NCBI GenBank assembly: GCA_937912225.1
Contig: CALDOJ010000036.1
Span: forward strand, 31,191-95,190
DNA from: Candidatus Woesearchaeota archaeon
GTDB lineage: Archaea; Nanobdellota; Nanobdellia; Woesearchaeales; GCA-2686295
Length of the DNA stretch: 64,000 nucleotides
Direction: 5' to 3'
Shown here: positions 1 through 64,000 of the stretch, piece by piece
Layout: every line of letters starts with the position of its first letter
Position numbering within the stretch: the first letter of the stretch is position 1
Position numbers and translations under genes: made by a program
Notes under the pieces: generated by a model
Told to the model about the DNA's origin: nothing
The model's database searches: none
Seen by the model: the letters and a program-made list of their open reading frames with translations, nothing else

Positions 1-3000
1 TGTTTACAATAATGGTAGTGGATTCAAAAATATTTATGATGCTGATTGTAATGTTAATGGAAAAACAAATATTTATTACAATTTAACTTTAGATGCAATA
101 GGTGGAAACCACACCATCAGAGTTGTCATTGCATATTTGGGTACGCCAGGAGTTACTTGTGGAGCTGATTCTTCAACAGCAAAATGGACTGATACTGATG
201 ATATGACTTTTTATGTTAATCCACCACCTGATAATACTGTCCCCAGTGTTTCAAATCCTACGCCTGCAAATGGAACATTATATGAATTTCAAAGCGGATT
301 AGAAATAGATCTTTGCGTTAATATAACTGATAATTATGAACTAGATTCTAAAAGAGTTAATGTTACATGGAGTATTAATAGCCAAATATTTTCGCTTAGC
401 GCGTCTGGAGGAACATCTTATTGTTATGCATTTACAAATACTTCTTCAATAACAACTTATAATGTAACTTTTTTAGTTAATGATAGTTCTAATAACCAGA
501 ATAATTCGATAAATACTACTTTCATTATCCAAAGAACAACTAATATCACTATTGAATATCCTCTTCAAGGAAATGTTTATCCATACGAACCTCTTCAAAT
601 GAACATAACTGTTAGCGAAGGTTATGACGTGGATAAAGCATTTTACTCGTTAAACTCTGGTGCAAATACATCTATAATGAAAGACAGATATAATGCATCA
701 TTTACAACTTCTGATTCAGAAGGTGTGATTGGAGAAAACACTAGTACTTACAATAATCTTTCAATGTCTTTTAGAACAATTGAAAATATGAGTGTTAGAC
801 AAGTCGGATTACAATTAAAAAGAAATGGTTCTGGAAATAATTTTACTCAAATTCAAATAAGAACTGACAATGCAGGTCTTCCTTCATCCACTATTCTTGC
901 TTATGGAAACATTTCAAATAATTCTGTGAGCATTAATTACACCATGGTTAATATTACTTTAAACACCACTTTAAATTTAACAAATAACACTGTTTATTGG
1001 TTATTTTTAACACCTAATAGTTCAATTACAGATTTTTATACTTGGGAATCAAACAATAATAATTCTTATGCAACCGGAAATTATAGTAACAATGCAAGTT
1101 TAGATTTATTATTTTCAGTTTATGACAGATATAAATTTAGAACTATTTTTTCAGCGCTTTCAAAAAGCAACCACCAAATAATTGCTTATGCAAATAGTAG
1201 CTCTGAAGATAGCATTTCATCACCTTCAGTTAATTTCTCGATTGATTCAACAGCACCAATCATTTCAATTATTAATTACACGCCTTCAACAGCATCAAGT
1301 ATTGATCCAAATATAACAATTAATTATACAATAAATGTTACTGACAATATTGAAGTAGACACAGTTATAATTCAATATTTAAAACAAGGTAATTCCGTTT
1401 TTACAAATAGTACAACTGATAATTCAACAGGATTATTCATAGGAAATATTACCCCCACTTCCGAAGGTATTTGGATAGTTAGAGTTAAAGCAATTGACAG
1501 TTCTAACAATTCTAGACTCTCTTCAAATACAACTTTAAATGTAACTTATGAATATAATTGGAATATAACTCCAGGTTCATTTAATGAAACATCTGCGTTT
1601 TTAGATACAAACATCACTGTTGGAAATATTACTTTCAATAACTCTGGAGATTTTCCAATCAGTTTTAATATTTCTAAAACTGATTCAACTATTCCTTTAA
1701 TGTTTTTTAATGGTTCGGAAACATTTTCTTTTGTTGTTAGTCCATCAAGTCTTTCAATAATTTCAGTTATTACGACCGGACAAAATCTTGAAACTGAACA
1801 ACCAATGAGTATTTTTGTAAATGCTATAAATAGCACTTCAGAGCCAAGAAATAAAACTATAAACTTTACATTAATTTCGTATATTTCAGGTCCTTATTTG
1901 ACTGCTGAAATAACTACTTATGATTCAAATGTTAATCAAGGTCAAAATAGAATTGAATTAACTGCAAGAGTTAAAAATGTTGGTAATGAAACTGCTTATA
2001 ATGTTTCTAGTTATTGGGCTATTCCTAGTGATTGGACTGCTAAAACAAATTTAACTCAAAATTATTCAACCTTATCAATTGGAGAGCAAACTTCATTTAC
2101 AAGATATGTTAGTGTTGATTCTGATGCGTCGATTGGTAATAAAACTATTAACATAACAATTGTTTCGTCAGCCACTCAGAACAATTCTGATTCCAGAGTT
2201 GTTTTAGTTAATGGAACTGTTGAAGCAGAAGTTGTTGTTGTTAATAGTGGCGGAGGTGGGGGTGGCACTCGAACAGTTTACATTGCTCCTAGCGAAACTA
2301 AAGTTAATATTAGTTTAGAGGATATAGTTGAAATAAACAGAGGAACAAATGCAACCATCAATGCAACAATAGAAAACGTTGGTGATTTAGATTTACAGAA
2401 TGGTAGTTTTACTTTGGAAAATTTTCCATTAATTCATTATAAAATAACTCCTAATTCATTTGTTGAATTGAATACTAGTTCAAATTTCTCAGTTTCAATT
2501 TTTATTCAAATACCTAATTATTTTAATGGCGGGAAAAAAGAAGTTAGTTTTAATCTTGAAACAACAACCAAAGGAACAGTTAAGGAATTCAATAAAACTT
2601 TTACAATCATTGTTATTACTGAAGATAAAAGTTTAGCATTAGATTGTTTTAAAGAAGCAGAGAATTTGCTTAATATTAGTAAAGAAGAAGGACTTATAAT
2701 TAAAAGTTTAGATAAAAAACTTGTTGATGCAAAAAATAATTATGAAGATAAAAATTTTGTAGATGCAAATAATTTTTGTAAACAAATTCTAAAAGAATTA
2801 CAATTAGTTAAAGATATTAAAGTTAAAATCGACTCAATTCATAGTCGATATCAAGGATTAGAAGCTAATATATTTGAACTTAATGAACTTATAAGCTTAA
2901 TGGAGATGGCTTTTTCTCAGGAAGATTTTGAGCTTGCTAGTAAAAGAGCTGAACAAGCAGAATTATTATTAAATTTAAAAGAAGAAGAACAAAAAAGAAC

Positions 3001-3538
3001 TGTTAAAGAAGTATTTGAACTTGTTAAACTGAACAAAAAAGTTGTTGGTAGCTTATTAGTAATGGTTATTATAATCATTATTTTTGCTAATTCGTCACGA
3101 AAGCTTTTATCTGTTACAAAAAAACTGAATGTTCTTTCTGAACAACAAAACATATCTCATTCGAAAATTGATGATTTGCAAAGAAAATATTTTGTAAATA
3201 AAAGCATTCCAAGAATTTTATATGATAAAGAAAAAGCTTATCATACTAATAATCTTGCTATTCTTGAAAATAAAAAAAGTGAATTGAAATTAAAACGTTT
3301 ACAAATAATAAGTGGTAAAGATTTAGAAGATATTAAAAGAATTCAAAAAGAAGTTGAAGAAAATAAAAAAGAATTTCAAAGAAAATATTATGTTGATAAA
3401 ACTATAAGTAAAAAAACTTTCAAAAGATTAAATACTACTTTTGATAAAATCATGGACGAGTTAAATAAGAAACTTGAAATGAAAACAAAGAAAAAAATTA
3501 ATTTTAAACTTAAAAGATTGTTACGAAAACACAAATGA
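1..3538 (+). CDS. Very large Asn/Ser/Thr-rich surface (S-layer/adhesin-like) protein, partial at 5' end; type-I membrane topology with C-terminal TM helix and a charged coiled-coil cytoplasmic tail
   Basis: ORF track gives 137..3538, but the same frame is open with no stop from nt 2 (VYNNGSGFKNIYDADCNVNGK…), so the gene starts upstream of the window. Dozens of N-x-S/T sequons and a Gly6 linker. Hydrophobic helix LLVMVIIIIIFANSS near the C-terminus, followed by a K/E-rich tail containing IDDLQRKYFVNKSI and EFQRKYYVDKTISKKTF motifs. TGA stop overlaps the next start (ATGA). Confidence 0.75.
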   Translation, partial: VYNNGSGFKNIYDADCNVNGKTNIYYNLTLDAIGGNHTIRVVIAYLGTPGVTCGADSSTAKWTDTDDMTFYVNPPPDNTVPSVSNPTPANGTLYEFQSGLEIDLCVNITDNYELDSKRVNVTWSINSQIFSLSASGGTSYCYAFTNTSSITTYNVTFLVNDSSNNQNNSINTTFIIQRTTNITIEYPLQGNVYPYEPLQMNITVSEGYDVDKAFYSLNSGANTSIMKDRYNASFTTSDSEGVIGENTSTYNNLSMSFRTIENMSVRQVGLQLKRNGSGNNFTQIQIRTDNAGLPSSTILAYGNISNNSVSINYTMVNITLNTTLNLTNNTVYWLFLTPNSSITDFYTWESNNNNSYATGNYSNNASLDLLFSVYDRYKFRTIFSALSKSNHQIIAYANSSSEDSISSPSVNFSIDSTAPIISIINYTPSTASSIDPNITINYTINVTDNIEVDTVIIQYLKQGNSVFTNSTTDNSTGLFIGNITPTSEGIWIVRVKAIDSSNNSRLSSNTTLNVTYEYNWNITPGSFNETSAFLDTNITVGNITFNNSGDFPISFNISKTDSTIPLMFFNGSETFSFVVSPSSLSIISVITTGQNLETEQPMSIFVNAINSTSEPRNKTINFTLISYISGPYLTAEITTYDSNVNQGQNRIELTARVKNVGNETAYNVSSYWAIPSDWTAKTNLTQNYSTLSIGEQTSFTRYVSVDSDASIGNKTINITIVSSATQNNSDSRVVLVNGTVEAEVVVVNSGGGGGGTRTVYIAPSETKVNISLEDIVEINRGTNATINATIENVGDLDLQNGSFTLENFPLIHYKITPNSFVELNTSSNFSVSIFIQIPNYFNGGKKEVSFNLETTTKGTVKEFNKTFTIIVITEDKSLALDCFKEAENLLNISKEEGLIIKSLDKKLVDAKNNYEDKNFVDANNFCKQILKELQLVKDIKVKIDSIHSRYQGLEANIFELNELISLMEMAFSQEDFELASKRAEQAELLLNLKEEEQKRTVKEVFELVKLNKKVVGSLLVMVIIIIIFANSSRKLLSVTKKLNVLSEQQNISHSKIDDLQRKYFVNKSIPRILYDKEKAYHTNNLAILENKKSELKLKRLQIISGKDLEDIKRIQKEVEENKKEFQRKYYVDKTISKKTFKRLNTTFDKIMDELNKKLEMKTKKKINFKLKRLLRKHK

Positions 3539-4881
3539 TATTTCAAAAAACTAAACTAATAGGATTAAGTATTATGATTGTTTTATTAATCTGTTCTGTA
3601 GAGGGAGCAACTGAACAAAGCATATTATCCAGTCTTTCTAAAATTGAAGTTTTAAAACAAGAAATGATTGATTCAGGTATAAATGTTCTTTTAATGAATG
3701 ATTTGATTGCAGAAGTTAATATTTATCTTGATGAGAATAGATTCGATGATGCAGAGACGGTTATTCAATCAATTTATCAAATTAAAGATTCTGCTTTTAA
3801 AACTCAAAATGAAATGTCTCGTGTTAATAAACTATACCTCGAATTGTTAGATAAAAATATTAGTTTAGTAACTGTTAGTAATGCTAAACTTGAATCGGAT
3901 CTTGTTTATGCTAAAAGAGAGTTTGAAAATGAAAATTATGCAGAATCATTAACATTATTAACAAAAGTTGAGTCTGTTCTCTTAGAGAATATAGGACTTA
4001 GATTTAATTCATTAAAAGAATTAATTTTGGAGCTAGAATTAAAGGCTGAAGAATTAAATACTCCTTCTTCACGTATTAAAACTTTAAAAGATTTGCTTGA
4101 TGAATCATTAGAGAAAGGTTTAATTGATGAATTGATTATTATTGAAGATGAACTTGATGAAATAAAAAATAGTTTTGAATTTATCAAAGAACTTAGAGCA
4201 GATTTTTTATTATTAGAACAATCCAATCTTTCAACAGAGAGATTATCCGATGGTTTACGTGATGCAGAGATTGACTTAAGTTTTTCTGATTATAAATCTG
4301 CTAATGCCAAGTTTGCTGAACTGAAGCTTTTAAAAGATAAAATTTTGACTGTGAAAAAAAATGTTGAAACTTTAGAAAATCTTTTTTTAGAAGAAGAATA
4401 TGGTGATTTAGAAATTGAAGCTCTTGAATCTAGTTTAAAAAAAGCTAATGAAGAATTATACCTCGGCAATTACGAATTAGCTGAAGAAATAGTTTTGCAG
4501 GTTAAAATTGATTATGAAAATTTGAAAGCAGATTCATTGGTTAAAACAGTTGGTGCAAGAAAAGAGCAACTTAGCTTTCAAGAGTTTATTAAAAAAAATC
4601 TTGGTTTAATAGTAATCATTCTAATTGTTGGTATTTTGGCAATGATTTTAACAAAGAAAACTTGGATGTTTGCTTTAAGGAAAAAATTACTTAGAAATCA
4701 CAATAAAGAACTTGACGTTAATAGGAAAATGGTTGATGACCTTCAAAGAAAATATTACATTAAAAGAACTATTTCTAGAGAAACTTATGATGAAAGTTTT
4801 GAATTGCTTAGTGGAAACATAATGGAATTAGATGATAAGATTTCTTTATTAAACAAAAAGATTAAAAAGGACAAGAAATAA
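3535..4881 (+). CDS. Secreted/type-I membrane coiled-coil protein with the same C-terminal 'DDLQRKYY…TIS' cytoplasmic tail module
   Basis: N-terminal signal peptide (MIFQKTKLIGLSIMIVLLICSVEGA), a long heptad-like Glu/Leu/Lys-rich region, C-terminal TM helix LGLIVIILIVGILAMIL, then the tail VDDLQRKYYIKRTISRETYDESFELLSGNIMELDDKISLLNKKI. Translationally coupled to the upstream gene by a 4-nt overlap. Confidence 0.7.
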   Translation: MIFQKTKLIGLSIMIVLLICSVEGATEQSILSSLSKIEVLKQEMIDSGINVLLMNDLIAEVNIYLDENRFDDAETVIQSIYQIKDSAFKTQNEMSRVNKLYLELLDKNISLVTVSNAKLESDLVYAKREFENENYAESLTLLTKVESVLLENIGLRFNSLKELILELELKAEELNTPSSRIKTLKDLLDESLEKGLIDELIIIEDELDEIKNSFEFIKELRADFLLLEQSNLSTERLSDGLRDAEIDLSFSDYKSANAKFAELKLLKDKILTVKKNVETLENLFLEEEYGDLEIEALESSLKKANEELYLGNYELAEEIVLQVKIDYENLKADSLVKTVGARKEQLSFQEFIKKNLGLIVIILIVGILAMILTKKTWMFALRKKLLRNHNKELDVNRKMVDDLQRKYYIKRTISRETYDESFELLSGNIMELDDKISLLNKKIKKDKK

Positions 4882-4892
4882 GAAGTATAATC

Positions 4893-5420
4893 ATGGATTT
4901 ATATGAAGAAATAAAAAACAAACAAATCGTATTAGTTGTTCTTCCAAAAGCACAGTATATAAATAAGTTAATGGAAGTTGTTAAAGCAATTGATTCTGTT
5001 TCAAAAAAGATTTGTTATGTTGCTTTAAATAAGCCTTATAATAGCATTATGAGCATGCTTCAATCACATGAAATTCTTGTTGAGAAGTATTTTTTTATAG
5101 ATGTTCTTACTAGCTCTGTTAAGATTCCTGAACCTATCGAGTATTGCGAGTTTGTTCAATCTCCAAGTGCTTTAACTGATATAAGCTTGGGTTTTTCTAA
5201 AGCCATGCAAGAGAAAGGTTGTGATAATGCTATTTTTGATACTATTTCAACATTAATGATTTATCAAGACATTGGAGAAATTATTAAATTTACACAAAAC
5301 ATGATGACTAAGGCTCGAGTTAGCAATATGAAATCAGTTTATGTTACTCTAAAAGAAGACAGTGAAGAGTTAATTAAAGATTTGATGATGTTTGTTGATG
5401 GCGTTATTGAGTTAGAATAA
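4893..5420 (+). CDS. Hypothetical protein, possible KaiC/RecA-like fold lacking Walker A (DUF835-like)
   Basis: 175 aa. Alternating beta/alpha pattern (IVLVVLPKAQY…ICYVALNKPY…FFIDVLT…AIFDTIS…VYVTLKED) without a P-loop. Sits 11 nt after the previous gene and 33 nt before a CheY receiver. The family assignment is a guess from memory. Confidence 0.35.
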   Translation: MDLYEEIKNKQIVLVVLPKAQYINKLMEVVKAIDSVSKKICYVALNKPYNSIMSMLQSHEILVEKYFFIDVLTSSVKIPEPIEYCEFVQSPSALTDISLGFSKAMQEKGCDNAIFDTISTLMIYQDIGEIIKFTQNMMTKARVSNMKSVYVTLKEDSEELIKDLMMFVDGVIELE

Positions 5421-5453
5421 AAAATGAAAAAATTAATAAATGAATAAACAAAG

Positions 5454-5831
5454 GTGATACTTATGGCTAAGAAAATTTTACTTGTGGATGACGAACCACA
5501 CATTATTGAACTTGAAAAAGCAATTCTTACACTTGAAGGTTTTGAAATTTTAACTGCTGAAGATGGAGCAACTGCTCTTGAAATATTAAAAACAGAAAAG
5601 CCTGACTTAGTTATTCTTGACATGATGATGCCTGGAATGAGTGGCAGGGAGACTTGTGACTCTATTCGAAAGAATCCTAAGACTAAAGATTTGAAGGTTA
5701 TCTTTGTGACTGTTGCTAAGTTTTCTGAGATGGGTCAAAAAAGTCTTGAAGAACTTGGAGTTTCAGATTATTTGACTAAACCATTTGATAATGATGAGTT
5801 AGTTGCAAGAGTTAAGAAAGCTTTAAAATAA
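5454..5831 (+). CDS. Stand-alone response regulator receiver (CheY-like) protein
   Basis: KILLVDDEPHIIELEKAILTLEGFEILTAEDGATALEIL…PDLVILDMMMPGMSG…KVIFVTV…LTKPF shows the canonical receiver layout (DD, phospho-acceptor D in LVILD, T, K). No output domain. Confidence 0.9.
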   Translation: MILMAKKILLVDDEPHIIELEKAILTLEGFEILTAEDGATALEILKTEKPDLVILDMMMPGMSGRETCDSIRKNPKTKDLKVIFVTVAKFSEMGQKSLEELGVSDYLTKPFDNDELVARVKKALK

Positions 5832-5839
5832 ATCTAAAA

Positions 5840-8800
5840 TTAATTATTTTCTTTAAATCTATTAAATACTGTTAGTTCGTGTTCTCCTTCTGCTCTCTTT
5901 GTTGTTGGAAGTGTAAAATAAAATGTTGAACCTTTGTTTAGCTTACTTTCAACCCACATACTTCCGCCTAATACTTCAATTATTCCTTTTGAAATTGCAA
6001 GTCCTAAACCAGTTCCACCAACTTTTCTAGTATATGAAGAATCTGCTTGGTAGAATCGTTCAAAGATTTTCTTTAAGTTTTTCTTTTCAATTCCTGTTCC
6101 TTCATCTTTAACTGCAAATAATAATTCTTTATCTTGTTTTTTAACTGAGATAATTATTTTAGTGTTAGGTTTGTCAGAATATTTGACAGCATTGTTTACC
6201 AAATTTACAATTACTTGTGATAACCTGCTTTTATCAACAATTGCATCTTGGATTTTAGAATCAACATTCATTTCTAATTCGACCTGTTTTTTAGCGGCCA
6301 TCACATACAATTCATTAACAACATCTTTTACTAATTCTGATAAATTAATTTTTTCAAAAAAGAATTTCATTGTTCCAAGGTCCAGTCTTGATAAATCTAA
6401 AATATCATCAATTAATTGTTTTAATCTATCTGCATCTTTCATTACAATGCTTAAATAATAATCTCGTTGTGTTTTATTTTCTAAAATCTTCTTATTTTGT
6501 AAAAGTGTTGCAAACCCGTGAATTGATGCTAATGGAGTTTTTAATTCGTGAGCGGTAACTGAAATAAACTCGCTTTTGTATTTGTCCATTTTCTTCATTT
6601 CTTTATTTGCAGCATTTAGTTCTTTATTGATTCCAACTAATCTTTTTTCAGATATCTCAAGTTCTTCTTTTGAAAGACTAACATCTTCAAGAATGTTAAG
6701 AACTGCAGTTCTTGTTTTTTCAAGTTCTTCGACTTTGTTATTTAACTCTACAGTTTTATTTTCAACTAAAGTTTCTAGTTCTTCTTCATGTAACTGTAAT
6801 TCTTTCCGAGATTCTTCTAATTCTTTAGTTCTTTCTTTAACAGTTATTTCTAAGTTAGTAGTTATTTTTTGAAGTTCGTTTGTTTTTTCATCAACTTCTT
6901 TTCTAAGAGTGTTTGTTAATAAAAAATTAAAAACTATTCCTATTATTAAAATTGCAAACATAATTCCTGCAGTAGAAGTCCAAATACTATTTATAGTCTG
7001 TTCAACAAAAGAAACTACTTCTGCTTCATCCATTTTAGTTACAATTCCAACATCTAATTCGGGTATATAATTGGTTACAGCAATAACAGGTGTGTTTCGA
7101 TAATCATTAAAATCTAAAAACACATCTTGATTATTTAACAAAGCTTGTGTTATTGGAATTTCAGTATTTTCTTTTGGAATGATATCTTGAGCTTCTGCTT
7201 CTGTTTCAAACCTTCTTTTGGAAAAAAATTCTGCATCTCCATTTCTATTCCTAAATGCCACTAAACTTTCTCCAGTTTCTCCCATACCAATTTCGTTATT
7301 AAATTTTTCAACTAAGACTTCTGTGTTTAAATTTGCAACTAACACTCCTTCATTATAAGGTATTGAAATAGAAAAAAATATTTTTTCTTCAGTCTCAGAA
7401 TAATAAACTGATTTAAAATAAGTTTCAATTTTTCCAAATAGGAATGCCTCCTCAGTTGATTTATCTAAACCAATATTTTGTTCGTTTGAAGAAGCAATTA
7501 CTATTCCGTCAGAATTTAAAATAAATAACTCGTTAAATTCATTGATGTTATTAACAAGCTTTTTTTGTTCTTCGATTGAAAGTTCTTCATCAATTGCAAA
7601 AATTTTAAGTCTATATTCTTGCTCTTTAAGATATTCCTGAATAAACTTTGATTGTAAGTTAGCAATTGTAGATAATTGACTTGCTATTGTTAATGATCGT
7701 TCTTCTTTCATAGACTGAGTAACATTATATGTGTTAAAAAGAAATAATCCTAATATTAATAACAATGAAATACTAAGTAAAATTACAACAGTGTTTTTCT
7801 CAAAATGAATTAGTTTTAATTTATATAAAAAAAATACTATTATTAGAATTATGATACCTACACCTATAAACACAAACATTAACTTAGTTAAGGATAATTC
7901 TTCTGATTTAACTTCTTCCTTGAATTGAGATATGTCCTGAATAACAACAACTGTTCCAACTTTATTTCCTCCAGCATCATAAAGTGCAAAACCACCATCT
8001 ACAAACGTCTTTTCGCCTAATGAAAATTCATGAAACATGCTCCCTTCATCAGATGATAATTTAAAGTGATTCTCATTAAATGAAGCTTCATTAAAAAGCA
8101 AGTTTGTTTTATCTGTAGAATCAATCAAAAGAAAGTCGTCCATATCATAATAATTATTTCTCAGCCCTTTAAGTTCTCTTATAAAAGCCCATTCATGTTC
8201 ATCAATGAAATCTTTTTTAACAACTATTCCATAATCAAAACCTGTTTGTTGTTTCATAGCGTTAATGAACTTATCAATTTCTTGACCGAATTCAACATAA
8301 CCAATTAATTCACCATTATAATAATAAGGATGAACTACTCTTAATGCAAAGGCAGTCTTTCCAAGTTCTATTCCAGCACCCCAAGAATTTGATAATTTAG
8401 ATTGTTCAAATGTGATTCTTGTTATTTCATCACCAAAAATATCTTTATTATGAACTCGTAAAAGATTAGTTCCGTTTAAATTATAAAAATAAAAATGTGT
8501 TATATCATATACTTCCTTGTTTTTATTAAACATTTCAACAACTGAATTATACAATTTATCTCTATCTCCTTCTAAAAAGATTTTTTTATATTCTTCTTGT
8601 TCCATAAAATTAGTCATTAAATTTTTCAAAGTAGTTACATCTTTTTCATTTAAAACATCAAAAACTATTTTTGCGTCTTGAATATTTTTTAAAACTAATT
8701 TTTCAAGAGAGATTTCAGATAATAATTCTTCCTTAGAAGTAAGTGTGATTCCTGATTCATATTCATCCAAGTAAGTAGTTGCTGCAACATGTAATCCAAC

Positions 8801-9310
8801 ACCATCAGCTGTTTTAGCATTAACAAGAACTATATGCATATATTTCTGTTTAATACTTCCATCTGCTTCTTCCCAATCATAAATACCTTCAGCTTCAACC
8901 CCGCCTTCTGTTTTTGACATAATATTCCAAAAACCAGGAAGTTTATCTGCAAGATTATGAAGGTCTAAATTAACTATGCTTGGATTAACGTGAAATCTTG
9001 CAATTAAAGAATTGTAATCAGTTACTGCTGTATAACCAGATTTACCAACTTGTTGAACTGCAATTTCTTGAAAGTAAGAATCATTTTGAAGATCTAAAAC
9101 TGTTTTATCAGGATTTAATGTAATATAAATCTCGATTTGTTTTGCAACATCAATTGCTTTTTGTTTAATAAACAATTCCGCTTGTTTTAAGAATTCGTTA
9201 GTTGAAGAAGATTCATAATCTGCTACTGATGTAACAGTATTACTTTCAGCAACAACTAAAGTTGAAACTAATAAAAACAATACAAAAATTAATTTAAACA
9301 ATTTATTCAT
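5840..9310 (-). CDS. Membrane sensor histidine kinase with two extracytoplasmic sensor regions, coiled-coil, HisKA and HATPase_c domains
   Basis: 1156 aa. Signal/TM at the N-terminus, at least four TM helices separating two large extracellular segments (Cache-like). H-box SEFISVTAHELKTPLASIHGF (plus 6507-6560, reverse). C-terminal GHKL ATPase motifs (N box …NLVNNAVKYS, G1 DEGTGI, G2 GGTGLGLAI). Convergent with the CheY gene, leaving an 8-bp gap. Confidence 0.9.
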   Translation of the reverse strand: MNKLFKLIFVLFLLVSTLVVAESNTVTSVADYESSSTNEFLKQAELFIKQKAIDVAKQIEIYITLNPDKTVLDLQNDSYFQEIAVQQVGKSGYTAVTDYNSLIARFHVNPSIVNLDLHNLADKLPGFWNIMSKTEGGVEAEGIYDWEEADGSIKQKYMHIVLVNAKTADGVGLHVAATTYLDEYESGITLTSKEELLSEISLEKLVLKNIQDAKIVFDVLNEKDVTTLKNLMTNFMEQEEYKKIFLEGDRDKLYNSVVEMFNKNKEVYDITHFYFYNLNGTNLLRVHNKDIFGDEITRITFEQSKLSNSWGAGIELGKTAFALRVVHPYYYNGELIGYVEFGQEIDKFINAMKQQTGFDYGIVVKKDFIDEHEWAFIRELKGLRNNYYDMDDFLLIDSTDKTNLLFNEASFNENHFKLSSDEGSMFHEFSLGEKTFVDGGFALYDAGGNKVGTVVVIQDISQFKEEVKSEELSLTKLMFVFIGVGIIILIIVFFLYKLKLIHFEKNTVVILLSISLLLILGLFLFNTYNVTQSMKEERSLTIASQLSTIANLQSKFIQEYLKEQEYRLKIFAIDEELSIEEQKKLVNNINEFNELFILNSDGIVIASSNEQNIGLDKSTEEAFLFGKIETYFKSVYYSETEEKIFFSISIPYNEGVLVANLNTEVLVEKFNNEIGMGETGESLVAFRNRNGDAEFFSKRRFETEAEAQDIIPKENTEIPITQALLNNQDVFLDFNDYRNTPVIAVTNYIPELDVGIVTKMDEAEVVSFVEQTINSIWTSTAGIMFAILIIGIVFNFLLTNTLRKEVDEKTNELQKITTNLEITVKERTKELEESRKELQLHEEELETLVENKTVELNNKVEELEKTRTAVLNILEDVSLSKEELEISEKRLVGINKELNAANKEMKKMDKYKSEFISVTAHELKTPLASIHGFATLLQNKKILENKTQRDYYLSIVMKDADRLKQLIDDILDLSRLDLGTMKFFFEKINLSELVKDVVNELYVMAAKKQVELEMNVDSKIQDAIVDKSRLSQVIVNLVNNAVKYSDKPNTKIIISVKKQDKELLFAVKDEGTGIEKKNLKKIFERFYQADSSYTRKVGGTGLGLAISKGIIEVLGGSMWVESKLNKGSTFYFTLPTTKRAEGEHELTVFNRFKENN

Positions 9311-10584
9311 TTTTTCTTTTCTAATTTTAATTCTAATTCTTTAACTTGTTTTTTTAATTCAACCATTTTCATTTCTCGTCCAACTGTTAAATTACTAAAT
9401 TTTTCTAGTTGTTCAATTTTTATTTTAAGCTCTTTTGTTCGGCTTTCTACTTCTGATTCTAATTCTTTCTCGTGATTTTTAATTTTATTATTTGATGTTT
9501 TTAACTCATCAGACATTTTATTAAATGCGACTGATAATTCTCCAAGTTCGTCTTTTGACTTGACTTGAATTTTATAATTAAGATTTTCTTTTGCGAATTC
9601 TTCAGTTCCTTTAACTATTTCTCCTAAAGGCGAAGTTATTGTTTTTGAAAAAAGGAATGCGAAAATACTTGCAAAAATTGTAATTAATAAACTAACAAAA
9701 ACTGTTGCTTTCATCAAATCATTTACTGGCTGTAATGCTTCTTCTGTATCTATGGCTGCTAACAGACAAATTTCTCGTTCTGGAATCCAAATATGATAAT
9801 CTATCACTTCAATATTTCTATAACCAATATATTTCAAAGAACTTTCTTTTCCGTCTAAGCAATCTTCAACACCTGAATTATAAATTGCGCCTTTAAGAGC
9901 CATGTCGTCTTTAAATCTTGATTCTGTTAACATATAATTAAATTTGTTCACTAAGTATGTTTCTCCTGTGTCACCCATACCAGAACGTTCAGTCAATATT
10001 GAACTAATAACTTTTAGATTAACTCTGCCAACCAATACTCCTTTAACTATTCCATTTTCATCTTTTATTGGTGTTGAAACAGTCATAGAAGGTAAATTTA
10101 ATGATAAATCATAATAAAAAGGTTGAATATAAGATTCTGTTAAACCACGCTTAAAATAAATTTCATTTGATTTAATCTTGCCTTCTTGTTTTTTATCAGT
10201 TGACATATGGGCTATGCCTTTTTCATTTAAGATAAATAATTCAAAAAAATTTTGACTTGGAGAATTTAAAGTTTTTATTAAATAATCTTGAAGTTTATGA
10301 TGAGCAATCATATCATTAGAATTTGAAACTTCATGAAAATTATTCATAGCATAAAATAAATTCAGAAGAGTCTCATCTTGAGATAATTCTTCTAAATGAT
10401 ATTTTTCTTCAATAATAAAACTTTCAACTTGATTGGCTTTTAATACTGCTATACTTTCTAATTGAGATCGGACTCTATCTTCAATAGAAGATTTACCTAT
10501 TATAAAAAAAATTAAACTACTTACAAGTATAATTATTAGAGCTAAACTAATAAACACGCTTATTAATTTTATACTTAGTTTCAA
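9307..10584 (-). CDS. Membrane sensor-domain protein with extracellular Cache-like domain, HAMP domain and C-terminal coiled-coil; no kinase domain
   Basis: N-terminal TM, periplasmic region, second TM (TVFVSLLITIFASIFAFLF), HAMP-like ITSPLGEIVKGTEEFAKENLNYKIQVKSKDELGELSVAFNKMSDELK. Ends in …EQLEKFSNLTVGREMKMVELKKQVKELE. The 4-nt overlap with the kinase start indicates co-translation. Confidence 0.75.
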   Translation of the reverse strand: MKLSIKLISVFISLALIIILVSSLIFFIIGKSSIEDRVRSQLESIAVLKANQVESFIIEEKYHLEELSQDETLLNLFYAMNNFHEVSNSNDMIAHHKLQDYLIKTLNSPSQNFFELFILNEKGIAHMSTDKKQEGKIKSNEIYFKRGLTESYIQPFYYDLSLNLPSMTVSTPIKDENGIVKGVLVGRVNLKVISSILTERSGMGDTGETYLVNKFNYMLTESRFKDDMALKGAIYNSGVEDCLDGKESSLKYIGYRNIEVIDYHIWIPEREICLLAAIDTEEALQPVNDLMKATVFVSLLITIFASIFAFLFSKTITSPLGEIVKGTEEFAKENLNYKIQVKSKDELGELSVAFNKMSDELKTSNNKIKNHEKELESEVESRTKELKIKIEQLEKFSNLTVGREMKMVELKKQVKELELKLEKKK

Positions 10585-10643
10585 ATTTTAAGTTCTAACC
10601 TCTTTTTTTAATAGTTCAATACATTCCAATATTTAAATCCGGT

Positions 10644-12548
10644 TCATTCTAAAAACTCAGTTGTAAAAACAGTTTCAATATCAAAAGAGTTTTCAAGTTC
10701 TCCAACAGAATCTAAATCTTCATATAGTTTCTGCCATTTTTCTTTAGTCATAAAACCTATTTTTTGTGATGAATCTGCTTTAAAATATTGAATTGAAGAT
10801 TGAAGCATGTTTTTTTGATGTACAGGGTCTAATCTTGCATCATATTCAAAAACAAATCCTGTTGAATCCTCAGGGTTTTCATAAACATACTCCCATCCTT
10901 TCAAAGTAGCTGATAAAAACTTTCTAACTAATTCCGGATTAGTTTTTATAAGCTCATCAGTTGTAAAGATAACATTATAATAACTATCAAATCCAAAATC
11001 TGAAGGGTACAAAACATTGACTTCATAATTCTCTTCTAAAGCTTCTTGTAATTCATTTATAGAAACTCCAGCAACTAAATCAACATTTTCATCAAATAAA
11101 GATTGCAAACCATATTGTTTAGATACAAAATTAATATTTGAAGAATCAACACCATTATTTTCTAAAAGAATCTTTTTGATGATTGCTTGTGAACCAATAC
11201 TTGCAATAGTTGTTCCTTCTAAATCTTTAAGAGATAAAATATTTTTTTCTTTTAAAGACAAAAACACTGTTGGATTCTTATAATAAACTGCCGCAATCGC
11301 CTTTAGTTTTGCACCAGAACTAATCTTCTTCAATAAATCAATTGGAATAGTAACTCCAAATTGATCATCTCCATTTATAACTCTATCTTCAATTGACGCA
11401 TCATAACCTGCTGAATGCAAATCAACTTTTAATCCTTCAGCACCATAATATCCTAGTTGGTCTGCAGCATAGAAACCTACGAATTGATTTTGATGCAACC
11501 AAGATAATTTTACATTTACTTCTTCTTCTTCTTCTTCTTCAGAATAAATTTTCTCTAAAAATTTAGTTGTATAAACTAATTCAGAACCAATTGGTCTACT
11601 TAATATTCCTTGTTCAAATAAAATTCTTTGAGTACCTTCCCATTCTTTAGATTCCATCCACCCAAGTGGACTGTCACCAGTATGAATTAAAGGAATACTC
11701 TGACTTAACATGTAAGTTTCATGTTCTCTTGTGCTATCAACAGCGTATTTTAAAACAGTTGTAACTGTTTCTTCTTCATTCTCAATAGCGTATTGCCAGC
11801 CTTTCAAAGTAGCTCTTAGAAAATCTTCTACTAATTCAGGATTATTATTAATCATATCATCAGTTGTAAACAATACATCTGCATAAATATTAGCTCCATA
11901 ATCGGCCATTAAAATCGTGTTTACTTCATGACCTGCTTGCATTGCTAAATGTGGTTCGTTAATAATATAACCAGTTGATACATCAGTATCACCAGCTAAT
12001 AATTCAGTCGCATCATAACCAATAGTTACTTCATTAATTTGACTACGATCAATCTTAAGCCTATTCATCATAGATGCATACAAAATTCCGACATTAATAT
12101 CAGTTCCATCACTAGCTCTTTCAATACCAACAGTTTTACCAACAAAATCTTGAGGACTAGTAATTCCGCTAGTTCCTAAAGAGTAAGCAACAACTGGATT
12201 AATTTTATATATTACTGCAATAGCTTTTAGTGGTAGACCTTGTTCTCGAGCTAAAATTAATTCATCAGCACCAGTTATTCCAAATTCGACATCACCTTTA
12301 GCAACAGCAGATATGGTTGGTTCTTCAAATGAAAAAGGCTCTATATTAACATTTAATCCTTCATCAGAATAAAAACTGTTTTCTTTAGCAACATAATTAC
12401 CTGCGAATTGAGATTGATGAAGCCATTTAAGTTTTAAAGTTACATCAGTTAGTTCTTTTTCTTTAAATAAGAAAAAACTAGATAACACTAAAATAGCAAC
12501 TAAAACAATAGCTGAGTTAATTAAAAAGGTTTTTTTTGTATGTTTCAT
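10644..12548 (-). CDS. Tandem-duplicated NMT1/THI5 (SsuA/TauA-like) solute-binding protein, membrane anchored
   Basis: Two homologous ~300-aa halves, each beginning LKLKWLHQSQFAG / VKLSWLHQNQFVG…, with the pattern typical of NMT1-like ABC substrate-binding proteins. They are joined by an EEEEEEE linker ((GAA)7 at 11521-11541). N-terminal signal-anchor. Confidence 0.75.
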   Translation of the reverse strand: MKHTKKTFLINSAIVLVAILVLSSFFLFKEKELTDVTLKLKWLHQSQFAGNYVAKENSFYSDEGLNVNIEPFSFEEPTISAVAKGDVEFGITGADELILAREQGLPLKAIAVIYKINPVVAYSLGTSGITSPQDFVGKTVGIERASDGTDINVGILYASMMNRLKIDRSQINEVTIGYDATELLAGDTDVSTGYIINEPHLAMQAGHEVNTILMADYGANIYADVLFTTDDMINNNPELVEDFLRATLKGWQYAIENEEETVTTVLKYAVDSTREHETYMLSQSIPLIHTGDSPLGWMESKEWEGTQRILFEQGILSRPIGSELVYTTKFLEKIYSEEEEEEEVNVKLSWLHQNQFVGFYAADQLGYYGAEGLKVDLHSAGYDASIEDRVINGDDQFGVTIPIDLLKKISSGAKLKAIAAVYYKNPTVFLSLKEKNILSLKDLEGTTIASIGSQAIIKKILLENNGVDSSNINFVSKQYGLQSLFDENVDLVAGVSINELQEALEENYEVNVLYPSDFGFDSYYNVIFTTDELIKTNPELVRKFLSATLKGWEYVYENPEDSTGFVFEYDARLDPVHQKNMLQSSIQYFKADSSQKIGFMTKEKWQKLYEDLDSVGELENSFDIETVFTTEFLE

Positions 12549-12566
12549 TTATTAGCCTCCAGCTCT

Positions 12567-13355
12567 TTAAATCCATTTATTAGTTATTTCTTCTATTTGT
12601 TTTCCCCAAATCATCGTACCTAATACTTGATTAACTTCATTCATCAAAAGATTATTTTCTTTCATTGAAGCTAAGCCATAAAATTCTTGAGTAAAAGGAG
12701 TACCTACTACTTTTAATGAAGGATTATTTTTAACCAATTCTAAACCTGCAATGTAATCTATAATGATTGCACTTAAGTTATCATTCAATAATGCAACTGT
12801 TGCAAGATCATAATCTTCATAAGATAATACTAAAGATTCACCAGCATATTTTACTGCTTCATCATAACTAGTTGTATCCATTTGAACACCAACTTTTTTA
12901 CCAAGTAAATCTTCAGGAGTTAAAACTGATTCATCTTCAGCACTCACAACAATTACTTGACCGGCATTAAAATAAGGGATGGAAAATAACATTTCTTGAG
13001 ATCTTTCATCAGTAATAGTTATTGAAGAAATTGCAAAATCAACTTCTCCAGCTTTCACAGCAACGAATAATTCATCCCAACCATAATTAACAAATTCAAT
13101 TTCTAAATTTAAACGCAAAGCTATTTCTCTTGCAACATCAACGTCTATTCCTGCAAATTCACCATTTTCATCTAAGAACTCCATTGGTTCATAAGGAATA
13201 TTTGTACCAACAATTAACTTTCCTCGTTCTTGTACTTTTGAAAACGAATCATCACTTAATTGTTCATTTAACAATTCATCATTAGTTGATGTACAACTAA
13301 TAGTCATCAAAGACAATATTACTAGTACTAAAAAAAACGCTTGTTTATATTTCAT
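12567..13355 (-). CDS. Family-3 (polar amino-acid type) periplasmic solute-binding lipoprotein
   Basis: Signal peptide with lipobox-like …LMTISCTST. GKLIVGTNIPYEPMEF…GEFAGIDVDVAREIALRLNLEIEFV…FAISSITITDERSQ…FSIPYF is classic SBP_bac_3. Confidence 0.8.
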   Translation of the reverse strand: MKYKQAFFLVLVILSLMTISCTSTNDELLNEQLSDDSFSKVQERGKLIVGTNIPYEPMEFLDENGEFAGIDVDVAREIALRLNLEIEFVNYGWDELFVAVKAGEVDFAISSITITDERSQEMLFSIPYFNAGQVIVVSAEDESVLTPEDLLGKKVGVQMDTTSYDEAVKYAGESLVLSYEDYDLATVALLNDNLSAIIIDYIAGLELVKNNPSLKVVGTPFTQEFYGLASMKENNLLMNEVNQVLGTMIWGKQIEEITNKWI

Positions 13356-13368
13356 ATTTATTTCACCT

Positions 13369-16300
13369 TCATTGTTTTTTCTTTAATCGTTTAATTTCTT
13401 CTTTTAGTTTGATCATTTGTAATTCTCTATTAATTGCATACGTATGAAATTTTTCAAGTTCTTCAGTTCTTCTCTTCAATGCTTCATCAGATTTTTTTCT
13501 ATGAGTAACATCTCTAAGAGCTCCTGCTATTCCAATAATCTTCCCAGAAGAATTTTTAATAGGTGCTTCATCAATCTCAGCCCAAAATATTTCTCCATTT
13601 TTCTTCTTGAATTCTAAAATATAAGGTTTTTGAATTACTCCTGTCTTTAAAGCTTTCACAGTTAGTTTTAAACCTTCATCATTAATAGGGTTTTTTGTTG
13701 TTAAAGTAGTCCATTTAACCATCATCTCTTCTGGTGTGTAACCAAATACTCTTTTAGAAAGAGGATTCACATATGATAATTTATGATTTGTATCATGAAT
13801 GTAGAACATGTCATCACTATGTTCAATAATAGTTTTATATTTTTTCTCACTAGCTTCTAACAAGTTCTCTGCTTCTTTTTGATCAGTTATATCTCTAAAT
13901 ATTTCCATAATAACTTTTTTACCTTTAAGATTCATACCAACATGATTAATTTCATAAGTTCTATTCCCAGCAACCCCTGTTGTAATAATACTTCTTCGCT
14001 CACCTAATTTAATAGGTTTCTTCAATGGACAATCACCACATTGTTTTTTATTATCCTTATAAAGATTATAACATTTCTTTCCAATTGCTTTTTTTCCAAA
14101 AATGTTTAAGAAAAATTCATTCATGTAAAGAATATTTAAGTTTTCATCAACAATATCCATTCCTTCAGGTAAAGCCTTAAGAATATTTTCTGAAAACTCT
14201 TTTTCTTTTCGAAGTTCTCCTTCCGCAGTCTTTATATTTGTGATATCTGAAAGAACTCCCTCATAACCTTTCGCCACACCATTTTTATTATATACAATTC
14301 TAACACTATCTCGCACCCATTTTATATCTCCAGTCTTAGTTTTAAGTTTATACTCACTAAAAAAGTATTTATCTTTTTTCTTAAGAGCTTTATTTAAAAC
14401 AGGAGTTATACGCGTTACATCATCCTCAAACATTAGACTAACATACGATCTAACTTTGTTATTAATAACATCACTAACAGGAAAACCTGTAACTTCTTTA
14501 AATGCAAAACTTGCAAAAGAAAAAGTCCAATTCATATCACATTTGTAAACAACACCAGGAACAGTGTCTATCATATTTCTAAATTGTTCCTCGCTTTCTT
14601 TTAATTTTTCTTCTGCAAGTTTTTTATCTGTAATATCTTGAGTTGTTCCTATTAATTTAACTACAACTCCTTTCTCTTTTTTAGTTTTGCATCTTGCATT
14701 TACCCACACAATGTTCCCAGAAGGTTGAACTAAACGTATTTCTATATTATATCCAACACCTGTTTTAGTAGTATTCGCAACAGAATCATTAAATAAATTC
14801 CAATCCTTTGGATGAATATATTTCTTATGCTCTTTATAATTAAGTTCTCCTTTTTTTGGATCAATACCAAATATTTTAAATAATTGTTCAGACCAAATAG
14901 GTTGTGCAGTTTTAACATCAAAACTCCAACTTCCAATACTGGCTACTTCTTGTGCTTCCATTAATTGTTCTTCACTTACTATTAATTCTTCTTCTGCTTG
15001 TTTTCTTTCAGTAATATCTCTAATAACACCAACTACTTTAACTGGTTTATTATTCTCATAAATTAATTGTCCAGATTCTTCAGCAAAAATATATTTTCCA
15101 TTCTTAAGTTTAAGTCTGAATTCTGTTGTCGTAACTTTTCCCGTCTTCCAGAGCATTTCAAAATCTTTCATAACAGATTTCAAATCATCAGGATGAACAA
15201 AATTAGACAAAGGTTTTCCAAGAACTTCTTTTACTCTATAACCATATTTACCAATATTATCTGAAACAAAAATAATATTTCCATTAATATCATAACTATA
15301 AATTATGTCTGAGACTTTATTAACAAGAGTTTTGAATTTTTCTTCACTTTCTTTTAACTTTTTCTTTGAAAGTTCTCTGGAAGTAATATCTTGAAAAATA
15401 CAATGTGTTCTTTGAAACACACCATTTTCATCATATTCTGCAGTTCCATTATATTCAACAAGGATATGTTCGCCATTTTTTTGTTTCATAGAAAAGAGAA
15501 TATCACAAGCAGTACCTGTTTTTTTAAAATTAGAAAAATTTGATTTAAAATCATTTAATTTATCAGATGAAACAAACTCTGAAAAATTCTTACCAATAAC
15601 ATCTTGTTTTTTATATCCAAGAATGTTTAACCAAGCAGGATTAACGTCTAATAAATCCCCGTTTGAATCTAAAGATTGATATGGAACTGGAATTTTTTGG
15701 TAAACTGTTCTAAATTTATTCTCGCTTTCTATTAACTTAGTTTCAAAAAGCTTTTTTTCAGTTATGTCTTGAGTTATTCCAATTGCATTTATTGCTTTAC
15801 CTTTTTTATCAAATAATATCTTTGCTTTTTCTTTTACCCACTTTACTTTTCCTTTTACTATAATACGATGTTCAAGATTATAAACTCCAGACTTTAAACC
15901 TTCAGTCCACTTTTTAGCAACATATTCTTTGTCATCAGGATGAATGGTTGCTAAAAAACTTGATAAATTTAGAGAAGCTCCTTGTTTAACTCCAAATATC
16001 TTATAATTTTGTTCAGTCCATTCTAAAATGTCATTAACAATATCTAACTTCCAAGTTCCAATCAAACCAATTTCTTGCGATTTTAATAATTTTGATTCAC
16101 TTTCTTTTAAAGCTTCTTCTGAAAGTTTTTTTTCAGTAATATCAACTGCAGCAGCATAAATATATTTACCGGCATGCGTTGTTTGCCATTCTAAAGTTCT
16201 ATAAGAACCATTCTTATGTTTATATCGATTAACAAAATTAATTATAGAGTCTCCTTTTAGTTGTTTTTCTTTAAGCTCAACAGCTATTCTTTTTAAATCA

Positions 16301-17742
16301 TCAGGATGAGAAAGTTTAGTCCAACCAAGATCTAAAAATTCTTTTTTAGTATAACCCAACATAGATTTACAAGAATTATTAACATTAATTATAGTCCCAT
16401 CAACTTTTGAAATAGTCATTAAAACAGGCGCAGATTCAAAAATATCTTTTAATTTTTCTTCACTTTCTCTCAAATCTTCTTCTGCTTTCTTACGTTCTGT
16501 TGTTATAGTAAAATAAACTGATATGCCTTCTTTAGAAGGGTAAACTCTAACATCATACCAATTAATATAAGGTTTCTTTCCAAAAAAGATTTCAAAAGTA
16601 ACTAATTTATTATTTTTTAAAGCATAAGTATATTTTTCTTCAAATATACTTCCCTTAGCTTCTTTAAACACTTCATTAAATATTTGTTTGCCTAAAATAT
16701 CTTTGCTCTTTTTATTTAAAAGTTCTTCAGATTTTTTATTAAAATAAGTAAATCTAAGGTCTTGATTTAGTGTGAAAAATGCATCACTAATGCTTTCCAC
16801 AGTTGTTCTAAGTTTCTCTTCACTTTCAATTAATTTTTTTCCTATTCTATTTTTTCTCAGAAAATTGTTGAAAAGACCACTTATTGTTGAAATTTCGTCC
16901 TTAACTTTTTTATCTATTTTCGTCTCAGATTCAACAATATCCAAACCTATAAATCCTTTTAATTCATTGTTCTCTGTTAAAGGTATGGTGATTAAAGATT
17001 TGATTTTTTGTAATTGAAAATGTTTTTTTTCTAATTTTGCTTCAGAAGGTAATTTTGCTACACTTTCAACAACAAAAGGTTTTAGTTTTAGTATTTGTTT
17101 ATTAAACCAAGGTAATTCTTTTTTTAAATTAATATTTTTTAAATTATTTATTTCTGGCTTCACTCCTTTTCTACACCATTCATGAGTATTTGACATAAAC
17201 TTTCCTGAAACAGAAAAAATATAACTTCTATCTGCATGAAAATAATTTCCAATAGTTTCTAAAGCTTTATTTATAACATCATCAACTAATTCTTTATCAT
17301 AATCAATAAAAGACATAGAAAGTTCATTTAAGATATTCTCAAACAACAATTTTTGCTTTAAAAGTTTTTCTGCGTTTTTTTGTTCAGTAATATCTCTAAG
17401 AATTGTTTGTAAAGCAATTACTTTACCATTTTTCTTTATTGGTCGACTTTTATACTCCATAAAAAAGTTTCCTTTCGGAGCAATTATTTCAACAGAACCA
17501 TGAGTTGGTTTACCTTTAGCTAAGTCAAGCATTTCTTTTGTAAGCTGAAGAACATGTTTTTTTACAACCAATTTATACGTGGACTCACCAATTAAATCTG
17601 ATTCTTTAAAGCCATATTTATTAACTGCTTTATTTGCATAAAGAACTCTACCTTTTAGATCTATAAATAGAATTATATCTGTAAAGTTATCAAACAGGTC
17701 TGATTTAAAATTACTAGTACTAATCTCTGGTTTTTTACCCAT
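13369..17742 (-). CDS. Cytoplasmic multi-PAS/PAC (about 10 repeats) plus GAF sensor protein lacking a catalytic output domain
   Basis: 1457 aa. PAS/PAC signatures recur throughout (…DITE(Q/R)K…AEE.L…SEEK(L/F)…). A GAF-like block near residues 150-300. A Cys cluster CYNLYKDNKKQCGDCPLKK. Ends in …RRTEELEKFHTYAINRELQMIKLKEEIKRLKKKQ. The 13-nt gap to the SBP gene indicates co-transcription. Confidence 0.8.
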   Translation of the reverse strand: MGKKPEISTSNFKSDLFDNFTDIILFIDLKGRVLYANKAVNKYGFKESDLIGESTYKLVVKKHVLQLTKEMLDLAKGKPTHGSVEIIAPKGNFFMEYKSRPIKKNGKVIALQTILRDITEQKNAEKLLKQKLLFENILNELSMSFIDYDKELVDDVINKALETIGNYFHADRSYIFSVSGKFMSNTHEWCRKGVKPEINNLKNINLKKELPWFNKQILKLKPFVVESVAKLPSEAKLEKKHFQLQKIKSLITIPLTENNELKGFIGLDIVESETKIDKKVKDEISTISGLFNNFLRKNRIGKKLIESEEKLRTTVESISDAFFTLNQDLRFTYFNKKSEELLNKKSKDILGKQIFNEVFKEAKGSIFEEKYTYALKNNKLVTFEIFFGKKPYINWYDVRVYPSKEGISVYFTITTERKKAEEDLRESEEKLKDIFESAPVLMTISKVDGTIINVNNSCKSMLGYTKKEFLDLGWTKLSHPDDLKRIAVELKEKQLKGDSIINFVNRYKHKNGSYRTLEWQTTHAGKYIYAAAVDITEKKLSEEALKESESKLLKSQEIGLIGTWKLDIVNDILEWTEQNYKIFGVKQGASLNLSSFLATIHPDDKEYVAKKWTEGLKSGVYNLEHRIIVKGKVKWVKEKAKILFDKKGKAINAIGITQDITEKKLFETKLIESENKFRTVYQKIPVPYQSLDSNGDLLDVNPAWLNILGYKKQDVIGKNFSEFVSSDKLNDFKSNFSNFKKTGTACDILFSMKQKNGEHILVEYNGTAEYDENGVFQRTHCIFQDITSRELSKKKLKESEEKFKTLVNKVSDIIYSYDINGNIIFVSDNIGKYGYRVKEVLGKPLSNFVHPDDLKSVMKDFEMLWKTGKVTTTEFRLKLKNGKYIFAEESGQLIYENNKPVKVVGVIRDITERKQAEEELIVSEEQLMEAQEVASIGSWSFDVKTAQPIWSEQLFKIFGIDPKKGELNYKEHKKYIHPKDWNLFNDSVANTTKTGVGYNIEIRLVQPSGNIVWVNARCKTKKEKGVVVKLIGTTQDITDKKLAEEKLKESEEQFRNMIDTVPGVVYKCDMNWTFSFASFAFKEVTGFPVSDVINNKVRSYVSLMFEDDVTRITPVLNKALKKKDKYFFSEYKLKTKTGDIKWVRDSVRIVYNKNGVAKGYEGVLSDITNIKTAEGELRKEKEFSENILKALPEGMDIVDENLNILYMNEFFLNIFGKKAIGKKCYNLYKDNKKQCGDCPLKKPIKLGERRSIITTGVAGNRTYEINHVGMNLKGKKVIMEIFRDITDQKEAENLLEASEKKYKTIIEHSDDMFYIHDTNHKLSYVNPLSKRVFGYTPEEMMVKWTTLTTKNPINDEGLKLTVKALKTGVIQKPYILEFKKKNGEIFWAEIDEAPIKNSSGKIIGIAGALRDVTHRKKSDEALKRRTEELEKFHTYAINRELQMIKLKEEIKRLKKKQ

Positions 17743-17788
17743 TTCCTCCCTCTTAATAATTTTCTAGTTTGACAGTATAAATACTTTC

Positions 17789-18925
17789 TTATTCGTCGGA
17801 ACTTTTAAACATATCTTCTGCAGTTGTTGGTTTTGTTTCAGATTCTTGTTCTGTTTGTACAACTGGTTCAGCTTTAGCAGGTGCAGAGTCTATAGATGCA
17901 AGTTCTGCAGGTGCAGTTTGTTTAACAGGTTCTTCTTCAACAGACTTTTCTTCGCTTTCACCTTCAGCTTTTACTTCTTGCTTTTTTCCTCCAAACAAAC
18001 CAAAAAGTTTTTTCTTTTCTTCAGGCTTAGATTCTTCTTCACTGTTTCTTTCTTCAGCTTCTGATTCTTCCAAATTAACCTTATACTTCTTTTGTAATTT
18101 ATCAGTTAATTGTTTAAACATTAATTTTAAATCAGTTTTTGTATGTTTACTTCTTTCGTCTAATAATTTAATAACTGTGCCTGTATGTTTCTCAAAATCA
18201 TTAAATTTGTTAAGCAAATCAACGAATTCTTTTTTCTCAGCTTTCTGATCAGTTTGAACTCTCATTTTATCAAAATCAGCTTGCATTTTTTTGAACTCAC
18301 GATTTATATCTTTAACTTGTGAATCAAATTTATCAAATTCAGAAAACTTTTTCTCAACATCTAAAAAAATCGTTTCAACTCTATCAGCATGTCTTTCAAC
18401 AATTGACTCGACTTTTTTAAGATTAGCCAACTCATTTTTTATTTCTTCATGTAATTTTATTATTTGCTCAGTTCCTTTGTAAACATCCATTTGACCACGC
18501 ATACCTTTCAACTGAGACATGATATCCTTCATCAAAGATTCATTTCCTTCAATGTTGGCCTTAAGAGCTTCAATTTTCCCATCTGTTTTTCGAAGTTCAG
18601 TCATGAATACACTTGGTTGAACTGTTTCTACTTCATCAATGGCTTTTGTGGCTTTTACTTCTACTTTTGAAAAAGCTTGTTCTAAATCATTAAGCATACC
18701 TCTAATCTCACCCATTTGTTCAGTTACAATTCCAAATCTTTCAGTAGTGGATTTTCTTATCTCATTTAAAGAATCAATCTGACCTTTTATTTTAGCCAGT
18801 TCTATTTCTACTTGTCCACCAAGATTAGCACCTCTATTTTTAGGGGATGATTCTTCTATTTCCTGCTCAGCAGGATTCTCATCACCTTCTCCTATAGTAG
18901 GGCCTGATTTATTCCAAAAAGCCAT
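17789..18925 (-). CDS. Coiled-coil protein with acidic, low-complexity C-terminal tail (hypothetical)
   Basis: 378 aa. Heptad-rich central region (…LEQAFSKVEVKATKAIDEVE…LANLKKVESIVERHADRV…). Glu/Lys-rich tail …EESEAEERNSEEESKPEEKKKLFGLFGG…. Last gene of the seven-gene minus-strand operon. Confidence 0.55.
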   Translation of the reverse strand: MAFWNKSGPTIGEGDENPAEQEIEESSPKNRGANLGGQVEIELAKIKGQIDSLNEIRKSTTERFGIVTEQMGEIRGMLNDLEQAFSKVEVKATKAIDEVETVQPSVFMTELRKTDGKIEALKANIEGNESLMKDIMSQLKGMRGQMDVYKGTEQIIKLHEEIKNELANLKKVESIVERHADRVETIFLDVEKKFSEFDKFDSQVKDINREFKKMQADFDKMRVQTDQKAEKKEFVDLLNKFNDFEKHTGTVIKLLDERSKHTKTDLKLMFKQLTDKLQKKYKVNLEESEAEERNSEEESKPEEKKKLFGLFGGKKQEVKAEGESEEKSVEEEPVKQTAPAELASIDSAPAKAEPVVQTEQESETKPTTAEDMFKSSDE

Positions 18926-19775
18926 TATCTACCTCTTTTTTTTCTTTTAATATGTTTGACATTATTCTCTTATCCCTTATCCCTTTAATGTTTTTCGCTA
19001 ACTCAGGTTGATGAAAAACAAATTCAATCCACATTGAAAAATCATTATCATAGTTTCGTGTATGAAACTCAAAATCCTCAGGGTTCATAAAACTTAAAGC
19101 AGTTATTAAATCTTGTATTGATGTTAAAAGCTTCCCACTTTTCAAACGAAAGAATTTTTCAGGATCTATTACTAGTTCAAGTTTTGGTTCTGTAACTGTT
19201 TCATCAACTTCACTCTGAGGCTCTACTTCTAGCTTATCAGATTCTGTGGTTGTGACTGTCTCTTCAGAAGTATTTTCTGGCTTAACTGGTTCATTCTGAG
19301 GCTCTACTTCTGGTACATAAGAAGTTTCCTTCTGAACACTAGAACTTTCAGTTCTTTGTGTACTAGTAGCTTCGTTACTATTTTCTTCTTTTATATCTAA
19401 ATCTTCTCTGTTTGAATTATTCTCTTTCATTCCTTCTTCAAAAGCTTGAGCCTTTTCTTCATTTAACTTTTCTTTAATCTTTCTTTCAACTTCTGCTTTA
19501 ATATCTACCAAAGGTAATCTTGATTCTTCAATTAATTCCTCTTCTGAAAATTTTAAAATATTCTTAATAACTTCATAGTCTTCTTGTTTTCGAGTATACT
19601 GAGCCCATCGTAATTTTGAATCAAGACTTCTAAGATGAAAGTCTGCTATTGAAGGATTATGACCTTCTTTTCTTAATTCAGTTATTCTTGACTTTAACTC
19701 TCGAACATGACTTCTCAAATCCTCTGTTAAAATTTCATTTTCTTTATCCGAAACTAATTGTTTATTTTTACTCAT
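18909..19775 (-). CDS. Acidic linker protein with C-terminal copy of a conserved ~65-aa 'KNDF-W' module (hypothetical)
   Basis: C-terminal EKFFRLKSGKLLTSIQDLITALSFMNPEDFEFHTRNYDNDFSMWIEFVFHQPELAKNI, preceded by a long E/T/V-rich acidic low-complexity region. 4-nt overlap with the next gene. Confidence 0.6.
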   Translation of the reverse strand: MSKNKQLVSDKENEILTEDLRSHVRELKSRITELRKEGHNPSIADFHLRSLDSKLRWAQYTRKQEDYEVIKNILKFSEEELIEESRLPLVDIKAEVERKIKEKLNEEKAQAFEEGMKENNSNREDLDIKEENSNEATSTQRTESSSVQKETSYVPEVEPQNEPVKPENTSEETVTTTESDKLEVEPQSEVDETVTEPKLELVIDPEKFFRLKSGKLLTSIQDLITALSFMNPEDFEFHTRNYDNDFSMWIEFVFHQPELAKNIKGIRDKRIMSNILKEKKEVDNGFLE

Positions 19776-20602
19776 TTCAATTTCTCATTTACTTCATCAT
19801 TCAAGTCATTTATATCAGAATCAAGTGCTCTTACTTGTCCTTCTACAAAACTTGGTTTTCCAAAAAATAATTTTCCTAAAAATTTATTATTACTAATTTT
19901 TTCTTTTATTTTTTGAAAAAAGTTTTTCTTTGATTTTTCTTTTGAATGAACTGATTCTTTCTTTTTAACTTTCTTTTTCACTTCCTTTTTTACTTCTTCG
20001 TCTTCCTTCTTAATTTCTTCAGCTTCTTTTTCAACTTTTTTCTCAGATTTTTCCTCTCTTGCTTCTTTTGATTCATCAAGTGCTTTTTGAATTTCTACAA
20101 CTTCAGGACTATTGTCTTCTTCAATTGTTTTATTCAAATTAATTTCTGGCAATTTAGAATCAGAATCAACTTCTTTTTCTGGCTCAACCAAGGGTTTAAC
20201 TTCTTGTTCATCAGCTTCTTTATTTGAATCGTCAGAAGTTTCATCTTTGAACATATCATCAATTTTCTTATTAGATTCTTGTTCTGATTCAAAAGGTTCT
20301 TTCTTAACAGGTTCTGATTCTGTTTTCTGATTTTCATCCGGATTCTTAATTAAATCGTGAAAATAATCATCGATTAATTTAATCATAGAATCCTTATCTT
20401 TAGCTTTTTCTAAAACATCCGCCAGTTCATTATTTTTGAAAACACCTTTAACCCAAATAGCAAAATCATTCTTCTCTGAATTAACATGCAAAGCGAATTC
20501 TTCATCAGATCCTTTATCTAAAAAAACTCTAAATTCACCTATAGTTCTCAAAACTTCTCCATTGCCTAAATAAAAATATTCCTCTTGTTTCAAATTCCTC
20601 AC
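19772..20602 (-). CDS. Protein with N-terminal 'KNDF-W' module followed by a highly charged K/E-rich low-complexity tail (hypothetical)
   Basis: N-terminal EYFYLGNGEVLRTIGEFRVFLDKGSDEEFALHVNSEKNDFAIWVKGVFKNNELADVLEK, then a KE-rich disordered region. Confidence 0.6.
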   Translation of the reverse strand: MRNLKQEEYFYLGNGEVLRTIGEFRVFLDKGSDEEFALHVNSEKNDFAIWVKGVFKNNELADVLEKAKDKDSMIKLIDDYFHDLIKNPDENQKTESEPVKKEPFESEQESNKKIDDMFKDETSDDSNKEADEQEVKPLVEPEKEVDSDSKLPEINLNKTIEEDNSPEVVEIQKALDESKEAREEKSEKKVEKEAEEIKKEDEEVKKEVKKKVKKKESVHSKEKSKKNFFQKIKEKISNNKFLGKLFFGKPSFVEGQVRALDSDINDLNDEVNEKLK

Positions 20603-20639
20603 CTCTTATGTGGATTTATTATTATTTGTTGTTTTCTAA

Positions 20640-22829
20640 TTAACCCTCCTGTAAAACATTAATTAATTCATCTTTTGAGTTTGCTGTTTGCATTCTATCG
20701 GCTAATTGGTCGTTGTGAAATACTCCTCGAACCCAACTAGCAAAATCGTTTTTATCATTAGACACATATTGTTTAAAATCATCATCATTAGTTTCTCTTA
20801 AATACTCGACTAATTCAAGTACGGATTTTATTTCTTTACCGCTTTGTAATCTAAAATATTGATCGGATGAAATGTCTTTTTTAACAACAATTTTTTCTAA
20901 ATCAGCATCTAATTCCTCTTCTTCCTTTTTCTTTTCAGTTCGAGATTCAGAATTTTCAACAAGTTTAGTTTCTGTTTCTAAATGTTCTTCTAATTCTTTT
21001 TTATCTGAATTTTCCAATTGAACAGGCTCTTCTGCTTCTTCTTTTACAGCAGTTTCTGGTTTAACTTCTGATTCAGAATCATCATCAGCCATCGCAGCAA
21101 ACGCTTTTTCTTGTTCTGTTATAGGCTCTTTCTTTTCAGGTTCAACAGCTTCTGCAAGTTTTGCCTCCTCTTCCTTTTCCTCTTTTTCTTCTACAGCTTC
21201 AACTGCTTCTTTATCAGATGTTGAGTCAAACCACTTTTCAGATTCTAATAATTTTTTCTCTTCATCAGTTAACTCTGGAAGTTTCTGTTTTTTACTCCTT
21301 AAATCAATCAAATCTAACATTTGTTGTTTATCTGGTTTAACCATCATATGCTGTGCTAATTCTTTATCTCCAACAGCATCTTTAACCCAATCAGCAAACT
21401 CATTCTTTTCTTTATTTACATGCTGATCATAATCACTTTGTTTCATCGCAGATAACTCATCATATAATGCTTTCAAACTAATAACTAACATACCATTTAC
21501 TAAACTTAGAATTTTATCAGGCGACACTTCTTTTCTGAAAAGATCAACTTCAACTGTTTCACCATCAGCGCTGCCACTAGCAGCTTCAACTGCTTCAGCT
21601 TCTTCTCTTGATTGTTTTGCTGCGTTAATAGATGCTTTAAAGTCATCTTCAGATACAAGTTTCTTTTCTTTCTTCTTAGGAACTTTTCCAATTTTTTCCC
21701 AATTTTTCTTAACTCTAGGTCTTAATCCTTCTAAATATACTTCAACCATGTTAAAATTTCCAACTTTTACTTTATCTAAAGATAATTTTAGTTCCAATTT
21801 CATATCAAATACATCAATTTCTAACTCTTCTAATTGTTCAAGTTCATACACTAATTGATCAATTTCATCATTGTATTTGTTATACTTTTCAAGTTCTTCA
21901 TCTGTTAATCTTTGTACTGAATGAAGGATTGGTCTGAATGTTACGAAGTATGGTTGACCTCTATTATATGACGCGTTTTGAACCATTCCACTTCCAACAC
22001 TGGCTTTAACTAATGATTTTAAAACACTATCACCATACTTAGTTTTAATTCTATCTAAGTCTCCTTCATCTCTAGTTCTCATTTGAACTTCTGTGTTAAT
22101 GTTCGCTTTAATCTGACCTACGAAGTCGGCCAAAACCTGAGATACTAACATAATCCCTATTCCCCACTTACGAAACTCTCTACATCCTCTTTCAATCTGT
22201 ACGAATCCATCACCACTACCTCCAAACTTAGGTAGAATTCTGTGAATCTCATCATAAATAATCATGAGTTTTAATGGCTCACTTTCAGTAGGTCTTTCAT
22301 CAAAAATTTGTCTAATAGTATTAGCTACAACTAAATCAATTCCTTTCGGATCCAACTTATTCATAGCATAAATTTGAATTTCGCCAGGTTTTGCATTCTT
22401 CTGAATTTCAATTACTTCTCGAGGATTAGTTATTTGTTTAACATTTCCATTGAATGCTTTTGCATCTTTAGGTTTCATTCCAAATCCAGGATAATACTTC
22501 AACATTCCTTTTTCTTTACATGGACGCAACATTCCGCTCCATTGAGCTGTAGGGTCAAAGGCAATTACCGCTACATCTTTTAACAAACATTCTTCTATTA
22601 TTACTTGAGCTGAAATAGATTTTCCTCCACCAGTTGACCCTGCTACAATTGAATGAATCTTTAACTGGTCTAAATCAAAATAAGTTTTATGGTCTGTTTC
22701 AGCAATTTTTCCCCACCAACCACTTCTAGGTCCTGGTTTTGGTAACTGAGTATAATCAACTTTAAGATGGAACCTTTTATTGGAATCCATTTTTTTCCAG
22801 ATTATAAAAGCTATTAATGCAATTGTCAA
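20640..22829 (-). CDS. Membrane-anchored HerA/FtsK/VirB4-like P-loop ATPase fused to two 'KNDF-W' modules
   Basis: N-terminal TM helix (MTIALIAFIIW). Walker A AGSTGGGKS. HerA-type Walker B LMIIYDEIHRILP. FDPTAQW resembles the HerA/DUF87 block after the P-loop. The C-terminal half has two copies of the module (…KEKNEFADWVKDAV… and …NDKNDFASWVRGVFHNDQLADRM) separated by acidic linkers. Confidence 0.7.
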   Translation of the reverse strand: MTIALIAFIIWKKMDSNKRFHLKVDYTQLPKPGPRSGWWGKIAETDHKTYFDLDQLKIHSIVAGSTGGGKSISAQVIIEECLLKDVAVIAFDPTAQWSGMLRPCKEKGMLKYYPGFGMKPKDAKAFNGNVKQITNPREVIEIQKNAKPGEIQIYAMNKLDPKGIDLVVANTIRQIFDERPTESEPLKLMIIYDEIHRILPKFGGSGDGFVQIERGCREFRKWGIGIMLVSQVLADFVGQIKANINTEVQMRTRDEGDLDRIKTKYGDSVLKSLVKASVGSGMVQNASYNRGQPYFVTFRPILHSVQRLTDEELEKYNKYNDEIDQLVYELEQLEELEIDVFDMKLELKLSLDKVKVGNFNMVEVYLEGLRPRVKKNWEKIGKVPKKKEKKLVSEDDFKASINAAKQSREEAEAVEAASGSADGETVEVDLFRKEVSPDKILSLVNGMLVISLKALYDELSAMKQSDYDQHVNKEKNEFADWVKDAVGDKELAQHMMVKPDKQQMLDLIDLRSKKQKLPELTDEEKKLLESEKWFDSTSDKEAVEAVEEKEEKEEEAKLAEAVEPEKKEPITEQEKAFAAMADDDSESEVKPETAVKEEAEEPVQLENSDKKELEEHLETETKLVENSESRTEKKKEEEELDADLEKIVVKKDISSDQYFRLQSGKEIKSVLELVEYLRETNDDDFKQYVSNDKNDFASWVRGVFHNDQLADRMQTANSKDELINVLQEG

Positions 22830-22850
22830 TAAAGAACCAATTATTAATCC

Positions 22851-24614
22851 CTATTGCCAGAAAAATAATCCAAAGAAATACAACTGCCAAAATGGTGTTA
22901 CTACTTCAAAAATTTCACTTGTTCCAGCGCTAAATCCCAAATAATTAGCAGTTACTCTAATAATATAAACTCCTCTGGGTGCATCTTTAGGAATCTTAAC
23001 TGTTTTTAATAATGAAAAAGATGTTTTCAATAACACATTAGTACTATAAGTCCATAAAGTTGTGTTACCAGTTTCATCTTGAATAGTATAAAATAATGAA
23101 ACAGGATATTCTTGATCAGATAATAAATTTTTCAAATCTGTTTTGAATTGTAAATCTTCATTTGGATGAACTTGTTTCTTAGAAGAATCTAATTCCATTA
23201 ACAAAGCTTGTACTGGAAGTTGATTTGCAGATATTAATTCAACAGTTAATGGAATAGATGCATTAAAATCTCCTGTTATTTCTATAGTTCCATTATAAGT
23301 TCCTAATTCTCCTCTTCCAAAAATAGTTGGAGTAATACTACCCCTTTCATTTGGAGCAACTAATAATTTATTCTTATCCAACTCAACTAAATTAGCAATA
23401 TCACCTGTTACTTTGAAAAATGCCTGGGTTGTTCCTTCTTTATAACTATAAACAACTATTTCTTCTTGTAAGAAGTTTCCTAATCTAAGTTTTCTATTAA
23501 TAGTATTAAGTGAAATAACTATATCTGTTCCTTCAACTCTTTTTGGTTGTTCTACTTGTGGTACGAGTGGCGCTTCACCAGGACCAACATCATCACCAGG
23601 ACCAACATCTCTACCAGGACCAATACCAGTAAAATCGTTAGGTGTTACTGCTTGAACCAATATGATATTATGAATTGTTGTTTGATTCTTTACAATTGAA
23701 ACATTGTTTGCATATACATCATAACCTGATTTTATTGCAAAAATAGTATATTGTCCTTCAGGAGCTGTAATATTATAAAAACCAAACGTGTCAGATGCAT
23801 CATTATAATTCGAAATATGTATAATTACATCAGATATTGGAACTCCTGCTTCAGTTGTTACAATTCCTGCAATATTTCCTGGATTTGGTAAATCACCTTC
23901 TCCTTCAGCACATATATCATATGGATCTGGAAAGAAATAATATCTTTGCTCTGTAGCATTTGGAATTGGTAATATCATTTGATAATTTAACTGTCTTCCG
24001 TTAAAACCATTAGTCCAATTTCCGAGTTTTGGTGCTACAAATATTAATTCTCCATTACCATCTTGAAGAACACCCAAAGTGAAATTTTCAATACTTCCAT
24101 CCCCTCCATTAAGTGTTGTGGCTGGAATAGTTATTGGAGTATTACCTATTTCAATTGTAATATTATCTTTAAAAGTATTTGTTCCTGATAACTTTGCAGT
24201 GAATGAATCATATTGGTCCATTCCTAAAAAAGTATCTAGCACCGTTAAATTAGCTGGCTGAATATTTACAAAATCTAATAATTGAGGCATAACTGTACTT
24301 GCATACACTTCATGATCAATATCTGTTTCTAAACAATCAAATAATAAATTTGCTTCTAAAGTTTCCAATCCTTCTAAATCATAAAATGCTTCATTTTGAA
24401 ATCCTGGAACTCTTACTGCATAACCATATACTCCTGACCATAAAAAAGCAGGTAAACTCATATCAATATTTACTTCATAAATTACTCCTCCTTTCCCTGA
24501 AAAAGTATTAGTTGCCCAACCAATAAACTTGCTTGCAAAAACCAATCCGAATATAGCAAGAGCTACTAATAAAACTAATAATACTGTTTGTGCAGCTTTC
24601 TCTACATGTTTCAT
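22851..24614 (-). CDS. Secreted/membrane-anchored cell-surface protein with CarboxypepD_reg-like beta-sandwich domain and GPG repeats
   Basis: N-terminal signal-anchor (TVLLVLLVALAIFGLVFA). IAGIVTTEAGVPISDVIIHISNYNDASDTFGFYNITAPEGQYTIFAIKSGYD is a carboxypeptidase-regulatory-like fold. GPGRDVGPGDDVGPGEAP repeats. Hydrophobic C-terminus FWQLYFFGLFFWQ. Several N-glycosylation sequons. Confidence 0.6.
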   Translation of the reverse strand: MKHVEKAAQTVLLVLLVALAIFGLVFASKFIGWATNTFSGKGGVIYEVNIDMSLPAFLWSGVYGYAVRVPGFQNEAFYDLEGLETLEANLLFDCLETDIDHEVYASTVMPQLLDFVNIQPANLTVLDTFLGMDQYDSFTAKLSGTNTFKDNITIEIGNTPITIPATTLNGGDGSIENFTLGVLQDGNGELIFVAPKLGNWTNGFNGRQLNYQMILPIPNATEQRYYFFPDPYDICAEGEGDLPNPGNIAGIVTTEAGVPISDVIIHISNYNDASDTFGFYNITAPEGQYTIFAIKSGYDVYANNVSIVKNQTTIHNIILVQAVTPNDFTGIGPGRDVGPGDDVGPGEAPLVPQVEQPKRVEGTDIVISLNTINRKLRLGNFLQEEIVVYSYKEGTTQAFFKVTGDIANLVELDKNKLLVAPNERGSITPTIFGRGELGTYNGTIEITGDFNASIPLTVELISANQLPVQALLMELDSSKKQVHPNEDLQFKTDLKNLLSDQEYPVSLFYTIQDETGNTTLWTYSTNVLLKTSFSLLKTVKIPKDAPRGVYIIRVTANYLGFSAGTSEIFEVVTPFWQLYFFGLFFWQ

Positions 24615-27553
24615 GATGCAATCCTCATTTGTAAAGTTTTTATTTTTTCAAACAACTCGGTTTTATAATCTTCATCTAATCTCTTATACACTTCTTCTAG
24701 CTGATGATAATAGTATCTTGCTTTTCCAATATTATCAGCTTTTATATTATTCTCAATATCTGAAACTAATTTCTGTGAATAACCATGATCCAACTTAGTA
24801 CATAAATTCCTAATTTTTTGATAAACTTCATTTTTTGAAGGAGTAGATAATTTTTCATAATACAATTTAATCTCTCTATAAATAAAATGAGCTTTATCAA
24901 GGTCATGAACTTCTAAATTATCAAGAGCATCATTTATCAATAAGTTAATAGTATGAATTTTCTTATCGCCAAATAAAACATAGTAAAAGAATCTCATCTT
25001 ATCTATTCTAATATGACTATGCCCTGCATATACTAATACTAAAACCATTATTAAAACTATCAAATAACCTTTTTTATCCATATTAACATTAAAGTCAAAT
25101 ATGGAATTTCCAGTTATAGAAGTTACCGCTTTAGTATATGAATCTTCAAACAAGACTGTTTGTGCTTTATCAATGTTCTCCAAATCTATTTGTTCATCAA
25201 AATAATAAATTATTTTTTGAGGGTTATCAAATTCAATTAATGGATCTTTCTCCAAAATTTTATGATTTGTTATTATTGTTAAATCATCGGTTGTCTCTGC
25301 TAATTCTTTTGGTATAGATTCTACAACTCTTAATTTATATGTGCTATTCACATATTTTAATTCTTTAACCACTAAAGTAATAGTTTTCTTTGTTCCATCA
25401 AAGTATTCTAATTCAACATTTCTGGCAGTTGTTGATATAGTTGCTTTTGATTGAGTTAATTTACTTGCTTCAAAAAATTTCTCTTTATCTAAATATTTTT
25501 TTATAGTTGAATATTTATCAGATACTTCTTTTAATTCAGGATCTCGAATATATTTAATAAACGCTTTATTTTCTAACACATTCACATTAACAATTATAGA
25601 ATTATAAGTATCAGATATTTTAGTTTCTAATGTTTGTATTTTATCTTCTTTTTCTTTTTCAGATAAAACATTATTGTAAGTTGCATCATTTATATCTCTA
25701 TAAGCTCTTTGTATTGTTACAATTGCACTTTTGATATTTTTCTCTATATCTAATACATCTATTACCCGTCGTTCATGAAGTCCTTTAGTTGATAAAGTAT
25801 CAATTATTGCGTATAATTCATCAGTAAATTCTGTTTCTGAAAAAGTTGTTTTTACGTCTATTACTTCATCAATTATTTTAAAAGTTCTTTCTTCTGTTGC
25901 TTTTGAATTCTTATCCGAATCTTCACATTCAATTTTCCATTTATAATCTTTATAATCTAATCCTGTCAATGAAAATATTTGTTCTGTGTTATCTGAAACT
26001 ATTTTTGTTCCTTTCTTTGTATACCAACTTTCATCCTTCTCTGCAGTATACAACACACAAGTTGTATCTCCTTGATCAGATACTTTAAATTTAACATCTA
26101 TACTTTTCGAATTAAATTCTTGTTTATCTGCAGGTGAAATAAGTTCAATACTTGGCGCAGTTACATCTTTTCCTTCTATTTCTGCAAGGTAAGTAATATT
26201 TTCCCTTAACCAGATTTCATCATAGAGAACTTCATAATTAGATTTTAAAACCGTTAATCTGTAAGTGCCTCTTGAAATATAAAATGTGTATTGACCTTTA
26301 CTATTTGTTATTCCTTCTCTATTTGCTAGTTCGATTCTTGCTCCAGATATAACACTTCCAGAATTTATATCTTTAACAGTTACAGCCAATTCCAATACAT
26401 TCTTAACAGTTATTGTTGTATTAAGAGACTTAGAATTTCCTTCTTCGTCAGTAACTGTTAACTTTTCAATGTATGAACCAGAATTTTCATAAGACATATT
26501 TATAGTATCATTAGTTTTAGTTGTTCCATCGCTTAAAGTCCAAAGATAAGTATATTCACCAATTCCGCCATTTACATAAGCTTCTAGTTCTGTTGGTTCA
26601 TCAACATCAACAGATTTATCTCCAACAACAGAAATTGTTATACTATTTTCAACTTCAAAACTTATTACATCAGTTAAAGTTGTATTTTGATATTCTAACT
26701 CTGTATTTGCAGCATAAGTTCCTACTTCTGTTGTGTAAGTCATTGATTCTGTTCTTGGAAATGTTCCATTTGTTATGGTTATTGTTTCTCCTAATGTGAA
26801 CCATCCTCCGCTTGAAGTTCCTATTTCAATTGTCATATTTGAACCATTTAATGCATTTATTGTGAAAGTTCCTGCTTCTCCTAAGCTGTAAGTTTCTTTA
26901 TTCAAACTAATGTTCAAGAATGGTGTTTCAATTTCTTCTTCAACGGTTTCATTCTCTATTGTAAATATTCTATTGCCACTAATATTTGCATTCCCAACAC
27001 TATCTTGACAACTTATATTCCAGTAATGCATTCCACTATCTGCAGAAATATTAACTATTTTTGAAGTTCCATTAATTGCAGTTATTGCTTGTATTGCATC
27101 ATCTAAAGTTAATATACAATTCATGCTTGTTGCAAAGTTATCTGTTGCTACGAAGGTTACATTCGTTAAATTAGTTAAGTTTGCATTATTGATTGGATTC
27201 TCTAAAACAATAATTGGTGCTGAGAGATCAATATTTATTGTTCGCTCAATAATACTTTCGCTGTTGTTCTCATCTGAGCAGTTAATATACCATTCATGAA
27301 CTCCTTCGGTCAAGGTTTCAGTAAATGTATTACTGCTTTCTGCTGATTTACTTTGTTCTTCTATTTGGTCTATAAATAAACTACAAGTGGTAGAATTAGT
27401 GTAATTAGTGAGTGTGAATGTAAAGTTAACATTTGAAGTATTATACACTGCATTATCTACAGGTACAATATCAGACATTGTTGAAGAAATTATTTGAAGA
27501 CTTAAAACTAACATGACCATCAACATAATTAATTTTGCTGATTTACTTCTCAT
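24611..27553 (-). CDS. Large type-I membrane surface glycoprotein (Ig/PKD-like and CarboxypepD_reg-like domains) with helical-repeat cytoplasmic tail
   Basis: Signal peptide (LIMLMVMLVLSLQIIS). PKD-like (…TVTDEEGNSKSLNTTITV). CarboxypepD_reg-like (AVTVKDINSGSVISGARIELANREGITNSKGQYTFYISRGTYRL). TM helix LIVLIMVLVLVYAG near residue 835. ~130-aa helical tail with two Y-rich repeats. 4-nt overlap with the downstream gene. Confidence 0.65.
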   Translation of the reverse strand: MRSKSAKLIMLMVMLVLSLQIISSTMSDIVPVDNAVYNTSNVNFTFTLTNYTNSTTCSLFIDQIEEQSKSAESSNTFTETLTEGVHEWYINCSDENNSESIIERTINIDLSAPIIVLENPINNANLTNLTNVTFVATDNFATSMNCILTLDDAIQAITAINGTSKIVNISADSGMHYWNISCQDSVGNANISGNRIFTIENETVEEEIETPFLNISLNKETYSLGEAGTFTINALNGSNMTIEIGTSSGGWFTLGETITITNGTFPRTESMTYTTEVGTYAANTELEYQNTTLTDVISFEVENSITISVVGDKSVDVDEPTELEAYVNGGIGEYTYLWTLSDGTTKTNDTINMSYENSGSYIEKLTVTDEEGNSKSLNTTITVKNVLELAVTVKDINSGSVISGARIELANREGITNSKGQYTFYISRGTYRLTVLKSNYEVLYDEIWLRENITYLAEIEGKDVTAPSIELISPADKQEFNSKSIDVKFKVSDQGDTTCVLYTAEKDESWYTKKGTKIVSDNTEQIFSLTGLDYKDYKWKIECEDSDKNSKATEERTFKIIDEVIDVKTTFSETEFTDELYAIIDTLSTKGLHERRVIDVLDIEKNIKSAIVTIQRAYRDINDATYNNVLSEKEKEDKIQTLETKISDTYNSIIVNVNVLENKAFIKYIRDPELKEVSDKYSTIKKYLDKEKFFEASKLTQSKATISTTARNVELEYFDGTKKTITLVVKELKYVNSTYKLRVVESIPKELAETTDDLTIITNHKILEKDPLIEFDNPQKIIYYFDEQIDLENIDKAQTVLFEDSYTKAVTSITGNSIFDFNVNMDKKGYLIVLIMVLVLVYAGHSHIRIDKMRFFYYVLFGDKKIHTINLLINDALDNLEVHDLDKAHFIYREIKLYYEKLSTPSKNEVYQKIRNLCTKLDHGYSQKLVSDIENNIKADNIGKARYYYHQLEEVYKRLDEDYKTELFEKIKTLQMRIAS

Positions 27554-27785
27554 TTTCTAGTCTCCCAATTAGCTTTTTTAATTCTTCTATCATCTGTTGA
27601 TTAGTTTGTTCTTGCTTTAATTTTGCAATTTTAGAAGTAACTGGTTCAGTAAAACTGAAGCATTTTGATCTAACAACAGAACGTATTTCTTCACTTAAAT
27701 CCATATAGTGATTTTTATCTGCTAGAATTCTTAGTTCTCTAACTAGTGTTGAGGGCATTCGTACGCTTACAACTGTATCTGTCAT
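27543..27785 (-). CDS. Ribbon-helix-helix (CopG/Arc/NikR-like) transcriptional regulator, first gene of the seven-gene operon
   Basis: 80 aa. TVVSVRMPSTLVRELRILADKNHYMDLSEEIRSVV matches the RHH beta-strand/helix-A/helix-B pattern, followed by a helical dimerisation tail. Overlaps the next gene by 11 nt. Confidence 0.6.
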   Translation of the reverse strand: MTDTVVSVRMPSTLVRELRILADKNHYMDLSEEIRSVVRSKCFSFTEPVTSKIAKLKQEQTNQQMIEELKKLIGRLENEK

Positions 27786-27840
27786 CGTTGTTATTTGTTC
27801 TCTAGCACATACTGTCTTGAAAATTCTCTTATAGCCTCAG

Positions 27841-28023
27841 ATCTAGAACTAAACACATTTTTTTTTACAAGGGTATCTAGAATTACAATAGTGTCGTCTG
27901 GTAATCTCACGTTTACTACTTCTATGTTTTTCTGAGGTTTCTGCATGGTCACGTATGTTACTTGTAGTTTATTTGTATGTTATCTGTAAGTGTCTCTGTA
28001 GACCGAAATGACACTTGTATGAC
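27841..28023. promoter_or_regulatory. Divergent control region holding two ATCTAGAA palindromes and three phased GTATGTTA/TTGTATG direct repeats (candidate RHH operator)
   Basis: ATCTAGAA at 27841-27848 and 27875-27882. GTATGTTA at 27954-27961 and 27975-27982, and GTATGAC at 28016-28022 (spacings of 21 and 41 bp, close to whole helical turns). A TATATAAA TATA box at 28043-28050 serves the plus-strand gene. Confidence 0.4.
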
Positions 28024-28111
28024 AATTAACTGACATTAGTAGTATATAAATCTTTTGATTTCGTCTTTTGAAAGGAGAAACTATAAAAAACCAACAATAT
28101 TTCAAACAAAA

Positions 28112-28561
28112 ATGAAAGAATACGAAGTCCTAAGAAAAAAATATTCGCTGCCAAACCTAAAAGAATTAGAACAAGACTTTGGCTTTGAAGAAATAGAAGA
28201 ACAAAAATATTTATTACGAGCAATTGTTAAGAAAATAATAGATACAATTGAAACACACGCTAAATTGTTAGAAGAAATAATTAATCCAGAAGCAAGCATT
28301 AGTAATATGAACGAAGCAAGCTCTTTTAATGAAGAAGAAAAACCATTAATTCTTAAAAATTATAAAAAATTATTATTTTATCATCGAAGTCATATGCAAA
28401 TAAATTTAAATTATGATGAAAAAAGTTTTGCAGATTTTTTGAATACATTTTATGAAGATTGGCACAAAATAAAAGTTGATTTGAACACAATCATTGGCAA
28501 GATGAAAAACTCTTGGAAAAAAGACGTGAAAACAAAAATAGAATTAGGATATTTTGGATAA
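28112..28561 (+). CDS. Hypothetical protein
   Basis: The ORF track starts at a TTG (28055), but the first ATG (28112, MKEYEVLRKKY…) lies a more typical distance from the TATATAAA box at 28043-28050. No recognisable domain. Confidence 0.5.
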   Translation: MKEYEVLRKKYSLPNLKELEQDFGFEEIEEQKYLLRAIVKKIIDTIETHAKLLEEIINPEASISNMNEASSFNEEEKPLILKNYKKLLFYHRSHMQINLNYDEKSFADFLNTFYEDWHKIKVDLNTIIGKMKNSWKKDVKTKIELGYFG

Positions 28562-28588
28562 AAAAATAAACATGAGGGTAATGAAAAA

Positions 28589-29215
28589 ATGAATTTATTG
28601 ATATTAGGACCACAAGCTTCCGGAAAAGGAACACAAGCAAAAAGAATTGCTAAAGAACTAGGCATACCACACATCTCAACAGGAGATATTTTTAGAGACA
28701 ATATTGAAAGAGGAACAGATTTAGGGAAGAAAGTTCTTATGATTCAAGGCGGAGAACTAGTTCCGGATGAATTAACAAATAGCATCGTTAAAAATAGACT
28801 AAAACAAGAAGATTGTGCAAATGGATACATATTGGACGGGTATCCAAGAAATCTTGTACAAGCAGAATACTTAAACAGTATTAGCCAAATAGATGCAGTT
28901 ATTGATTTAGAAGTTCCAACAAAAGTAATAATGGAAAGAATTACTAGCAGAAGAGCTTGTGGAGATTGTAAAGCAGATTATAATATAATTTATATGAAAC
29001 CAAAACAAGAAGGTATCTGTGATAAATGTGAAGGAGAATTAATTCAACGAAAAGACGATACTCCAGGACCAATTAAAAAAAGATTAGATATTTATTATTC
29101 CCAAACACAACCATTAATTAGCTTCTATAAAGAACAAGGAGTCTCTCTTAAAGAAATTGATGGAGTAGGAACACCTGGCGAGATTCTTGATAGAATAATG
29201 AATGTTTTGCGTTAA
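28589..29215 (+). CDS. adk: Adenylate kinase (long, Zn-binding LID type)
   Basis: P-loop LILGPQASGKGTQAKRIAKELGIPHISTGDIFR. LID CGDCKADYN…CDKCEG. GAGGGT Shine-Dalgarno upstream. Confidence 0.92.
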   Translation: MNLLILGPQASGKGTQAKRIAKELGIPHISTGDIFRDNIERGTDLGKKVLMIQGGELVPDELTNSIVKNRLKQEDCANGYILDGYPRNLVQAEYLNSISQIDAVIDLEVPTKVIMERITSRRACGDCKADYNIIYMKPKQEGICDKCEGELIQRKDDTPGPIKKRLDIYYSQTQPLISFYKEQGVSLKEIDGVGTPGEILDRIMNVLR

Positions 29216-29736
29216 AGCATACGATTATACAATTGTTCTTTTACTTTTTTTATTTCTTGTTTTCCAGTATGAATACTATTAGTAAATAATCCTAAAACCA
29301 TGCCAAGACTAAAACCTGCACCAATAATCATGCTTGAAGCGTGATAAATTTCACCAAACATTTCTTCAAACCTATAACCAGAAAAAGCAACTGCTGCAAC
29401 CCCGAATATGGTTGTCGCCATTAAACCATTACCAATGGGTTCAGGCATTTTCCAAATAGGACCTGTTTGAAAATAACCAAATTCATCTTGAACATTTCTT
29501 AAATTAGAAATCTGAGAATTATATTCGTTCCTTTTCTTTTTATTAAACCACAAAGAATAATTAAAATTTGTTTCAATTTCATCAAAAACACCATCTATTA
29601 TTTGTTTATCTGCAGGATCTTTTTCTGTACGATTATAATTATAAGTATTGATTAAATTTTGGACAGCCGATTCTAAATCAGGAAAGAAACTTTTCTCGTA
29701 TTTTTTTTGTTTACTCACGAAACTGCTCCCAAACAC
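29212..29736 (-). CDS. Hypothetical membrane protein
   Basis: 174 aa. C-terminal half has two hydrophobic helices (GLMATTIFGVAAVAFSGY…SSMIIGAGFSLGMVLGLF). Convergent with adk, overlapping it by 4 nt. Confidence 0.45.
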   Translation of the reverse strand: MFGSSFVSKQKKYEKSFFPDLESAVQNLINTYNYNRTEKDPADKQIIDGVFDEIETNFNYSLWFNKKKRNEYNSQISNLRNVQDEFGYFQTGPIWKMPEPIGNGLMATTIFGVAAVAFSGYRFEEMFGEIYHASSMIIGAGFSLGMVLGLFTNSIHTGKQEIKKVKEQLYNRML

Positions 29737-29768
29737 CTCTTATGGATTAATTTCAGATTTATTATTAT

Positions 29769-30743
29769 TTAAAGTTTTCTAGTTAATAATTCTTTAATAA
29801 CATAAGTTGCATAACTTCCTTTAGGTAAGTTAAAAGAAACATTTACTTTGAACATGCCTTTGTTTAAGTCATCTTCGACCATCGTTCCTACTTTTAAATC
29901 TTTTAATTCAATAAATAAATCTCGATCATTACCTTCGCAACTTAAATCAGGTAAACTAGGAATTATAAAATCTCTTTCAGAAATATTTTCTTCTTCTAAA
30001 ATTTCTTGAACTATTTGTTCAATTTTATCATTTGTATAATCAGTTCCAAAACCAACTATTGGAATTTTCTCGTTGTCCATTATATTAAGTTCTAAATATT
30101 TTGTAATTGTTTTATTAAAAATAAAACTTTGATATGCGTGAATAAATAATAACAAAATTTTTTTAGGTATTTTTCTTAAAGCTCCAACATAATCATTCAT
30201 ATTTTTTTTCAGATGTTCTTTTGTTTTTTGTTCATAATCGCCATTATTCAAAAGAATTTCGCTAACAGCTTTTTTGAAATCTTTTTTGAGAATACACCGT
30301 CCAATATTCACATTGTTATTTGAAAAACGTTGCTGATCAAAACAATTTGGAATTAAATCTAAATGTTTAATAGAAGTATTTTTTTCTAAGTTTCTTATTA
30401 CAATTTCAAAATAATTACCTTTCAAATGACCTAAAGAAAGAGGTTCTTTTGAAAAACCCATAAAAGTTAATTTCAAATCTTTAAGTTCATAATCATCAAG
30501 TTTATGTTTAAGTCTTTCAATTGAAATATACTGTTCAGTTACTGCATGTTTATCTTTATTACCAGCATAAGCAATTTTTGTTCTTCGAATATTTAAGTTA
30601 TTACAAATTGCTTGAATTGCTCTTTCAGTCGTATAATTCTTTTTCTCGAGCAAAAAAATTGAATAATCTCCTTCTTCTGACAGTTCATATCCAGGAATTT
30701 CTCTTACAAAAAAGTCTTCGGGAATTTGTTTTAACTTATACAT
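29769..30743 (-). CDS. truD: tRNA pseudouridine synthase TruD/Pus7
   Basis: IPEDFFVREI…YSIFLLEKKNYTTERAIQAI…AYAGNKDKHAVTEQYISI matches the TruD N-terminal and catalytic Asp (GxKD) motifs. The ORF track runs to 30794. The ATG at 30743 (MYKLKQIPEDF) is preferred because it leaves room for the divergent tRNA promoter. Confidence 0.7.
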   Translation of the reverse strand: MYKLKQIPEDFFVREIPGYELSEEGDYSIFLLEKKNYTTERAIQAICNNLNIRRTKIAYAGNKDKHAVTEQYISIERLKHKLDDYELKDLKLTFMGFSKEPLSLGHLKGNYFEIVIRNLEKNTSIKHLDLIPNCFDQQRFSNNNVNIGRCILKKDFKKAVSEILLNNGDYEQKTKEHLKKNMNDYVGALRKIPKKILLLFIHAYQSFIFNKTITKYLELNIMDNEKIPIVGFGTDYTNDKIEQIVQEILEEENISERDFIIPSLPDLSCEGNDRDLFIELKDLKVGTMVEDDLNKGMFKVNVSFNLPKGSYATYVIKELLTRKL

Positions 30744-30803
30744 ATAAAACAAGAAATGAAAAAGATTTAAAAAACTTCCACTTATTCTCAACACTAAACA
30801 AAT

Positions 30804-30878
30804 GGACCTGTGGCGCAGTCTGGATAGCGCGATAGCCTCCTAAGCTATAGGTCGGGGGTTCAAATCCTCCCTGGTCCG
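30804..30878 (+). tRNA. tRNA-Arg (anticodon CCT)
   Basis: 75-nt cloverleaf folded by hand: acceptor GGACCTG/CTGGTCC (one T·T mismatch), D-arm GCGC-AGTCTGGATA-GCGC, anticodon arm ATAGC-CTCCTAA-GCTAT (CCT at positions 34-36), T-arm GGGGG-TTCAAAT-CCTCC, discriminator G. No encoded CCA. Confidence 0.9.
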
Positions 30879-30925
30879 TCTATGTTTTCTAAAAATTTAT
30901 ATACTATTATTTTCTATCAAGTGTA

Positions 30926-31921
30926 ATGGGAAAGAAAATTTTGATTTCAGTGTCTGCAGTGACTGGAATCATCGCATTATACTTAATTTTCAAAGTTATT
31001 CCATTCAATGAAGTTCTTAACACATTTAAATCTGCCAATCCACTAACCTTATTAGGTTTTTTATGTGTTTCTTTTGGTTTAATGGCAGTTCTTTCTTGGA
31101 AATGGAAAGTTGTACTAAGAAGCCAAAATGTGATTATTCCATTCAAACATTTATTTGCATACAGATTAATTGGTTATGGTGTAAGCTATTTAACTCCTTC
31201 AGCAAAACTTGGCGGAGAACCTGTTAGAGCAGCTTTATTAACCAGACATGATATGAAATTCTCAGAAGCATTATCTTCAGTAGTTATTGATAAAACCATA
31301 GAAGTTGCTTCATCAGCAATCTTTTTTTTTATTGGTGTAATGATAGTATTCTTTAGATTCGCACTACCAGGTCAAATTGAAGTTACTATGATTTTATTTG
31401 CAATTATATTCTTAGCATTAATGGTTTTTATGTACCAAAGAATGTCGTCAGGAAAAGGATTCATCGCAAGTTTTTGTAAATTATTACGTCTTCATAAAGT
31501 TAAAAAATGGGCTTTATCTGAAAAGAAATTAGAAGAATTTGAAAGTAGAATAATAAAGTTTTTCCAAGAAGATAAAAAAGATTTCTTACTTGCATTTTTT
31601 GCTTGTTTTATGTCATGGGTTTTTATGTTCTTTGAATATAAGTTTGCAGCACTAATACTAGGTTATAATCTTTCTTTTGTTGCAATATTCTTAATTATTA
31701 GTTTTGTTGGAGCAGCGTTTATCGTTCCAGTTCCAATGGCCATTGGTTCGTTAGAAGCCAGTCAAGTAGCTGTTTTTACAATGTTGGGTTTAAAGTCAGC
31801 TGCAGGTGTTGCGCTTGCGTTCATTATTAGAATCAGAGATTTATTATGGAGTATTACAGGATTATTACTTCTTAGTTATTATGGACTTAAAATAAGTCAA
31901 ACTTTAAAGAAAAAATTTTGA
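30926..31921 (+). CDS. Integral membrane protein of the UPF0104 / lysyl-PG-synthase-TM-like (flippase-like) family
   Basis: 331 aa, about 8 TM helices. Family-typical N-terminus (…ALYLIFKVIPFNEVLNTFKSANPLTLLGFLCVSFGLMAVLSWKWKVVL…YRLIGYGVSYLTPSAKLGGEPVRAALL). Confidence 0.6.
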   Translation: MGKKILISVSAVTGIIALYLIFKVIPFNEVLNTFKSANPLTLLGFLCVSFGLMAVLSWKWKVVLRSQNVIIPFKHLFAYRLIGYGVSYLTPSAKLGGEPVRAALLTRHDMKFSEALSSVVIDKTIEVASSAIFFFIGVMIVFFRFALPGQIEVTMILFAIIFLALMVFMYQRMSSGKGFIASFCKLLRLHKVKKWALSEKKLEEFESRIIKFFQEDKKDFLLAFFACFMSWVFMFFEYKFAALILGYNLSFVAIFLIISFVGAAFIVPVPMAIGSLEASQVAVFTMLGLKSAAGVALAFIIRIRDLLWSITGLLLLSYYGLKISQTLKKKF

Positions 31922-31925
31922 AAAA

Positions 31926-33032
31926 ATGAAACCTATTTTTATTGGAGAAGGTCTTCGAATGTTCAAACGTAGACGAAAGTATGAACAAGAAGGATTTAAG
32001 CCATATGAAGGTAATGCAAAGAATATTTGTGAACAAATTGTAAGAAATTGTTATAATAAAAAAGAAAACTATTTCATGACTAGCTTAGGGCATTTCTGCG
32101 AGTATTGGAGTCGAGATTTTGGACTTTGTGTTGAGTCTTTAAAAAAACTTGGTTATGAAAAAGAAATTAAAAGCACTCTTAATTATGCACTTAACATATT
32201 TCAAAAAAAAGGAAAAATAACTACGACCATTAATCCTAAAGGCAAACCATTCGACTTTCCAACATACGCACCTGACAGTCTTGGATTCACATTACATTCT
32301 TTAGTTACTTTAAATGATAAAGAACTAGTTGAAAAACATAAATCCTTTTTAGAAAAAGAAGTAAAAAGATATTATAAAAAAGTCATAAATAAAAAAACTG
32401 GCTTAGTGAAAAAAAAACATTTTAGTTCAATGAAGGATTTAGCTAAAAGAAAATCTTCTTGCTATGATAATATTATGAGCGGTTGGATTTCTAAAAACCT
32501 TGACTTGCTTGGCCTAAATAATCCTTTAAAAAAATATGACTTCAAAAAATTAATTTTAGATAATTTTTGGACCGGAACACATTTTATTGATGACCTTTCA
32601 GGAAGCAAAATTTTATCAGGTGATGCTAATACTTACTCATTCTGGACAAAATTATTCGAGGAAGAAGATTTAATTTCTTCTGCCATTAGTAAAGTTCAAA
32701 AGAAAGGATTAGATAAACCTTTTCCAATTAAATATAGTATTGAAAAGCCTAAAACTGTTTGGTACGACTTATTAAGTTCAGGTTATGAATTTCAAAGTAT
32801 TTGGGCAATGACAGGTATTCCCTTCATAAAAGTCGTTTTGAAAGTTGATGAAGAACTTGCTAAAAAATACTTTGATAAATATACTGCTTTAATTGAAGAG
32901 CATAAAACTTTTTTAGAAGTTTATGAAAAAGATGGCTCTATTTTCAAGAGATATAATTATGTCTCTGATGAAGCAATGCTTTGGGCTTCAATGTATTTAG
33001 AACTAGATTTTATTCTTAACAAAAATAGTTAA
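31926..33032 (+). CDS. Hypothetical protein (possibly a glycoside-hydrolase-like alpha/alpha-barrel enzyme)
   Basis: 368 aa. Follows the flippase-like gene by 4 nt. W/F/Y-rich soluble protein (…YFMTSLGHFCEYWSRDFGLCVESL…). No confident family assignment. Confidence 0.4.
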   Translation: MKPIFIGEGLRMFKRRRKYEQEGFKPYEGNAKNICEQIVRNCYNKKENYFMTSLGHFCEYWSRDFGLCVESLKKLGYEKEIKSTLNYALNIFQKKGKITTTINPKGKPFDFPTYAPDSLGFTLHSLVTLNDKELVEKHKSFLEKEVKRYYKKVINKKTGLVKKKHFSSMKDLAKRKSSCYDNIMSGWISKNLDLLGLNNPLKKYDFKKLILDNFWTGTHFIDDLSGSKILSGDANTYSFWTKLFEEEDLISSAISKVQKKGLDKPFPIKYSIEKPKTVWYDLLSSGYEFQSIWAMTGIPFIKVVLKVDEELAKKYFDKYTALIEEHKTFLEVYEKDGSIFKRYNYVSDEAMLWASMYLELDFILNKNS

Positions 33033-33776
33033 CTCAGAAACAAGTTTTGCAGCTAAAGTTGATTCTTGTCCAACAATGTAATTTTTCTTTTTTCTAATAG
33101 AATCTAAAAACGAATGAATATCTCGTCCTTCACTACAAGTAACTGCATTTCCAAGCCATTCAAGACGATGACCATCACTTCCAGCAGTCAATCCTTTGTT
33201 TTCAGCCAAAGCCCATCCAAGAGATGAAAGATTAGCTCGTTTTTTCATAGCTGCATTTAAAACTTCTACAGCCACAAATTCACTCAGTAATTCTTTTCTT
33301 TTTTTACTGTTCAAAAAGTAGAAACTTTTTTTTGGTTGAACTGTAAAAGGATGTGCTACTGAAGAAACAGCATTTAAATCATGTGCTGCATCAATAATTT
33401 CTTGAATGGAAAGAGATGTTTTGTTAAATCGAAAACGTTTATGATACTTCAAGTTTTTTTTAACATATTTTTGATAAAAATTTACTAAATCTCCTTCTGA
33501 ATAAAAATAAAGCAAAATATCCTTATCATTCTTTGAAGTAACTTCAATACCTGGAATTACAAATAAATCCTTTTGTTCTAAAGCTAAAAGACTTCCTCGA
33601 ATATCATTATGATCTGTGACTGCAACTCCAATTCCAAGTGATTTAGCATGAGATAATACATCTTGTAATTTAGTTTTACAATCATGAGAATATTCTGTAT
33701 GAAAATGCATATCTACAACAGAATACTTTTTACCTAATTCGGCAAAATTAGGCAAAGCATAAGTAAATTGATTCAT
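33003..33776 (-). CDS. PHP-domain metal-dependent phosphoesterase
   Basis: VVDMHFHTEYSHDCK…GVAVTDHNDIRGS…IPGIEVT…SSVAHPF carries the PHP His/Asp metal-ligand motifs. Confidence 0.7.
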   Translation of the reverse strand: MNQFTYALPNFAELGKKYSVVDMHFHTEYSHDCKTKLQDVLSHAKSLGIGVAVTDHNDIRGSLLALEQKDLFVIPGIEVTSKNDKDILLYFYSEGDLVNFYQKYVKKNLKYHKRFRFNKTSLSIQEIIDAAHDLNAVSSVAHPFTVQPKKSFYFLNSKKRKELLSEFVAVEVLNAAMKKRANLSSLGWALAENKGLTAGSDGHRLEWLGNAVTCSEGRDIHSFLDSIRKKKNYIVGQESTLAAKLVSELTIFVKNKI

Positions 33777-33805
33777 AATAATAATAATTCTAAAATTTAT
33801 AGTAT

Positions 33806-34336
33806 TTAAATCTTATCTTTAGTTATTCCAAGAAGATAGCCTGTATAATGAGTTATTGGAGGAAGTATTAAACTAATAATAACTAAGACTATTAATAAAT
33901 CCCATTCTGGAAAAAATATGAACGAAGTAAATAATAAAGCTCCAACGATGTAATCTAATTGATCAAATGGAATCCAAGGTTTTCCTGAACCAGTCCCTCT
34001 TCTTCTCTTAAAAAAAGATTCGACAGCATCACCAAAAATAGCTCCAAAAGCCATTAAAAAACCCAACCAAATTGTTTGAGTTTGATAATTAAATAAACTA
34101 ATATTCGCAAACCAAGGAAAATTGTAAAGATATTTCTGCAAAAGAAACATGAGTGTTCCAACAATTACTGCAAACACTATACCTCGAATGGTTTTATTAT
34201 CACCAAGAAGTCTTTTTCCTTTGTAAGATTTACCAAAATCTAAAGGTTTGTTAAGAAAAGGTATTTTTGAAACTAAAGGAGGAGTTAAGTTCGAAAAATA
34301 TGCTGGTACAAAAAAATATGATGCTTCTAAAATCAT
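33806..34336 (-). CDS. carS: CDP-archaeol synthase (CarS, DUF46 family)
   Basis: 176-aa polytopic membrane protein. NKPLDFGKSYKGKRLLGDNKTIRG…GDAVESFFKRRRGTGSGKPWIPFDQLDYIVGALLF matches the CarS cytoplasmic-loop motifs. Immediately downstream of pssA-psd. Confidence 0.6.
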   Translation of the reverse strand: MILEASYFFVPAYFSNLTPPLVSKIPFLNKPLDFGKSYKGKRLLGDNKTIRGIVFAVIVGTLMFLLQKYLYNFPWFANISLFNYQTQTIWLGFLMAFGAIFGDAVESFFKRRRGTGSGKPWIPFDQLDYIVGALLFTSFIFFPEWDLLIVLVIISLILPPITHYTGYLLGITKDKI

Positions 34337-34878
34337 ATTAATACCTTTTTGAATTTTATTTTACTAATCATTAAAGCAATCGATATTACAACAAAAAAAG
34401 TTGTAACATTAATATTAACTTTCAAAAGAATGAGTGCTGGAAAAAGCACACCATTCACAGTTATTGGCATTCCAAGATACCCTTTAACTTGTTGTTTTAA
34501 AGAGTTAAATCTTGCAAGTCTATAAGCACCAGCTAAAACCATTAAAGCAACTAAGATTGCAAGTGCATCATTATTGTAAAAGAGGTAAACCATTATTGCA
34601 GGTGCAACTCCAAATGAAACAAGATCAGCTAGTGAATCAAGTTCTTCGCCAAGTTTTGATTCTGCTTTCAAACAACGAGCAAGTTTTCCATCAAGATAAT
34701 CAAATACAACTGCAACTAATAACGCAATAGCTGAAAAAACAAACAAACCTTTTATTGCTAAAAATATAGAGATTAACCCACACAAAATATTAAGAATGGT
34801 TGCTGTGTTTGGAAATATTTCCTTTTTCAAAACTTTTGAGTTTTGAGACCCAAAAATCTTAGATTTTTGTTGTTTCAT
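34333..34878 (-). CDS. pssA: CDP-alcohol phosphatidyltransferase (archaetidylserine synthase-like)
   Basis: DYLDGKLARCLKAESKLGEELDSLADLVSFGVAP is the D-G-x2-A-R…G-x3-D-x3-D signature. 4-nt overlaps with both neighbours. Confidence 0.8.
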   Translation of the reverse strand: MKQQKSKIFGSQNSKVLKKEIFPNTATILNILCGLISIFLAIKGLFVFSAIALLVAVVFDYLDGKLARCLKAESKLGEELDSLADLVSFGVAPAIMVYLFYNNDALAILVALMVLAGAYRLARFNSLKQQVKGYLGMPITVNGVLFPALILLKVNINVTTFFVVISIALMISKIKFKKVLI

Positions 34879-35489
34879 TTTCTTTCAGCAATAATAGATG
34901 ACCCAGCAGAAACTTTATCTCCTAGCTTAACTTTTAATTTTATCGTGCTGGGCAGGATAAGAGTTACTTGACTTCCCAACTTAATTAAACCTATCCTCTG
35001 ACCTTTAAGAACTTTCTCATTCTCTTTTACTAAAGGCACAATTCTTCTTGCAAGAAAACCTGCAATTTGAATTGATTTAACTTTAAATTTTTTATCTTGA
35101 AAAAGCATTTGAACATTTTCATTTTCAAAAGTTGAAGCAAGCGAACTAGCATTTAAGAATTTTCCATCACTATGCTTAACATATTTGACAGTTCCTGAAA
35201 TCGGTGCTCGATTAATATGAACATCAAATGGACTCATAAAAATTGAAACAATATATCCTTTGTTAGCAACATCTTTAGTAAAAGATTTTACATGACCTAA
35301 GAATTGTTTTTCAATATCAATTTTGTCTTCATCAAATTTCTTGATTAAAGTTATTTTTCCATCTGCAGGACTAATAATATTATTGCCTAAAGGTATTTGT
35401 CTTGCAGGGTCTCGAAGGAAATAAAACTGATGAAAAATTAAGAATGCAACGTAAAGAATTATTAAAATTATAAAAATAGTTCCAATCAT
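34875..35489 (-). CDS. psd: Phosphatidylserine (archaetidylserine) decarboxylase proenzyme
   Basis: SPADGKI…GYIVSIFMSPFDVHINRAPISGTV…IQIAGFLARRIVP…GLIKLGSQVTL (LGS cleavage motif). N-terminal TM anchor. Confidence 0.8.
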   Translation of the reverse strand: MIGTIFIILIILYVAFLIFHQFYFLRDPARQIPLGNNIISPADGKITLIKKFDEDKIDIEKQFLGHVKSFTKDVANKGYIVSIFMSPFDVHINRAPISGTVKYVKHSDGKFLNASSLASTFENENVQMLFQDKKFKVKSIQIAGFLARRIVPLVKENEKVLKGQRIGLIKLGSQVTLILPSTIKLKVKLGDKVSAGSSIIAERK

Positions 35490-35527
35490 AAAAATAACTA
35501 AACATAAAATAGTTCAAAAAGTTTTCG

Positions 35528-35563
35528 TTTTTAAAAGAAAAATGCTCAGCAATAAAATTGCTG
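35528..35563 (-). terminator. Hairpin plus T-tract terminator downstream of ppdK
   Basis: CAGCAAT-AAA-ATTGCTG (35547-35563) has a 7-bp stem. On the minus strand it is followed by ATTTTTCTTTT. Confidence 0.45.
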
Positions 35564-35617
35564 GCAAGTTTTAAAAAAATTAAAACTTAAAAAAAATATA
35601 AAAAATTATTGTTTTGC

Positions 35618-38242
35618 TTAATCTCTTAGAGTTGCTTGAGCTGCTGCAAGTCTTGCAATTGGAACTCTGAATGGTGAGCAACTAACATAGTTTAATCCTG
35701 CTCTATAACAAAACTCTACGCTTGTAGGTTCTCCACCGTGTTCTCCACAAATTCCTAATTTTAAGTCTTTCTTAACAGATCGTCCTTTTTCTACAGCCAT
35801 TTCTACAAGCTGACCAACACCAGTTTGGTCTAATGATTGGAAAGGATCTCGTTCTAAAATACCTTTTTCAATATATTCAGGAACGAATGATCCAACATCA
35901 TCTCTTGAAAATCCAAGAGTCATTTGTGTTAAATCGTTTGTTCCAAAGCTGAAAAATTCTGCTTCTGCTGCAACTAAATCCGCTGTAAGAGCTGCTCTTG
36001 GTACTTCAATCATAGTTCCAATCATATATTTCACTTTTGAATCGTCACCAAGAACTCTTTTTGCAACTGCTAAAACAATTTCTTTTTGATTTTTAAACTC
36101 TTCAACGTTTCCAATTAATGGAATCATAACTTCAGGGTTTACTTCAATTCCTGATTCTGAAACTTCTTTTGCTGCTTCAAAAATTGCTTCTGCTTGCATT
36201 TGGGTAATTTCCGGGTAAGAAATTCCTAATCTACAGCCTCTATGACCAAGCATTGGATTAACTTCATGAAGTTCTTCGATTTTTTGCTTTAAAATTTCTG
36301 TTGTAGTGTTTAATTCTTCTGCAATACTTTCGATTTCTTTTTCTTCTCTAGGTAAAAATTCGTGTAGAGGCGGATCTAATAATCTTACTGTAATTGGTTT
36401 TCCTGCCATTACTTTGAATAAACCTGTAAAGTCATCTTTTTGGAAAGGTTTTAGTTTTGCTAAAGCTTTTTTTCTACCTTCAAGATCTGCTGATAAAATC
36501 ATTTCTCTAACTGCTCTGATTCTTTCACCTTCAAAAAACATATGCTCAGTTCTACAAAGACCAATTCCTTCTGCTCCAAAGCTAATTGCTTGTTCAGCAT
36601 CTTTTGGAGTGTCTGCATTTGTTCTAATTCCCATTGTTCTGAATTTGTCTGCCATCTCCATTAATTTTCCAAAGTCTCCGCTTAATACAGGATCAGTAGT
36701 TGGGATTTTACCTTCGAATACTTCTCCACTAGTTCCATCAAGAGTTATATAATCTCCTTCTACAAAACTAACACCACCCAATACTAAAGTTCGGTCTTTT
36801 TCACTAATTCTTGCTTCTCCAAGTCCTGAAACACAACATTTACCCATTCCTCTAGCAACAACTGCTGCATGGCTAGTCATACCGCCTTTTGCTGTTAAGA
36901 TTCCTTGAGCAGCATCCATTCCGATTAAGTCTTCTGGGCTTGTATCATTTCTAACTAAAATTACAACATCACCTTTTTTCTTCATTTCAACTGCTGCAAA
37001 GTTATCAAAAGCAATTTTTCCAACTGCTCCACCAGGCGAAGCTGGAAGTCCTTTTCCAATTGCGGTGTGTAATTGTTTTGCAATCGGATCAAGTTGTTTA
37101 TGTAATAATTGATCAAGTTGATTCGGGTCAACTCTTAGAACAGCTGTTTTTTCATCAATTAAACCTTCTTGTACCATTTCTACAGCCATTCTAACTGCTG
37201 CGTGAGCAGTTCTTTTTCCAGACCTTGTTTGCAAAATGTATAATTTTCCTTCTTGAATTGTAAACTCCATATCTTGCATGTCTTTGTAATGATCTTCTAC
37301 TTTATGATAAATTTCAACAAGTTCTTTGTATTGTTCTGGCATTCCTTCTTCCAATTTCGAAATTGGTTTTGGAGTTCTAATTCCAGCTACAACATCTTCT
37401 CCTTGTGCGTCCATTAAGTATTCGCCGTAAAAAATATTTTCTCCTGTTGCAGGGTCTCTTGTAAAGCAAACTCCTGTTCCGCTTGAATCGCCCATATTTC
37501 CAAAAACCATGACTTGTGCGTTAACTGCAGTTCCTTTTAATCCTCTGATATCATTTAATCTTCGATAAGTAATTGCTCTACCATTGTTCCATGAACCAAA
37601 TACTGCTTCAATTGACATTAATAATTGTTCTTTTGCATCTGTTGGAAATTTTCGACCTGATTTTTCTTCGATTAATTCTTTATATTTTTCAACTAAGAAT
37701 TTTAAATCTTTAGCATCTAATTCTGTATCGAATTTTACCCCTTTTGTTTCTTTAACATCGTCTAAAATACCTTCGAAATCATGATGTTCTACACCCATTA
37801 CAACGTCTCCAAACATTTGAAGAAATCGTCTGTATGAATCCCATGCAAATCTTTCATTTCCTGATTTTGTAGCAAGACCTTTTACTGCTGCATCATTCAA
37901 ACCAAGATTTAATACTGTGTCCATCATTCCTGGCATTGAAACAGCTGCTCCACTTCTAACAGATAATAAAAGTGGGTTTTCTGAATCTCCAAACTTTGCA
38001 TCCATTACTTTCTCAAGTTGTTCAAGGTGTTCTTCAATTTCCTTGATTGCTTGTTCAGGCATTTTCTTGCCTACTTCGTAAAATTCTGCACAAGTTTCTG
38101 TTGTTATTGTAAATCCTGGCGGTACTGGAATTCCTAGTGACGCCATCTCTGCTAGGTTAGCACCTTTACCACCTAGTACATCTTTCATATTTTTATTTCC
38201 TTCAGTCTTATCTGACCCAAAGAAGTATACATGTTTTACCAT
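35618..38242 (-). CDS. ppdK: Pyruvate, phosphate dikinase
   Basis: 874 aa. N-terminus MVKHVYFFGSD…LGGKGANLAEMASLGIPVPPGF. Central phospho-His domain (GGMTSHAAVVARGMG). C-terminal PEP-utilising TIM barrel (…GICGE…). Confidence 0.95.
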   Translation of the reverse strand: MVKHVYFFGSDKTEGNKNMKDVLGGKGANLAEMASLGIPVPPGFTITTETCAEFYEVGKKMPEQAIKEIEEHLEQLEKVMDAKFGDSENPLLLSVRSGAAVSMPGMMDTVLNLGLNDAAVKGLATKSGNERFAWDSYRRFLQMFGDVVMGVEHHDFEGILDDVKETKGVKFDTELDAKDLKFLVEKYKELIEEKSGRKFPTDAKEQLLMSIEAVFGSWNNGRAITYRRLNDIRGLKGTAVNAQVMVFGNMGDSSGTGVCFTRDPATGENIFYGEYLMDAQGEDVVAGIRTPKPISKLEEGMPEQYKELVEIYHKVEDHYKDMQDMEFTIQEGKLYILQTRSGKRTAHAAVRMAVEMVQEGLIDEKTAVLRVDPNQLDQLLHKQLDPIAKQLHTAIGKGLPASPGGAVGKIAFDNFAAVEMKKKGDVVILVRNDTSPEDLIGMDAAQGILTAKGGMTSHAAVVARGMGKCCVSGLGEARISEKDRTLVLGGVSFVEGDYITLDGTSGEVFEGKIPTTDPVLSGDFGKLMEMADKFRTMGIRTNADTPKDAEQAISFGAEGIGLCRTEHMFFEGERIRAVREMILSADLEGRKKALAKLKPFQKDDFTGLFKVMAGKPITVRLLDPPLHEFLPREEKEIESIAEELNTTTEILKQKIEELHEVNPMLGHRGCRLGISYPEITQMQAEAIFEAAKEVSESGIEVNPEVMIPLIGNVEEFKNQKEIVLAVAKRVLGDDSKVKYMIGTMIEVPRAALTADLVAAEAEFFSFGTNDLTQMTLGFSRDDVGSFVPEYIEKGILERDPFQSLDQTGVGQLVEMAVEKGRSVKKDLKLGICGEHGGEPTSVEFCYRAGLNYVSCSPFRVPIARLAAAQATLRD

Positions 38243-38424
38243 TTTTTATTTCACCTATAATATTTTTATAGACCCAAAAATTAATAATGATTTTTGATGC
38301 CTATATATCTCTATTTCCTATTTTATCTTACGTTTTTATTGATTCTCTAAGAACCTCAACTGACAGTAAAAAAAACCTCTTTTTAAAGATAGTTATGATA
38401 TAGAATATATGTTAGAAATCAGAG

Positions 38425-39210
38425 TTACTTTTTCAAAAGAATTCCAACAGGACAATGGTCACTTCCCATTACTTCTTGCAAGATAAATGCATCTTTTAAT
38501 TTCTTCTCTAAAACCTTTGAAACAAGAAAATAATCTATCCTCCAACCGACATTATTTGCTCGAGCATTAAACATGTAACTCCACCAAGAATATTCATGCT
38601 CTTTATTAGGGTAAAAATATCTGAATGTGTCAATTAAACCTGCTTCTAAATGTTTTGTCATGCCAAGTCTTTCAGTATCTGAGAATCCTGCATTTCCAGG
38701 TTTTGTTGCGGTTGTCATATTTGACTTAGGATTCTTCAAATCAATTTCTTTATGAGCAACATTTAAATCACCACAAATAATAACTGGTTTCTTATTTTCT
38801 AAACCTTTGACAAATTTTCTAAAATCATCATCCCATTTTTTTCGATAAGAAAGTCTTAAAAGTTCTCGCTTAGAATTTGGTGTATAAACATTCACTAAAA
38901 AGAACTCATCATATTCTAAAGTTAGAACTCGACCTTCAGCATCATGTTCTTCAATCGCCATTCCATACATTACTGATGACGGCTTGACTTTTGAAAATAC
39001 TGCAGTTCCAGAATAACCTTTTTTCTCTGCAGAGTTCCAGAAATGATGAGGATATTTATCTAACACCAAATCAACTTGATCAGGATGAGCTTTTGTTTCT
39101 TGAATACACAAAACATCAGGATCTTCCTTTTTTACAAAGTCTAAGAATCCTTTTTTTAAGGCTGCTCGAATTCCATTTACATTCCAAGAAATAAGTTTCA
39201 TATTTGTCAT
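38425..39210 (-). CDS. xth: Exodeoxyribonuclease III / AP endonuclease
   Basis: MKLISWNVNGIRA…LCIQETK…DLNVAH…SWWSY…MGSDHCPV are the ExoIII family catalytic motifs. Confidence 0.9.
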   Translation of the reverse strand: MTNMKLISWNVNGIRAALKKGFLDFVKKEDPDVLCIQETKAHPDQVDLVLDKYPHHFWNSAEKKGYSGTAVFSKVKPSSVMYGMAIEEHDAEGRVLTLEYDEFFLVNVYTPNSKRELLRLSYRKKWDDDFRKFVKGLENKKPVIICGDLNVAHKEIDLKNPKSNMTTATKPGNAGFSDTERLGMTKHLEAGLIDTFRYFYPNKEHEYSWWSYMFNARANNVGWRIDYFLVSKVLEKKLKDAFILQEVMGSDHCPVGILLKK

Positions 39211-39252
39211 AAATAAAAGAAATTAAAAAAAGTTATATAAAGTTTTTTATTA

Positions 39253-39540
39253 TTACTTTCTAACATTAGAAAGATATTTTGCAATTGGAGAAAAAACACT
39301 CCACTTAGCATATAATTCAACTTCTTGTCGATATTCAGCTATTAAATGTTGAAACCCAATATTATTAAGTCCGTTTTTAATTTTATTTGAAACAGAAGTT
39401 AAAACTTTATTTGGCTTAATATTCAAAGGTTCAATATTTCTAATCATATCATCTAATGTTCCTGAACTACATTGAAGTGTTGTACATGCTAATTCATACC
39501 TTCCAATTTGATCCATTGCTTTTTGATATTTATCTCTCAT
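39253..39540 (-). CDS. Hypothetical small protein
   Basis: 95 aa, no recognisable motif. Tightly spaced between gatE and xth on the same strand. Confidence 0.35.
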   Translation of the reverse strand: MRDKYQKAMDQIGRYELACTTLQCSSGTLDDMIRNIEPLNIKPNKVLTSVSNKIKNGLNNIGFQHLIAEYRQEVELYAKWSVFSPIAKYLSNVRK

Positions 39541-39572
39541 AAAACTTAGAATTAAAAAGAATTATTTAAACC

Positions 39573-41003
39573 TTACTCTTTATGATGCTTTTTTAGAAGG
39601 TCCATGGCAGTCTTTCCATCAACTTTGCCTTGAAATTTACCCATAACCATACCCATTAAAGCTCCAATTGAAGCGCCAGAATTTTTATCAACTATTGCTT
39701 TAATCTCTTTTTCTAAATCACCTGTTGAAGCAACTTTGAATTTATTAAAATTAAGCTTTTTAGTTTTACTAAAATCTGCTAATAAATCAATTATTGAACC
39801 TTTAGGCAAATCTCCTACAACAACTTTTTTTAAAACTTCATCAGCAATCTTCTTAGTATCAACATCAATAGAATATCGTTTTTTCAAATCTTTTGGAATA
39901 TTTGTAAAGAAATCAACTACTAATTTGAAATCTTTATATTTCTTAAAGTAAGACTCAATATCAAACTTTTCTTTATCTGCAAAGCTTACTGCAAGTTTTG
40001 CATAATCATCATTTAAACCAAATATTTTTTTGAATCTTTTAATTTTATCGTCAATAGTTTCTAATTTTTGAAATTTACCAAATGCAGGTATAATTGTAGG
40101 AACATCAGTTTCTGGATACATTCTAGAAGCTCCAGGCATTGGTCTTAAAAAAGAAGTTGTAAAATCAGGTTCAGCCTTTCTTACTTCTTTTTCTATCTTT
40201 TTCTTTTTCTTAAGTAAATCAAGATGCCTTTGAATTTCATTGTCAACTACTTTTGGAATACTCTTTAAGTCTTGAAAACCTTTTATTTCAACTCTTTCTC
40301 CACCTTTAATTGAAATATTTACGTCTTGACGAATACTTCCAATTCCTCGTTTACAAGCACCAGTACTTCTAAGAATCATACCTATTTTTGCAGCTGTATC
40401 TTTACATTCAAGAGGATTAGCAATGTCTGGTTCAGTCGCAATTTCAATAAGTGGAATTCCTAATCTTGAAATATTATAAGTATCATGGTCTTTTGTTCTG
40501 TTCATTACTTGACAAGCTTCTTCTTCTAAACAAACAGATGAAATTCTTATTTTTTTACCGTTTATGTCAATATGACCATTCATACCAACTAATGCAGTTC
40601 TTTGAAAACCAGAAGTATTACTTCCATCAACAACTGTTTTTCTCATGACTTGAATTTTATCAACGATTCGACAGTTAAGAATTTGTGCTATTTGCAAACA
40701 AGTTTTAAGTGCATCCTTGTTAATCGGACCTGGTGGTTCTTCATCCATTTCAACTAAACAAGTAATATCATCATAACCCCAGTAAGTGAATAATTTTCCT
40801 TTTAATTGTTCGTATGCTGCAGCAATATCAACTTTTCCTGATTCTCCTGCACTTGCTCGAAGTTTTCGATCAAATGTAAAATCAGGTTTGTCTTTTCGAA
40901 TCTCAGTTGGACAATTACAAAAAAGCTTTTTACCTTCAAGCTGTTGATGAATTTCTATTCCAGATTTAAAACCAAGTTTTTTGTAGTCCATATAATCATA
41001 CAC
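39573..41003 (-). CDS. gatE: Glutamyl-tRNA(Gln) amidotransferase subunit E (archaeal GatE), unusually short form
   Basis: YKKLGFKSGIEIHQQLEGKKLFCNCPT and VMRKTVVDGSNTSGFQRTALVG are GatE-type, not GatB-type, motifs. C-terminal YqeY/GatB-like tail present. Only 476 aa. Directly follows gatD. Confidence 0.8.
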   Translation of the reverse strand: MYDYMDYKKLGFKSGIEIHQQLEGKKLFCNCPTEIRKDKPDFTFDRKLRASAGESGKVDIAAAYEQLKGKLFTYWGYDDITCLVEMDEEPPGPINKDALKTCLQIAQILNCRIVDKIQVMRKTVVDGSNTSGFQRTALVGMNGHIDINGKKIRISSVCLEEEACQVMNRTKDHDTYNISRLGIPLIEIATEPDIANPLECKDTAAKIGMILRSTGACKRGIGSIRQDVNISIKGGERVEIKGFQDLKSIPKVVDNEIQRHLDLLKKKKKIEKEVRKAEPDFTTSFLRPMPGASRMYPETDVPTIIPAFGKFQKLETIDDKIKRFKKIFGLNDDYAKLAVSFADKEKFDIESYFKKYKDFKLVVDFFTNIPKDLKKRYSIDVDTKKIADEVLKKVVVGDLPKGSIIDLLADFSKTKKLNFNKFKVASTGDLEKEIKAIVDKNSGASIGALMGMVMGKFQGKVDGKTAMDLLKKHHKE

Positions 41004-42293
41004 CTATATTAAGAATTCTTCTCGCTCACTTCTTTCAGAAAGTTCTCCTCTTAAATTCTTTTCAAATAATTCTTTGACGTCTTTTTTATGATTCGATAAT
41101 AACCATGCAAGCTTGATAAATGCTGTTTCTGGAGTCATGTCTGAATAATTTCCAATCACTCCTGCTTTAATTAAATCTCTTCCAGGAGAATAAACATTCA
41201 TGTCAATTCTTCCATAAATTGTTTGAGGCGCAACTACTACAGGCATTTTTTTAGCTAAGCTTTGAACTGCTTTCAAAATTTTCTCATTTTCACCAGTGAA
41301 TTCATCAACTTTCATACTCGGAATATGGCCTATTCCTAAAAGTTCAATAACTAATCCATCAAAGTTTTTGAAAGCTTCAAATTCAGAAGCATACATGTGA
41401 ACATGAGGTTTAATTAAACCAATTTTTAATTTTTCATCAAATAATTTAAGAGTTAATTTTTTCTTTAAATCTTTCTTTTCATAAGTTGTTGCAAAAGTCA
41501 CAGTTTCTTTTTCATAATTAATTCTTGCAATTGGACCTGCATTAATTGGTCTAAAAGCATCTCTTCTTGAAGTATGCATTTTTCGAACTTTAGTTCCAGG
41601 CAAAATCCAACAAATTTTATCATTAGTATTTTCATGCATACAAACTCCAACTCCAGAAAAATCCGTCTTAGTAATAAACAATGCAGCTGATAAAAGATTC
41701 ATTGCTGAATCAGTACTTCCTCGGTCAGAACTTCGTTGACTTCCAACAATTATAACTGGAATTCCAAGTCCTTCAAAAGCAAATGAAAGAGCAGCTGAAG
41801 TATAATGAATAGTATCTGTTCCTTGAGTCAAAATAATTCCATCAACTCCTTTTTTTACTTCTTCAGCAACCGCTTTAGCTAAAATATTATAATGAGGAAA
41901 ACGCATCATTTCTGATTGCATATTTCTTACAAGTTTACTTTTAATATTTGCTAAACCTTTAATTTCAGGAAACAAATTTAGTAAATCATCCTCTGTAAAC
42001 TTTGCAATTACAGCGCCTGTTGAATAATCAACTTTTGAAGCAATAGTTCCACCAGTATGAAGTATAGAAATGGTTTTTAAACCTTTTTTCATTACAGGTT
42101 TTGAACTTTTCTCAGAAATTTCTTTATATTTTTTTAAGACTTCAATCTTTTTAATTTCAGATTTTTTCAAACCAACATTATATCCGCTAACTAATTTTAA
42201 GAAAATAATGTTTGAATCTTCTTCAGGCATTAAAACACCTTCTAAAACATCATTTTTACAGAATACTTTTACCTTATCACCTACGTTAGCCAT
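41004..42293 (-). CDS. gatD: Glutamyl-tRNA(Gln) amidotransferase subunit D (GatD, asparaginase-like)
   Basis: ISILHTGGTIASKVDYSTGAV…GIILTQGTDT are L-asparaginase family motifs, plus the GatD-specific N-terminal domain. Abuts gatE. Confidence 0.88.
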   Translation of the reverse strand: MANVGDKVKVFCKNDVLEGVLMPEEDSNIIFLKLVSGYNVGLKKSEIKKIEVLKKYKEISEKSSKPVMKKGLKTISILHTGGTIASKVDYSTGAVIAKFTEDDLLNLFPEIKGLANIKSKLVRNMQSEMMRFPHYNILAKAVAEEVKKGVDGIILTQGTDTIHYTSAALSFAFEGLGIPVIIVGSQRSSDRGSTDSAMNLLSAALFITKTDFSGVGVCMHENTNDKICWILPGTKVRKMHTSRRDAFRPINAGPIARINYEKETVTFATTYEKKDLKKKLTLKLFDEKLKIGLIKPHVHMYASEFEAFKNFDGLVIELLGIGHIPSMKVDEFTGENEKILKAVQSLAKKMPVVVAPQTIYGRIDMNVYSPGRDLIKAGVIGNYSDMTPETAFIKLAWLLSNHKKDVKELFEKNLRGELSERSEREEFLI

Positions 42294-42401
42294 ATAAGAA
42301 AATAAAAGAAAGAAGTATTTAAAAGTTTGGAATTATGAATAAATTCCGAACTTCAAAAAGTTTAATTTTTGTAATTATTGTTTAAAGTTTAAATATTATT
42401 T

Positions 42402-42512
42402 AACCATAATAACTTGATTTATCAGTTCCAACCCTTATCAGCGTTGACGGAACTAGCTCTCTGCTAGGTCGCGATGCAAAAAAAGCATCTAACCATAATA
42501 ACTTGGTTTATC
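42402..42512. repeat. Imperfect 22-24 bp direct repeat (duplicate of the cdc48 3' end) flanking a 67-bp palindrome-rich insert
   Basis: AACCATAATAACTTGATTTATC at 42402-42423 and AACCATAATAACTTGGTTTATC at 42491-42512 (the latter encodes the CDC48 C-terminus DKPSYYG*). The intervening 42424-42490 contains AGTTCC…GGAACT and CTAGC…GCTAG inverted repeats and TCGCGA. Confidence 0.6.
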
Positions 42513-44576
42513 TTCTTGCATGCTTTTTGCATGAGCGCTTGTGAAATGATCTTTAAGTTTTTCATAAGCCTCGGCAATATCTTTAGTGGCACTTGGTCTA
42601 ACTTTTTTCAATGCTTCTTCAAAGAAAGCCATTTTTACAGTTTTAGCTTTCATATCATCTCTTAAAGCCATGATTGCTGCTTCTCTACAAACAGCTTCAA
42701 GATCTGCACCTACATATCCTTCGGTTTTATCGACTAACTTTTTCAAATCAAAATCTTTTGCTAATGGCATTCCTTTAGTATGAACTTTAAAGATTGCATT
42801 TCTGCTTCCTTTATCAGGAACAGGTGCTAAAACAATTCTATCAAATCTTCCTGGACGAAGAAGAGCAGTATCAAGCATGTCAGGTCTATTCGTTGCAGCA
42901 ATTATTACAACATCATTTAAATCTTGTAAACCATCCATTTCAGTTAAAAGTTGATTAACAACTCTTTCATTAACTTTTGAGTCAGCACTATCACTTCTTT
43001 TATGAGCCATAGAATCAATTTCATCAAAGAAAATTATTGTTGGAGATGTTTGTCTTGCTTTTTCAAAGATTTTTCTAACAGCTTTTTCACTTTCACCAAC
43101 CCACTTACTTAAAAGTTCAGGTCCTTTAACAAGAATAAAGTTTGCTTCACTTTCAGTTGCAACAGCTTTTGCAAGCAAAGTTTTACCAGTACCTGGTGCT
43201 CCATAAAGAAGAACTCCTCGAGGAGGTGTAATTCCCAATCTTGAAAAAGCTTCTTTTTTCTTCAAAGGCCATTCAACAGCTTCAATAAGTTCTTGTTTAA
43301 CTTCTTCTAAACCGCCAATATCAGTCCATTTAATATTTGGAATTTCAATTAATACTTCTCTCATAGCACTAGGTCTTACGACTTTTAATGATTCTTTAAA
43401 ATCATCTTGAGATAACTTTAATTTTTCAAGAACTTCTTGAGGAATTGTTTTCTCATCTTCAAGTTCTAGATCAGGAAGAACTCGTCTTAAAACAATCATA
43501 GCAGCTTCTCTTGCAAGAGCTGAAAGATCAGCACCTACAAACCCATGAGTTATTTCAGCCATTCGTTTTAAATTAACATTTTTATTAAGAGGCATGTTTC
43601 TAGTATGAATTTGTAAAATTTTATGTCGTCCTTCTTTTTGTGGAACACCAATTTCAATTTCTCGATCAAACCTACCAGGTCTTCGAAGTGCAGGATCAAG
43701 CGAGTTTGGAATGTTTGTTGCTGCAATTACAACTACTTTTCCTCGACTTTTTAACCCATCCATTAAAGCTAATAACTGAGCAACAACTCTTCTCTCTACT
43801 TCGCCTTTGCTTTCTTCTCGCTTAGAAGCAATAGCGTCAATTTCATCAATAAAAATTATTGAAGGACCATTCTTTTCTGCTTCTTCAAACTTCTTTCTAA
43901 GATTCTCTTCACTCTGACCATAATATTTACTCATAATTTCAGGACCATTAATTAAAAGAAAATTAGCATTTGTTTCATTAGCAACAGCTTTTGCTAACAA
44001 AGTTTTACCAGTTCCTGGAGGACCATGAAGCAGTACTCCTTTTGGTGGTTCAATTCCAAGAGTTTCAAAAACTTCAGGATGTTTTAATGGTAATTCAACC
44101 ATTTCTCTAACTTTTTTAATTTCAGATTCAAGTCCACCAACATCTTCATATGAAATATCAAAAACTTTTTCTTCTTGAACTTCAACTGATTCTGTTGAGT
44201 ATTTTACTTCTGTATGTTCTGTGATTAAAACTGCTTGTTTTGGATTTGCATCAGTTACGATGAATTTTAAATCTCCAAGACCAAAGCCCATCATAGTATC
44301 ATCAAGCATTGAAAACATATCATCAAAGAAAGGGTTACTAGACATAGTGTTTCTTCTTCTTTTAGTTCCGCCAAGCGAAACAATGTCTCCTTTCATAACT
44401 GCTCGTCCTAAAAGTCCTTTTTTGAAAATCTCAGGATTTGCTCGTACCATCACACCTTTTCGAGCTGGCGCAATAGTGATTTTTTTAGCTTCTTTAACAT
44501 CAACTTTTTTGACAGTAACCATTTCACCAATAGTTGTTTTAGCATTTCTTCTAATTAAACCGTCCATTCGAATCAT
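42489..44576 (-). CDS. cdc48: CDC48/VCP-like AAA+ ATPase (tandem D1/D2 AAA domains)
   Basis: Two Walker A/B cassettes ([15 protein letters not shown]…IIFIDEIDA and [15 protein letters not shown]…IIFFDEIDS) with SRH motifs. Coordinates are from the first ATG. The N-domain reading frame (…[26 protein letters not shown]…[14 protein letters not shown]…) continues 222 nt upstream to 44798 without any ATG/GTG/TTG (see findings). Confidence 0.9.
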
Positions 44577-44825
44577 GTTTAAACCAATATCTCCTGGTAG
44601 CGCCCTATCAGCTATTGCAACAGTAACTCTAGCACCATTAATTTCAACAATGTTTCCAGGTCTAATATCTAATTCTCGTAAGAAAGAACTATCAACTCTA
44701 ACAATTCCTTTGTTAACATCTTCTTGTATTGCTTCAGCAACTTTAAGTCTAATTTCGTTTGTAATGGTTATCCCCTCAAATAAATATTTTTGATGACTTT
44801 AGAGAATAAATAACTCTTTAAATTC

Positions 44826-44969
44826 TTTTTGGTTTAATGACTCCATTCTTTAAGAAAAATCATTATCCAAAAAAAGAATATTTTTGATTTAATGACTCCA
44901 TTCTTTAAAAAAAGTCATTATCCAAAAAAGAACTTTTTTGGTTTAATAACTGATTTCTTTAAAAAAAAC
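44826..44969. repeat. About 55-bp tandem direct repeat (2.6 copies), each with an AATGAC-N17-GTCATT palindrome, upstream of cdc48
   Basis: Copy 1 at 44826-44880 and copy 2 at 44881-44933 (TTTTTG[GA]TTTAATGACTCCATTCTTTAA…TCATTATCCAAAAAAG). Degenerate partial third copy at 44934-44969. Confidence 0.7.
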
Positions 44970-45011
44970 TAAAAGAAATAGAAGGGGAAAAAATAATCTA
45001 AAAAAAAATGT

Positions 45012-45416
45012 TTATTGTTGTTTAAGCTTTGGTAATGGGATTGGTGCTGGTAGGCCCAGATCTTTACTTAAGATTAAAGCTTGAATATTGCATTTGTTAA
45101 GAACATTGTTCATAACTTGGTTTGTTGCTTCTTTAGGAATAGATTTGTTCTTTTTCCAAGAATCAAGAACTTCTTTAGCTGTTTTTTCATCAGATAACAA
45201 TACTAATTCGCCATTTAATTCTATATTTCCAATTCCAGGTTCATATTTTGAAGTGTATTGAAAAGTAAACTTCATTGCTTTTTGGTCACCACCAATTGCT
45301 AATTTTGCTTCTTTAACATCTTTAATAGTAACATTATTACTAATGCTAACTTTACCTGTAACAGGAAGTTTTTTTTCAATCATCATTTTTGTGAAATTTA
45401 ATCCAACTATTGCCAT
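45012..45416 (-). CDS. Hypothetical protein
   Basis: 134 aa, soluble, no recognisable motif. Confidence 0.4.
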   Translation of the reverse strand: MAIVGLNFTKMMIEKKLPVTGKVSISNNVTIKDVKEAKLAIGGDQKAMKFTFQYTSKYEPGIGNIELNGELVLLSDEKTAKEVLDSWKKNKSIPKEATNQVMNNVLNKCNIQALILSKDLGLPAPIPLPKLKQQ

Positions 45417-45552
45417 TTTTAAAATCCTCCGTGTTTGAATAACACCTTCTTCTCGTTATTAAGTTTTGGTTTATAAAAGTTTTGAATTTACAAGAATAAA
45501 AAGAAATATTTATATATAAAACCCGCTATCCTGAAGGTTATGATTACAAAAA

Positions 45553-45626
45553 GTGATTATGCGTGGCAATAGTAAACCTTTTTTCTTAGATAGTAATATA
45601 ATATTAACTGGTGATTATGCGTGGCA
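45553..45626 (+). promoter_or_regulatory. Two 16-bp direct repeats GTGATTATGCGTGGCA in the long trpB leader/promoter region
   Basis: Exact copies at 45553-45568 and 45611-45626. A third partial TGATTAC lies at 45541-45547. The TTTATATATAAA TATA box at 45508-45520 is upstream, so the repeats probably sit in a ~250-nt 5' leader. Confidence 0.45.
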
Positions 45627-45787
45627 TTTACAAATTCATAACTTATTTTAAAACTTCTAATGGCTTCTGGCGTTTGTTCTTCTAATTAAAAATTCTTAGA
45701 TTAAAAAATAAAATGAAATTTCGGAGGCAAACAAAAAATTGTAAGATTTTTGAGTCTCCTAAAATAAAATTTTCGGAGGAATATAAA

Positions 45788-46972
45788 ATGAATATAAAAA
45801 ATAATATACCAAATAAAAAAGGATTTTTCGGAGAGTACGGAGGTCAATTTGTACCAGAAGGATTAAAGATTGCAATGAATAATCTTACAAAAGATTATTT
45901 AAAAATAAAAAAAGACAAAACTTTCAAAAAAGAATTTGTTGAATTAATGAATAACTATGTGGGCAGACCATCAGCACTTTATTTTGCTAGAAATCTAAGC
46001 AAAAAATATGGTTGTAAGATCTACTTTAAAAGAGAAGATTTAAACCACACAGGAGCTCATAAAATTAACAACACTATAGGACAAGCTTTGCTTGCAAAAA
46101 GAATTGGCATAAAAAAAATTATTGCTGAAACTGGAGCAGGTCAACATGGAGTTGCAACAGCAACTGCAGCTGCATTGATGGGCTTAGAATGTGAAATTTT
46201 TATGGGAGAAATTGATGCAAAAAAACAGATGATGAATATTTATCGTATGCAATTGCTTGGAGCTAAAGTCAATGTTGTTAAAAAAGGTGGCAGAACCTTA
46301 AAAGATGCAGTTGATGCAGCACTTGAATACTATATGCACCATCCAGAAGTATTTTATCTTCTTGGTTCTGTTGTAGGTCCACACCCTTATCCAATGATGG
46401 TTCGTGATTTTCAATCAATTATTGGAAAAGAAGCAAAGAAACAAATAAAAAAGCAAGAAGGAAGATTACCCGACTACCTTGTTGCTTGTGTTGGTGGCGG
46501 AAGTAATGCAATTGGCTTGTTTTATGACTTTATACCTAACAAACAAGTTAAGTTAATAGGTGTAGAGCCTGCTGGTAAAGGACTAAAAACAGGTAAACAT
46601 GCAGCAACTATGACTCTTGGAAAACCAGGTGTTTTACATGGATTTTATAGTTATCTTTTACAAGATAAAGATGGTAATCCATTGCCTGTTTATTCTATAG
46701 CTTCAGGACTCGATTATCCTGGAGTTGGACCTGAACAAAGCTTTTTGAAAGATATTAAAAGAGCAGAATTTAAACATGTAACTGATGCTGAAGCTTTAGC
46801 AGCGTTTCATGAAACTTCTAGAATTGAAGGAATAATTCCTGCTTTAGAAACAAGCCATGCCCTTGCATATTCTTTCAAACTTGCAAAGAAGCTTAGAAAA
46901 GATCAAATTATTATTGTGAACTTTTCAGGTCGAGGAGACAAAGATGTAGAGTTTGTTGCAAGCCTGCATTAA
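45788..46972 (+). CDS. trpB: Tryptophan synthase beta chain (stand-alone; no trpA in window)
   Basis: [13 protein letters not shown]…HTGAHKINN (PLP lysine)…GGGSNAIG are TrpB signatures. The ORF track starts at 45713. The ATG at 45788 is preferred because GGAGG lies 9 nt upstream and it gives a typical TrpB length (394 aa). Confidence 0.88.
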
Positions 46973-47040
46973 TTTTTTTTTTTTATTTTCAGAGGATAAA
47001 AAAGAAATATTTATATAACTAAAGAAGCAAACAAAATAAG

Positions 47041-48156
47041 ATGGATAAAACAATAATTACTCCTTGGGAAGTTAAAGGTAATGTTGATTATAATAAATTA
47101 ATAAGTGAATTTGGAGTTTCTAAAATTGATGAATCCTTAATGAAACAAATAGAAAAGCATGCAGGTGAAATTCATCATTTTCTTAGAAGAAATATTTTTT
47201 TTGCTCATAGAGATTTAAAGTTCTTTTTTGATGAATACGAGAAAGGTAATGCTTTTATGTACACTGGTTGTGGACCTTCAGGACCAATTCATATGGGACA
47301 TGCAACTGTTTGGATGTTTACTAAATGGCTTCAAGATAAACTAGGACTTGATCTTTGGTTTCAATTCACAGATGATGAAAAATTTCTTTTTAAAGATAAA
47401 TCAATGGATGAAATACAAAAATGGCTTTATGAAAATATGTTAGATGTTATTGCTTTAGGTTTTGATCCAAAAAAAACTCATTTTCTAATTGATACAAAAC
47501 ATGCAGGAATAATGTATCCTGAAGCAATCAAAGTTGCTAAAAAGATTACTTTTTCAACTGTAAAATCTGCATTTGGGTTTACTAACGAAAATAATCTTGG
47601 AACTATATTTTTTACTTCAATGCAAGCAGTTCCAGCATTTTTACCTAATATAATTGCGGGTAAAAAAATGGCTTGTTTAATCCCTCATGCAATAGACCAA
47701 GACCCACATTTTAGAGTTACAAGAGATGTCCTTCCAAAATTAGGACATTACAAACCAGCTTCTATTCAATCAATGTTTCTTCCGGGTTTAGGAGGTATGA
47801 AAGAAGATGGAAAACTTTCTTCTTCTACTGGTGAAGCGATTTATTTAACAGATGATAAAAAAACTGTTCGGAAAAAAATAATGAAATATGCTTTCTCTGG
47901 TGGTCAAGCAACACTTGAAGAACATAGAAAAAAAGGAGGTAACCCTGATATTGATGTTAGTTACCAATGGCTTCGATTCTTCGAAGAAGATGATAATAAA
48001 TTAAAAAAGATTTATGAAGATTATAAATCTGGAAAATTATTATCTGGAGAACTTAAACAAATTCTTGTTGATAAAATAAATGCTTTCTTAAAACAACATC
48101 AGAAGAATCGAGAAAAAGCTAAAGACAAACTCGATCAATTTATCTTTAAACAATAA
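47041..48156 (+). CDS. trpS: Tryptophanyl-tRNA synthetase (archaeal/eukaryotic type)
   Basis: Class-I HIGH-like …YTGCGPSGPIHMGHA and KMSKS-like KLSSST. 371 aa. A TTTATATAA TATA box at 47009-47017 sits about 25 nt before the ATG, so the transcript is probably leaderless. Confidence 0.88.
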   Translation: MDKTIITPWEVKGNVDYNKLISEFGVSKIDESLMKQIEKHAGEIHHFLRRNIFFAHRDLKFFFDEYEKGNAFMYTGCGPSGPIHMGHATVWMFTKWLQDKLGLDLWFQFTDDEKFLFKDKSMDEIQKWLYENMLDVIALGFDPKKTHFLIDTKHAGIMYPEAIKVAKKITFSTVKSAFGFTNENNLGTIFFTSMQAVPAFLPNIIAGKKMACLIPHAIDQDPHFRVTRDVLPKLGHYKPASIQSMFLPGLGGMKEDGKLSSSTGEAIYLTDDKKTVRKKIMKYAFSGGQATLEEHRKKGGNPDIDVSYQWLRFFEEDDNKLKKIYEDYKSGKLLSGELKQILVDKINAFLKQHQKNREKAKDKLDQFIFKQ

Positions 48157-48222
48157 TTTAAAGAAAAATATTTAAACATCCTAGCTTATAGTCTATAATA
48201 ATTTCATAAAAGAGGTGAAAAA

Positions 48223-48453
48223 ATGTTTAAAGTTGCTCCTTTACCTAGTAATTTCATGCTTGTTTCAATGCTTGGATTTATTTTTAGTGCTTATTTCTTA
48301 GATAACCCTGGTCTTAAAAGTTGGGCTTTTACTTTTATGTTGGTATTTGCAGTTATGTTTATTGCATCTATGATTAGTATGAGTAAAGCTCCTCTTGAAG
48401 ATGAAGAAATGCTAGAAGAATTAGCTATTCACAGGAAGATTCATAAAAAATAA
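48223..48453 (+). CDS. Small two-TM membrane protein (hypothetical)
   Basis: 76 aa with two hydrophobic helices. AGAGGTG SD-like sequence upstream. Confidence 0.4.
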   Translation: MFKVAPLPSNFMLVSMLGFIFSAYFLDNPGLKSWAFTFMLVFAVMFIASMISMSKAPLEDEEMLEELAIHRKIHKK

Positions 48454-48459
48454 TTAAAA

Positions 48460-49395
48460 ATGGGATTTTTTGATGCTTATAAAAAGAAAAAATTATTAAG
48501 TGCGCTAAAGAGCGATATAGAAATTACTTTAGGAACGCACATTAAAAGTATTATGACTAAGTACGTAATAAGTGTTCATCCTGATGAGAAGTTAATTGAT
48601 GCGGCAAACATAATTGTTGGAGAAAAAGTTTCTTGTGTGGTTGTAAAAGACGAGGAAGAGCCTATTGCAGTTCTTACTGAACGTGATTTTTTAAAAAAAG
48701 CTCCTTTAAATCAAGATGAATTTGAAACATTATTAGTTAAAGATCTTATGTCTTCGTCATTAATAACTGTTGAATCTAAAACAAATGTTTTTGATGCTGT
48801 AAAAATTCTTTCTAAAAACAATTTTCGTAAATTAGTAATTAAAGATATTAATTTACAAGGAATAGTTACTCAAACAGATTTTATTAAACTAATGGACCAG
48901 TTTTATGATAAGTTAACAATTAAAACTTCTGATTTAACAACTATACAAGATGTTATGACAAAAAATGTTTTGACAATTAATTATGGTGAGAAATTTAAAA
49001 AAGCAAAAGAAATGATGGCCCAAAAAGGTGTTGGTTCAATTGTTGTGATGAAAAATAATGAAGTTGCTGGAATAACTACTGAATATAATGTTGTTGCAGA
49101 ACTCGTTAAAGATGCTGGAAGAATAAACACTTTAAAAGTTGAAGAAACCATGAGTTCTCCAGTTATTGGTATAAAACCAGAAACAAATATTTTTGACGCG
49201 AATAGAATTATGATTAAAGAAAATATTAGAAGATTGCCTGTTATGAATGGTAATAAAATGGTTGGTATTATTACTCAAACAGATTTGTGTCGAGCGATGT
49301 ATTATTTCTTGAGAATGACTTTATGGCATTTAGAAAAAAATAGTTTAGAATTTGAACCTTTAGAAAAACAAACTGAAGAAAGTATAATGGTTTAA
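48460..49395 (+). CDS. CBS-domain protein (two CBS pairs)
   Basis: Four CBS-like repeats (…IMTKYVISVHPDEKLIDAANII…VSCVVV…; …LMSSSLITVESKTNVFDAVKIL…; …VMTKNVLTINYGEKFKKAKEMM…; …TMSSPVIGIKPETNIFDANRIM…). Confidence 0.75.
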   Translation: MGFFDAYKKKKLLSALKSDIEITLGTHIKSIMTKYVISVHPDEKLIDAANIIVGEKVSCVVVKDEEEPIAVLTERDFLKKAPLNQDEFETLLVKDLMSSSLITVESKTNVFDAVKILSKNNFRKLVIKDINLQGIVTQTDFIKLMDQFYDKLTIKTSDLTTIQDVMTKNVLTINYGEKFKKAKEMMAQKGVGSIVVMKNNEVAGITTEYNVVAELVKDAGRINTLKVEETMSSPVIGIKPETNIFDANRIMIKENIRRLPVMNGNKMVGIITQTDLCRAMYYFLRMTLWHLEKNSLEFEPLEKQTEESIMV

Positions 49396-49434
49396 TTATT
49401 ATTCTTAATGAATTCAAAAAAAGATTAAAATAAC

Positions 49435-49734
49435 TTATTTGTTTAAAGCATCAAACTTCTCTTTTGCTTTACTTTCTTTCCAGAAAACTTCATGACTCGC
49501 TCTTTTTTCAAATAAAGAAATTGCAGTATTAATTATGTCTGATTGAAAATCTTTAAGGTTTTTATCTGAAAATAATTTCTTTGCATCATCAATACATTCT
49601 TTCATTAAAACAATATTATCTTCTCGACATTTTGATTCTTCTACTCTCTCTTCTTCTTCGCTTAAAAATATTTCTTCCCATTTAGGATAAGAACTTTTAT
49701 CAATTGTTTTTGGAAAAGATTTTGAAAACCCCAT
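49435..49734 (-). CDS. Hypothetical protein
   Basis: 99 aa, acidic, no recognisable motif. Confidence 0.35.
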   Translation of the reverse strand: MGFSKSFPKTIDKSSYPKWEEIFLSEEEERVEESKCREDNIVLMKECIDDAKKLFSDKNLKDFQSDIINTAISLFEKRASHEVFWKESKAKEKFDALNK

Positions 49735-49757
49735 AATGTTAGAGAAGAGTTGGAGAT

Positions 49758-50954
49758 TTATAAAGTTAACCCGTAATCATCCGAAAGAGCTTCGGAGTGT
49801 GAACCTTTAAAAAATTTAAATGAAACAATTAATCCTAAAAATAGTAATAATCCGTTCACAACAAACAAAACTCCAAATCCATAAATATCAACTATAAGTC
49901 CGCTAAAAATATAGCTTAAAAAACCACCAATTTTTGCTAATGACATGTATGAACAAACAACTTCTGCTTCTTTATTTAACCGTTCACCAATATCTGACAT
50001 TAAAGTCCATGCAGATACATTCCAAATTGAAGACCCTATTCCTAAGAAAAAAAGTATTACTAATAATATTGTATAGTTTGATGCAAATGCTAATAATAGT
50101 AATGAAAAACTATAAATTAAAATTCCTACAAACATAACTTTTGACCTGCCAAATTTATCTGCTAAATGACCAAAATAGAATTGAAATAAATGTGCTATTC
50201 CAATAAAAAATATTGCTACTCCAATAAAACTATAACCTAAATTTAATTTTTCAATAATAAATAATGGTAAAAAAACTTTAATTGCAGGTTGACTTGCATG
50301 TGCAACAAAGCCAAGTATCGCCATTCCTCTTAATGGTCTGATTGATAAAAAATTCTTTAAACTATCTAAGAAATTAAAATCATTTTTGTGAATCTTTTTC
50401 CTTAATTTTGGATTTCTAAAAACAAGTATAAAGCTTAATAGAATTAAAAGAAATGCTGTTAATAAGAATGGTGCTTTAACAAATAATTTATCGGCTAGAA
50501 CTCCGCCAAGAACTGGTGCAATAATTGCACCGATGTATTGTATGCTAAGACTAATTCCAGAATATTTTCCTCTATCTTTATCTGAAAGATGATCTTCAAC
50601 TTTAGCTAATGCAATTAAAGTTACGATAGTTATTGCAAGTGCATCAAGAATTCTTGCAAATGCAATCAAAGACCATGAAGTTCCTGAAAGATAAATTATT
50701 ATTGCAAGAAGCTGTATCATTAAACCAAATATTATTATTCTAAGCTTTCCAATATCATCTGCTAATTTTCCAAAAATTGGTGAAAAGAAAATTATTGCAA
50801 GCGGCATAACTGAGAATATTAATCCTAATTGAAAATTATCAAAACCTAAACTCTTAATATAAGGAGCTAAAACCGGTTCTATAAGAAAAATTGCGAAAGT
50901 AAAAAATACACTTATGCCTGTAGCTTTTATATATTCTCTAAAGTGCAATTTCAA
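49758..50954 (-). CDS. MFS transporter
   Basis: 398 aa, 12 predicted TM helices. MFS-type loop motif GKLADDIGKLRII between TM2 and TM3 and a repeat of it in the second half (GHLADKFGRSKVM). Confidence 0.8.
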   Translation of the reverse strand: MKLHFREYIKATGISVFFTFAIFLIEPVLAPYIKSLGFDNFQLGLIFSVMPLAIIFFSPIFGKLADDIGKLRIIIFGLMIQLLAIIIYLSGTSWSLIAFARILDALAITIVTLIALAKVEDHLSDKDRGKYSGISLSIQYIGAIIAPVLGGVLADKLFVKAPFLLTAFLLILLSFILVFRNPKLRKKIHKNDFNFLDSLKNFLSIRPLRGMAILGFVAHASQPAIKVFLPLFIIEKLNLGYSFIGVAIFFIGIAHLFQFYFGHLADKFGRSKVMFVGILIYSFSLLLLAFASNYTILLVILFFLGIGSSIWNVSAWTLMSDIGERLNKEAEVVCSYMSLAKIGGFLSYIFSGLIVDIYGFGVLFVVNGLLLFLGLIVSFKFFKGSHSEALSDDYGLTL

Positions 50955-50960
50955 ACCTCT

Positions 50961-52277
50961 TTATTCGAAAATTTTCTCTTTTTTATGTAGAGCAGATGGA
51001 GCTTCTCCTCCATGCCAAGTAAATCTTGGCCTGATTCTTATAGGATACATCTTCTCGTTAGTATCATCAAATATAATTGCAGAACCTTTTTCTCTAGGAA
51101 GATCATTTAATTGAGTTACTAAACCTTCACGCATATAAGACTGCATCAACATACCAAGTGCTTCAGTATCAAGCTTTGCAGTAATTCTATGAGCAATAAC
51201 AGTATCTGACTGAGTCATAACATCAGTATGAATTTTTCCTGGTTGCTGTGTTGCAAGAATTAAAGAAATTCCTGGTTGTCTTCCTTCTCTAAGAATTGTT
51301 ACAAGAGGGTCTGTTGCAGTAGTTTTTCCTTCTAATGGTAAAAATTCATGAGCTTCATCAATAACAAGCCATACAAGAGGAGATTCTTGTTTCTTAATTG
51401 CTTCATCTCCAAAGTAATTTACTGATTTATGAATGTCATGATACTCTTCTGATTTTCTAGCAACCATTCTTTCAATAAAAAGTTTTTGAGCAACTAAACC
51501 AATAACTAAATTCTTTATATTCCAAGAACCAGGCATTGTTGCATAACAAGATACATCTAAAACAGTTACTTGTCCACCTTTTGCTAAGTCACTAAGCGAA
51601 GTTCCTTCTTCATCAAAAACACCCCAATTATTTGCGTTCAAAAATTGATTTTTGGCAGCATTCTTTACTGAAGTATCAGCATCTTTGTTTTGCTTAATTG
51701 CAGAAAGTATATCTTTCATACTAAAGTCATCATTGTTTTCTTTTAAGTCGTGAATAACTGATTCAATTAATACACCAACTGGTTCGTGAGGACTAATTCC
51801 AAACGAGATGTTCCAATCTTCAGCATTTAATTCTGAAGGTTTTATTGAGAAAGGATGATCGGTTGGGATACCTTCATCTTTATATTTTTGATAGTAACCA
51901 ACAGGAGTGTATATTTGAACATCTAAACCTTTACCTTCTAGTTTCCATTCATCCAACAAATCTTTATCTTTCTTATTAGGATATTTCATAGTCCAATAAA
52001 TACCCATGGTATCAAGCATGATAACAGATATATTTTGTTTAATGTCTTTTGGCAAATTAGCCATACCTTCTGCAATAACACCCATAGTGTAAGATTTTCC
52101 GGATCCTCTCTTACCACATACAAAAATAACGTGTGAACGAACCATATCTAAAAAAACTTGATTAGAAAGAGAGGTAGTTCGACCCATCTTAACATAATGT
52201 TTTGCTAACAAAATAGTTCCTTCTGTTCCAAACTTTCTTTTGTCAGATTCACTTCGACCAACAACTATATCATACAT
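50961..52277 (-). CDS. HerA/FtsK-family P-loop ATPase (DUF87-like, DEAH Walker B)
   Basis: Walker A VCGKRGSGKSYT. HerA-type Walker B LVWLVIDEAHEFLP. Helicase-like …ILATQQP…TVIAHRI. 438 aa. 6-nt gap to the MFS gene, 57 nt after yjbQ. Confidence 0.7.
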   Translation of the reverse strand: MYDIVVGRSESDKRKFGTEGTILLAKHYVKMGRTTSLSNQVFLDMVRSHVIFVCGKRGSGKSYTMGVIAEGMANLPKDIKQNISVIMLDTMGIYWTMKYPNKKDKDLLDEWKLEGKGLDVQIYTPVGYYQKYKDEGIPTDHPFSIKPSELNAEDWNISFGISPHEPVGVLIESVIHDLKENNDDFSMKDILSAIKQNKDADTSVKNAAKNQFLNANNWGVFDEEGTSLSDLAKGGQVTVLDVSCYATMPGSWNIKNLVIGLVAQKLFIERMVARKSEEYHDIHKSVNYFGDEAIKKQESPLVWLVIDEAHEFLPLEGKTTATDPLVTILREGRQPGISLILATQQPGKIHTDVMTQSDTVIAHRITAKLDTEALGMLMQSYMREGLVTQLNDLPREKGSAIIFDDTNEKMYPIRIRPRFTWHGGEAPSALHKKEKIFE

Positions 52278-52334
52278 ATAGCTTATTTAGTAGAGAACTA
52301 ATATAAATATTTATTCTAATTGGATAGTAGAGTC

Positions 52335-52796
52335 TTACTCGCCAAGAATATTGATTGCAACATGCCTTTTACTTTTCAAAGGTCTAGGACAAGGACCATC
52401 AAATTCTGCAAAGATAATTCTTTGATATTTTCCAAGGTCAAGTTTTCCTTCATATAAAGAAATTGTTTCACTGTTTCTAGAATAAAGAGCTGCTTTAATA
52501 TGACTATGAGCATTAGGTGGTTCATCTTCAGGACAATTTCTTTTACTAACATCATTATGAAGATAATCCTTATGACTTGGAGCAACTTCATTCAAATAAT
52601 ACTCTAAATCTTTCAAAAGTCTTTCTTCATATTCATTAACCATTATGCCAGTTGTAGTGTGCATTGCTTGAACTAAAACTTGACCATTTTCTTTTCCAGA
52701 CTTTTTAATTTCTTCAAGAACTAAATCAGTAATATCTGTTAATTGTGTGTGATGTTCAGTTTCTAATTTTAAAATTGTTCTATACATATCAAACAT
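52335..52796 (-). CDS. yjbQ: YjbQ/UPF0047 family protein
   Basis: …VLVQAMHTTTGIMVNE…HIKAALYSRNSETISLYEGKLDLGKYQRIIFAEFDGPCPR matches the UPF0047 pattern. Confidence 0.7.
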   Translation of the reverse strand: MFDMYRTILKLETEHHTQLTDITDLVLEEIKKSGKENGQVLVQAMHTTTGIMVNEYEERLLKDLEYYLNEVAPSHKDYLHNDVSKRNCPEDEPPNAHSHIKAALYSRNSETISLYEGKLDLGKYQRIIFAEFDGPCPRPLKSKRHVAINILGE

Positions 52797-52820
52797 TTTG
52801 CTTTAAAAAAATAAAAGTTA

Positions 52821-52845
52821 TTTATATAACTTTGTAAAAGCAAAA
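52821..52845. promoter_or_regulatory. Promoter module TTTATATAACTTTGTAAAAGCAAAA (copy 1)
   Basis: TATA box plus 17 bp. The identical 25-mer recurs at 53493-53517. Copy 1 lies about 25 nt upstream of the yjbQ start on the minus strand. Confidence 0.5.
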
Positions 52846-52863
52846 AAATGTTAATTTTGTTGA

Positions 52864-53448
52864 TTATAATTTAATCAAAAATAATATTCCTATTAAAGCA
52901 ATAAATAAACCACAAACTCTAAGTGTTTTATTCAAAGCATTCTTCTTAGTGAACCAATAACCAAAATATAGTCCTGAAAGATGAATTATTATTGTTGTTA
53001 GAATAAATCCAACAACATACAAATAAGGACTTGCAATTTGAGGAACTTCCATTCCATGTGCATAACCGTGAAATATTCCAAAAAATGCAATAAAGAGACT
53101 TGTTATTATTATTGATAATTTTTTTTCTGAAAAAATAGCTATTCCTAAAATGATAACTGAAATTGCAATTCCTAATTCAACTCCAATAAAAGGAATAAAA
53201 TTTAAGCCCATAACTCCTCCAACAATCATAAATAATACAAAAATTAAAGGAACACTCCATAAAGCATAGCCACCTATTTGAGCACTTATTATTCCTACAC
53301 TAAGCATTGCCAACAAATGATCTGATCCGAAAATTGGATGGGTTAAACCTGCAATTAATCCACCCATACCATGACCTTGATGTCCTAAAACAAATTTACT
53401 AAATAAAGGAATATTAAGAAAAAAAATTAATATTTTTTTAAAATTCAT
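52864..53448 (-). CDS. HupE/UreJ-family membrane protein (Ni/Co transporter-like)
   Basis: GHQGHGMGGLIAGLTHPIFGSDHLLAMLSVGIISAQIGG and GIFHGYAHG His-rich motifs. 6 TM helices. Confidence 0.75.
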   Translation of the reverse strand: MNFKKILIFFLNIPLFSKFVLGHQGHGMGGLIAGLTHPIFGSDHLLAMLSVGIISAQIGGYALWSVPLIFVLFMIVGGVMGLNFIPFIGVELGIAISVIILGIAIFSEKKLSIIITSLFIAFFGIFHGYAHGMEVPQIASPYLYVVGFILTTIIIHLSGLYFGYWFTKKNALNKTLRVCGLFIALIGILFLIKL

Positions 53449-53492
53449 ATTTAATCACAATAATAAGTTTTTAGCAGAAAAATAAAAATTTC

Positions 53493-53517
53493 TTTATATA
53501 ACTTTGTAAAAGCAAAA
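53493..53517. promoter_or_regulatory. Promoter module TTTATATAACTTTGTAAAAGCAAAA (copy 2) in the hupE/PPIase divergent region
   Basis: Exact repeat of 52821-52845, placed between the hupE start (53448, minus) and the PPIase start (53575, plus). Confidence 0.5.
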
Positions 53518-53574
53518 CTTTAAATAAATAATTTCACTCATCATGACAAAAAGGGTGTGAAGAAATTATACTAG

Positions 53575-55053
53575 GTGATAATAGTGGCCAAAAAAAGAAT
53601 TAAGAAGACTACCCAAAAGACTTCTAAAAAATCATTAAAAGTTCCAAAACCTAAAAAAAGTTATACATGGATGATGCCTGTTTTAGGTGTAATAATAATC
53701 GCAGCAGTTTTATTTTTCAACAGAGGACACTTTGATGAAAAAGTAATAACTGGAGAAGGAAAAATTGTTGGTTATTTGAACAACAACGCAATATATCAAT
53801 CAGAAGTTCAAGCACAGTTTGAATTACTTCCACCAGAATTAAGTGGTTTAATGGATGAGAAAACTTTGTTAAGTCAAATGATTGATGAAAAAATCTTACT
53901 ATCTAAATCTGAAGAACTTGGATTAACTGCTAGCTCAGAAGAAGTTGAAGCTGAAATTAATAATATCTTAGCTCAAAACGGATTAACTGCTGAGCAATTA
54001 GATCAAAACTTACAAGCTCAAGGAGTTTCATTAAAAATATTAAAAGAAATGTTTGGAAAACAAATCTCAATTAATAAATTATTAACTCAAGAAGCATTTT
54101 CAAGAATTAAAATTAGTGAAGCAGACCTTCAAATGTTCTACGCTGCAAATCTTGACCAGTTTCAAACTGGAGAACAAGTTAAAGCAAGACATATTCTAGT
54201 TCAATATGGTGATATGAGCGAAGAAGAAACTTTATTGGCTATGAATGCGATTGAAAAATTATTAACAGAAGATGATTCAAACTTTTGTGAATTAGTAACT
54301 GAATATTCTGAAGATCCTGGAAGTATTTCTACATGCGGAGAATACACTTTCCCTAGAGGAATGATGGTCAAAGAATTTGAAGAAGCAGCATTTACTCAGG
54401 AAGTTGGTGAAAAAACAGTTGTTAAGACTCAATTTGGATATCATTTAGTTCAAACTTTAGAAAAACTTTCTGCAGAAACAGTTCCATTAGAAGCTGCTTC
54501 AGAACAAATAAGAGAAATCTTAGTAGTTCAAGAACAACAAACTGTTTTCGCATTATATGTTGAAGAATTAAAAGCAGAAAATGAAATCGTAAACTGTTAT
54601 GCAACTCCTGAAGTAGACTTGTGTATTGAAGAAGAAACTCAAGTTGAAGACTTGGATGAAGTTGAAGAAGAAGTAGAAGAAGATGAAACTATTGTTAATG
54701 AAATCGAGTTAGAAGATGAAACTATTGAAGTTGAAACAACTATTGAAATTTCAGGAGAAACAAAAACAGATTCAACTATGGATTTATTTGCCAAATGTTT
54801 AACTGAGAAAAATACTAAATTATACGGAACTTTCTGGAGTAGTCAAAGCACAACTCAGAAAGAAATGTTTGGAGATTCACTTCAATATTTAAATTATGTC
54901 GAATGTTCAATCGAAGGTAATACTAGAGATCAAACTGATACTTGTAGAGATGCAAATATTTCCGGTTATCCTACTTGGGAGATTAATGGTAGAAAATATC
55001 CAGGACCTCAAACATTAGAAAAAATTGCTCAATTAAGTGGATGCACGCTATAA
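53575..55053 (+). CDS. Membrane-anchored parvulin-type peptidyl-prolyl isomerase (SurA/PrsA-like) with C-terminal thioredoxin-like SxxS domain
   Basis: GTG start. Basic N-tail plus TM (WMMPVLGVIIIAAVLFF). SurA-like chaperone region. PpiC domain (VKARHILVQ…GEYTFPRGMMVKEFEEAAF…FGYHLV). Acidic linker. C-terminal …YGTFWSSQSTTQKE…GYPTWEINGRKY resembles a thioredoxin fold with CxxC replaced by SxxS. Confidence 0.7.
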   Translation: MIIVAKKRIKKTTQKTSKKSLKVPKPKKSYTWMMPVLGVIIIAAVLFFNRGHFDEKVITGEGKIVGYLNNNAIYQSEVQAQFELLPPELSGLMDEKTLLSQMIDEKILLSKSEELGLTASSEEVEAEINNILAQNGLTAEQLDQNLQAQGVSLKILKEMFGKQISINKLLTQEAFSRIKISEADLQMFYAANLDQFQTGEQVKARHILVQYGDMSEEETLLAMNAIEKLLTEDDSNFCELVTEYSEDPGSISTCGEYTFPRGMMVKEFEEAAFTQEVGEKTVVKTQFGYHLVQTLEKLSAETVPLEAASEQIREILVVQEQQTVFALYVEELKAENEIVNCYATPEVDLCIEEETQVEDLDEVEEEVEEDETIVNEIELEDETIEVETTIEISGETKTDSTMDLFAKCLTEKNTKLYGTFWSSQSTTQKEMFGDSLQYLNYVECSIEGNTRDQTDTCRDANISGYPTWEINGRKYPGPQTLEKIAQLSGCTL

Positions 55054-55089
55054 GCGATATGTTTATAAAGTATATAACATTCACAATAG

Positions 55090-55260
55090 TTACTTTATGT
55101 GAAATGGTCCTTTTTTGAGGGAAGCATTATGCTTTGCTATGAGATCAAGACACTCTTACATAAACCAGCCCGACACAGAGAGTAACTTAACGGAGCACGA
55201 CATTAGTCAAGCAATGAGTTTGAGCGTTGGTGCCTCGGGCAACATAACTTTTCAAGTTAT
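55090..55260 (+). ncRNA. Candidate structured small RNA in a GC-enriched island (identity unknown)
   Basis: A 430-bp ORF-free gap. A TTTATAAAGTATATAAC TATA-like element at ~55068-55085 is followed by a ~50% GC segment (…CCAGCCCGACACAGAGAGTAACTTAACGGAGCACGAC…GAGCGTTGGTGCCTCGGGCAAC…). GCCCGA/TCGGGC and AAGCATTATGCTT palindromes, and a terminal hairpin CATAACTT-TTC-AAGTTATG at ~55230-55250. Strand and extent are uncertain. Confidence 0.3.
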
Positions 55261-55514
55261 GAAAAAAAACAATAATGTTCATTAATCATAGAACAAGTTC
55301 ACTATCATTCATTTATCACACAGTACCAAAGTATTTTGAATAGTAAAAAACTTGTTCTAAGAAAAAGTATAACTTATCATAATTATTTCATTTAAAATTA
55401 GTAAATAATCAGAGATTACCAATAGAGATAACAAAGACGATAAAACAACAAAAAGTTGTACTTTTTCTAAAAAAAAGCTTAGTGAATTATAAATTTAAAA
55501 GGAGGTCATTAAAA

Positions 55515-56765
55515 ATGGCAAAAATAGCACAAGTTGCAGCAAAATATATTGTTCATGCAAACATAAATATAGAAGGAGTCGTAGATAAACCAGATGTAAT
55601 AGGCGCAATCTTCGGACAAACAGAAGGATTATTAGGAGCTGATTTAGAATTAAGAGAGCTTCAAAGATCAGGAAGAATTGGTAGAATTGAAGTAAACGTT
55701 GAAACTAAAGGCGGTAAAACAACAGGAGAAATAATAATTCCTAGTTCATTAGACAAAGCTGAAACAGCAATTGTTGGAGCAGCTTTAGAAATTATTCAAA
55801 GAATTGGTCCTTGTAACGCAAAGATCAAAGTTGAAGGCATTGAAGATATTAGAATTTCAAAGAGACAATTCGTTATCGAGAGAGCAAAAGAACTTTTAAA
55901 AAACTTAATGGATGGAGTATTACCAGATTCACAAGAATTAGCTGATGAAGTAGCTTATTCAGTAAGAATTATGGAAATACAAGAATATGGTAAAGAAAGA
56001 TTACCTGCAGGACCAGGCATTGAAGATAGCGAAGAAATAATTCTTGTTGAAGGAAGAGCAGATGTTTTAACTCTTTTAAAACACGGTTTTAAAAACGCGA
56101 TTGCTATGAACGGAACAAGTGTTCCACAAACAATTATAGAACTTTGTAAAACAAAAGAAATAACTGTTTTCGTTGATGGAGATAGAGGGGGAGATCTTAT
56201 TATAAAAGAACTTTTCAACGTAGCGGAAGTTGACTTTGTTACAAAAGCTCCTGACGGAAAAGAAGTAGAAGAATTAACACAAAAAGAAATCCATAAAGCT
56301 TTAAGAAGTAAAGTTGCAGCAGAACAAGCTAAACTAGAAACAAAAGTAGCTCCTTCTCAAACTAGAGAAAAACCTGCACCTGCAAAACCATTTGAAAGAC
56401 GAAATGAAAAATTTTCAAGACCAGTTGCAAGAACTGAAGAAAGTAAACCCGCAGCTAAAGTTGAGAAGAAAAAACTTTCTTCTAAAGAAAAAGAGTCTTT
56501 TAATGGAATGTTAGAAGACCTTATTGGAACAAGAGGCGCTTATGTTTTAGATGAGAGTCTTAATATTTTAGGAAAAGTTCCTGTTTCAGAACTTCAAAGT
56601 ACAATTAGAAGTTTAAGATCTGGAATTTATGCCGTTATCTTAGATGGAACAATTGAAAAAGACCTTGTAAGCATTGCTGAAAGAGCAAATGTTAATATTT
56701 TAGTAGCAATGGATTGCAAAGTTAAATCTACAAGAGTTCAAATATTTACAGGCGACGACTTGTAA
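55515..56765 (+). CDS. dnaG: Archaeal DnaG-type primase (Toprim)
   Basis: Toprim motifs IILVEGRADVLTLLKHGFKNAIAMNGTS…VFVDGDRGGDLI. Conserved archaeal DnaG N-terminus AKIAQVAAKYIVHANI. The ATG at 55515 is preceded by GGAGGT (the ORF track's 55482 start is less likely). T-rich tract after the stop. Confidence 0.88.
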   Translation: MAKIAQVAAKYIVHANINIEGVVDKPDVIGAIFGQTEGLLGADLELRELQRSGRIGRIEVNVETKGGKTTGEIIIPSSLDKAETAIVGAALEIIQRIGPCNAKIKVEGIEDIRISKRQFVIERAKELLKNLMDGVLPDSQELADEVAYSVRIMEIQEYGKERLPAGPGIEDSEEIILVEGRADVLTLLKHGFKNAIAMNGTSVPQTIIELCKTKEITVFVDGDRGGDLIIKELFNVAEVDFVTKAPDGKEVEELTQKEIHKALRSKVAAEQAKLETKVAPSQTREKPAPAKPFERRNEKFSRPVARTEESKPAAKVEKKKLSSKEKESFNGMLEDLIGTRGAYVLDESLNILGKVPVSELQSTIRSLRSGIYAVILDGTIEKDLVSIAERANVNILVAMDCKVKSTRVQIFTGDDL

Positions 56766-56800
56766 ATGTTATTTTTTTCTTTTTATTTTAATATTCTATA

Positions 56801-57490
56801 ATGACTCAAACCAAAGAAGAATGGAAAGTTTTTAAAAACGTTTTCTCAGAATTTTCTTTAAGGAGCTTATTTAAACTTCAGACAGAAGGTCATTTTGAAG
56901 AATTGGTAAGCCCTATTATGATTGGTAAGGAAGCTAATGTTTTTTCTGCAATAACTAAGGAAGGCGACACCATCATTGTAAAAATTTATCGACTTGAAAA
57001 TTGTAATTTTAATAAGATGTATCAGTATATTAGAGCAGACCCTAGATTTGCAAAATTAAAAAGACAAAAACGTGATATTGTATTTGCTTGGACTCAAAGA
57101 GAATACAAAAATTTAATGGTCGCACGAGAAGCCATAAATGTTCCAACACCTATAACTTTTAAGAATAATATTTTAGTTATGGAAATGATTGGCGATCCAG
57201 CTCCAATGTTAAAAGATTGTAGACCTGATGATGCAGAAGATTTCTTAAAACAAGTTCTTGAAACTGTACAACTATTAAAAGAAAAAGGGTTAGTTCATGG
57301 AGACTTATCTGAATTTAACATCTTAAACGAAAATGAAAAACCAGTATTCATAGATTTCTCACAATCAACTCTTACAAAGACGCCTAATGCTAAGGATTTG
57401 TATGATCGAGACTTAGAAAACTTAAAAAGATTCTTTTCTAAACTAATTAAAAAGGACAGAATTGAAGAAATATTTAAAGAATTTTTTTAA
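56801..57490 (+). CDS. RIO-type atypical serine protein kinase (Rio1-like, no wHTH)
   Basis: …IGKEANVF…IIVKIYR (ATP lysine)…LVMEMIGD…LVHGDLSEFNIL…FIDFSQS (catalytic and metal-binding Asp). Confidence 0.8.
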   Translation: MTQTKEEWKVFKNVFSEFSLRSLFKLQTEGHFEELVSPIMIGKEANVFSAITKEGDTIIVKIYRLENCNFNKMYQYIRADPRFAKLKRQKRDIVFAWTQREYKNLMVAREAINVPTPITFKNNILVMEMIGDPAPMLKDCRPDDAEDFLKQVLETVQLLKEKGLVHGDLSEFNILNENEKPVFIDFSQSTLTKTPNAKDLYDRDLENLKRFFSKLIKKDRIEEIFKEFF

Positions 57491-57525
57491 TAACATTTTT
57501 ATAGGAAGTTTTTTTCTAAACTTGT

Positions 57526-58068
57526 ATGGACGAGTATATTCATGAGATAAAAATTCCAAAGGCAAGAATCGCAGTACTTATAGGTACAAAAGGCGAAACT
57601 AAGAACGAATTAGAAGAATATACTAGAACTAGCATAGATGTTGATTCTAAAGAAGGAGAAGTTAAAATTAGTGGAACTGATCCTATTAAACTTTACGCTG
57701 TTAAAGAGATGATTCTTGCAATTAGTAGAGGGTTTAATCCTGATATTGCTAAATTATTATTAAAAGCAGATTATGTTATTGAAATTGTTTCATTAGCAGA
57801 GTTTTCTGACAAAAAAAATCAATTAGATAGAGTTCGTGGACGAGTAATTGGTAAAAAAGGAAAATCCAGAGCTACAATCGAAAACTTAACCGATACTTAT
57901 GTTTCTGTTTACGGGAAAACTATTTCTATTATTGGTGAATCTCATAAAGTAACTCTTGCAAGAAAAGCTGTTGAAAATTTATTAAAAGGCAGTACACATT
58001 CAGCAGTTTACAAATGGCTTGAAAAGAATCGTCAAAAAATGAAACAAGAAGAAATAACTGGTTTCTAA
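57526..58068 (+). CDS. KH-domain RNA-binding protein (Dim2/Pno1-like, two KH domains)
   Basis: IPKARIAVLIGTKGETKNELEEYT and VRGRVIGKKGKSRATIENLTDTYV GxxG-containing KH motifs. Adjacent to the RIO kinase, as in many archaea. Confidence 0.7.
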   Translation: MDEYIHEIKIPKARIAVLIGTKGETKNELEEYTRTSIDVDSKEGEVKISGTDPIKLYAVKEMILAISRGFNPDIAKLLLKADYVIEIVSLAEFSDKKNQLDRVRGRVIGKKGKSRATIENLTDTYVSVYGKTISIIGESHKVTLARKAVENLLKGSTHSAVYKWLEKNRQKMKQEEITGF

Positions 58069-58550
58069 GCACTTAATAATTGAATATCTTTTGCTCTATA
58101 ACAAAAATCTTTTTCTTGATCATCATTTATTTTATCACATAAAAAATCTTTTTCAAAAAGAGTCACATAACAACCATACTTTTGTTCATCGCCAACAATA
58201 TTTTTACAACCACTTCCAAAAGCCATAGTTGATTCTTGAATTTCAGGTTGAATAACTAGAATATCTTTATTAACTAATTCTCTACTCAAATCTAATTTTG
58301 CAATTGCAAAATACATCATAGAAATAAATACTAATATTAAAAAGAACAATCCAACAACAATTGATATCTCATGTTTAGTTTTTTTTAAAGAACCTTTTTT
58401 TTGTTCTGCAAATATATAATCAACCGCTATATCAAAATCACCTGAAGAAGTTCCTCTTTTGACAAGATAGTCTCTTATTGTTTTTAAATCATAACCTGCC
58501 TTCATCTGATCCTGAATATAAGAAATAAGTTCCGAACTCACCATGTTCAA
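58065..58550 (-). CDS. Hypothetical single-pass membrane protein
   Basis: 161 aa. Central TM (IVVGLFFLILVFISMMYFAIA). Cys-rich C-terminal segment. Convergent with the KH gene, overlapping by 4 nt. Confidence 0.4.
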   Translation of the reverse strand: MNMVSSELISYIQDQMKAGYDLKTIRDYLVKRGTSSGDFDIAVDYIFAEQKKGSLKKTKHEISIVVGLFFLILVFISMMYFAIAKLDLSRELVNKDILVIQPEIQESTMAFGSGCKNIVGDEQKYGCYVTLFEKDFLCDKINDDQEKDFCYRAKDIQLLSA

Positions 58551-58641
58551 TTAATTGCAGTAGTTATATTTAAATCTTTTTAACTAAAATCGAGTAGAAA
58601 GATTTATTAAGGAAAACTAAATTATCAAAATTGAAAAAAAT

Positions 58642-60429
58642 ATGACTGAAATAACACCGAGTCTAGATTCATTCAATAAGACTGAAGAAACACCAACCAA
58701 CGAATCTAGTGAACCAAAAAATAATTCTCCAATACAAAAACCAAAACAAACAACTACTGCTCACGAATTAGCTAAGAAGCAAAGAGATATTTCTATATCA
58801 GAATTTTTTGAAAAAAATAGACATTTACTTGGTTTTGATAATAAAAGAAAAGCACTTCTTACAACTGTTAAAGAAGCCGTAGATAATGCACTTGATGCAT
58901 GTGACGAATCAGGCATCTTACCCGAACTTGAAATTACAATGGTCGATATGGGTAATGACCGATTCAAAATTTCTATTGAAGATAATGGTCCTGGAATTGT
59001 TAAAGCTCAAATTCCTAAAATTTTCGCAAAATTATTGTATGGTTCTAAGTTTCATAGTTTGAAACAAAACCGAGGTCAACAAGGTATTGGTATTTCTGCA
59101 TCTGTTATGTATGGACAACTTACTACTGGTAAAGCTGCAAGAATTATTAGTAAAATTCATCCTAATGAACCAGCCCATTATTACGAATTAACAATTGATA
59201 CTCAAAAGAATAAACCAAAAATTGTCAAAGAAGAAACAAAAGAATGGTATAAAGAACATGGTACTAGAATTGAAATCGATCTTGAAGGTTCTTACCTTAA
59301 AGGCAATCAATCAGTTGATGAATATTTAAAACAAACTGCAATTATTAATCCTCACGCAACTATTACTTATGTTAATCCTAAATCTGAACAAATAATGTTT
59401 CCTAGAGCAACTGACGAGCTTCCAAAGCAATCTGCAGAAATCAAACCTCATCCTTATGGTATTGAACTTGGAATGCTTATTAAAATGTTAGAATGGAGCG
59501 AATGTAAAACTGTTAAAAAATTTTTACAAACAGAATTCTCAAGAGTTAGTAGTAGAAATGCTGATGATATTTTAGAACGGTCAGCTATTATTTCTAATAC
59601 TAAACCTAATAAAGTTAATAGAGAAATGGCTGAGCGAATAATGGAAGCAATTAAAAAAACTAAATTAATGGCTCCACCTACTGACTGTATTAGTCCAATT
59701 GGTTCAAACTTGCTTGAAAAAGGTCTTAGAAAAGAAGTTAATGCTGAATTTTATACTAGTATTACAAGACCACCTTCTGTTTATAGAGGTAATCCTTTTG
59801 TTATTGAAGCAGCTCTTGCTTATGGCGGATTAATTCCTAAAGAAGGTTCAATTCAAGTTTTAAGATATGCAAATAAAGTTCCACTCCTCTATCAACAAGG
59901 TGCTTGTGCAGTTACTCAATCAATTGCAAAAACTTCTTGGAGATCATATGGACTTACTCAATCTGGAAGTAATCTTCCTCAAGGTCCGGTTGTTATCTTA
60001 GTTCATATTGCATCTGTTTGGGTTCCTTTTACTAGCGAGGCTAAAGAAGCTATTGCTCATTATCCTGAAATTATTAAAGAAGTTAAACTTGCATTACAAG
60101 AAATTGGAAGAAATCTTTACAGGTATGTTGCAAAGAAACGAAAAGTTCATGATGAAATGAAAAAAAGAAGTTACATTGAAAGTTATATTCCTCATGTTTC
60201 TAGCGCTCTAAAAGAAATTCTTGAATTTTCAGATATTGAAGAACAAAATATTACTGAATTATTAGAAAAACTGCTTGAAAAGCATCGTGGTGAAATTGAC
60301 GAAATGGAATTTGATAAAAACAAAAATACTGATTATGATGAAGATTTTGCTAAAATTGGTAAAGAAGAGAAAAGTGAAGATGACGAAGATTTAGATAATG
60401 AAGATTCAGACGAGGAACAAGATGAATAA
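58642..60429 (+). CDS. top6B: DNA topoisomerase VI subunit B (GHKL ATPase)
   Basis: Bergerat-fold motifs …VKEAVDNALDA…DNGPGI…GQQGIGISA. Transducer domain. Acidic C-terminal tail. 40-aa low-complexity N-terminal extension. Confidence 0.9.
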   Translation: MTEITPSLDSFNKTEETPTNESSEPKNNSPIQKPKQTTTAHELAKKQRDISISEFFEKNRHLLGFDNKRKALLTTVKEAVDNALDACDESGILPELEITMVDMGNDRFKISIEDNGPGIVKAQIPKIFAKLLYGSKFHSLKQNRGQQGIGISASVMYGQLTTGKAARIISKIHPNEPAHYYELTIDTQKNKPKIVKEETKEWYKEHGTRIEIDLEGSYLKGNQSVDEYLKQTAIINPHATITYVNPKSEQIMFPRATDELPKQSAEIKPHPYGIELGMLIKMLEWSECKTVKKFLQTEFSRVSSRNADDILERSAIISNTKPNKVNREMAERIMEAIKKTKLMAPPTDCISPIGSNLLEKGLRKEVNAEFYTSITRPPSVYRGNPFVIEAALAYGGLIPKEGSIQVLRYANKVPLLYQQGACAVTQSIAKTSWRSYGLTQSGSNLPQGPVVILVHIASVWVPFTSEAKEAIAHYPEIIKEVKLALQEIGRNLYRYVAKKRKVHDEMKKRSYIESYIPHVSSALKEILEFSDIEEQNITELLEKLLEKHRGEIDEMEFDKNKNTDYDEDFAKIGKEEKSEDDEDLDNEDSDEEQDE

Positions 60430-61507
60430 CCCAGTACTACAAAAAATACATGAAGAAGCTAAGAAAATTTTTGAAGCTATCAAAAAGAAAGAAAAACCTT
60501 CATTAGAATCCCCTGTTAGAAGTTTAAGTAATGTTAATTATGATGCCGATATTGGTTATTTTGAATTAAGTGGAAATATGAAAAAAAGAACTCTTGCAGC
60601 GTCAACTGTTAAAACTTTTGCTCAAACTTTAAGAATGATGGGTTTGTCAAAAGAGATCATTGAAAAAAATGATATTGCAACAAAAAGAGAAGCTTATTAT
60701 GTTAGTAAAAATTGGGGTGATTCAAGATTTAAAGAACAACCAGAATCAGATACTGTAATGGATGACATTGAAGCAATGTTTGAAGTTAATCGTGAACAAC
60801 TTGGTTTTATTCCTGAAGAAAAAGGCGGAGATATCGCTGGAAAACTCGTCGTAATTGATAAAGATCCTGATTCTGGTAAAGAAATAAGAATTGATTGTAC
60901 AAAATTCGGAAGTGGTGCTTATTCTATTCCTTCAAGTGTTGAAGAATTAAAATTTGAAACTAATGCTCAGTTTATTTTAGCTATTGAAACAGCCGGTATG
61001 TTTCAAAGGTTAGTAAAACATAATTATTGGAAAAAAGCTAATTGTATTCTTATTAGTATGGGTGGAGTTCCAACTCGTGCTTGTCGTAGATTTATTAGAA
61101 GACTTAGTGATAATGTTAATATTCCTGTATTTGTATTTACTGATGGTGATCCGTATGGATTTTTGAATATTTATCGAACTTTAAAAGTTGGTTCTGGTAA
61201 CGCAGCTCACATTAACAAATATTTTTGTGTTCCAAAAGCAAAATTTATTGGTATTACTCCTCAAGATATTATTGATTATAAATTGCCAAGTCATCCTTTA
61301 AAAGAAGTTGATATTAAAAGAATTAAAGACGGTATTAAAAACGATCCATTTGTTAAATATCATAAATCTTGGCAAAGAGCTTTAAAACAACAAATGCAAA
61401 TGAAGGTAAGAGCCGAGCAGCAAGCACTTGCAAAACACGGTTTAAACTTCGTAATTTCTAATTATTTGCCTGAGAAATTAAAAAATCCTGATTCTTGGCT
61501 TGATTAG
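60422..61507 (+). CDS. top6A: DNA topoisomerase VI subunit A (Spo11-like)
   Basis: CAP/5Y domain (…YYVSKNWG…) and Toprim (FILAIETAGMFQRL…VFTDGDPYG). The 8-nt ATGAATAA overlap with the top6B stop is preferred. An alternative in-frame ATG exists at 60398. Confidence 0.88.
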   Translation: MNNPVLQKIHEEAKKIFEAIKKKEKPSLESPVRSLSNVNYDADIGYFELSGNMKKRTLAASTVKTFAQTLRMMGLSKEIIEKNDIATKREAYYVSKNWGDSRFKEQPESDTVMDDIEAMFEVNREQLGFIPEEKGGDIAGKLVVIDKDPDSGKEIRIDCTKFGSGAYSIPSSVEELKFETNAQFILAIETAGMFQRLVKHNYWKKANCILISMGGVPTRACRRFIRRLSDNVNIPVFVFTDGDPYGFLNIYRTLKVGSGNAAHINKYFCVPKAKFIGITPQDIIDYKLPSHPLKEVDIKRIKDGIKNDPFVKYHKSWQRALKQQMQMKVRAEQQALAKHGLNFVISNYLPEKLKNPDSWLD

Positions 61508-61650
61508 GAAAACAATCTTCTACAGAGCAATGATTTTTAGTTCTAAAAGGTATTTAATAAGAATCGATTTTAGAAATCAATAGATTTTTAAAAATTATTA
61601 GAGTTTTAATATTAATGTTAATTACAAAAAATAATTTTTTAGAATTGTCA

Positions 61651-61695
61651 GAAATTAAAAATTTCTGCAATACAAAACTTTTTTTGTTATATCAT
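61651..61695 (+). terminator. Hairpin CAGAAAT-TAAAA-ATTTCTG followed by T7 tract (possible top6BA terminator)
   Basis: 7-bp perfect stem at 61651-61669, then …AAAACTTTTTTTGTT. Lies between top6A and the PHP gene, which is preceded by AAGGAGGAG. Confidence 0.35.
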
Positions 61696-61714
61696 AATTC
61701 TAAGGAGGAGAATT

Positions 61715-62377
61715 ATGCTTAAAACAGATTTACATTTACATGCAGGTGAAGATATTCATCATAAATTAAAATATTCTTCTAAAAAATTAATTGATTATGC
61801 TGCGAGTAAAGGTTTCAATGTCTTAAGTTTAACATTTCATGAACATGTTTATTTCAATAAAAAAATTGAATCTTATGCTAAGAAAAAAGGCATTCTGCTT
61901 ATTCCTGGTGTTGAGCGTTATATTGAAGATAAAGAAGTTCTTATTTACAATGTTACAAAGAAAGAGTATAAAAATTTGAATACTTTTGATGATTTACGAA
62001 AGTTAAAAAAACGAAAGAATATTTTGATTATTGCTCCTCATCCTTTCTTTCTAAGATCTAATTGTCTTGGCAAAAAACTTGAAGAGAATATCGATTTATT
62101 TGATGGAATTGAATACAGTCATTTTTATCTTTCTTGGTTTAATAGAAATAAAAAAGCTGTAAAAATTGCTATAAAATATAATAAAACTTTAATTGGAACT
62201 AGTGACGCTCATAACTTGCATCAAATGAATAGCACTTTTTCTTTAGTTAATTCAAATCCAACTATTAAAAGTTTTTTTAATGCTGTTAGAAATAATAAAA
62301 CACAACTTATAACAAAACCTATTTCTTTATCTCGTTTCTTGTGGAGATCTATTAAAGTAGTTCTTGACCTTGAATAG
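61715..62377 (+). CDS. PHP-domain phosphoesterase
   Basis: LKTDLHLHAGEDIHH…LSLTFHEH…IPGVE…IAPHPF…SDAHN shows the PHP metal-ligand pattern. Confidence 0.7.
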   Translation: MLKTDLHLHAGEDIHHKLKYSSKKLIDYAASKGFNVLSLTFHEHVYFNKKIESYAKKKGILLIPGVERYIEDKEVLIYNVTKKEYKNLNTFDDLRKLKKRKNILIIAPHPFFLRSNCLGKKLEENIDLFDGIEYSHFYLSWFNRNKKAVKIAIKYNKTLIGTSDAHNLHQMNSTFSLVNSNPTIKSFFNAVRNNKTQLITKPISLSRFLWRSIKVVLDLE

Positions 62378-62414
62378 CAATATTTAAATAATACTAAAGC
62401 TAATTTTCACTTAT

Positions 62415-63008
62415 ATGTCTATGGAACTATTGCGACCGGGAGATGAAAGAGATATTTTTGCTGCTAAGTATGAGGTTGAAAAGCAAGATGTCTTGAATTT
62501 TAAAAATTTCTACAAGCACATGCATGAATGGTTAGAAGACGAAGGATTTGTTGATCCTGAAGGTATGAAAGATAAATTTGAATCGTTTTATTTTGAAAAA
62601 TTAACAACTAGTGGTTTGAAAGAACATCGTATTTGGTGGAGATGTGTTTTTATTCCTGGAGAAAGTTCTTATGTTCGATACGTATTAAAAATTGATTTTC
62701 AAAACTTAGCCATGAAAGATACTGAAATAATGCATCATGGACAAAAATTTAAAACTAATTCTGTTGATGCAGTTGTTAGGGTTGAAGCTTGGGTTCAATT
62801 GGATTATCAAGATCAATGGCAAAAACATTGGTTTTTGAAACATTTTGATTCTTTTTTTAGAAGAAGAATTTTTCATGAACGATGGGAAGAGCATAAACGA
62901 GAACTTTACAAAAAAGCTTATAATTTTCAGAAACGAATGAAACAATTCTTAGAACAAAAAACTTATGAGCCTATGCCTAAGATTTTCAGACATAAAAGAG
63001 GAGTTTAA
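62415..63008 (+). CDS. Hypothetical protein (Trp/His/Phe-rich)
   Basis: 197 aa, no recognisable motif. Confidence 0.4.
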   Translation: MSMELLRPGDERDIFAAKYEVEKQDVLNFKNFYKHMHEWLEDEGFVDPEGMKDKFESFYFEKLTTSGLKEHRIWWRCVFIPGESSYVRYVLKIDFQNLAMKDTEIMHHGQKFKTNSVDAVVRVEAWVQLDYQDQWQKHWFLKHFDSFFRRRIFHERWEEHKRELYKKAYNFQKRMKQFLEQKTYEPMPKIFRHKRGV

Positions 63009-63047
63009 GACCAAAAATTTTTATAAGTTTTAATTATCTCTTAATTT

Positions 63048-64000
63048 ATGAAAGAAATTATTAATTTTGTTCTTAAAAATCTCAATAAACAAAGTAATGG
63101 TGAAAATATTCCTGTTTTTAGCAATTCTAAATCAGAAGCAGTTAATATTTCTAGTGATAATTTTTGCGAGTTAAAAGAAAAATCTTCTAGTTTGAAAATC
63201 GGATTTGTTGATGGTGGTAACTCTGAATTAATTTGTGCTAATAATTTATCTTTACATTTTATTAGAATTGCAGGCGTTATTTATCAAAATAAAAAAAAGA
63301 TTTTAATTAAGAAAAAAGAATTTTATTGTTTATCTACATATGACAATAATAAATTTAAAACTAAAATTTTTCCAAATGAAACATTTAAAGAATTAACATT
63401 TGATAGTTTTGATTCTAGCATTAGAGAAGGTAAATCTAGAATTGATATTTCTAAAATTGGACAATTAGTTCGAAGACTTGCCGAATTAGAAATGAGTGCT
63501 AATTTAATTAAAGAATCTGATGCATTAGTAATTGATGGTTCTTTAGAGGAGAAATTTACTTTCGAAGAAGATTTCTTGAAAACTTTATTTTCCAAAGCTA
63601 AAGATAAAACTATTATTGGTTTTAATAAAACAAATTCGATTTTAACAACTAATGGTAGTTCAGTTAGTGCTATTCTTTCTAATATGAAAGAAGGTAGTTG
63701 GTTTTATCATCCTATTATAAAAAATCCTTCTAATTATGATTTATACTTTGTTAAATTAAATAATCATTCAAAACATTCATTTCGAATTGATGCTTATAAT
63801 AATCCTGTAAGTTTATTTTCTGAATTATCTAATATGAGCAAAGACCCTATTTTTGTTGGTTATCCTTATGGTTTAATTGAAGTTGATAGACTTGCAAGAA
63901 TTAGTAATAAAGAAGCTGAACTTTTAAAAACAAGATTGGCTGTTGAATTTAGTTCTGATTGGAAAGAAGTCAAGAAGTATTTAACGAGTAAGAATGCTCA
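63048..64000 (+). CDS. nurA: NurA-like nuclease, partial (runs off 3' end of window)
   Basis: Open frame from ATG 63048 to the window end (at least 317 codons, no stop). It is absent from the ORF track because it is incomplete. IGFVDGGNSEL and ALVIDGSLEEKF resemble the two conserved Asp motifs of NurA (v-DGS / l-DGSL). Confidence 0.5.
   Translation, partial: MKEIINFVLKNLNKQSNGENIPVFSNSKSEAVNISSDNFCELKEKSSSLKIGFVDGGNSELICANNLSLHFIRIAGVIYQNKKKILIKKKEFYCLSTYDNNKFKTKIFPNETFKELTFDSFDSSIREGKSRIDISKIGQLVRRLAELEMSANLIKESDALVIDGSLEEKFTFEEDFLKTLFSKAKDKTIIGFNKTNSILTTNGSSVSAILSNMKEGSWFYHPIIKNPSNYDLYFVKLNNHSKHSFRIDAYNNPVSLFSELSNMSKDPIFVGYPYGLIEVDRLARISNKEAELLKTRLAVEFSSDWKEVKKYLTSKNA

Follow-up and report, generated by a model that had tools for sequence, protein, structure and literature searches.

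What is the minus-strand gene cluster around a HerA/FtsK-like ATPase in this Woesearchaeota archaeon, and does it belong to any known system? The cluster lies in a stretch of 64,000 nt (the window) from contig CALDOJ010000036.1 of assembly GCA_937912225.1, and its features are listed in Table 1. A preliminary description had read it as seven tightly packed genes. All seven ORFs are present, and they overlap or sit no more than 37 nt apart. The number of genes has to be revised, as the 587-aa and 729-aa ORFs are read here as the halves of one gene and a 51-aa ribbon-helix-helix (RHH) gene had been missed. The 46-nt gap between the 378-aa gene and the PAS gene was also found, with TTTATA about 35 nt 5' of the PAS start codon. 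Continuation of the operon across this gap into PAS/SBP/kinase genes was not upheld as a conserved association, since unrelated genes come after the coiled-coil gene in relatives.

Table 1. Features of the motor operon and its 5' region (positions in the window)
Feature	Position	Strand	Basis
g0, 51-aa ribbon-helix-helix protein, first operon gene	27791..27946	-	RHH_1 profile match
g1, 80-aa second RHH-type protein with C-terminal helix	27543..27785	-	RHH_1 matches in orthologues
g2, 980-aa bitopic surface protein	24611..27553	-	PKD_4 match, hydropathy, sequons
g3, N-terminal half of broken motor gene, 587 aa	22851..24614	-	CarboxypepD_reg; fused in relatives
In-frame TAG (TGG to TAG), start of TM helix	22851..22853	-	Translation; L092 comparison
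g4, C-terminal half of motor gene, 729-aa ORF	20640..22829	-	HerA-like ATPase
Module copy 1, ATPase residues 432-515	21285..21536	-	DUF5752 E 1.4e-4; alignment
Module copy 2, ATPase residues 650-729	20643..20882	-	
g5, 276-aa module protein	19772..20602	-	Module cross-matches; same position in relatives
g6, 288-aa module protein	18909..19775	-	Module cross-matches; N-terminal region conserved
g7, 378-aa coiled-coil protein	17789..18925	-	Lineage-restricted family; predicted helices
Divergent intergenic region 5' of g0	27947..28111	.	Sequence reading

The two motor ORFs share a reading frame and are separated by one TAG, across which the translation reads GLFFWQ, stop, GLIIGSLLTIALIAFIIWKK. The sister strain L092 (P0402/L092; DNA 99.9% identical) carries G where the window has A at position 22852; its codon is TGG (Trp), and its motor protein is intact at 1312 aa. 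One open frame of 1150–1600 codons stands at the motor gene in about 70 relatives, none of which has it split. Because these relatives are fused and L092 has TGG, g3 and g4 are almost certainly a single gene that was cut by a recent nonsense mutation. The window sequence at the TAG recurs unchanged in four assemblies, which come from four samples. The ATPase had been described as TM-anchored, and for the ancestral (fused) form a membrane-anchored HerA/FtsK-superfamily core was confirmed. Of the TM helix, the motor ORF of this strain retains only about 11 hydrophobic residues, and the protein it encodes is therefore not TM-anchored. Such a motor would be soluble, if it is made at all. This copy is thus probably non-functional or uncoupled, and in this strain the motor is probably disabled or, at the least, uncoupled.

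An improbable alternative is that the TAG is no defect, being read through or recoded, or that the halves act as a naturally split two-subunit protein. The TAG allele is in the majority among assemblies (13–16 contigs, against one with TGG), and both halves are otherwise intact and full length. The TAG is, however, a single transition relative to a 99.9% identical strain, so that the gene has not had the time to decay further. In this genome TAG serves as a normal stop codon (7 of 48 genes), and it ends six other window genes, including GatD immediately 5' of GatE. It also falls inside the TM helix, so neither product has a complete anchor there, and no Shine-Dalgarno-like sequence was seen upstream of the possible restart codons after it.

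The proposal of an operon-like unit was borne out by its conservation. The order RHH, RHH, surface protein of about 1000 aa, ectodomain/TM/HerA-like ATPase of about 1300 aa, one or two module proteins and coiled-coil protein is kept, with overlapping start and stop codons, in 50–70 Woesearchaeota/Nanoarchaeota genomes. A tblastn comparison of the window proteins with 86 related loci recovered the ectodomain half in all 86, g2 in 75 of them, the RHH protein in 61 and g7 in 59, with gene order and strand unchanged throughout. At ORF level, relatives show g0, g1, g2, the fused ATPase, a module protein and g7 (median gaps of -4, -8 and -4 nt), and unsupervised clustering of neighbours returned the same families in 78, 72, 61, 53 and 26 loci. 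Species-representative genomes hold at least 574 relatives. A literature search found no description of the operon. We therefore regard it, with high confidence, as a conserved, uncharacterised envelope-associated HerA-type motor operon of Woesearchaeota/Nanoarchaeota-type DPANN archaea.

Both proteins at the head of the operon are of RHH type. g0 is a member of Pfam RHH_1 (E 8.7e-7, 29.1 bits against a cut-off of 20.5), and in 58 related loci an orthologue of 45–94 aa sits at this position, its median gap to g1 being -4 nt. For g1, the copy in the window is sub-threshold for RHH_1 (E 0.033, 14.6 bits), but 11/16 orthologues match the profile (best E 3.9e-8). g1 occurs in 58–61 related loci, where the median distance to g2 is -8 nt. 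The suggestion that an RHH regulator heads the operon was thus right about the fold of the 80-aa ORF, through its orthologues, but the first gene is the overlooked 51-aa RHH_1 protein. In the region 5' of g0 a TTTATATA element lies at 28043-28050, and the repeat TAACATAC occurs twice, at 27975-27982 and at 27953-27960. Judged by its letters, this region is a candidate promoter and RHH operator; the repeats could have arisen by chance in AT-rich DNA.

The surface protein g2 has a signal/anchor at residues 8–26, an ectodomain rich in glycosylation sites, a TM helix at 830–848 and a conserved cytoplasmic tail of 132 aa. All of its 24 N-X-S/T sequons are extracellular by predicted topology, and a PKD domain was detected (PKD_4, E 1.5e-9). 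The tail is a separate domain, found at E values down to 1e-40 in 83 ORFs and also at the C-termini of some ATPase paralogues and of small neighbouring proteins. A g2 orthologue lies 5' of the ATPase in 72–75 loci (median gap -4 nt). The reading of g2 as a type-I PKD/CarboxypepD_reg surface glycoprotein therefore stands for PKD, TM, cytoplasmic tail and sequons; CarboxypepD_reg is not significant in g2 but is supported in the 587-aa part, with E 2.5e-6 for this sequence and values as low as 6.9e-11 among relatives. That part, g3, has an N-terminal TM/signal at residues 10–28 and an ectodomain of about 560 aa with CarboxypepD_reg and Ig-like domains. It has the ectodomain character ascribed to it as a "surface protein", but it is the N-terminal half of the motor gene and not a gene of its own.

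The g4 ORF consists of the TM remnant, a HerA-like P-loop ATPase (about residues 36–305), a helical bundle (306–420) and two OrfY/DUF5752-like modules with acidic linkers. Public annotations start it at Met14, giving 716 aa. The reported motifs AGSTGGGKS and IIYDEIH were located in it. The features of the FtsK-HerA superfamily are present: Walker A, Walker B with a DE pair, sensor-1 Gln, arginine finger(s) and a RecA-like fold of HerA/FtsK/VirB4 type. By structure comparison the motor fold is like HerA, VirB4 and TrwB, and most of its closest solved relatives act on DNA. The full-length motor has at most two hydrophobic segments by hydropathy. The TM helix is poorly conserved (commonest residue about 0.2–0.5 per column, against 0.76 in the ATPase core), and about 25 residues separate it from the first ATPase strand. 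Within genomes there are paralogous motor/surface-protein pairs, in short (about 770 aa) and long forms, each with its own cognate surface partner.

The module, of about 80 aa, occurs in four copies, two in the ATPase and one in each of the 276-aa and 288-aa acidic linker proteins, as the preliminary description had noted; the copies match each other at E 1e-5 to 1e-14. It had been called unrecognised, but it is the repeat unit of a known family with a solved relative, Pfam DUF5752/PDB 4CSO OrfY, to which both family membership and an OrfY-like fold assign it. OrfY of Thermoproteus tenax is a stand-alone two-repeat protein, a "transcription factor" according to its depositors, and a literature search found no verified function for it. 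Here, by contrast, the module is a mobile unit of one repeat, attached to a HerA-like ATPase or to acidic adaptors; in other settings it is fused to KaiC-like ATPases. Counting residues gives the OrfY-like modules a net acidic character, which does not point to DNA binding.

In about 60 loci, proteins that carry the module are encoded between the ATPase and g7. In g5 the module is N-terminal and is followed by an acidic linker and a basic/amphipathic C-terminus (FLGKLFFGK); the protein probably starts at TTG 20593, giving 273 aa. g6 has a conserved N-terminal helical region (about 18–102; 34–42% identical to same-position ORFs of relatives), an acidic linker and a C-terminal module, and carries a 96-nt in-frame insertion in the linker in L092.

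The long coiled-coil protein was confirmed in g7, which is all-helical. Its N-terminus is conserved and amphipathic (family consensus MGLFxKKK), its helical core spans residues 36–281, and its acidic disordered tail holds a second KKKLFGLFGGKK motif; amphipathic GLF motifs are common to g7 and g5. It was found downstream on the same strand in 53–59 loci (40–64% identity), and all 173 matches to the family fall within the same lineage. A PDB profile search gave no match, and neither did Foldseek with the AF2 model, which has two long helices (pTM 0.23). ESCRT-III/PspA/Vipp1 was considered for the MGLF N-terminus and rejected: Snf7 and PspA_IM30 are absent among the 25 most frequent of 89 Pfam families matched by 25 g7 homologues.

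For the intact operon of relatives we propose the following mechanism. The motor, assumed from its family to be hexameric, would form a ring directly under the membrane, because only about 25 residues lie between TM and first ATPase strand. The ring would be coupled both to an extracellular crown and to the surface protein that is its partner. Beneath the membrane, the shared modules, the g2 tail and the coiled-coil protein may form a scaffold, as suggested by the module common to ATPase, g5 and g6, the recurrence of the g2 tail and the GLF motifs in g7 and g5. ATP hydrolysis would thread a polymer at or through the envelope, with DNA favoured as substrate by analogy to FtsK, TraB and T4CP, and the two RHH proteins would act as DNA adaptors or autoregulators. 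The link to DNA would come from the motor's closest solved relatives, most of them DNA motors, and from two proteins of a DNA-binding fold that are translationally coupled to structural genes. That the motor is a polymer translocase is on balance probable; DNA as its substrate is possible, though doubtful. The statement as a whole is tentative, since it takes in the conserved operon and the split gene together with a membrane-tethered hexameric translocase that would work within a trans-envelope complex and for which DNA is the slightly preferred substrate. A trans-membrane channel is not evident, given the weak conservation of the TM and the fact that neither hydropathy nor neighbour clustering revealed a conserved polytopic membrane protein in the operon. 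The TM may serve only as an anchor, and the RHH proteins may be no more than autoregulators. The operon has no nuclease, relaxase, pilin or SSB.

Alternatively, proteins could be the motor's substrate, as they are for VirB4 and for the T7SS ATPase EssC/EccC. The motor would then export, insert, assemble or retract its cognate surface protein g2, or giant adhesin-like proteins encoded nearby, which might for instance serve DPANN-host attachment. The paralogous pairs, with their cognate surface partners, agree no less well with such action on the partner than with transport of DNA. We consider this unlikely, yet worth keeping in view: g2 and the ectodomain carry an ordinary N-terminal signal/anchor, which suggests Sec-dependent export, no WXG100-like or pilin-like small substrate or channel component was found, and the closest fold relatives of the motor are DNA motors. 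A division or segregation device, or envelope mechanotransmission, is somewhat less probable again. Here the TM would only anchor, as the FtsK N-terminal domain does, and the ring would work on division-site chromosomal DNA or a g7 filament, or move the ectodomain in an FtsEX-like manner, with g7 and g5 as membrane-binding scaffolds and the RHH proteins as CdrS-like division regulators. The poorly conserved TM and the missing channel protein agree with this, as does an operon that is near-universal, chromosomal and in housekeeping synteny. The conserved amphipathic termini and long coiled coil of g7 would also suit it, but no similarity of g7 to ESCRT-III, PspA or any known division protein was detected. 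The match of g1 to the CdrS model is weak (E 0.013) and, at 15.5 bits, far under the cut-off of 100. SpoIIM-like membrane-remodelling genes adjoin paralogues in L009 and L011, but ftsZ, sepF, cdv and SMC genes are absent from the conserved neighbours, and a large glycosylated ectodomain and multiple paralogues are unexpected in an FtsK analogue.

Very improbable is a mobile-element or anti-phage defence module, whether HerA-based defence (such as Sir2-HerA or DUF4297-HerA) or an ATPase of conjugative or viral DNA packaging/transfer. The top fold matches include HerA from defence complexes, and there are weak PADLOC matches to mad8 (E 3.4e-13) and HerA models and a weak PHROGs terminase match (E 5.5e-6). 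Against this, the operon contains no effector (Sir2, nuclease, DUF4297), and its membrane/ectodomain architecture differs from known HerA defence systems. Its chromosomal place beside TruD, adenylate kinase and a 149–168-aa protein is housekeeping synteny kept in about 20 loci. No relatives were found in 2.9 million viral contigs, and neither an integrase nor a composition shift is present. From the synteny and the viral-contig search the operon appears not to be mobile.

The operon was also compared with named systems. The preliminary description could match the cluster to none, and this remains so: it does not show the defining features of Ced/Ted, conjugative T4SS, T7SS, FtsK, HerA-NurA or HerA-based defence. 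Ced/Ted DNA import uses a VirB4-like ATPase (CedB/TedB), a VirB6-like channel of 6–7 TM helices (CedA/TedA) and a VirB2-like 2-TM pilin (CedA1/TedC) (PMC9905601). The operon has no polytopic channel or 2-TM pilin, as g0, g1, g5, g6 and g7 have no TM and g2 and g3/g4 are bitopic, each with a large ectodomain. NCBIfam CedD reached 22.8 bits against a cut-off of 600, matching the P-loop alone, and Ced/Ted belongs to Crenarchaeota whereas the present operon is from DPANN. EssC/EccC of T7SS has three tandem FtsK-like ATPase domains, where the motor has one P-loop domain and lacks their FHA or DUF domains. The best WXG100 score was E 0.74, in g7, and the partner here has, unlike the large membrane protein EsaA, a single TM and Ig-like domains. 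HerA-based defence (Sir2-HerA/Nezha, DUF4297-HerA) pairs HerA with an effector and has a patchy, island-like distribution, whereas PADLOC matched the ATPase alone and weakly, with no effector.

A T4CP has two N-terminal TMs and an all-alpha domain, and its gene accompanies those for VirB4, VirB6 and a relaxase. Its two-segment topology is analogous to that of the motor. In T4CP (TrwB/VirD4), TcpA, FtsK/SpoIIIE and Streptomyces TraB the hydrophobic segments are separated by a short loop, here by a glycosylated ectodomain of about 560 aa. TrwB_AAD_bind was weakly matched in 14/25 motor family members, not in the window protein. No VirB6-like, relaxase or second ATPase genes were found in the operon or conserved neighbours; compared with T4CP and FtsK-like pumps it is without T4SS, relaxase or oriT-type partners, and is chromosomal and lineage-wide rather than plasmid-borne. 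The motor scores 17.2 bits for Pfam FtsK_SpoIIIE (cut-off 24). FtsK/SpoIIIE has a polytopic N-terminal domain (about 4 TM) and ends in a winged-helix gamma domain; the motor has at most two hydrophobic segments, and its C-terminal domains are OrfY-like, with no wHTH detected. Identity with HerA, the end-resection motor of HerA-NurA (PDB 4D2I, 9X1L, 7F6D), is only 13–21%, and NurA, Mre11 and Rad50 domains were absent from the operon proteins and the recurrent neighbour families of 78 loci. The motor lacks the HAS-barrel, with about 45 residues and, in the model, two short strands from TM remnant to Walker A. In full-length relatives the N-terminus is instead an ectodomain of about 560 aa with a TM helix, and the C-terminus is formed by OrfY-like modules.

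Minus-strand ORFs run without a break over 17789-27946 in archaeal chromosomal DNA of low GC content (~29%), which also carries TopoVI-B, GatD/E, Cdc48 and PPDK. Overlaps or gaps within the run were -11, -4, 21, 37, -4 and -17 nt. The coordinates, the motifs AGSTGGGKS and IIYDEIH, the four-copy module (an ~80-aa OrfY/DUF5752-like unit) and the coiled-coil protein of the preliminary description were all present in the sequence. The operon has seven genes, of a composition different from that described, namely two RHH genes (g0, g1), the surface protein gene g2, one split motor gene (g3 and g4), two module-protein genes (g5, g6) and the coiled-coil gene g7. For g5, a TTG start at 20593 is probably preferable to the GTG at 20602, giving 273 aa and matching public annotations; a Shine-Dalgarno-like GGTGAGG overlaps the GTG. 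Upstream of g0, the divergent intergenic region contains one TTTATATA element and two copies of TAACATAC, 22 nt apart, which could be a candidate bidirectional promoter or RHH operator, chance occurrence in AT-rich DNA also being possible. A second ATPase paralogue was not found within the window.

Coordinates of features in the window and in related loci (L numbers)
Feature	Position	Strand	Length
g0, RHH	27946-27791	-	51 aa
g1, RHH	27785-27543	-	80 aa
g2, surface protein	27553-24611	-	980 aa
g2 cytoplasmic tail, residues 849-980	24611-25009		~130 aa
g3, first part of split motor gene	24614-22851	-	587 aa
g4, second part of split motor gene	22829-20640	-	729 aa
g5, module protein	20602-19772	-	276 aa
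g6, module protein	19775-18909	-	288 aa
g7, coiled-coil protein	18925-17789	-	378 aa
Divergent intergenic region upstream of g0	27947-28111		
TTTATATA element	28043-28050		
TAACATAC copies	27975-27982; 27953-27960		
Multi-PAS protein	13369-17742		1457 aa
Genes after the multi-PAS protein	5840-13355		
g2 tail-domain occurrences	L072:5061-9926; L081:9887-14293; L011:18578-19039; L089:11536-11961		
~197-aa / giant surface protein examples	L005:16199-16792, 16789-23786; L007:16704-17276, 17311-23753; L011:1-7778, 20152-22295		
SpoIIM-like genes	L009:14653-15456; L011:12328-13173		

The 587-aa protein and the ATPase, previously taken as separate genes, proved to be same-frame halves of one gene. 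A lone TAG at 22853-22851 lies between them, and read-through translation (...VVTPFWQLYFFGLFFWQ*GLIIGSLLTIALIAFIIWKKMDSNKRF...) places it at the start of the transmembrane helix. The nearest homologues are single proteins of ~1250 aa spanning both halves, and in ~70 long-form loci the open frame extends 590-785 codons upstream of the ATPase, with none split. Four assemblies from four different samples, each 100% identical to the window, all have the TAG, which rules out a random assembly error. The sister strain GCA_041294365.1 (locus L092) is 99.5-99.9% identical to the window along 11.6 kb; its base at window position 22852 is G where the window has A, resulting in TGG (Trp) and an intact protein of 1312 aa (P0402). 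The simplest reading of these alleles is a very recent nonsense mutation. That the TAG is read through, or that the halves work as a functional two-piece protein, seems improbable; in this genome TAG serves as a regular stop, found at the end of 7 of 48 genes (GatD immediately before GatE among them), and recoding was rejected as the default reading because TAG terminates other window genes. The g4 ORF retains only ~11 hydrophobic residues, and no Shine-Dalgarno-like sequence was seen ahead of its possible restart codons (TTG 22829, ATG 22790), which suggests that the motor as encoded in the window strain would either have lost its connection to anchor and ectodomain or not be produced. The length of low-complexity linkers also varies from strain to strain, with in-frame indels between the window and L092 of 36 nt in the GPGxD repeat of the ectodomain (window 23588-23623) and of 96 nt (~19434) in the acidic linker of g6, which has 288 aa in the window and 320 aa in L092.

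Conservation was assessed by tblastn with the window proteins as queries and 86 related loci as targets. The ectodomain half matched in all 86, g2 in 75, g1 in 61, g7 in 59 (at 40-64% identity) and g5/g6 in 59-63, with order and strand constant wherever matched. At the ORF level the canonical order was g0 (45-94 aa), g1 (~90), g2 (~1000), a fused motor (~1150-1600), one or two module proteins and g7 (~350-400), and the gaps at the first three junctions had medians of -4, -8 and -4 nt; gene order was kept in ~50-70 of the examined loci. Blind clustering of all neighbour ORFs gave the same operon families (78, 72, 61, 53 and 26 loci). Beyond these it gave just a ~197-aa protein, present in 20 loci, and lineage synteny with TruD, adenylate kinase and a protein of ~160 aa. 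The ATPase family had 696 matches among the scored candidates; in species-representative genomes its confirmed stretches number at least 574, and its records with trustworthy titles are from Woesearchaeota, Nanoarchaeota or Nanoarchaeia. The operon system is real and conserved, and is found across the Woesearchaeota-type lineage. Many species-representative MAGs recorded as 'uncultured Methanosarcinales archaeon' (loci L017, L018, L029, L032, L040 and others) carry a Woesearchaeota-type operon at 45-64% identity, and one operon-bearing MAG record is titled 'Candidatus Saccharibacteria'; the taxonomy in these titles looks unreliable.

Short-form motor paralogues, which have ~770 aa, a single module and an ectodomain of ~270 aa, are accompanied by their own g0-g1-g2-like partners, and short and long systems are adjacent in some genomes. 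Genes for SpoIIM-like (PF01944) membrane proteins, a family with a proposed role in archaeal membrane remodelling (PMC5898192), adjoin short-form paralogues. On the 3' side of the operon, relatives have the ~197-aa protein and giant surface proteins of 4000-7000 aa (CARDB/Big_13/Laminin_G). The window lacks both, their place being taken by PAS/kinase genes, which encode a protein with about ten PAS domains, a weak GAF match and no recognisable output domain, followed by an SBP_bac_3 protein, a double NMT1 protein, a dCache-HAMP protein and a dCache histidine kinase. Continuation of the operon into these genes, as initially proposed, was not borne out: PAS/SBP/kinase genes were not found after g7 in relatives, and the 46-nt gap after g7 contains a TTTATA ~35 nt upstream of the PAS start, and they were therefore left out of the system. 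The idea of an undescribed envelope-associated system survives as a conserved operon for which no description was found, but its central gene is broken in the window strain and the PAS genes lie outside it. No paper describing the operon or its ATPase family was found in the literature, and neither PMC9258230 nor PMC6393860 mentions the family.

The reconstructed motor begins with a hydrophobic segment at residues 10-28 and a ~560-aa ectodomain with two conserved Cys, CarboxypepD_reg, the GPGxD repeat, Ig-like domains and 11 sequons. The TM comes next, joined to the ATPase core by a linker of ~25 residues; the helical bundle and module 1 follow, and an acidic disordered linker of ~140 residues separates module 1 from module 2. 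Conservation, measured as the per-column frequency of the commonest residue, was highest in the ATPase core (0.76), followed by the bundle (0.67), the juxtamembrane linker (0.65) and module 1 (0.55), and was only ~0.2-0.5 in the TM. Protein g2 starts with a signal/anchor; its ectodomain, which carries a PKD domain and 24 sequons, is connected through a TM at 830-848 to a helical cytoplasmic tail of 132 aa. The tail is conserved (E down to 1e-40), whereas the ectodomains are only 22-39% identical; because g2 evolves fast, a word-based homology search yielded no more than 7 matches, and orthologues needed tblastn on related loci. The tail is an independent helical domain, found also as a small protein of its own close to the operon and at the C-termini of certain long motor paralogues; its similarity to the N-terminal region of g6 was not significant.

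Both g5 and g6 are acidic and largely disordered with one module apiece, and g5 ends in a basic amphipathic stretch (FLGKLFFGK). The g7 family is lineage-restricted. Its conserved N-terminus is amphipathic (consensus MGLFxKKK), its helical core is well conserved, with 27 invariant positions, and its acidic tail often bears a second KKGLFGLFKK-like motif. Searches of g7 against Pfam, NCBIfam and PDB profiles gave generic coiled-coil noise only, and its AF2 model had no tertiary fold (pTM 0.23) and no Foldseek match, leaving the ESCRT-III/PspA-like identity prompted by the MGLF N-terminus unsupported. In P0273 (annotated as an archaeal MAG protein), P0281, P0306 and P0329, two or three OrfY/DUF5752-like modules are fused to KaiC-like (PF06745) ATPases. 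The module thus recurs on ring ATPases of two different families, which gives the orphan OrfY/DUF5752 fold a context as a mobile module on HerA-type and KaiC-type rings.

By its sequence, the ATPase belongs to the HerA clade and is catalytically competent, with one TM linking it to the large ectodomain. The gene set is conserved and translationally coupled in relatives, the motor is accompanied by a bitopic surface partner of its own, whose cytoplasmic tail is conserved, and the cytoplasmic operon proteins have modules in common with it. By analogy with its family, the motor would assemble as a hexameric ring just beneath the membrane, six ectodomains together with g2 would build an extracellular assembly, the modules, the g2 tail and g7 would form a scaffold below the membrane, and ATP hydrolysis would thread a polymer. 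DNA is tentatively and slightly favoured as the substrate, because DNA motors predominate among the nearest solved relatives and the structural genes are coupled to those of two RHH proteins. In conjugation, RHH accessory proteins are coupled to coupling proteins, and the operon's RHH pair resembles this arrangement. Trans-membrane DNA transport is, however, opposed by the poorly conserved TM, the absence of a channel protein, nuclease and pilin, the acidic modules, and the fact that every paralogous motor has its own surface partner. It is conceivable, if doubtful, that the motor handles surface proteins or adhesins; an FtsK-like anchored motor, or a mechanotransmission or division device, is unlikely.

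High abundance and small genomes characterise Woesearchaeota and related DPANN archaea, most of which are uncultured. Found lineage-wide and with an unmatched combination of motor and surface proteins, the operon is a concrete candidate for their envelope machinery, relevant to how these cells attach to and exchange material with other cells. At low probability, it might represent a new class of trans-envelope machine, restricted to Woesearchaeota/Nanoarchaeota, that contacts a host cell and moves DNA or protein between cells. An extracellular glycoprotein crown and a cytoplasmic HerA-type ring would then be combined in one polypeptide acting with a cognate surface partner, the other cell would be the host of these reduced-genome archaea, and paralogous motor/partner pairs would confer different specificities. 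The TGG (intact) and TAG (broken) alleles in otherwise 99.9%-identical strains are a natural experiment, and would offer a ready-made knockout for testing the trans-envelope reading in enrichment cultures.

Known systems were compared with the operon in turn. HerA-NurA was ruled out, as the operon lacks a HAS-barrel and NurA, and FtsK by a profile score below the cut-off, the lack of a polytopic N-domain and an undetected gamma domain. A conjugative T4SS or Ced/Ted was excluded by the lack of a VirB6-like channel, pilin and relaxase (the CedD model scored 22.8 bits against a cut-off of 600), and T7SS by the single ATPase domain and lack of WXG100. Neither a HerA-based defence system (no effector, conserved chromosomal synteny) nor an origin from a virus or mobile element (viral contigs contained no relatives) was retained. 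Makarova et al. 2015 (PMC5898192) predicted a secretion system (arCOG01314, MoxR AAA+, vWA) that is distinct from this operon. The operon encodes a membrane motor of the FtsK-HerA superfamily with a new architecture and partner set, in which a DNA-pump-type motor is combined with large surface proteins in a manner unmatched among characterised secretion, conjugation, DNA-uptake and division systems.

Follow-up and report, generated by a model that had tools for sequence, protein, structure and literature searches.

Four copies of a single-unit OrfY/DUF5752 module in a HerA-like ATPase operon of a DPANN archaeon, and their possible role in docking

What does a small sequence unit do when it occurs in a membrane-anchored motor and again in the proteins encoded beside it? 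The question is raised by three consecutive minus-strand genes in a stretch of 64,000 nucleotides (the window) from an archaeon of the Woese/Nanoarchaeota (DPANN) lineage. In these genes an earlier note had described four copies of an unrecognised module of ~65 amino acids. The three ORFs, encoding proteins A, B, and C (the ATPase), were confirmed as described; their features and those of the operon are collected in Table 1.

Table 1. Coordinates of the operon genes and of the segments of proteins A, B, and C (residue numbers refer to the protein concerned)
Feature	Coordinates	Strand	Length or residues	Basis or remark
PKD-domain surface protein	24611..27553	-	980 aa	Conserved first large operon gene; Pfam PKD_4
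Membrane/extracellular protein	22851..24614	-	587 aa	CarboxypepD_reg-like
Protein C (ATPase)	20640..22829	-	729 aa	
HerA/FtsK-superfamily ATPase core and C-terminal helical region	21540..22829	-	Helical region, aa 331-430	Pfam, PDB, Walker A
Copy 3	21282..21539	-	aa 431-516	Middle of ATPase; type I
Acidic disordered tether between ATPase copies	20880..21281	-	aa 517-650	37% D+E
Copy 4	20643..20879	-	aa 651-729	C-terminus of ATPase; generic type II form
Protein B	19772..20602	-	276 aa	
Copy 2	20345..20599	-	aa 2-86	N-terminus of protein B; type II; Pfam DUF5752, 14.5 bits
Protein B linker, acidic/KE-rich	19928..20344	-	aa 87-225	33% D+E, 22% K+R, 17% hydrophobic
Protein B conserved C-terminal element	19775..19927	-	aa 226-276	Basic-hydrophobic patch NKFLGKLFFGKPS, then helical stretch
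Protein A	18909..19775	-	288 aa	
Protein A N-terminal helical domain	19431..19775	-	aa 1-115	Conserved ATPase operon partner
Protein A acidic linker	19173..19430	-	aa 116-201	28% D+E, 17% hydrophobic
Copy 1	18921..19172	-	aa 202-285	C-terminus of protein A; type II; Pfam DUF5752, 20.0 bits
Coiled-coil protein	17789..18925	-	378 aa	Conserved last operon gene; phmmer to syntenic genes

The presence of four related copies is borne out by sequence comparison. Pairwise BLASTP alignments show 28-36% identity across 67-81 residues (41-64 bits), and Smith-Waterman scores among the copies are 102-166, compared with 25-28 ± 5 for 1000 composition-preserving shuffles, none of which scored above 55. Because z = 14-27 against these shuffles, the similarity is no compositional effect, as the earlier note had also maintained. 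When a six-frame translation of the 64 kb was searched with an HMM of the four copies, no further copy came up (next match, E ~1). The module is thus common to the motor and its neighbours, with copies in the ATPase, A, and B.

The unit is larger than originally outlined. The four peptides first singled out (A 206-263, B 8-64, C 429-495, and C 657-713; 57-67 aa) belong to real copies, but the conserved unit comprises about 76-85 aa and reaches ~20 residues beyond the L-A pair via an extra helix, K-[DE]-x-[LMI]-[ILV]-x-x-L. Judged by 81 copies, true conservation falls on G14, L23, F35, H38, V39, K43, N44 (98%), A47, W49 (100%), L59-A60, K69, and L76, and D45 is also near-invariant; this set redefines the residues previously listed as invariant and extends past L-A. 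The type I form of copy 3 is specific to this ATPase family and is followed by a conserved K-x-L-P tail.

The module does not, as had been supposed, lack a known family. Each of the four copies matches Pfam PF19027 (DUF5752); public precomputed annotation assigns PF19027 to this very ATPase, and a crystal structure of a relative, Thermoproteus tenax OrfY (4CSO), has been solved. Since DUF5752 has no assigned function, the match does not turn the module into a domain of known function. Singly, the copies score below the 23-bit gathering score (14.5-21.7 bits: 20.0, 14.5, 21.7, and 21.2); the whole ATPase scores above it (32.1 bits, E 9.4e-8). All four copies align to one region of the profile (positions about 50-94), and other family members cover positions about 125-190 or extend across the two halves. 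Both OrfY and the 208-position PF19027 model consist of two units in tandem, and the 81-copy profile matches 4cso_A in two stretches (residues 54-88 and 136-191; E 2.5e-5). The core motif H...[KRT]-N-D-F-[AS]-x-W is common to OrfY and the copies described here.

In an AlphaFold2 model (pLDDT 93.6, pTM 0.81), the module is predicted to form a short β-hairpin, a helix, a β-bridge, and three further helices (four helices overall), in agreement with the small autonomous globular domain envisaged at the outset, and the modelled fold is shared with 4CSO. The four segments are therefore very probably homologous, independently folding single units, each of ~80 residues, of the OrfY/DUF5752 fold. They differ from the canonical tandem body (OrfY/DUF5752 being a protein of ~210 aa with two adjacent units, or ~200 aa for the body itself) in that A and B carry a single unit apiece and the units of the ATPase are 134 aa apart, so that single units sit on tethers of 130 aa or on separate polypeptides. 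Nor are the two ATPase copies modelled in the OrfY arrangement: in the AlphaFold2 model only one of the two superposes on 4CSO, and folding back of the two copies as an OrfY-like pair is unsupported. Weak NCBIfam matches to PknD (copy in protein A only, 18.5 bits) and chpXY (protein B) were treated as noise. The BFVD viral structures contained no match to the module (best E 0.96), a word search and genome scan with 56 residues of the 4CSO A chain (taken from the profile alignment) gave nothing, and the library searched yielded no relevant literature on DUF5752, PF19027, 4CSO, or OrfY.

Protein C belongs to the HerA/FtsK superfamily, as it has a Walker A motif (GSTGGGKS, aa 64-71) and scores above threshold with PF01935 (DUF87; 36.1 bits, cut-off 23.2) and PF05872 (HerA_C; 23.5 bits, cut-off 22). 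It also matches distant HerA chains of known structure in the PDB (E 8e-5 to 5e-3) and, weakly, the DNA-translocase and coupling-protein models CedD, TraD, and FtsK_SpoIIIE, and some homologues have weak Pfam TrwB/TraG/AAA_10 matches. PADLOC gave generic HerA matches only, and nothing for proteins A or B. In relatives, the ATPase and the 587-aa protein are one polypeptide, of which the latter is the N-terminal half; here, a single in-frame TAG (22851-22853) within a transmembrane helix severs the two. TAG recoding was rejected as the default explanation of the split gene because 7 of the 47 ORFs in the window end in TAG and TGG (Trp) stands at this codon in the closest fused homologue. Elsewhere in the operon, the PKD-domain protein has syntenic homologues in four genomes (L005, L007, L008, L009), and the coiled-coil protein matches syntenic genes of five (L005, L007, L008, L011, L012; phmmer E 1e-80 to 1e-130).

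Comparison of operons suggests how the module came to be shared. In phmmer searches, the N-terminal domain of protein A matches the gene that follows the ATPase in L005, L007, L008, and L010; in distant relatives the counterpart of this domain is a ~170-aa protein without the module, and protein B is absent. Since distant operons keep this domain without the module, the module was added to a pre-existing motor partner. Protein B is lineage-specific and comprises little beyond the module, a tether, and a short C-terminal element; a motif scan picked out the patch in this element, which the B-like proteins encoded in L011 and L012 also keep. The idea that this element and the protein A N-terminal domain together correspond to the single ~170-aa protein of relatives was dropped, as only the latter aligns (E > 0.05 for B). 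The arrangement of a two-copy ATPase with B-like and A-like proteins recurs in two other species-level genomes of Nanoarchaeota (L011 and L012). No module-bearing neighbour is found within 10 kb of the two-copy ATPases of L005 and L007 or the one-copy ATPases of L008-L010, and docking of A or B therefore cannot be the general role of the module. As the earlier note observed, the copies are set apart by acidic linkers (D+E 28-37%, hydrophobics 17-19% overall), and the ATPase tether is modelled as disordered (pLDDT about 46-58, without secondary structure).

A word-indexed search for homologues, run with the alignment of the four copies, came up empty, which made an exhaustive profile search necessary; 4,956 cluster representatives match the module profile, 3,608 of them at E <= 1e-10. 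Its fusion partners in archaea and bacteria are HerA-like, KaiC-like, and MoxR ATPases, CheW, CheC, GH57 glycosidases, and tail-anchors, and the module also occurs as a stand-alone protein. Fusion to such unrelated scaffolds and enzymes is what one would expect of an adaptor domain of general use. Many members consist of the module, a tether, and an anchor, including protein B itself, tail-anchored proteins, and the 196-aa and 157-aa proteins of L016, a locus in which a one-copy ATPase is followed by three consecutive small module proteins adjoining KaiC-like ATPases. Among ATPase homologues, 119 of 120 have the module, and in 52 of 89 two-copy representatives the copies lie <=20 aa apart, as in OrfY.

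The best-supported reading of these architectures and gene neighbourhoods, although a tentative one, is that the module is a docking or pairing domain carried on flexible tethers. The explanation as a whole, in which OrfY-type units serve non-catalytic docking near a membrane ATPase, is plausible but short of probable. Two copies on the cytoplasmic C-terminus of the membrane-anchored HerA/FtsK-like ATPase and one each on A and B would keep the tethered partners close to one another and to the ATPase at the membrane, either by module-module association, which would rebuild the two-unit body of OrfY in trans, or by binding of all copies to a common partner. The near-universal presence in ATPase homologues, the L011/L012 arrangement, the L016 cluster, the anchor-only members, the tandem spacing, the disordered tethers, the adaptor-like range of fusions, and the gain of the module by an existing motor partner all count for docking. 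The one indirect test of pairing, OrfY-like packing of the ATPase copies, gave no such packing in the AlphaFold2 model. A parallel, by analogy only, is offered by type IV coupling proteins such as F-plasmid TraD, a hexameric membrane ATPase whose flexible acidic C-terminal extension recruits the nearby-encoded TraM. The weak TraD match of the window ATPase and the weak TrwB/TraG/AAA_10 matches of its homologues recall this system; however, the TraD contact is a short peptide, whereas here a folded domain is present on both partners, and no conjugation genes are present at the locus.

Two observations count against docking in that they fit a ligand-binding pocket equally well: the conservation of H-x4-[KR]-N-D-F-[AS]-x-W from Thermoproteus to DPANN, and linkage of module genes to GT4/GT5 and GH57 genes across three phyla. 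They lead to the alternative of a small-molecule sensor or regulatory domain, which may bind a metabolite related to α-glucan or trehalose and report carbon status to its fusion partners. GH57 carries the module at its C-terminus in L018, from a Sumerlaeota bacterium, and in L019, from an Aenigmatarchaeote, and in another bacterium (L017) the module is a free 103-aa ORF directly after GH57; a GT4/GT5 glycosyltransferase precedes the module gene in each case, and glycogen synthase and debranching enzyme genes lie nearby in L019. This association is an observation of the present analysis on L017, L018, and L019 and no formal family criterion. In T. tenax, orfY presumably lies with treT, which would also favour a sensor. 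The polar and aromatic residues H38, K43, N44, D45, and W49 are near-invariant and present in both OrfY repeats, and promiscuous fusion to CheW, CheC, and KaiC-like signalling proteins is typical of sensor domains. Yet F46, W49, V50, V53, and F54 share one face of helix 2, with N44 at its N-cap, and the motif may thus be merely hydrophobic core and helix cap. Many members have no output domain (module, tether, and transmembrane anchor, or module alone), which is odd for a sensor. In addition, the window operon encodes surface proteins, a HerA-like ATPase, and a coiled-coil protein and has no sugar-metabolism gene, so that its setting is that of a membrane ATPase, unlike that of the examined members outside this operon, which sit with GT4/GT5 and GH57. 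A sensor is accordingly rather unlikely.

It is far less probable that the module binds nucleic acid as FtsK γ does, recognising the substrate while tethered to a membrane DNA translocase. FtsK γ, a basic winged helix, is a small globular domain joined by a flexible linker to the C-terminal end of a membrane motor, whose specificity for a substrate or partner it provides; it binds KOPS DNA and XerD. The order of transmembrane segment, motor, flexible linker, and small globular domain mirrors FtsK, the host ATPase is of the same superfamily with its weak translocase matches, and the depositors named 4CSO 'ORFY protein, transcription factor' in the PDB. The likeness to FtsK γ is one of analogy only, without a sequence or fold relationship: the module has a β-hairpin/four-helix fold rather than a wHTH fold with a basic DNA-binding surface, and it is carried in addition by the motor's neighbours and by unrelated proteins. 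Charge argues against DNA binding: the modules are net acidic (mean charge -2.9 over 81 copies; -6, 0, -6, and -1 for the window copies), and they lie within strongly acidic tethers; fusions to GH57, CheW, CheC, and tail-anchors would be unexpected for a DNA binder. A purely compositional resemblance of K/E/D-rich sequence, prompted by a genome of 29% G+C and by linkers that are truly low-complexity, has practically no probability, being refuted by the shuffles, by conserved positions that are G, L, F, H, V, N, and W, by a confident AlphaFold2 fold matching 4CSO, and by the database representatives.

DUF5752/OrfY is already catalogued with a crystal structure, and if docking is not confirmed, the window copies are another instance of a known DUF. 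The real building block of the family is nevertheless the ~80-aa unit, which also works singly, is abundant in DPANN archaea, and has been joined to three ATPase families that are unrelated to one another, as well as to chemotaxis scaffolds, GH57, and membrane anchors. One lineage has grafted it via disordered tethers onto both a membrane HerA-like motor and its pre-existing operon partner, and this double grafting, a natural 'Rosetta stone', hints at a role of the unit in association. A bolder form of the pairing idea, which we consider doubtful, is that archaea and some bacteria use the OrfY unit as a general homotypic 'Velcro' domain, with tethered single units pairing in trans. If so, DPANN archaea would have a membrane-proximal network that connects HerA-like and KaiC-like ATPases with tail-anchored receptors and with small adaptors of the A and B kind, and the same pairing would join GT-GH57 sugar-enzyme complexes elsewhere; this would be the first function for DUF5752 and a new modular interaction system in organisms with a cell biology that is hardly known. 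Confirmation of pairing or docking would provide a handle on a conserved, uncharacterised surface-protein/ATPase operon of DPANN archaea.

A repeated module of about 80 residues is carried by three consecutive genes of the window, here called A, B and C, the last of which encodes a HerA/FtsK-superfamily ATPase; one copy lies at the C-terminus of A, one at the N-terminus of B, and two in C (middle and C-terminal). The genes have the coordinates first described, all four peptides quoted in the earlier note are located in them, and the gaps between the genes are short or negative, which suggests that they form one operon. In BLASTP comparisons of all pairs, the copies share 28–36% identity over 67–81 aligned residues (41–64 bits), and their Smith–Waterman scores are 102–166, vs. 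25–28 ± 5 for 1000 composition-preserving shuffles per pair (z = 14–27). The likeness among the four copies is far above chance, and a compositional or low-complexity artefact, which the earlier note had already discounted, is excluded as its cause by these shuffles. An HMM built from the four copies recovers no sequence other than these four in a six-frame translation of the whole window. The core of the module as originally drawn is real, but its limits were short: about 20 more residues, with one further helix, follow the terminal 'L-A', and the true length is about 76–85 aa. In an alignment of 81 copies (77 from homologues of the ATPase in addition to the four of the window), the conserved residues are G14, L23, F35, H38, V39, K43, N44, A47, W49, L59-A60, K69, and L76. 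The linkers between copies are acidic, as had been proposed (D+E 28–37%, few hydrophobic residues), and that of the ATPase is disordered in the predicted model.

Coordinates of the features in the window and of loci from other genomes
Feature	Position	Strand	Description
Gene A	18909..19775	minus	288-aa ORF; module peptide at aa 206–263
Gene B	19772..20602	minus	276-aa ORF; module peptide at aa 8–64
Gene C (ATPase)	20640..22829	minus	729-aa ORF; module peptides at aa 429–495 and 657–713
Upstream ORF	22851..24614	minus	587-aa part
In-frame TAG	22851-22853	minus	between upstream ORF and C
Conserved operon	17789..27553	minus
Coiled-coil protein gene	17789..18925	minus	378 aa; last gene of the operon
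PAS protein gene	13369..17742	minus	1457 aa
PknD-like match in A	about 18948-19175		aa 201-276
Patch in B	about 19844-19882		aa ~241-253
Patch in coiled-coil protein	about 17972-18013		aa ~305-318
L016	677-8719		one-copy ATPase and small module proteins
L017	3339-6240		uncultured bacterium; module a separate 103-aa ORF
L018	3436-6228		Sumerlaeota bacterium; module fused to GH57
L019	2826-9201		Aenigmatarchaeote; module fused to GH57

The module had been regarded as unrecognised, a view that does not survive comparison with Pfam, in which PF19027 (DUF5752, 'family of unknown function') matches every copy. Single copies score 14.5–21.7 bits, slightly below the 23-bit gathering score, and the match of all four is confined to profile positions ~50–94 of 208; the whole ATPase, with both copies, scores 32.1 bits, which is over the threshold, and PF19027 is already assigned to exactly this ATPase in public precomputed annotation. 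The 81-copy profile finds a single entry among PDB sequences, 4CSO (E 2.5e-5), which is the OrfY protein of Thermoproteus tenax (PDB title 'ORFY protein, transcription factor'), and matches its chain twice (residues 54–88 and 136–191). In other family members, the PF19027 region lies at ~125–190 or spans 14–189, which, together with the two matches in 4CSO, indicates that DUF5752/OrfY is an internal duplication and that the window module is a single unit. The C-terminal ATPase copy has a confidently predicted fold (AlphaFold2 pLDDT 93.6, pTM 0.81) consisting of a β-hairpin, a helix, a β-bridge, and three helices. The module belongs to the DUF5752/OrfY superfamily in both sequence and fold. The middle ATPase copy falls in a separate 'type I' subfamily, which is confined to this ATPase, and the copies of A and B and the C-terminal ATPase copy are of the generic 'type II' form. 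The net charge of the module is acidic (mean −2.9). These results show a folded, acidic, non-enzymatic-looking domain of the OrfY fold, carried on disordered tethers and common to a membrane motor and its two neighbours. Whereas the canonical DUF5752/OrfY form is found in the context of sugar enzymes, the window module is single and tethered and has a membrane ATPase operon as its context. The copy in A also has a weak NCBIfam match to positions 618–695 of the model for PknD, a chlamydial Ser/Thr kinase (15.7–18.5 bits, E 4e-4 to 3e-3); this match is absent from the other three copies and is therefore probably noise.

When 1.84 billion cluster representatives are searched exhaustively with HMMER, 4,956 module-bearing proteins are obtained at E ≤ 1e-3 (3,608 at E ≤ 1e-10), with lengths of 77–1970 aa and 1–3 copies. 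Among the best 147 of the 4,956 matches, one copy is found in 55, two in 89, and three in 3; of the 89 with two copies, 52 have them at most 20 aa apart, in an OrfY-like manner. The module is joined to membrane-anchored HerA/DUF87 ATPases (1–2 C-terminal copies; Woese/Nanoarchaeota), KaiC-like ATPases (2–3 N-terminal copies; Woesearchaeota), MoxR AAA+ ATPase (N-terminal copy; Methanosarcinales), CheW or CheC (Methanosarcinales), and GH57 glycosidase (a Sumerlaeota bacterium and an Aenigmatarchaeote). It also occurs in tail-anchored proteins, where it is followed by a KE-rich linker and a C-terminal TM helix, as tandem pairs downstream of an unknown ~250-aa domain, and in free-standing proteins of 77–130 aa.

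A word-indexed search, in which the 8,000 candidates with the most shared words were scored, gives at least 696 homologues of the ATPase at E ≤ 1e-3; those with a source name are labelled mostly Woesearchaeota or Nanoarchaeota, and the module is present in 119 of the best 120. In most homologues, of ~1250 aa, the ATPase is one polypeptide with the counterpart of the upstream 587-aa gene product (TM, CarboxypepD_reg-like extracellular part, TM). In the window, one in-frame TAG divides what relatives encode as a single ~1250–1350-aa gene ending in the HerA ATPase and modules. The stop interrupts the second transmembrane helix midway (...LYFFGLFFWQ, stop, GLIIGSLLTIALIAFIIWKK), at a codon that is TGG (Trp) in the closest fused homologue, and the same split is seen in at least 17 contigs (four or more samples). 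Because TAG is an ordinary stop in 7 of the 47 window ORFs, gene fission or a fixed nonsense mutation is a more plausible account of the split than recoding, although read-through may occur.

The membrane-anchored, HerA-like ATPase with its extracellular CarboxypepD_reg-like part belongs to an uncharacterised operon conserved in Woese/Nanoarchaeota (the window and loci L005, L007, L008, L009, L011, and L012 from other genomes), close to which are genes for TruD and adenylate kinase. The order is a small RHH protein, a ~90-aa protein, a ~1000-aa PKD/Big surface protein, the TM-ATPase-module(s) protein, a ~170-aa helical protein, and a ~380–490-aa coiled-coil protein. The ~170-aa protein, a homologue of the N-terminal 110 residues of A, lacks the module in those relatives, and a counterpart of B is absent from their operons. 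Two other species-level genomes (L011 and L012) have all parts of the arrangement: a fused ATPase with two copies, B-like and A-like proteins, and the coiled-coil protein. It follows that, within this subclade, an operon partner that the motor already had acquired the module, and that an extra module-bearing adaptor was gained. At a further locus (L016), a HerA-like ATPase with one copy lies ~2.6 kb upstream of a row of three small module proteins, of which one is free (102 aa) and two are tail-anchored (196 and 157 aa); beyond them are two single-domain KaiC-like ATPase genes on the opposite strand.

Short basic-hydrophobic patches are located within the acidic disordered tails of B (NKFLGKLFFGKPS) and of the coiled-coil protein (KKKLFGLFGGKKQ), and L011 ('NVFGKLFGKKK') and L012 have patches of a similar kind. 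Such patches may form amphipathic helices that bind membranes, or may be short motifs for docking. The gene that immediately follows the operon, in the same orientation, encodes a protein consisting almost wholly of PAS domains, in which an output domain (kinase, GGDEF, etc.) is not recognised among the matches seen; SBP_bac_3 and NMT1-like binding proteins come after it.

We infer, on five grounds, that the module is a docking or pairing domain. The existing partner of the motor has gained the module in a Rosetta-stone-like way, and many proteins have the form 'module + tether + anchor', which suits an adaptor or receptor but not a sensor or enzyme. Several module genes can cluster in a single neighbourhood, tight tandems are prevalent, and the module is fused to many unrelated scaffolds. 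The γ domain of FtsK and the contact of the TraD tail with TraM are functional analogies, nothing more. Against docking, many relatives have a module-bearing ATPase without a module-bearing neighbour, and in an AlphaFold2 model of residues 428–729 the two ATPase copies do not lie against each other in the manner of the OrfY repeats; this model, which rests on 21 sequences and lacks PAE values, is a weak test.

The main rival is that the module is a ligand-sensing domain tied to α-glucan or trehalose metabolism. In three phyla, a GT4/GT5 glycosyltransferase gene and a GH57 gene precede the module (L017–L019); the triad of L019 has genes for a glycogen synthase and a GDE_C debranching enzyme beside it. 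The triads link the module family to α-glucan metabolism, which fits the neighbourhood of T. tenax orfY, presumably beside treT, and supports ligand sensing. The strongly conserved motif H...K-N-D-F-A-x-W is also consistent with a sensor, but may be merely the core of helix 2 and its N-cap. DNA binding, to which the depositors' label for 4CSO points, is disfavoured by the negative charge of the module and by the failure to find an HTH-like fold match.

The family is already known: it is catalogued, a structure is solved, and this protein is flagged in public annotation. Three points are mildly new: the module is recognised as a single unit, it has expanded in DPANN, and its contexts centre on ATPases.

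Follow-up and report, generated by a model that had tools for sequence, protein, structure and literature searches.

Introduction

The bacterial genetic code (table 11) permits ATT and ATA as rare alternative start codons. The classical case is bacterial infC, which encodes IF3 and whose AUU start is autoregulatory (Butler et al., 1987, as cited in PMC4705826). For archaea, the reference point is initiation in vitro; binding of an AUU mRNA to 30S complexes occurs in the S. solfataricus system only if aIF1 is left out (PMC4705826; PMC6237735), and because aIF1 blocks this binding, AUU is expected to be a poor archaeal start. A natural mRNA used in initiation studies, that of P. abyssi aEF1A, carries the arrangement GGAGGUGAU-UUAA-AUG (PMC6237735). 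Ribosome profiling in Haloferax found that ∼30% of putative alternative start sites are near-cognate (PMC7261190). In the Asgard tubulin gene AtubA, which had been annotated too short, a rare ATT start was inferred together with a suitably placed ribosome-binding site (PMC13394414).

Here we describe a comparable locus in a 64,000-nucleotide stretch of archaeal DNA (the window), which has a GC content of ∼29% and, from its protein matches, falls among DPANN archaea labelled Woesearchaeota or Nanoarchaeota. Comparison with orthologs indicates that it carries an intact, full-length archaeal cdc48/VAT gene of 758 amino acids, the translation of which most likely begins at an AUU codon (44765–44763, minus strand); we put the probability of this reading at roughly 0.8.

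Results

The cdc48 frame and its N domain extend upstream of the first canonical start codon

The longest cdc48 open reading frame with a canonical start runs on the minus strand from 44576 to 42489 and encodes 695 amino acids, corresponding to the database protein P0001. The frame itself remains open from 44798 down to this first ATG (44576–44574), and is closed upstream by an in-frame TAA (44801–44799). As the first-pass annotation had pointed out, none of the 74 intervening codons is ATG, GTG or TTG, and our frame scan confirmed both this and the position of the stop codon. From base composition alone, the chance of a 74-codon open stretch at 29% GC is ∼0.2%, so that the open frame here is unlikely to be accidental.

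Most of the double-psi barrel, one half of the Cdc48 N domain, is encoded by these upstream codons. The Pfam CDC48_N profile (PF02359) matches residues 17–100 of the stop-to-stop translation (44750–44499) over profile positions 1–84 of 85 (E = 6.5e-24). The first methionine is residue 75, so that ∼58 of the 84 matched residues lie ahead of it, and only a start upstream of that methionine yields a complete barrel. The earlier claim that the first half of the N domain is encoded before that ATG is borne out by this match, which begins 58 residues before the methionine.

The remainder of the protein has the expected Cdc48 architecture, with a β-clam CDC48_2 domain (PF02933, E = 4e-8), two AAA domains (PF00004 twice, E = 1.1e-99), each with Walker A and Walker B motifs in the translation, and two AAA_lid_3 domains (PF17862 twice). 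The product ends in …KPSYYG, a C-terminal hydrophobic-Tyr-X tail of the kind through which archaeal Cdc48 docks on the 20S proteasome. When aligned with Thermoplasma VAT (5g4f), VAT residue 4 pairs with residue 13 of the stop-to-stop translation, which is residue 2 of the protein as we re-annotate it. The re-annotated gene (44765–42489, minus strand) comprises 758 codons from the ATT plus the stop codon; the ATG at 44576–44574 thereby becomes Met63, and the 62 N-domain codons before it (44762–44577) are those left out of automatic gene calls. At 758 amino acids the product falls within the usual ortholog length of 757–761, and the first-pass annotation had likewise expected an ATT start to give a typical Cdc48 N-terminal length. 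Judged by its sequence, the protein is an ordinary archaeal Cdc48/VAT, and the start codon alone is unusual.

The same sequence is present in independent assemblies

One candidate raised for this locus was an assembly error, in which a canonical start codon would have been lost from the sequence rather than from the gene. Assemblies from ENA, Logan, JGI and NCBI contain P0001 on 19 contigs, which come from different samples; in the six loci compared out of these 19 contigs, the upstream DNA is the same as in the window at the start site. One of the six, the strain variant L006, differs in the 62 codons by seven synonymous changes and one non-synonymous change and yet gains no canonical start, and two other species likewise lack one. 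Among the independent contigs we found nothing to support a sequencing or assembly error, and the agreement between four sources rules it out for practical purposes; we regard its probability as negligible.

An ATT or ATA codon is common to a clade of close relatives

We aligned cdc48 from 80 species representatives (GTDB genomes) and 80 metagenome loci on the I-K-L-K-V-A-E motif, thereby carrying out the comparison of orthologous 5′ ends that had been suggested for this gene. Many orthologs (MVKD…, MPKD…, MANE…) have their ATG where the window has the ATT. All orthologs with up to 77% identity (best tblastn segment) have an ATG, GTG or TTG within codons −7 to +1 relative to this position, nearly always ATG, and often the ATG stands exactly at the codon that matches the window ATT. 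In the closest relatives, which are 72–85% identical over the whole protein, this codon is always ATT or ATA. It is ATT in the window species and its strain variant L006, in L008/L009 and in L093, and ATA in L007/L092, L010, L011 and L090. These seven species-level lineages group in a neighbour-joining tree as one clade of Woesearchaeota/Nanoarchaeota type, and as they share ancestry they do not represent seven independent events. The distance from the GGAGG core to the ATT or ATA codon is 8–9 nt in all seven. The NCBI-sourced proteins of relatives, P0002, P0005 and P0008, begin on ATA, ATA and ATT, respectively, at the aligned codon.

Where orthologs begin at a more upstream codon, many different residues occupy this position (K, N, E, T, A, P, G, D and others), which argues that isoleucine is not structurally required. 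That A-T-(A/T) has stayed invariant although synonymous sites have become saturated (see below) points to a role as an initiation codon.

Three of the seven lineages, namely the window species, L007/L092 and L008/L009, have no canonical alternative. In the four others (L010, L090, L093 and L011) a TTG at codon −3 abuts or overlaps the Shine–Dalgarno sequence (GGGGTTGAT or GGAGTTGAT, compared with the ideal GGAGGTGAT), and at −2 L011 additionally carries an ATG, just 3 nt past GGAG. The upstream TTG in these four clade members, or the ATG in the one, 2–3 codons before the aligned codon, could be the real start there.

The sister group of this clade starts cdc48 one to four codons further into the gene, on TTG, CTG, GTG or ATG, and always behind a strong Shine–Dalgarno sequence. 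Two sister lineages, L103 and L131, have a CTG at codon +2, where L099 has TTG, placed 5–6 nt past GAGGTGA or GGGGTGA, and could be further cases of a non-canonical cdc48 start. L103 has an in-frame GTG inside its Shine–Dalgarno sequence. L131 has no canonical start until codon +48 and was considered as a second lineage without one, on CTG; it was set aside because of an in-frame stop further into the gene, which may be a damaged copy. Among other high-scoring Cdc48 relatives, some are 837–881 amino acids long (P0012, P0015, P0016, P0022, P0027 and others), 80–120 residues above the usual 758, and one relative of 1218 amino acids (P0094) carries intein-type Pfam entries.

The codons between the ATT and the first ATG are under purifying selection

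For the 62 codons that separate the ATT from the first ATG, dN/dS between the window and the six other species is 0.04–0.14, close to the 0.03–0.15 obtained in the same comparison for the next 68 codons. Synonymous differences between species are near saturation (pS 0.52–0.75). Conservation of the amino acid sequence ends upstream of the ATT, where relatives have in-frame stops at codons −3 to −13. The substitution pattern thus identifies the 62 codons as being under coding (purifying) selection.

Among the species that lack a proper start, the first canonical codon of the frame is placed differently in each, at codon 63 (ATG) in the window, codon 40 (GTG) in L007 and codon 59 (ATG) in L008. 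Taken with the purifying selection, this excludes a recent loss of the start that would have split the N domain, one of the candidates offered by the first-pass annotation. Pseudogenization is excluded on the same grounds, given the dN/dS values and the saturated synonymous sites among species that share the ATT/ATA codon.

The same data bear on whether translation simply begins at the first ATG (44576), giving a 695-residue Cdc48 that lacks most of the double-psi barrel and leaving the upstream codons as an untranslated relic. Automatic gene callers do report this start (P0001), and VAT constructs with a truncated N terminus show unfoldase activity in vitro, which counts in its favour. A relic is nevertheless hard to reconcile with a dN/dS of 0.04–0.14 over 62 codons whose synonymous changes are near saturation, or with a first canonical codon that is differently placed in each species (63, 40 and 59). 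The only Shine–Dalgarno-like motif before this ATG, a GGAG, stands 14 nt away, which is not a usable distance. We consider initiation at 44576 very improbable.

The ATT lies 4 nt behind an extended Shine–Dalgarno sequence

The proposed start codon, ATT (44765–44763, minus strand), rests on the alignment of ortholog start methionines and on the ATT/ATA codons of the clade. It is preceded by an extended Shine–Dalgarno sequence, GAGGGGAT (44777–44770), seven of eight positions of which match GAGGTGAT, and by a 4-nt spacer, AACC (44769–44766). The first-pass annotation had located the GAGGGG (44777–44772) and the ATT correctly, and its proposal of a rare AUU or AUA start behind this motif gains support from the ortholog methionine alignment, from the ATT or ATA of six other lineages and from their identical Shine–Dalgarno spacing.

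The duplex that the window sequence would form with the anti-Shine–Dalgarno GAUCACCUCC, which we assume from other archaea and from the motifs before other window genes, has a calculated energy of −8.1 kcal/mol, a value reached at only 1.4% of all window positions. Over the seven lineages the energy ranges from −8.1 to −11.2 kcal/mol, compared with a median of −2.9 in 144 ATG-start orthologs (Mann–Whitney p = 2.5e-4, uncorrected for shared ancestry), many of which look leaderless. The window gene itself does not resemble a leaderless one; the Shine–Dalgarno sequence is strong, and a TATA-box-like sequence, TTTAAAGA (44822–44815, minus strand), which is putatively an archaeal promoter, lies ∼50 nt upstream of the ATT rather than ∼25 nt. 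Motifs resembling it, TTTATAAAGAG and TTTATAAATAGG, occur at the same distance in L007/L092 and L090. The initiation region is unstructured, and a structured leader was rejected as the predicted fold is no better than that of shuffled sequence. Searches of the cdc48 leader and the upstream repeats against Rfam gave no match with an E-value of 1 or below.

We also considered whether a non-canonical start might lie elsewhere, either at an ATA (44771–44769) or through readthrough or re-initiation after a 15-codon open reading frame (ATG 44846 to TAA 44799). The ATA is a second near-cognate candidate, aligned with the ATG that L011 has at −2, and the small frame ends in frame only 33 nt before the ATT. 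The ATA is nevertheless a poor alternative to the ATT, as it overlaps the 3′ end of the Shine–Dalgarno sequence and has zero spacing. Should the TATA-like box at 44822 be the promoter, transcription would begin downstream of the small frame. Readthrough or coupling from an upstream frame was rejected because the relatives have no conserved upstream open reading frame or frame relation, the upstream gene being in a different frame in L008. Taken together, a start of this kind seems improbable, and AUU at 44765–44763 is the codon that, from the sequence comparisons, is most likely to be used.

The region upstream of cdc48 has further features of its own. Three tandem copies of a 55-nt unit (44826–44989), 87% and 67% identical to the reference copy, sit between an upstream open reading frame of 134 amino acids and the cdc48 promoter region. 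AAAGAATGGAGTCATTAAA occurs in the two best copies, and the copy nearest cdc48 opens the 15-codon frame (ATG 44846) that ends at the TAA 44801–44799. In L008, L010, L011 and L093 the upstream gene ends only 27–41 nt before cdc48, so that the repeat array looks like a lineage-specific insertion. The 134-amino-acid frame (45012–45416, minus strand), directly upstream of cdc48, has no Pfam match and is 46–58% identical to an equivalent frame of 132–152 amino acids in L007, L008, L090, L094 and L096; the C-terminal motif …LPAPIPLPK(L/M)K is conserved upstream of cdc48 in L010, L011 and L093 as well. On the other side, gatD directly follows cdc48 in most of the closest relatives, with one gene between in L094 and a different gene in L090.

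cdc48 is the only gene in the window that appears to need such a start

Every stop-to-stop open reading frame in the window that reaches 90 codons or more was screened, and the nine genes in which the first ATG is distant or the gap is long were searched with Pfam. Among the ∼47 genes in the window, no other needs a non-canonical start; the gap that separates the upstream stop from the first canonical start never exceeds 33 codons in the others, compared with 74 in cdc48. Two apparent oddities were explained by TTG starts placed 6 nt after a Shine–Dalgarno sequence. Use of ATT or ATA starts across the genome was therefore rejected on the basis of this screen, in which several genes use TTG or GTG behind a Shine–Dalgarno sequence, and the figure of about one affected gene in 47 argues against a general relaxation of start-codon use. 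Other window genes have GGAGG, GAGGT or AGGTGA at aligned spacings of 6–11; as such motifs precede some genes and are missing before others, Shine–Dalgarno-led initiation serves part of this organism's genes.

Start sites at three further loci in the window are also of note. Two minus-strand genes (49758–50960 and 19772–20605) have their first in-frame TTG or GTG directly at, or overlapping with, the Shine–Dalgarno sequence (AGAGGT-TTG, GAGGTG). The spacing is better for a TTG that follows 6 nt later, and the automatic starts of these genes may be 2–3 codons too long. The frame at 29212–29739 (minus strand) has no Pfam match and has GAGGTG directly after the preceding stop; its next canonical codon is a GTG 15 nt past that motif, an unusual spacing.

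Discussion

How the AUU would be read, and whether it serves a purpose

We propose that cdc48 is translated from an mRNA with a short leader, in which the extended Shine–Dalgarno sequence GAGGGGAU (44777–44770) would pair with the 3′ end of 16S rRNA and thereby bring the AUU, which follows after 4 nt, into the P site. There, two of the three codon bases would pair with initiator Met-tRNA, and the protein would begin Met-Thr-Asn-Glu-Ile-Arg-Leu-Lys (MTNEIRLKV…). This AUU would probably initiate less strongly than an AUG and respond to aIF1, and Cdc48 synthesis might thereby be throttled; the strong Shine–Dalgarno sequence may partly compensate for the weak codon.

One interpretation of the conserved AUU/AUA is that it is a selected translational control, holding synthesis of the main unfoldase that works with the proteasome low and responsive to initiation stringency, through the level or activity of aIF1. 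We think this unlikely, although if it were true, reduced DPANN archaea would have in cdc48 an equivalent of the AUU control of bacterial infC, directed at proteostasis.

The AUU may alternatively be a start without any regulatory role, having arisen by neutral AT-biased mutation in the genome of a small population and been tolerated behind a strong Shine–Dalgarno sequence, an account that parts from the regulatory one over function only and to which we give a little less than an even chance. It fits a genome of 29% GC, the exchange of ATA and ATT within the clade, and the drift of the sister group among TTG, CTG, GTG and ATG behind strong Shine–Dalgarno sequences; compensation between start-codon strength and the Shine–Dalgarno sequence is, moreover, described in PMC5622118. 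It is less easily squared with the restriction to a single gene among the ∼47 of the window, which speaks against genome-wide relaxation, and with the persistence of ATT or ATA through synonymous saturation, none of the seven lineages having reverted to ATG. The start-codon drift in the sister group, behind equally strong Shine–Dalgarno sequences, fits either a selected or a tolerated weak start.

Consequences for annotation and for the study of archaeal initiation

With translation from the AUU, gene finders cut 63 residues off the Cdc48 of this organism, and its 695-amino-acid record, like those of 699 and 719 amino acids from two relatives, would be a gene-caller truncation. Such truncations remove much of the N domain, which binds substrates and cofactors, and would mislead structural and comparative work. 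An essential-type housekeeping gene appears to have kept a near-cognate start behind a strong Shine–Dalgarno sequence across a whole archaeal clade, and would provide a natural test case for the way in which the archaeal apparatus (aIF1, aIF2 and Shine–Dalgarno pairing) handles AUU and AUA in vivo; in vitro, aIF1 rejects AUU. What deserves notice is that a housekeeping gene conserves the trait throughout a clade, a modest point biologically, and that truncated records enter the databases as a result, which is the practical point.

Comparison with known systems

At the level of the protein, the cdc48 product resembles Thermoplasma VAT (5g4f) in having a double-psi barrel and β-clam N domain, two AAA domains and a …YYG tail. 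At the level of the mRNA, it has the same extended Shine–Dalgarno sequence and 4-nt spacer as the P. abyssi aEF1A message, but where the latter has AUG the cdc48 clade would start on AUU or AUA.

The resemblance to infC lies in a conserved AUU that is expected to be poorly read when the fidelity factor is abundant, the archaeal discriminator in vitro being aIF1. The two systems differ in their products, however, as Cdc48 is neither aIF1 nor IF3. It is not an initiation factor, so that there is no obvious feedback loop; cdc48 falls outside the autoregulatory type, and the resemblance to infC is limited to the codon. The hosts differ too, since cdc48 belongs to an archaeon with a eukaryotic-type initiation apparatus.

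A further parallel is with AtubA and other rare AUU and AUA starts, in which, as here, a conserved domain extends before the first canonical start, a near-cognate codon is properly spaced from a ribosome-binding site and the database proteins are truncated. Whereas AtubA is a single case, the ATT or ATA start of cdc48 would be common to a clade of at least seven species-level lineages and concerns a housekeeping gene. A rare near-cognate start that yields truncated gene calls is a known phenomenon, to which cdc48 adds another instance.
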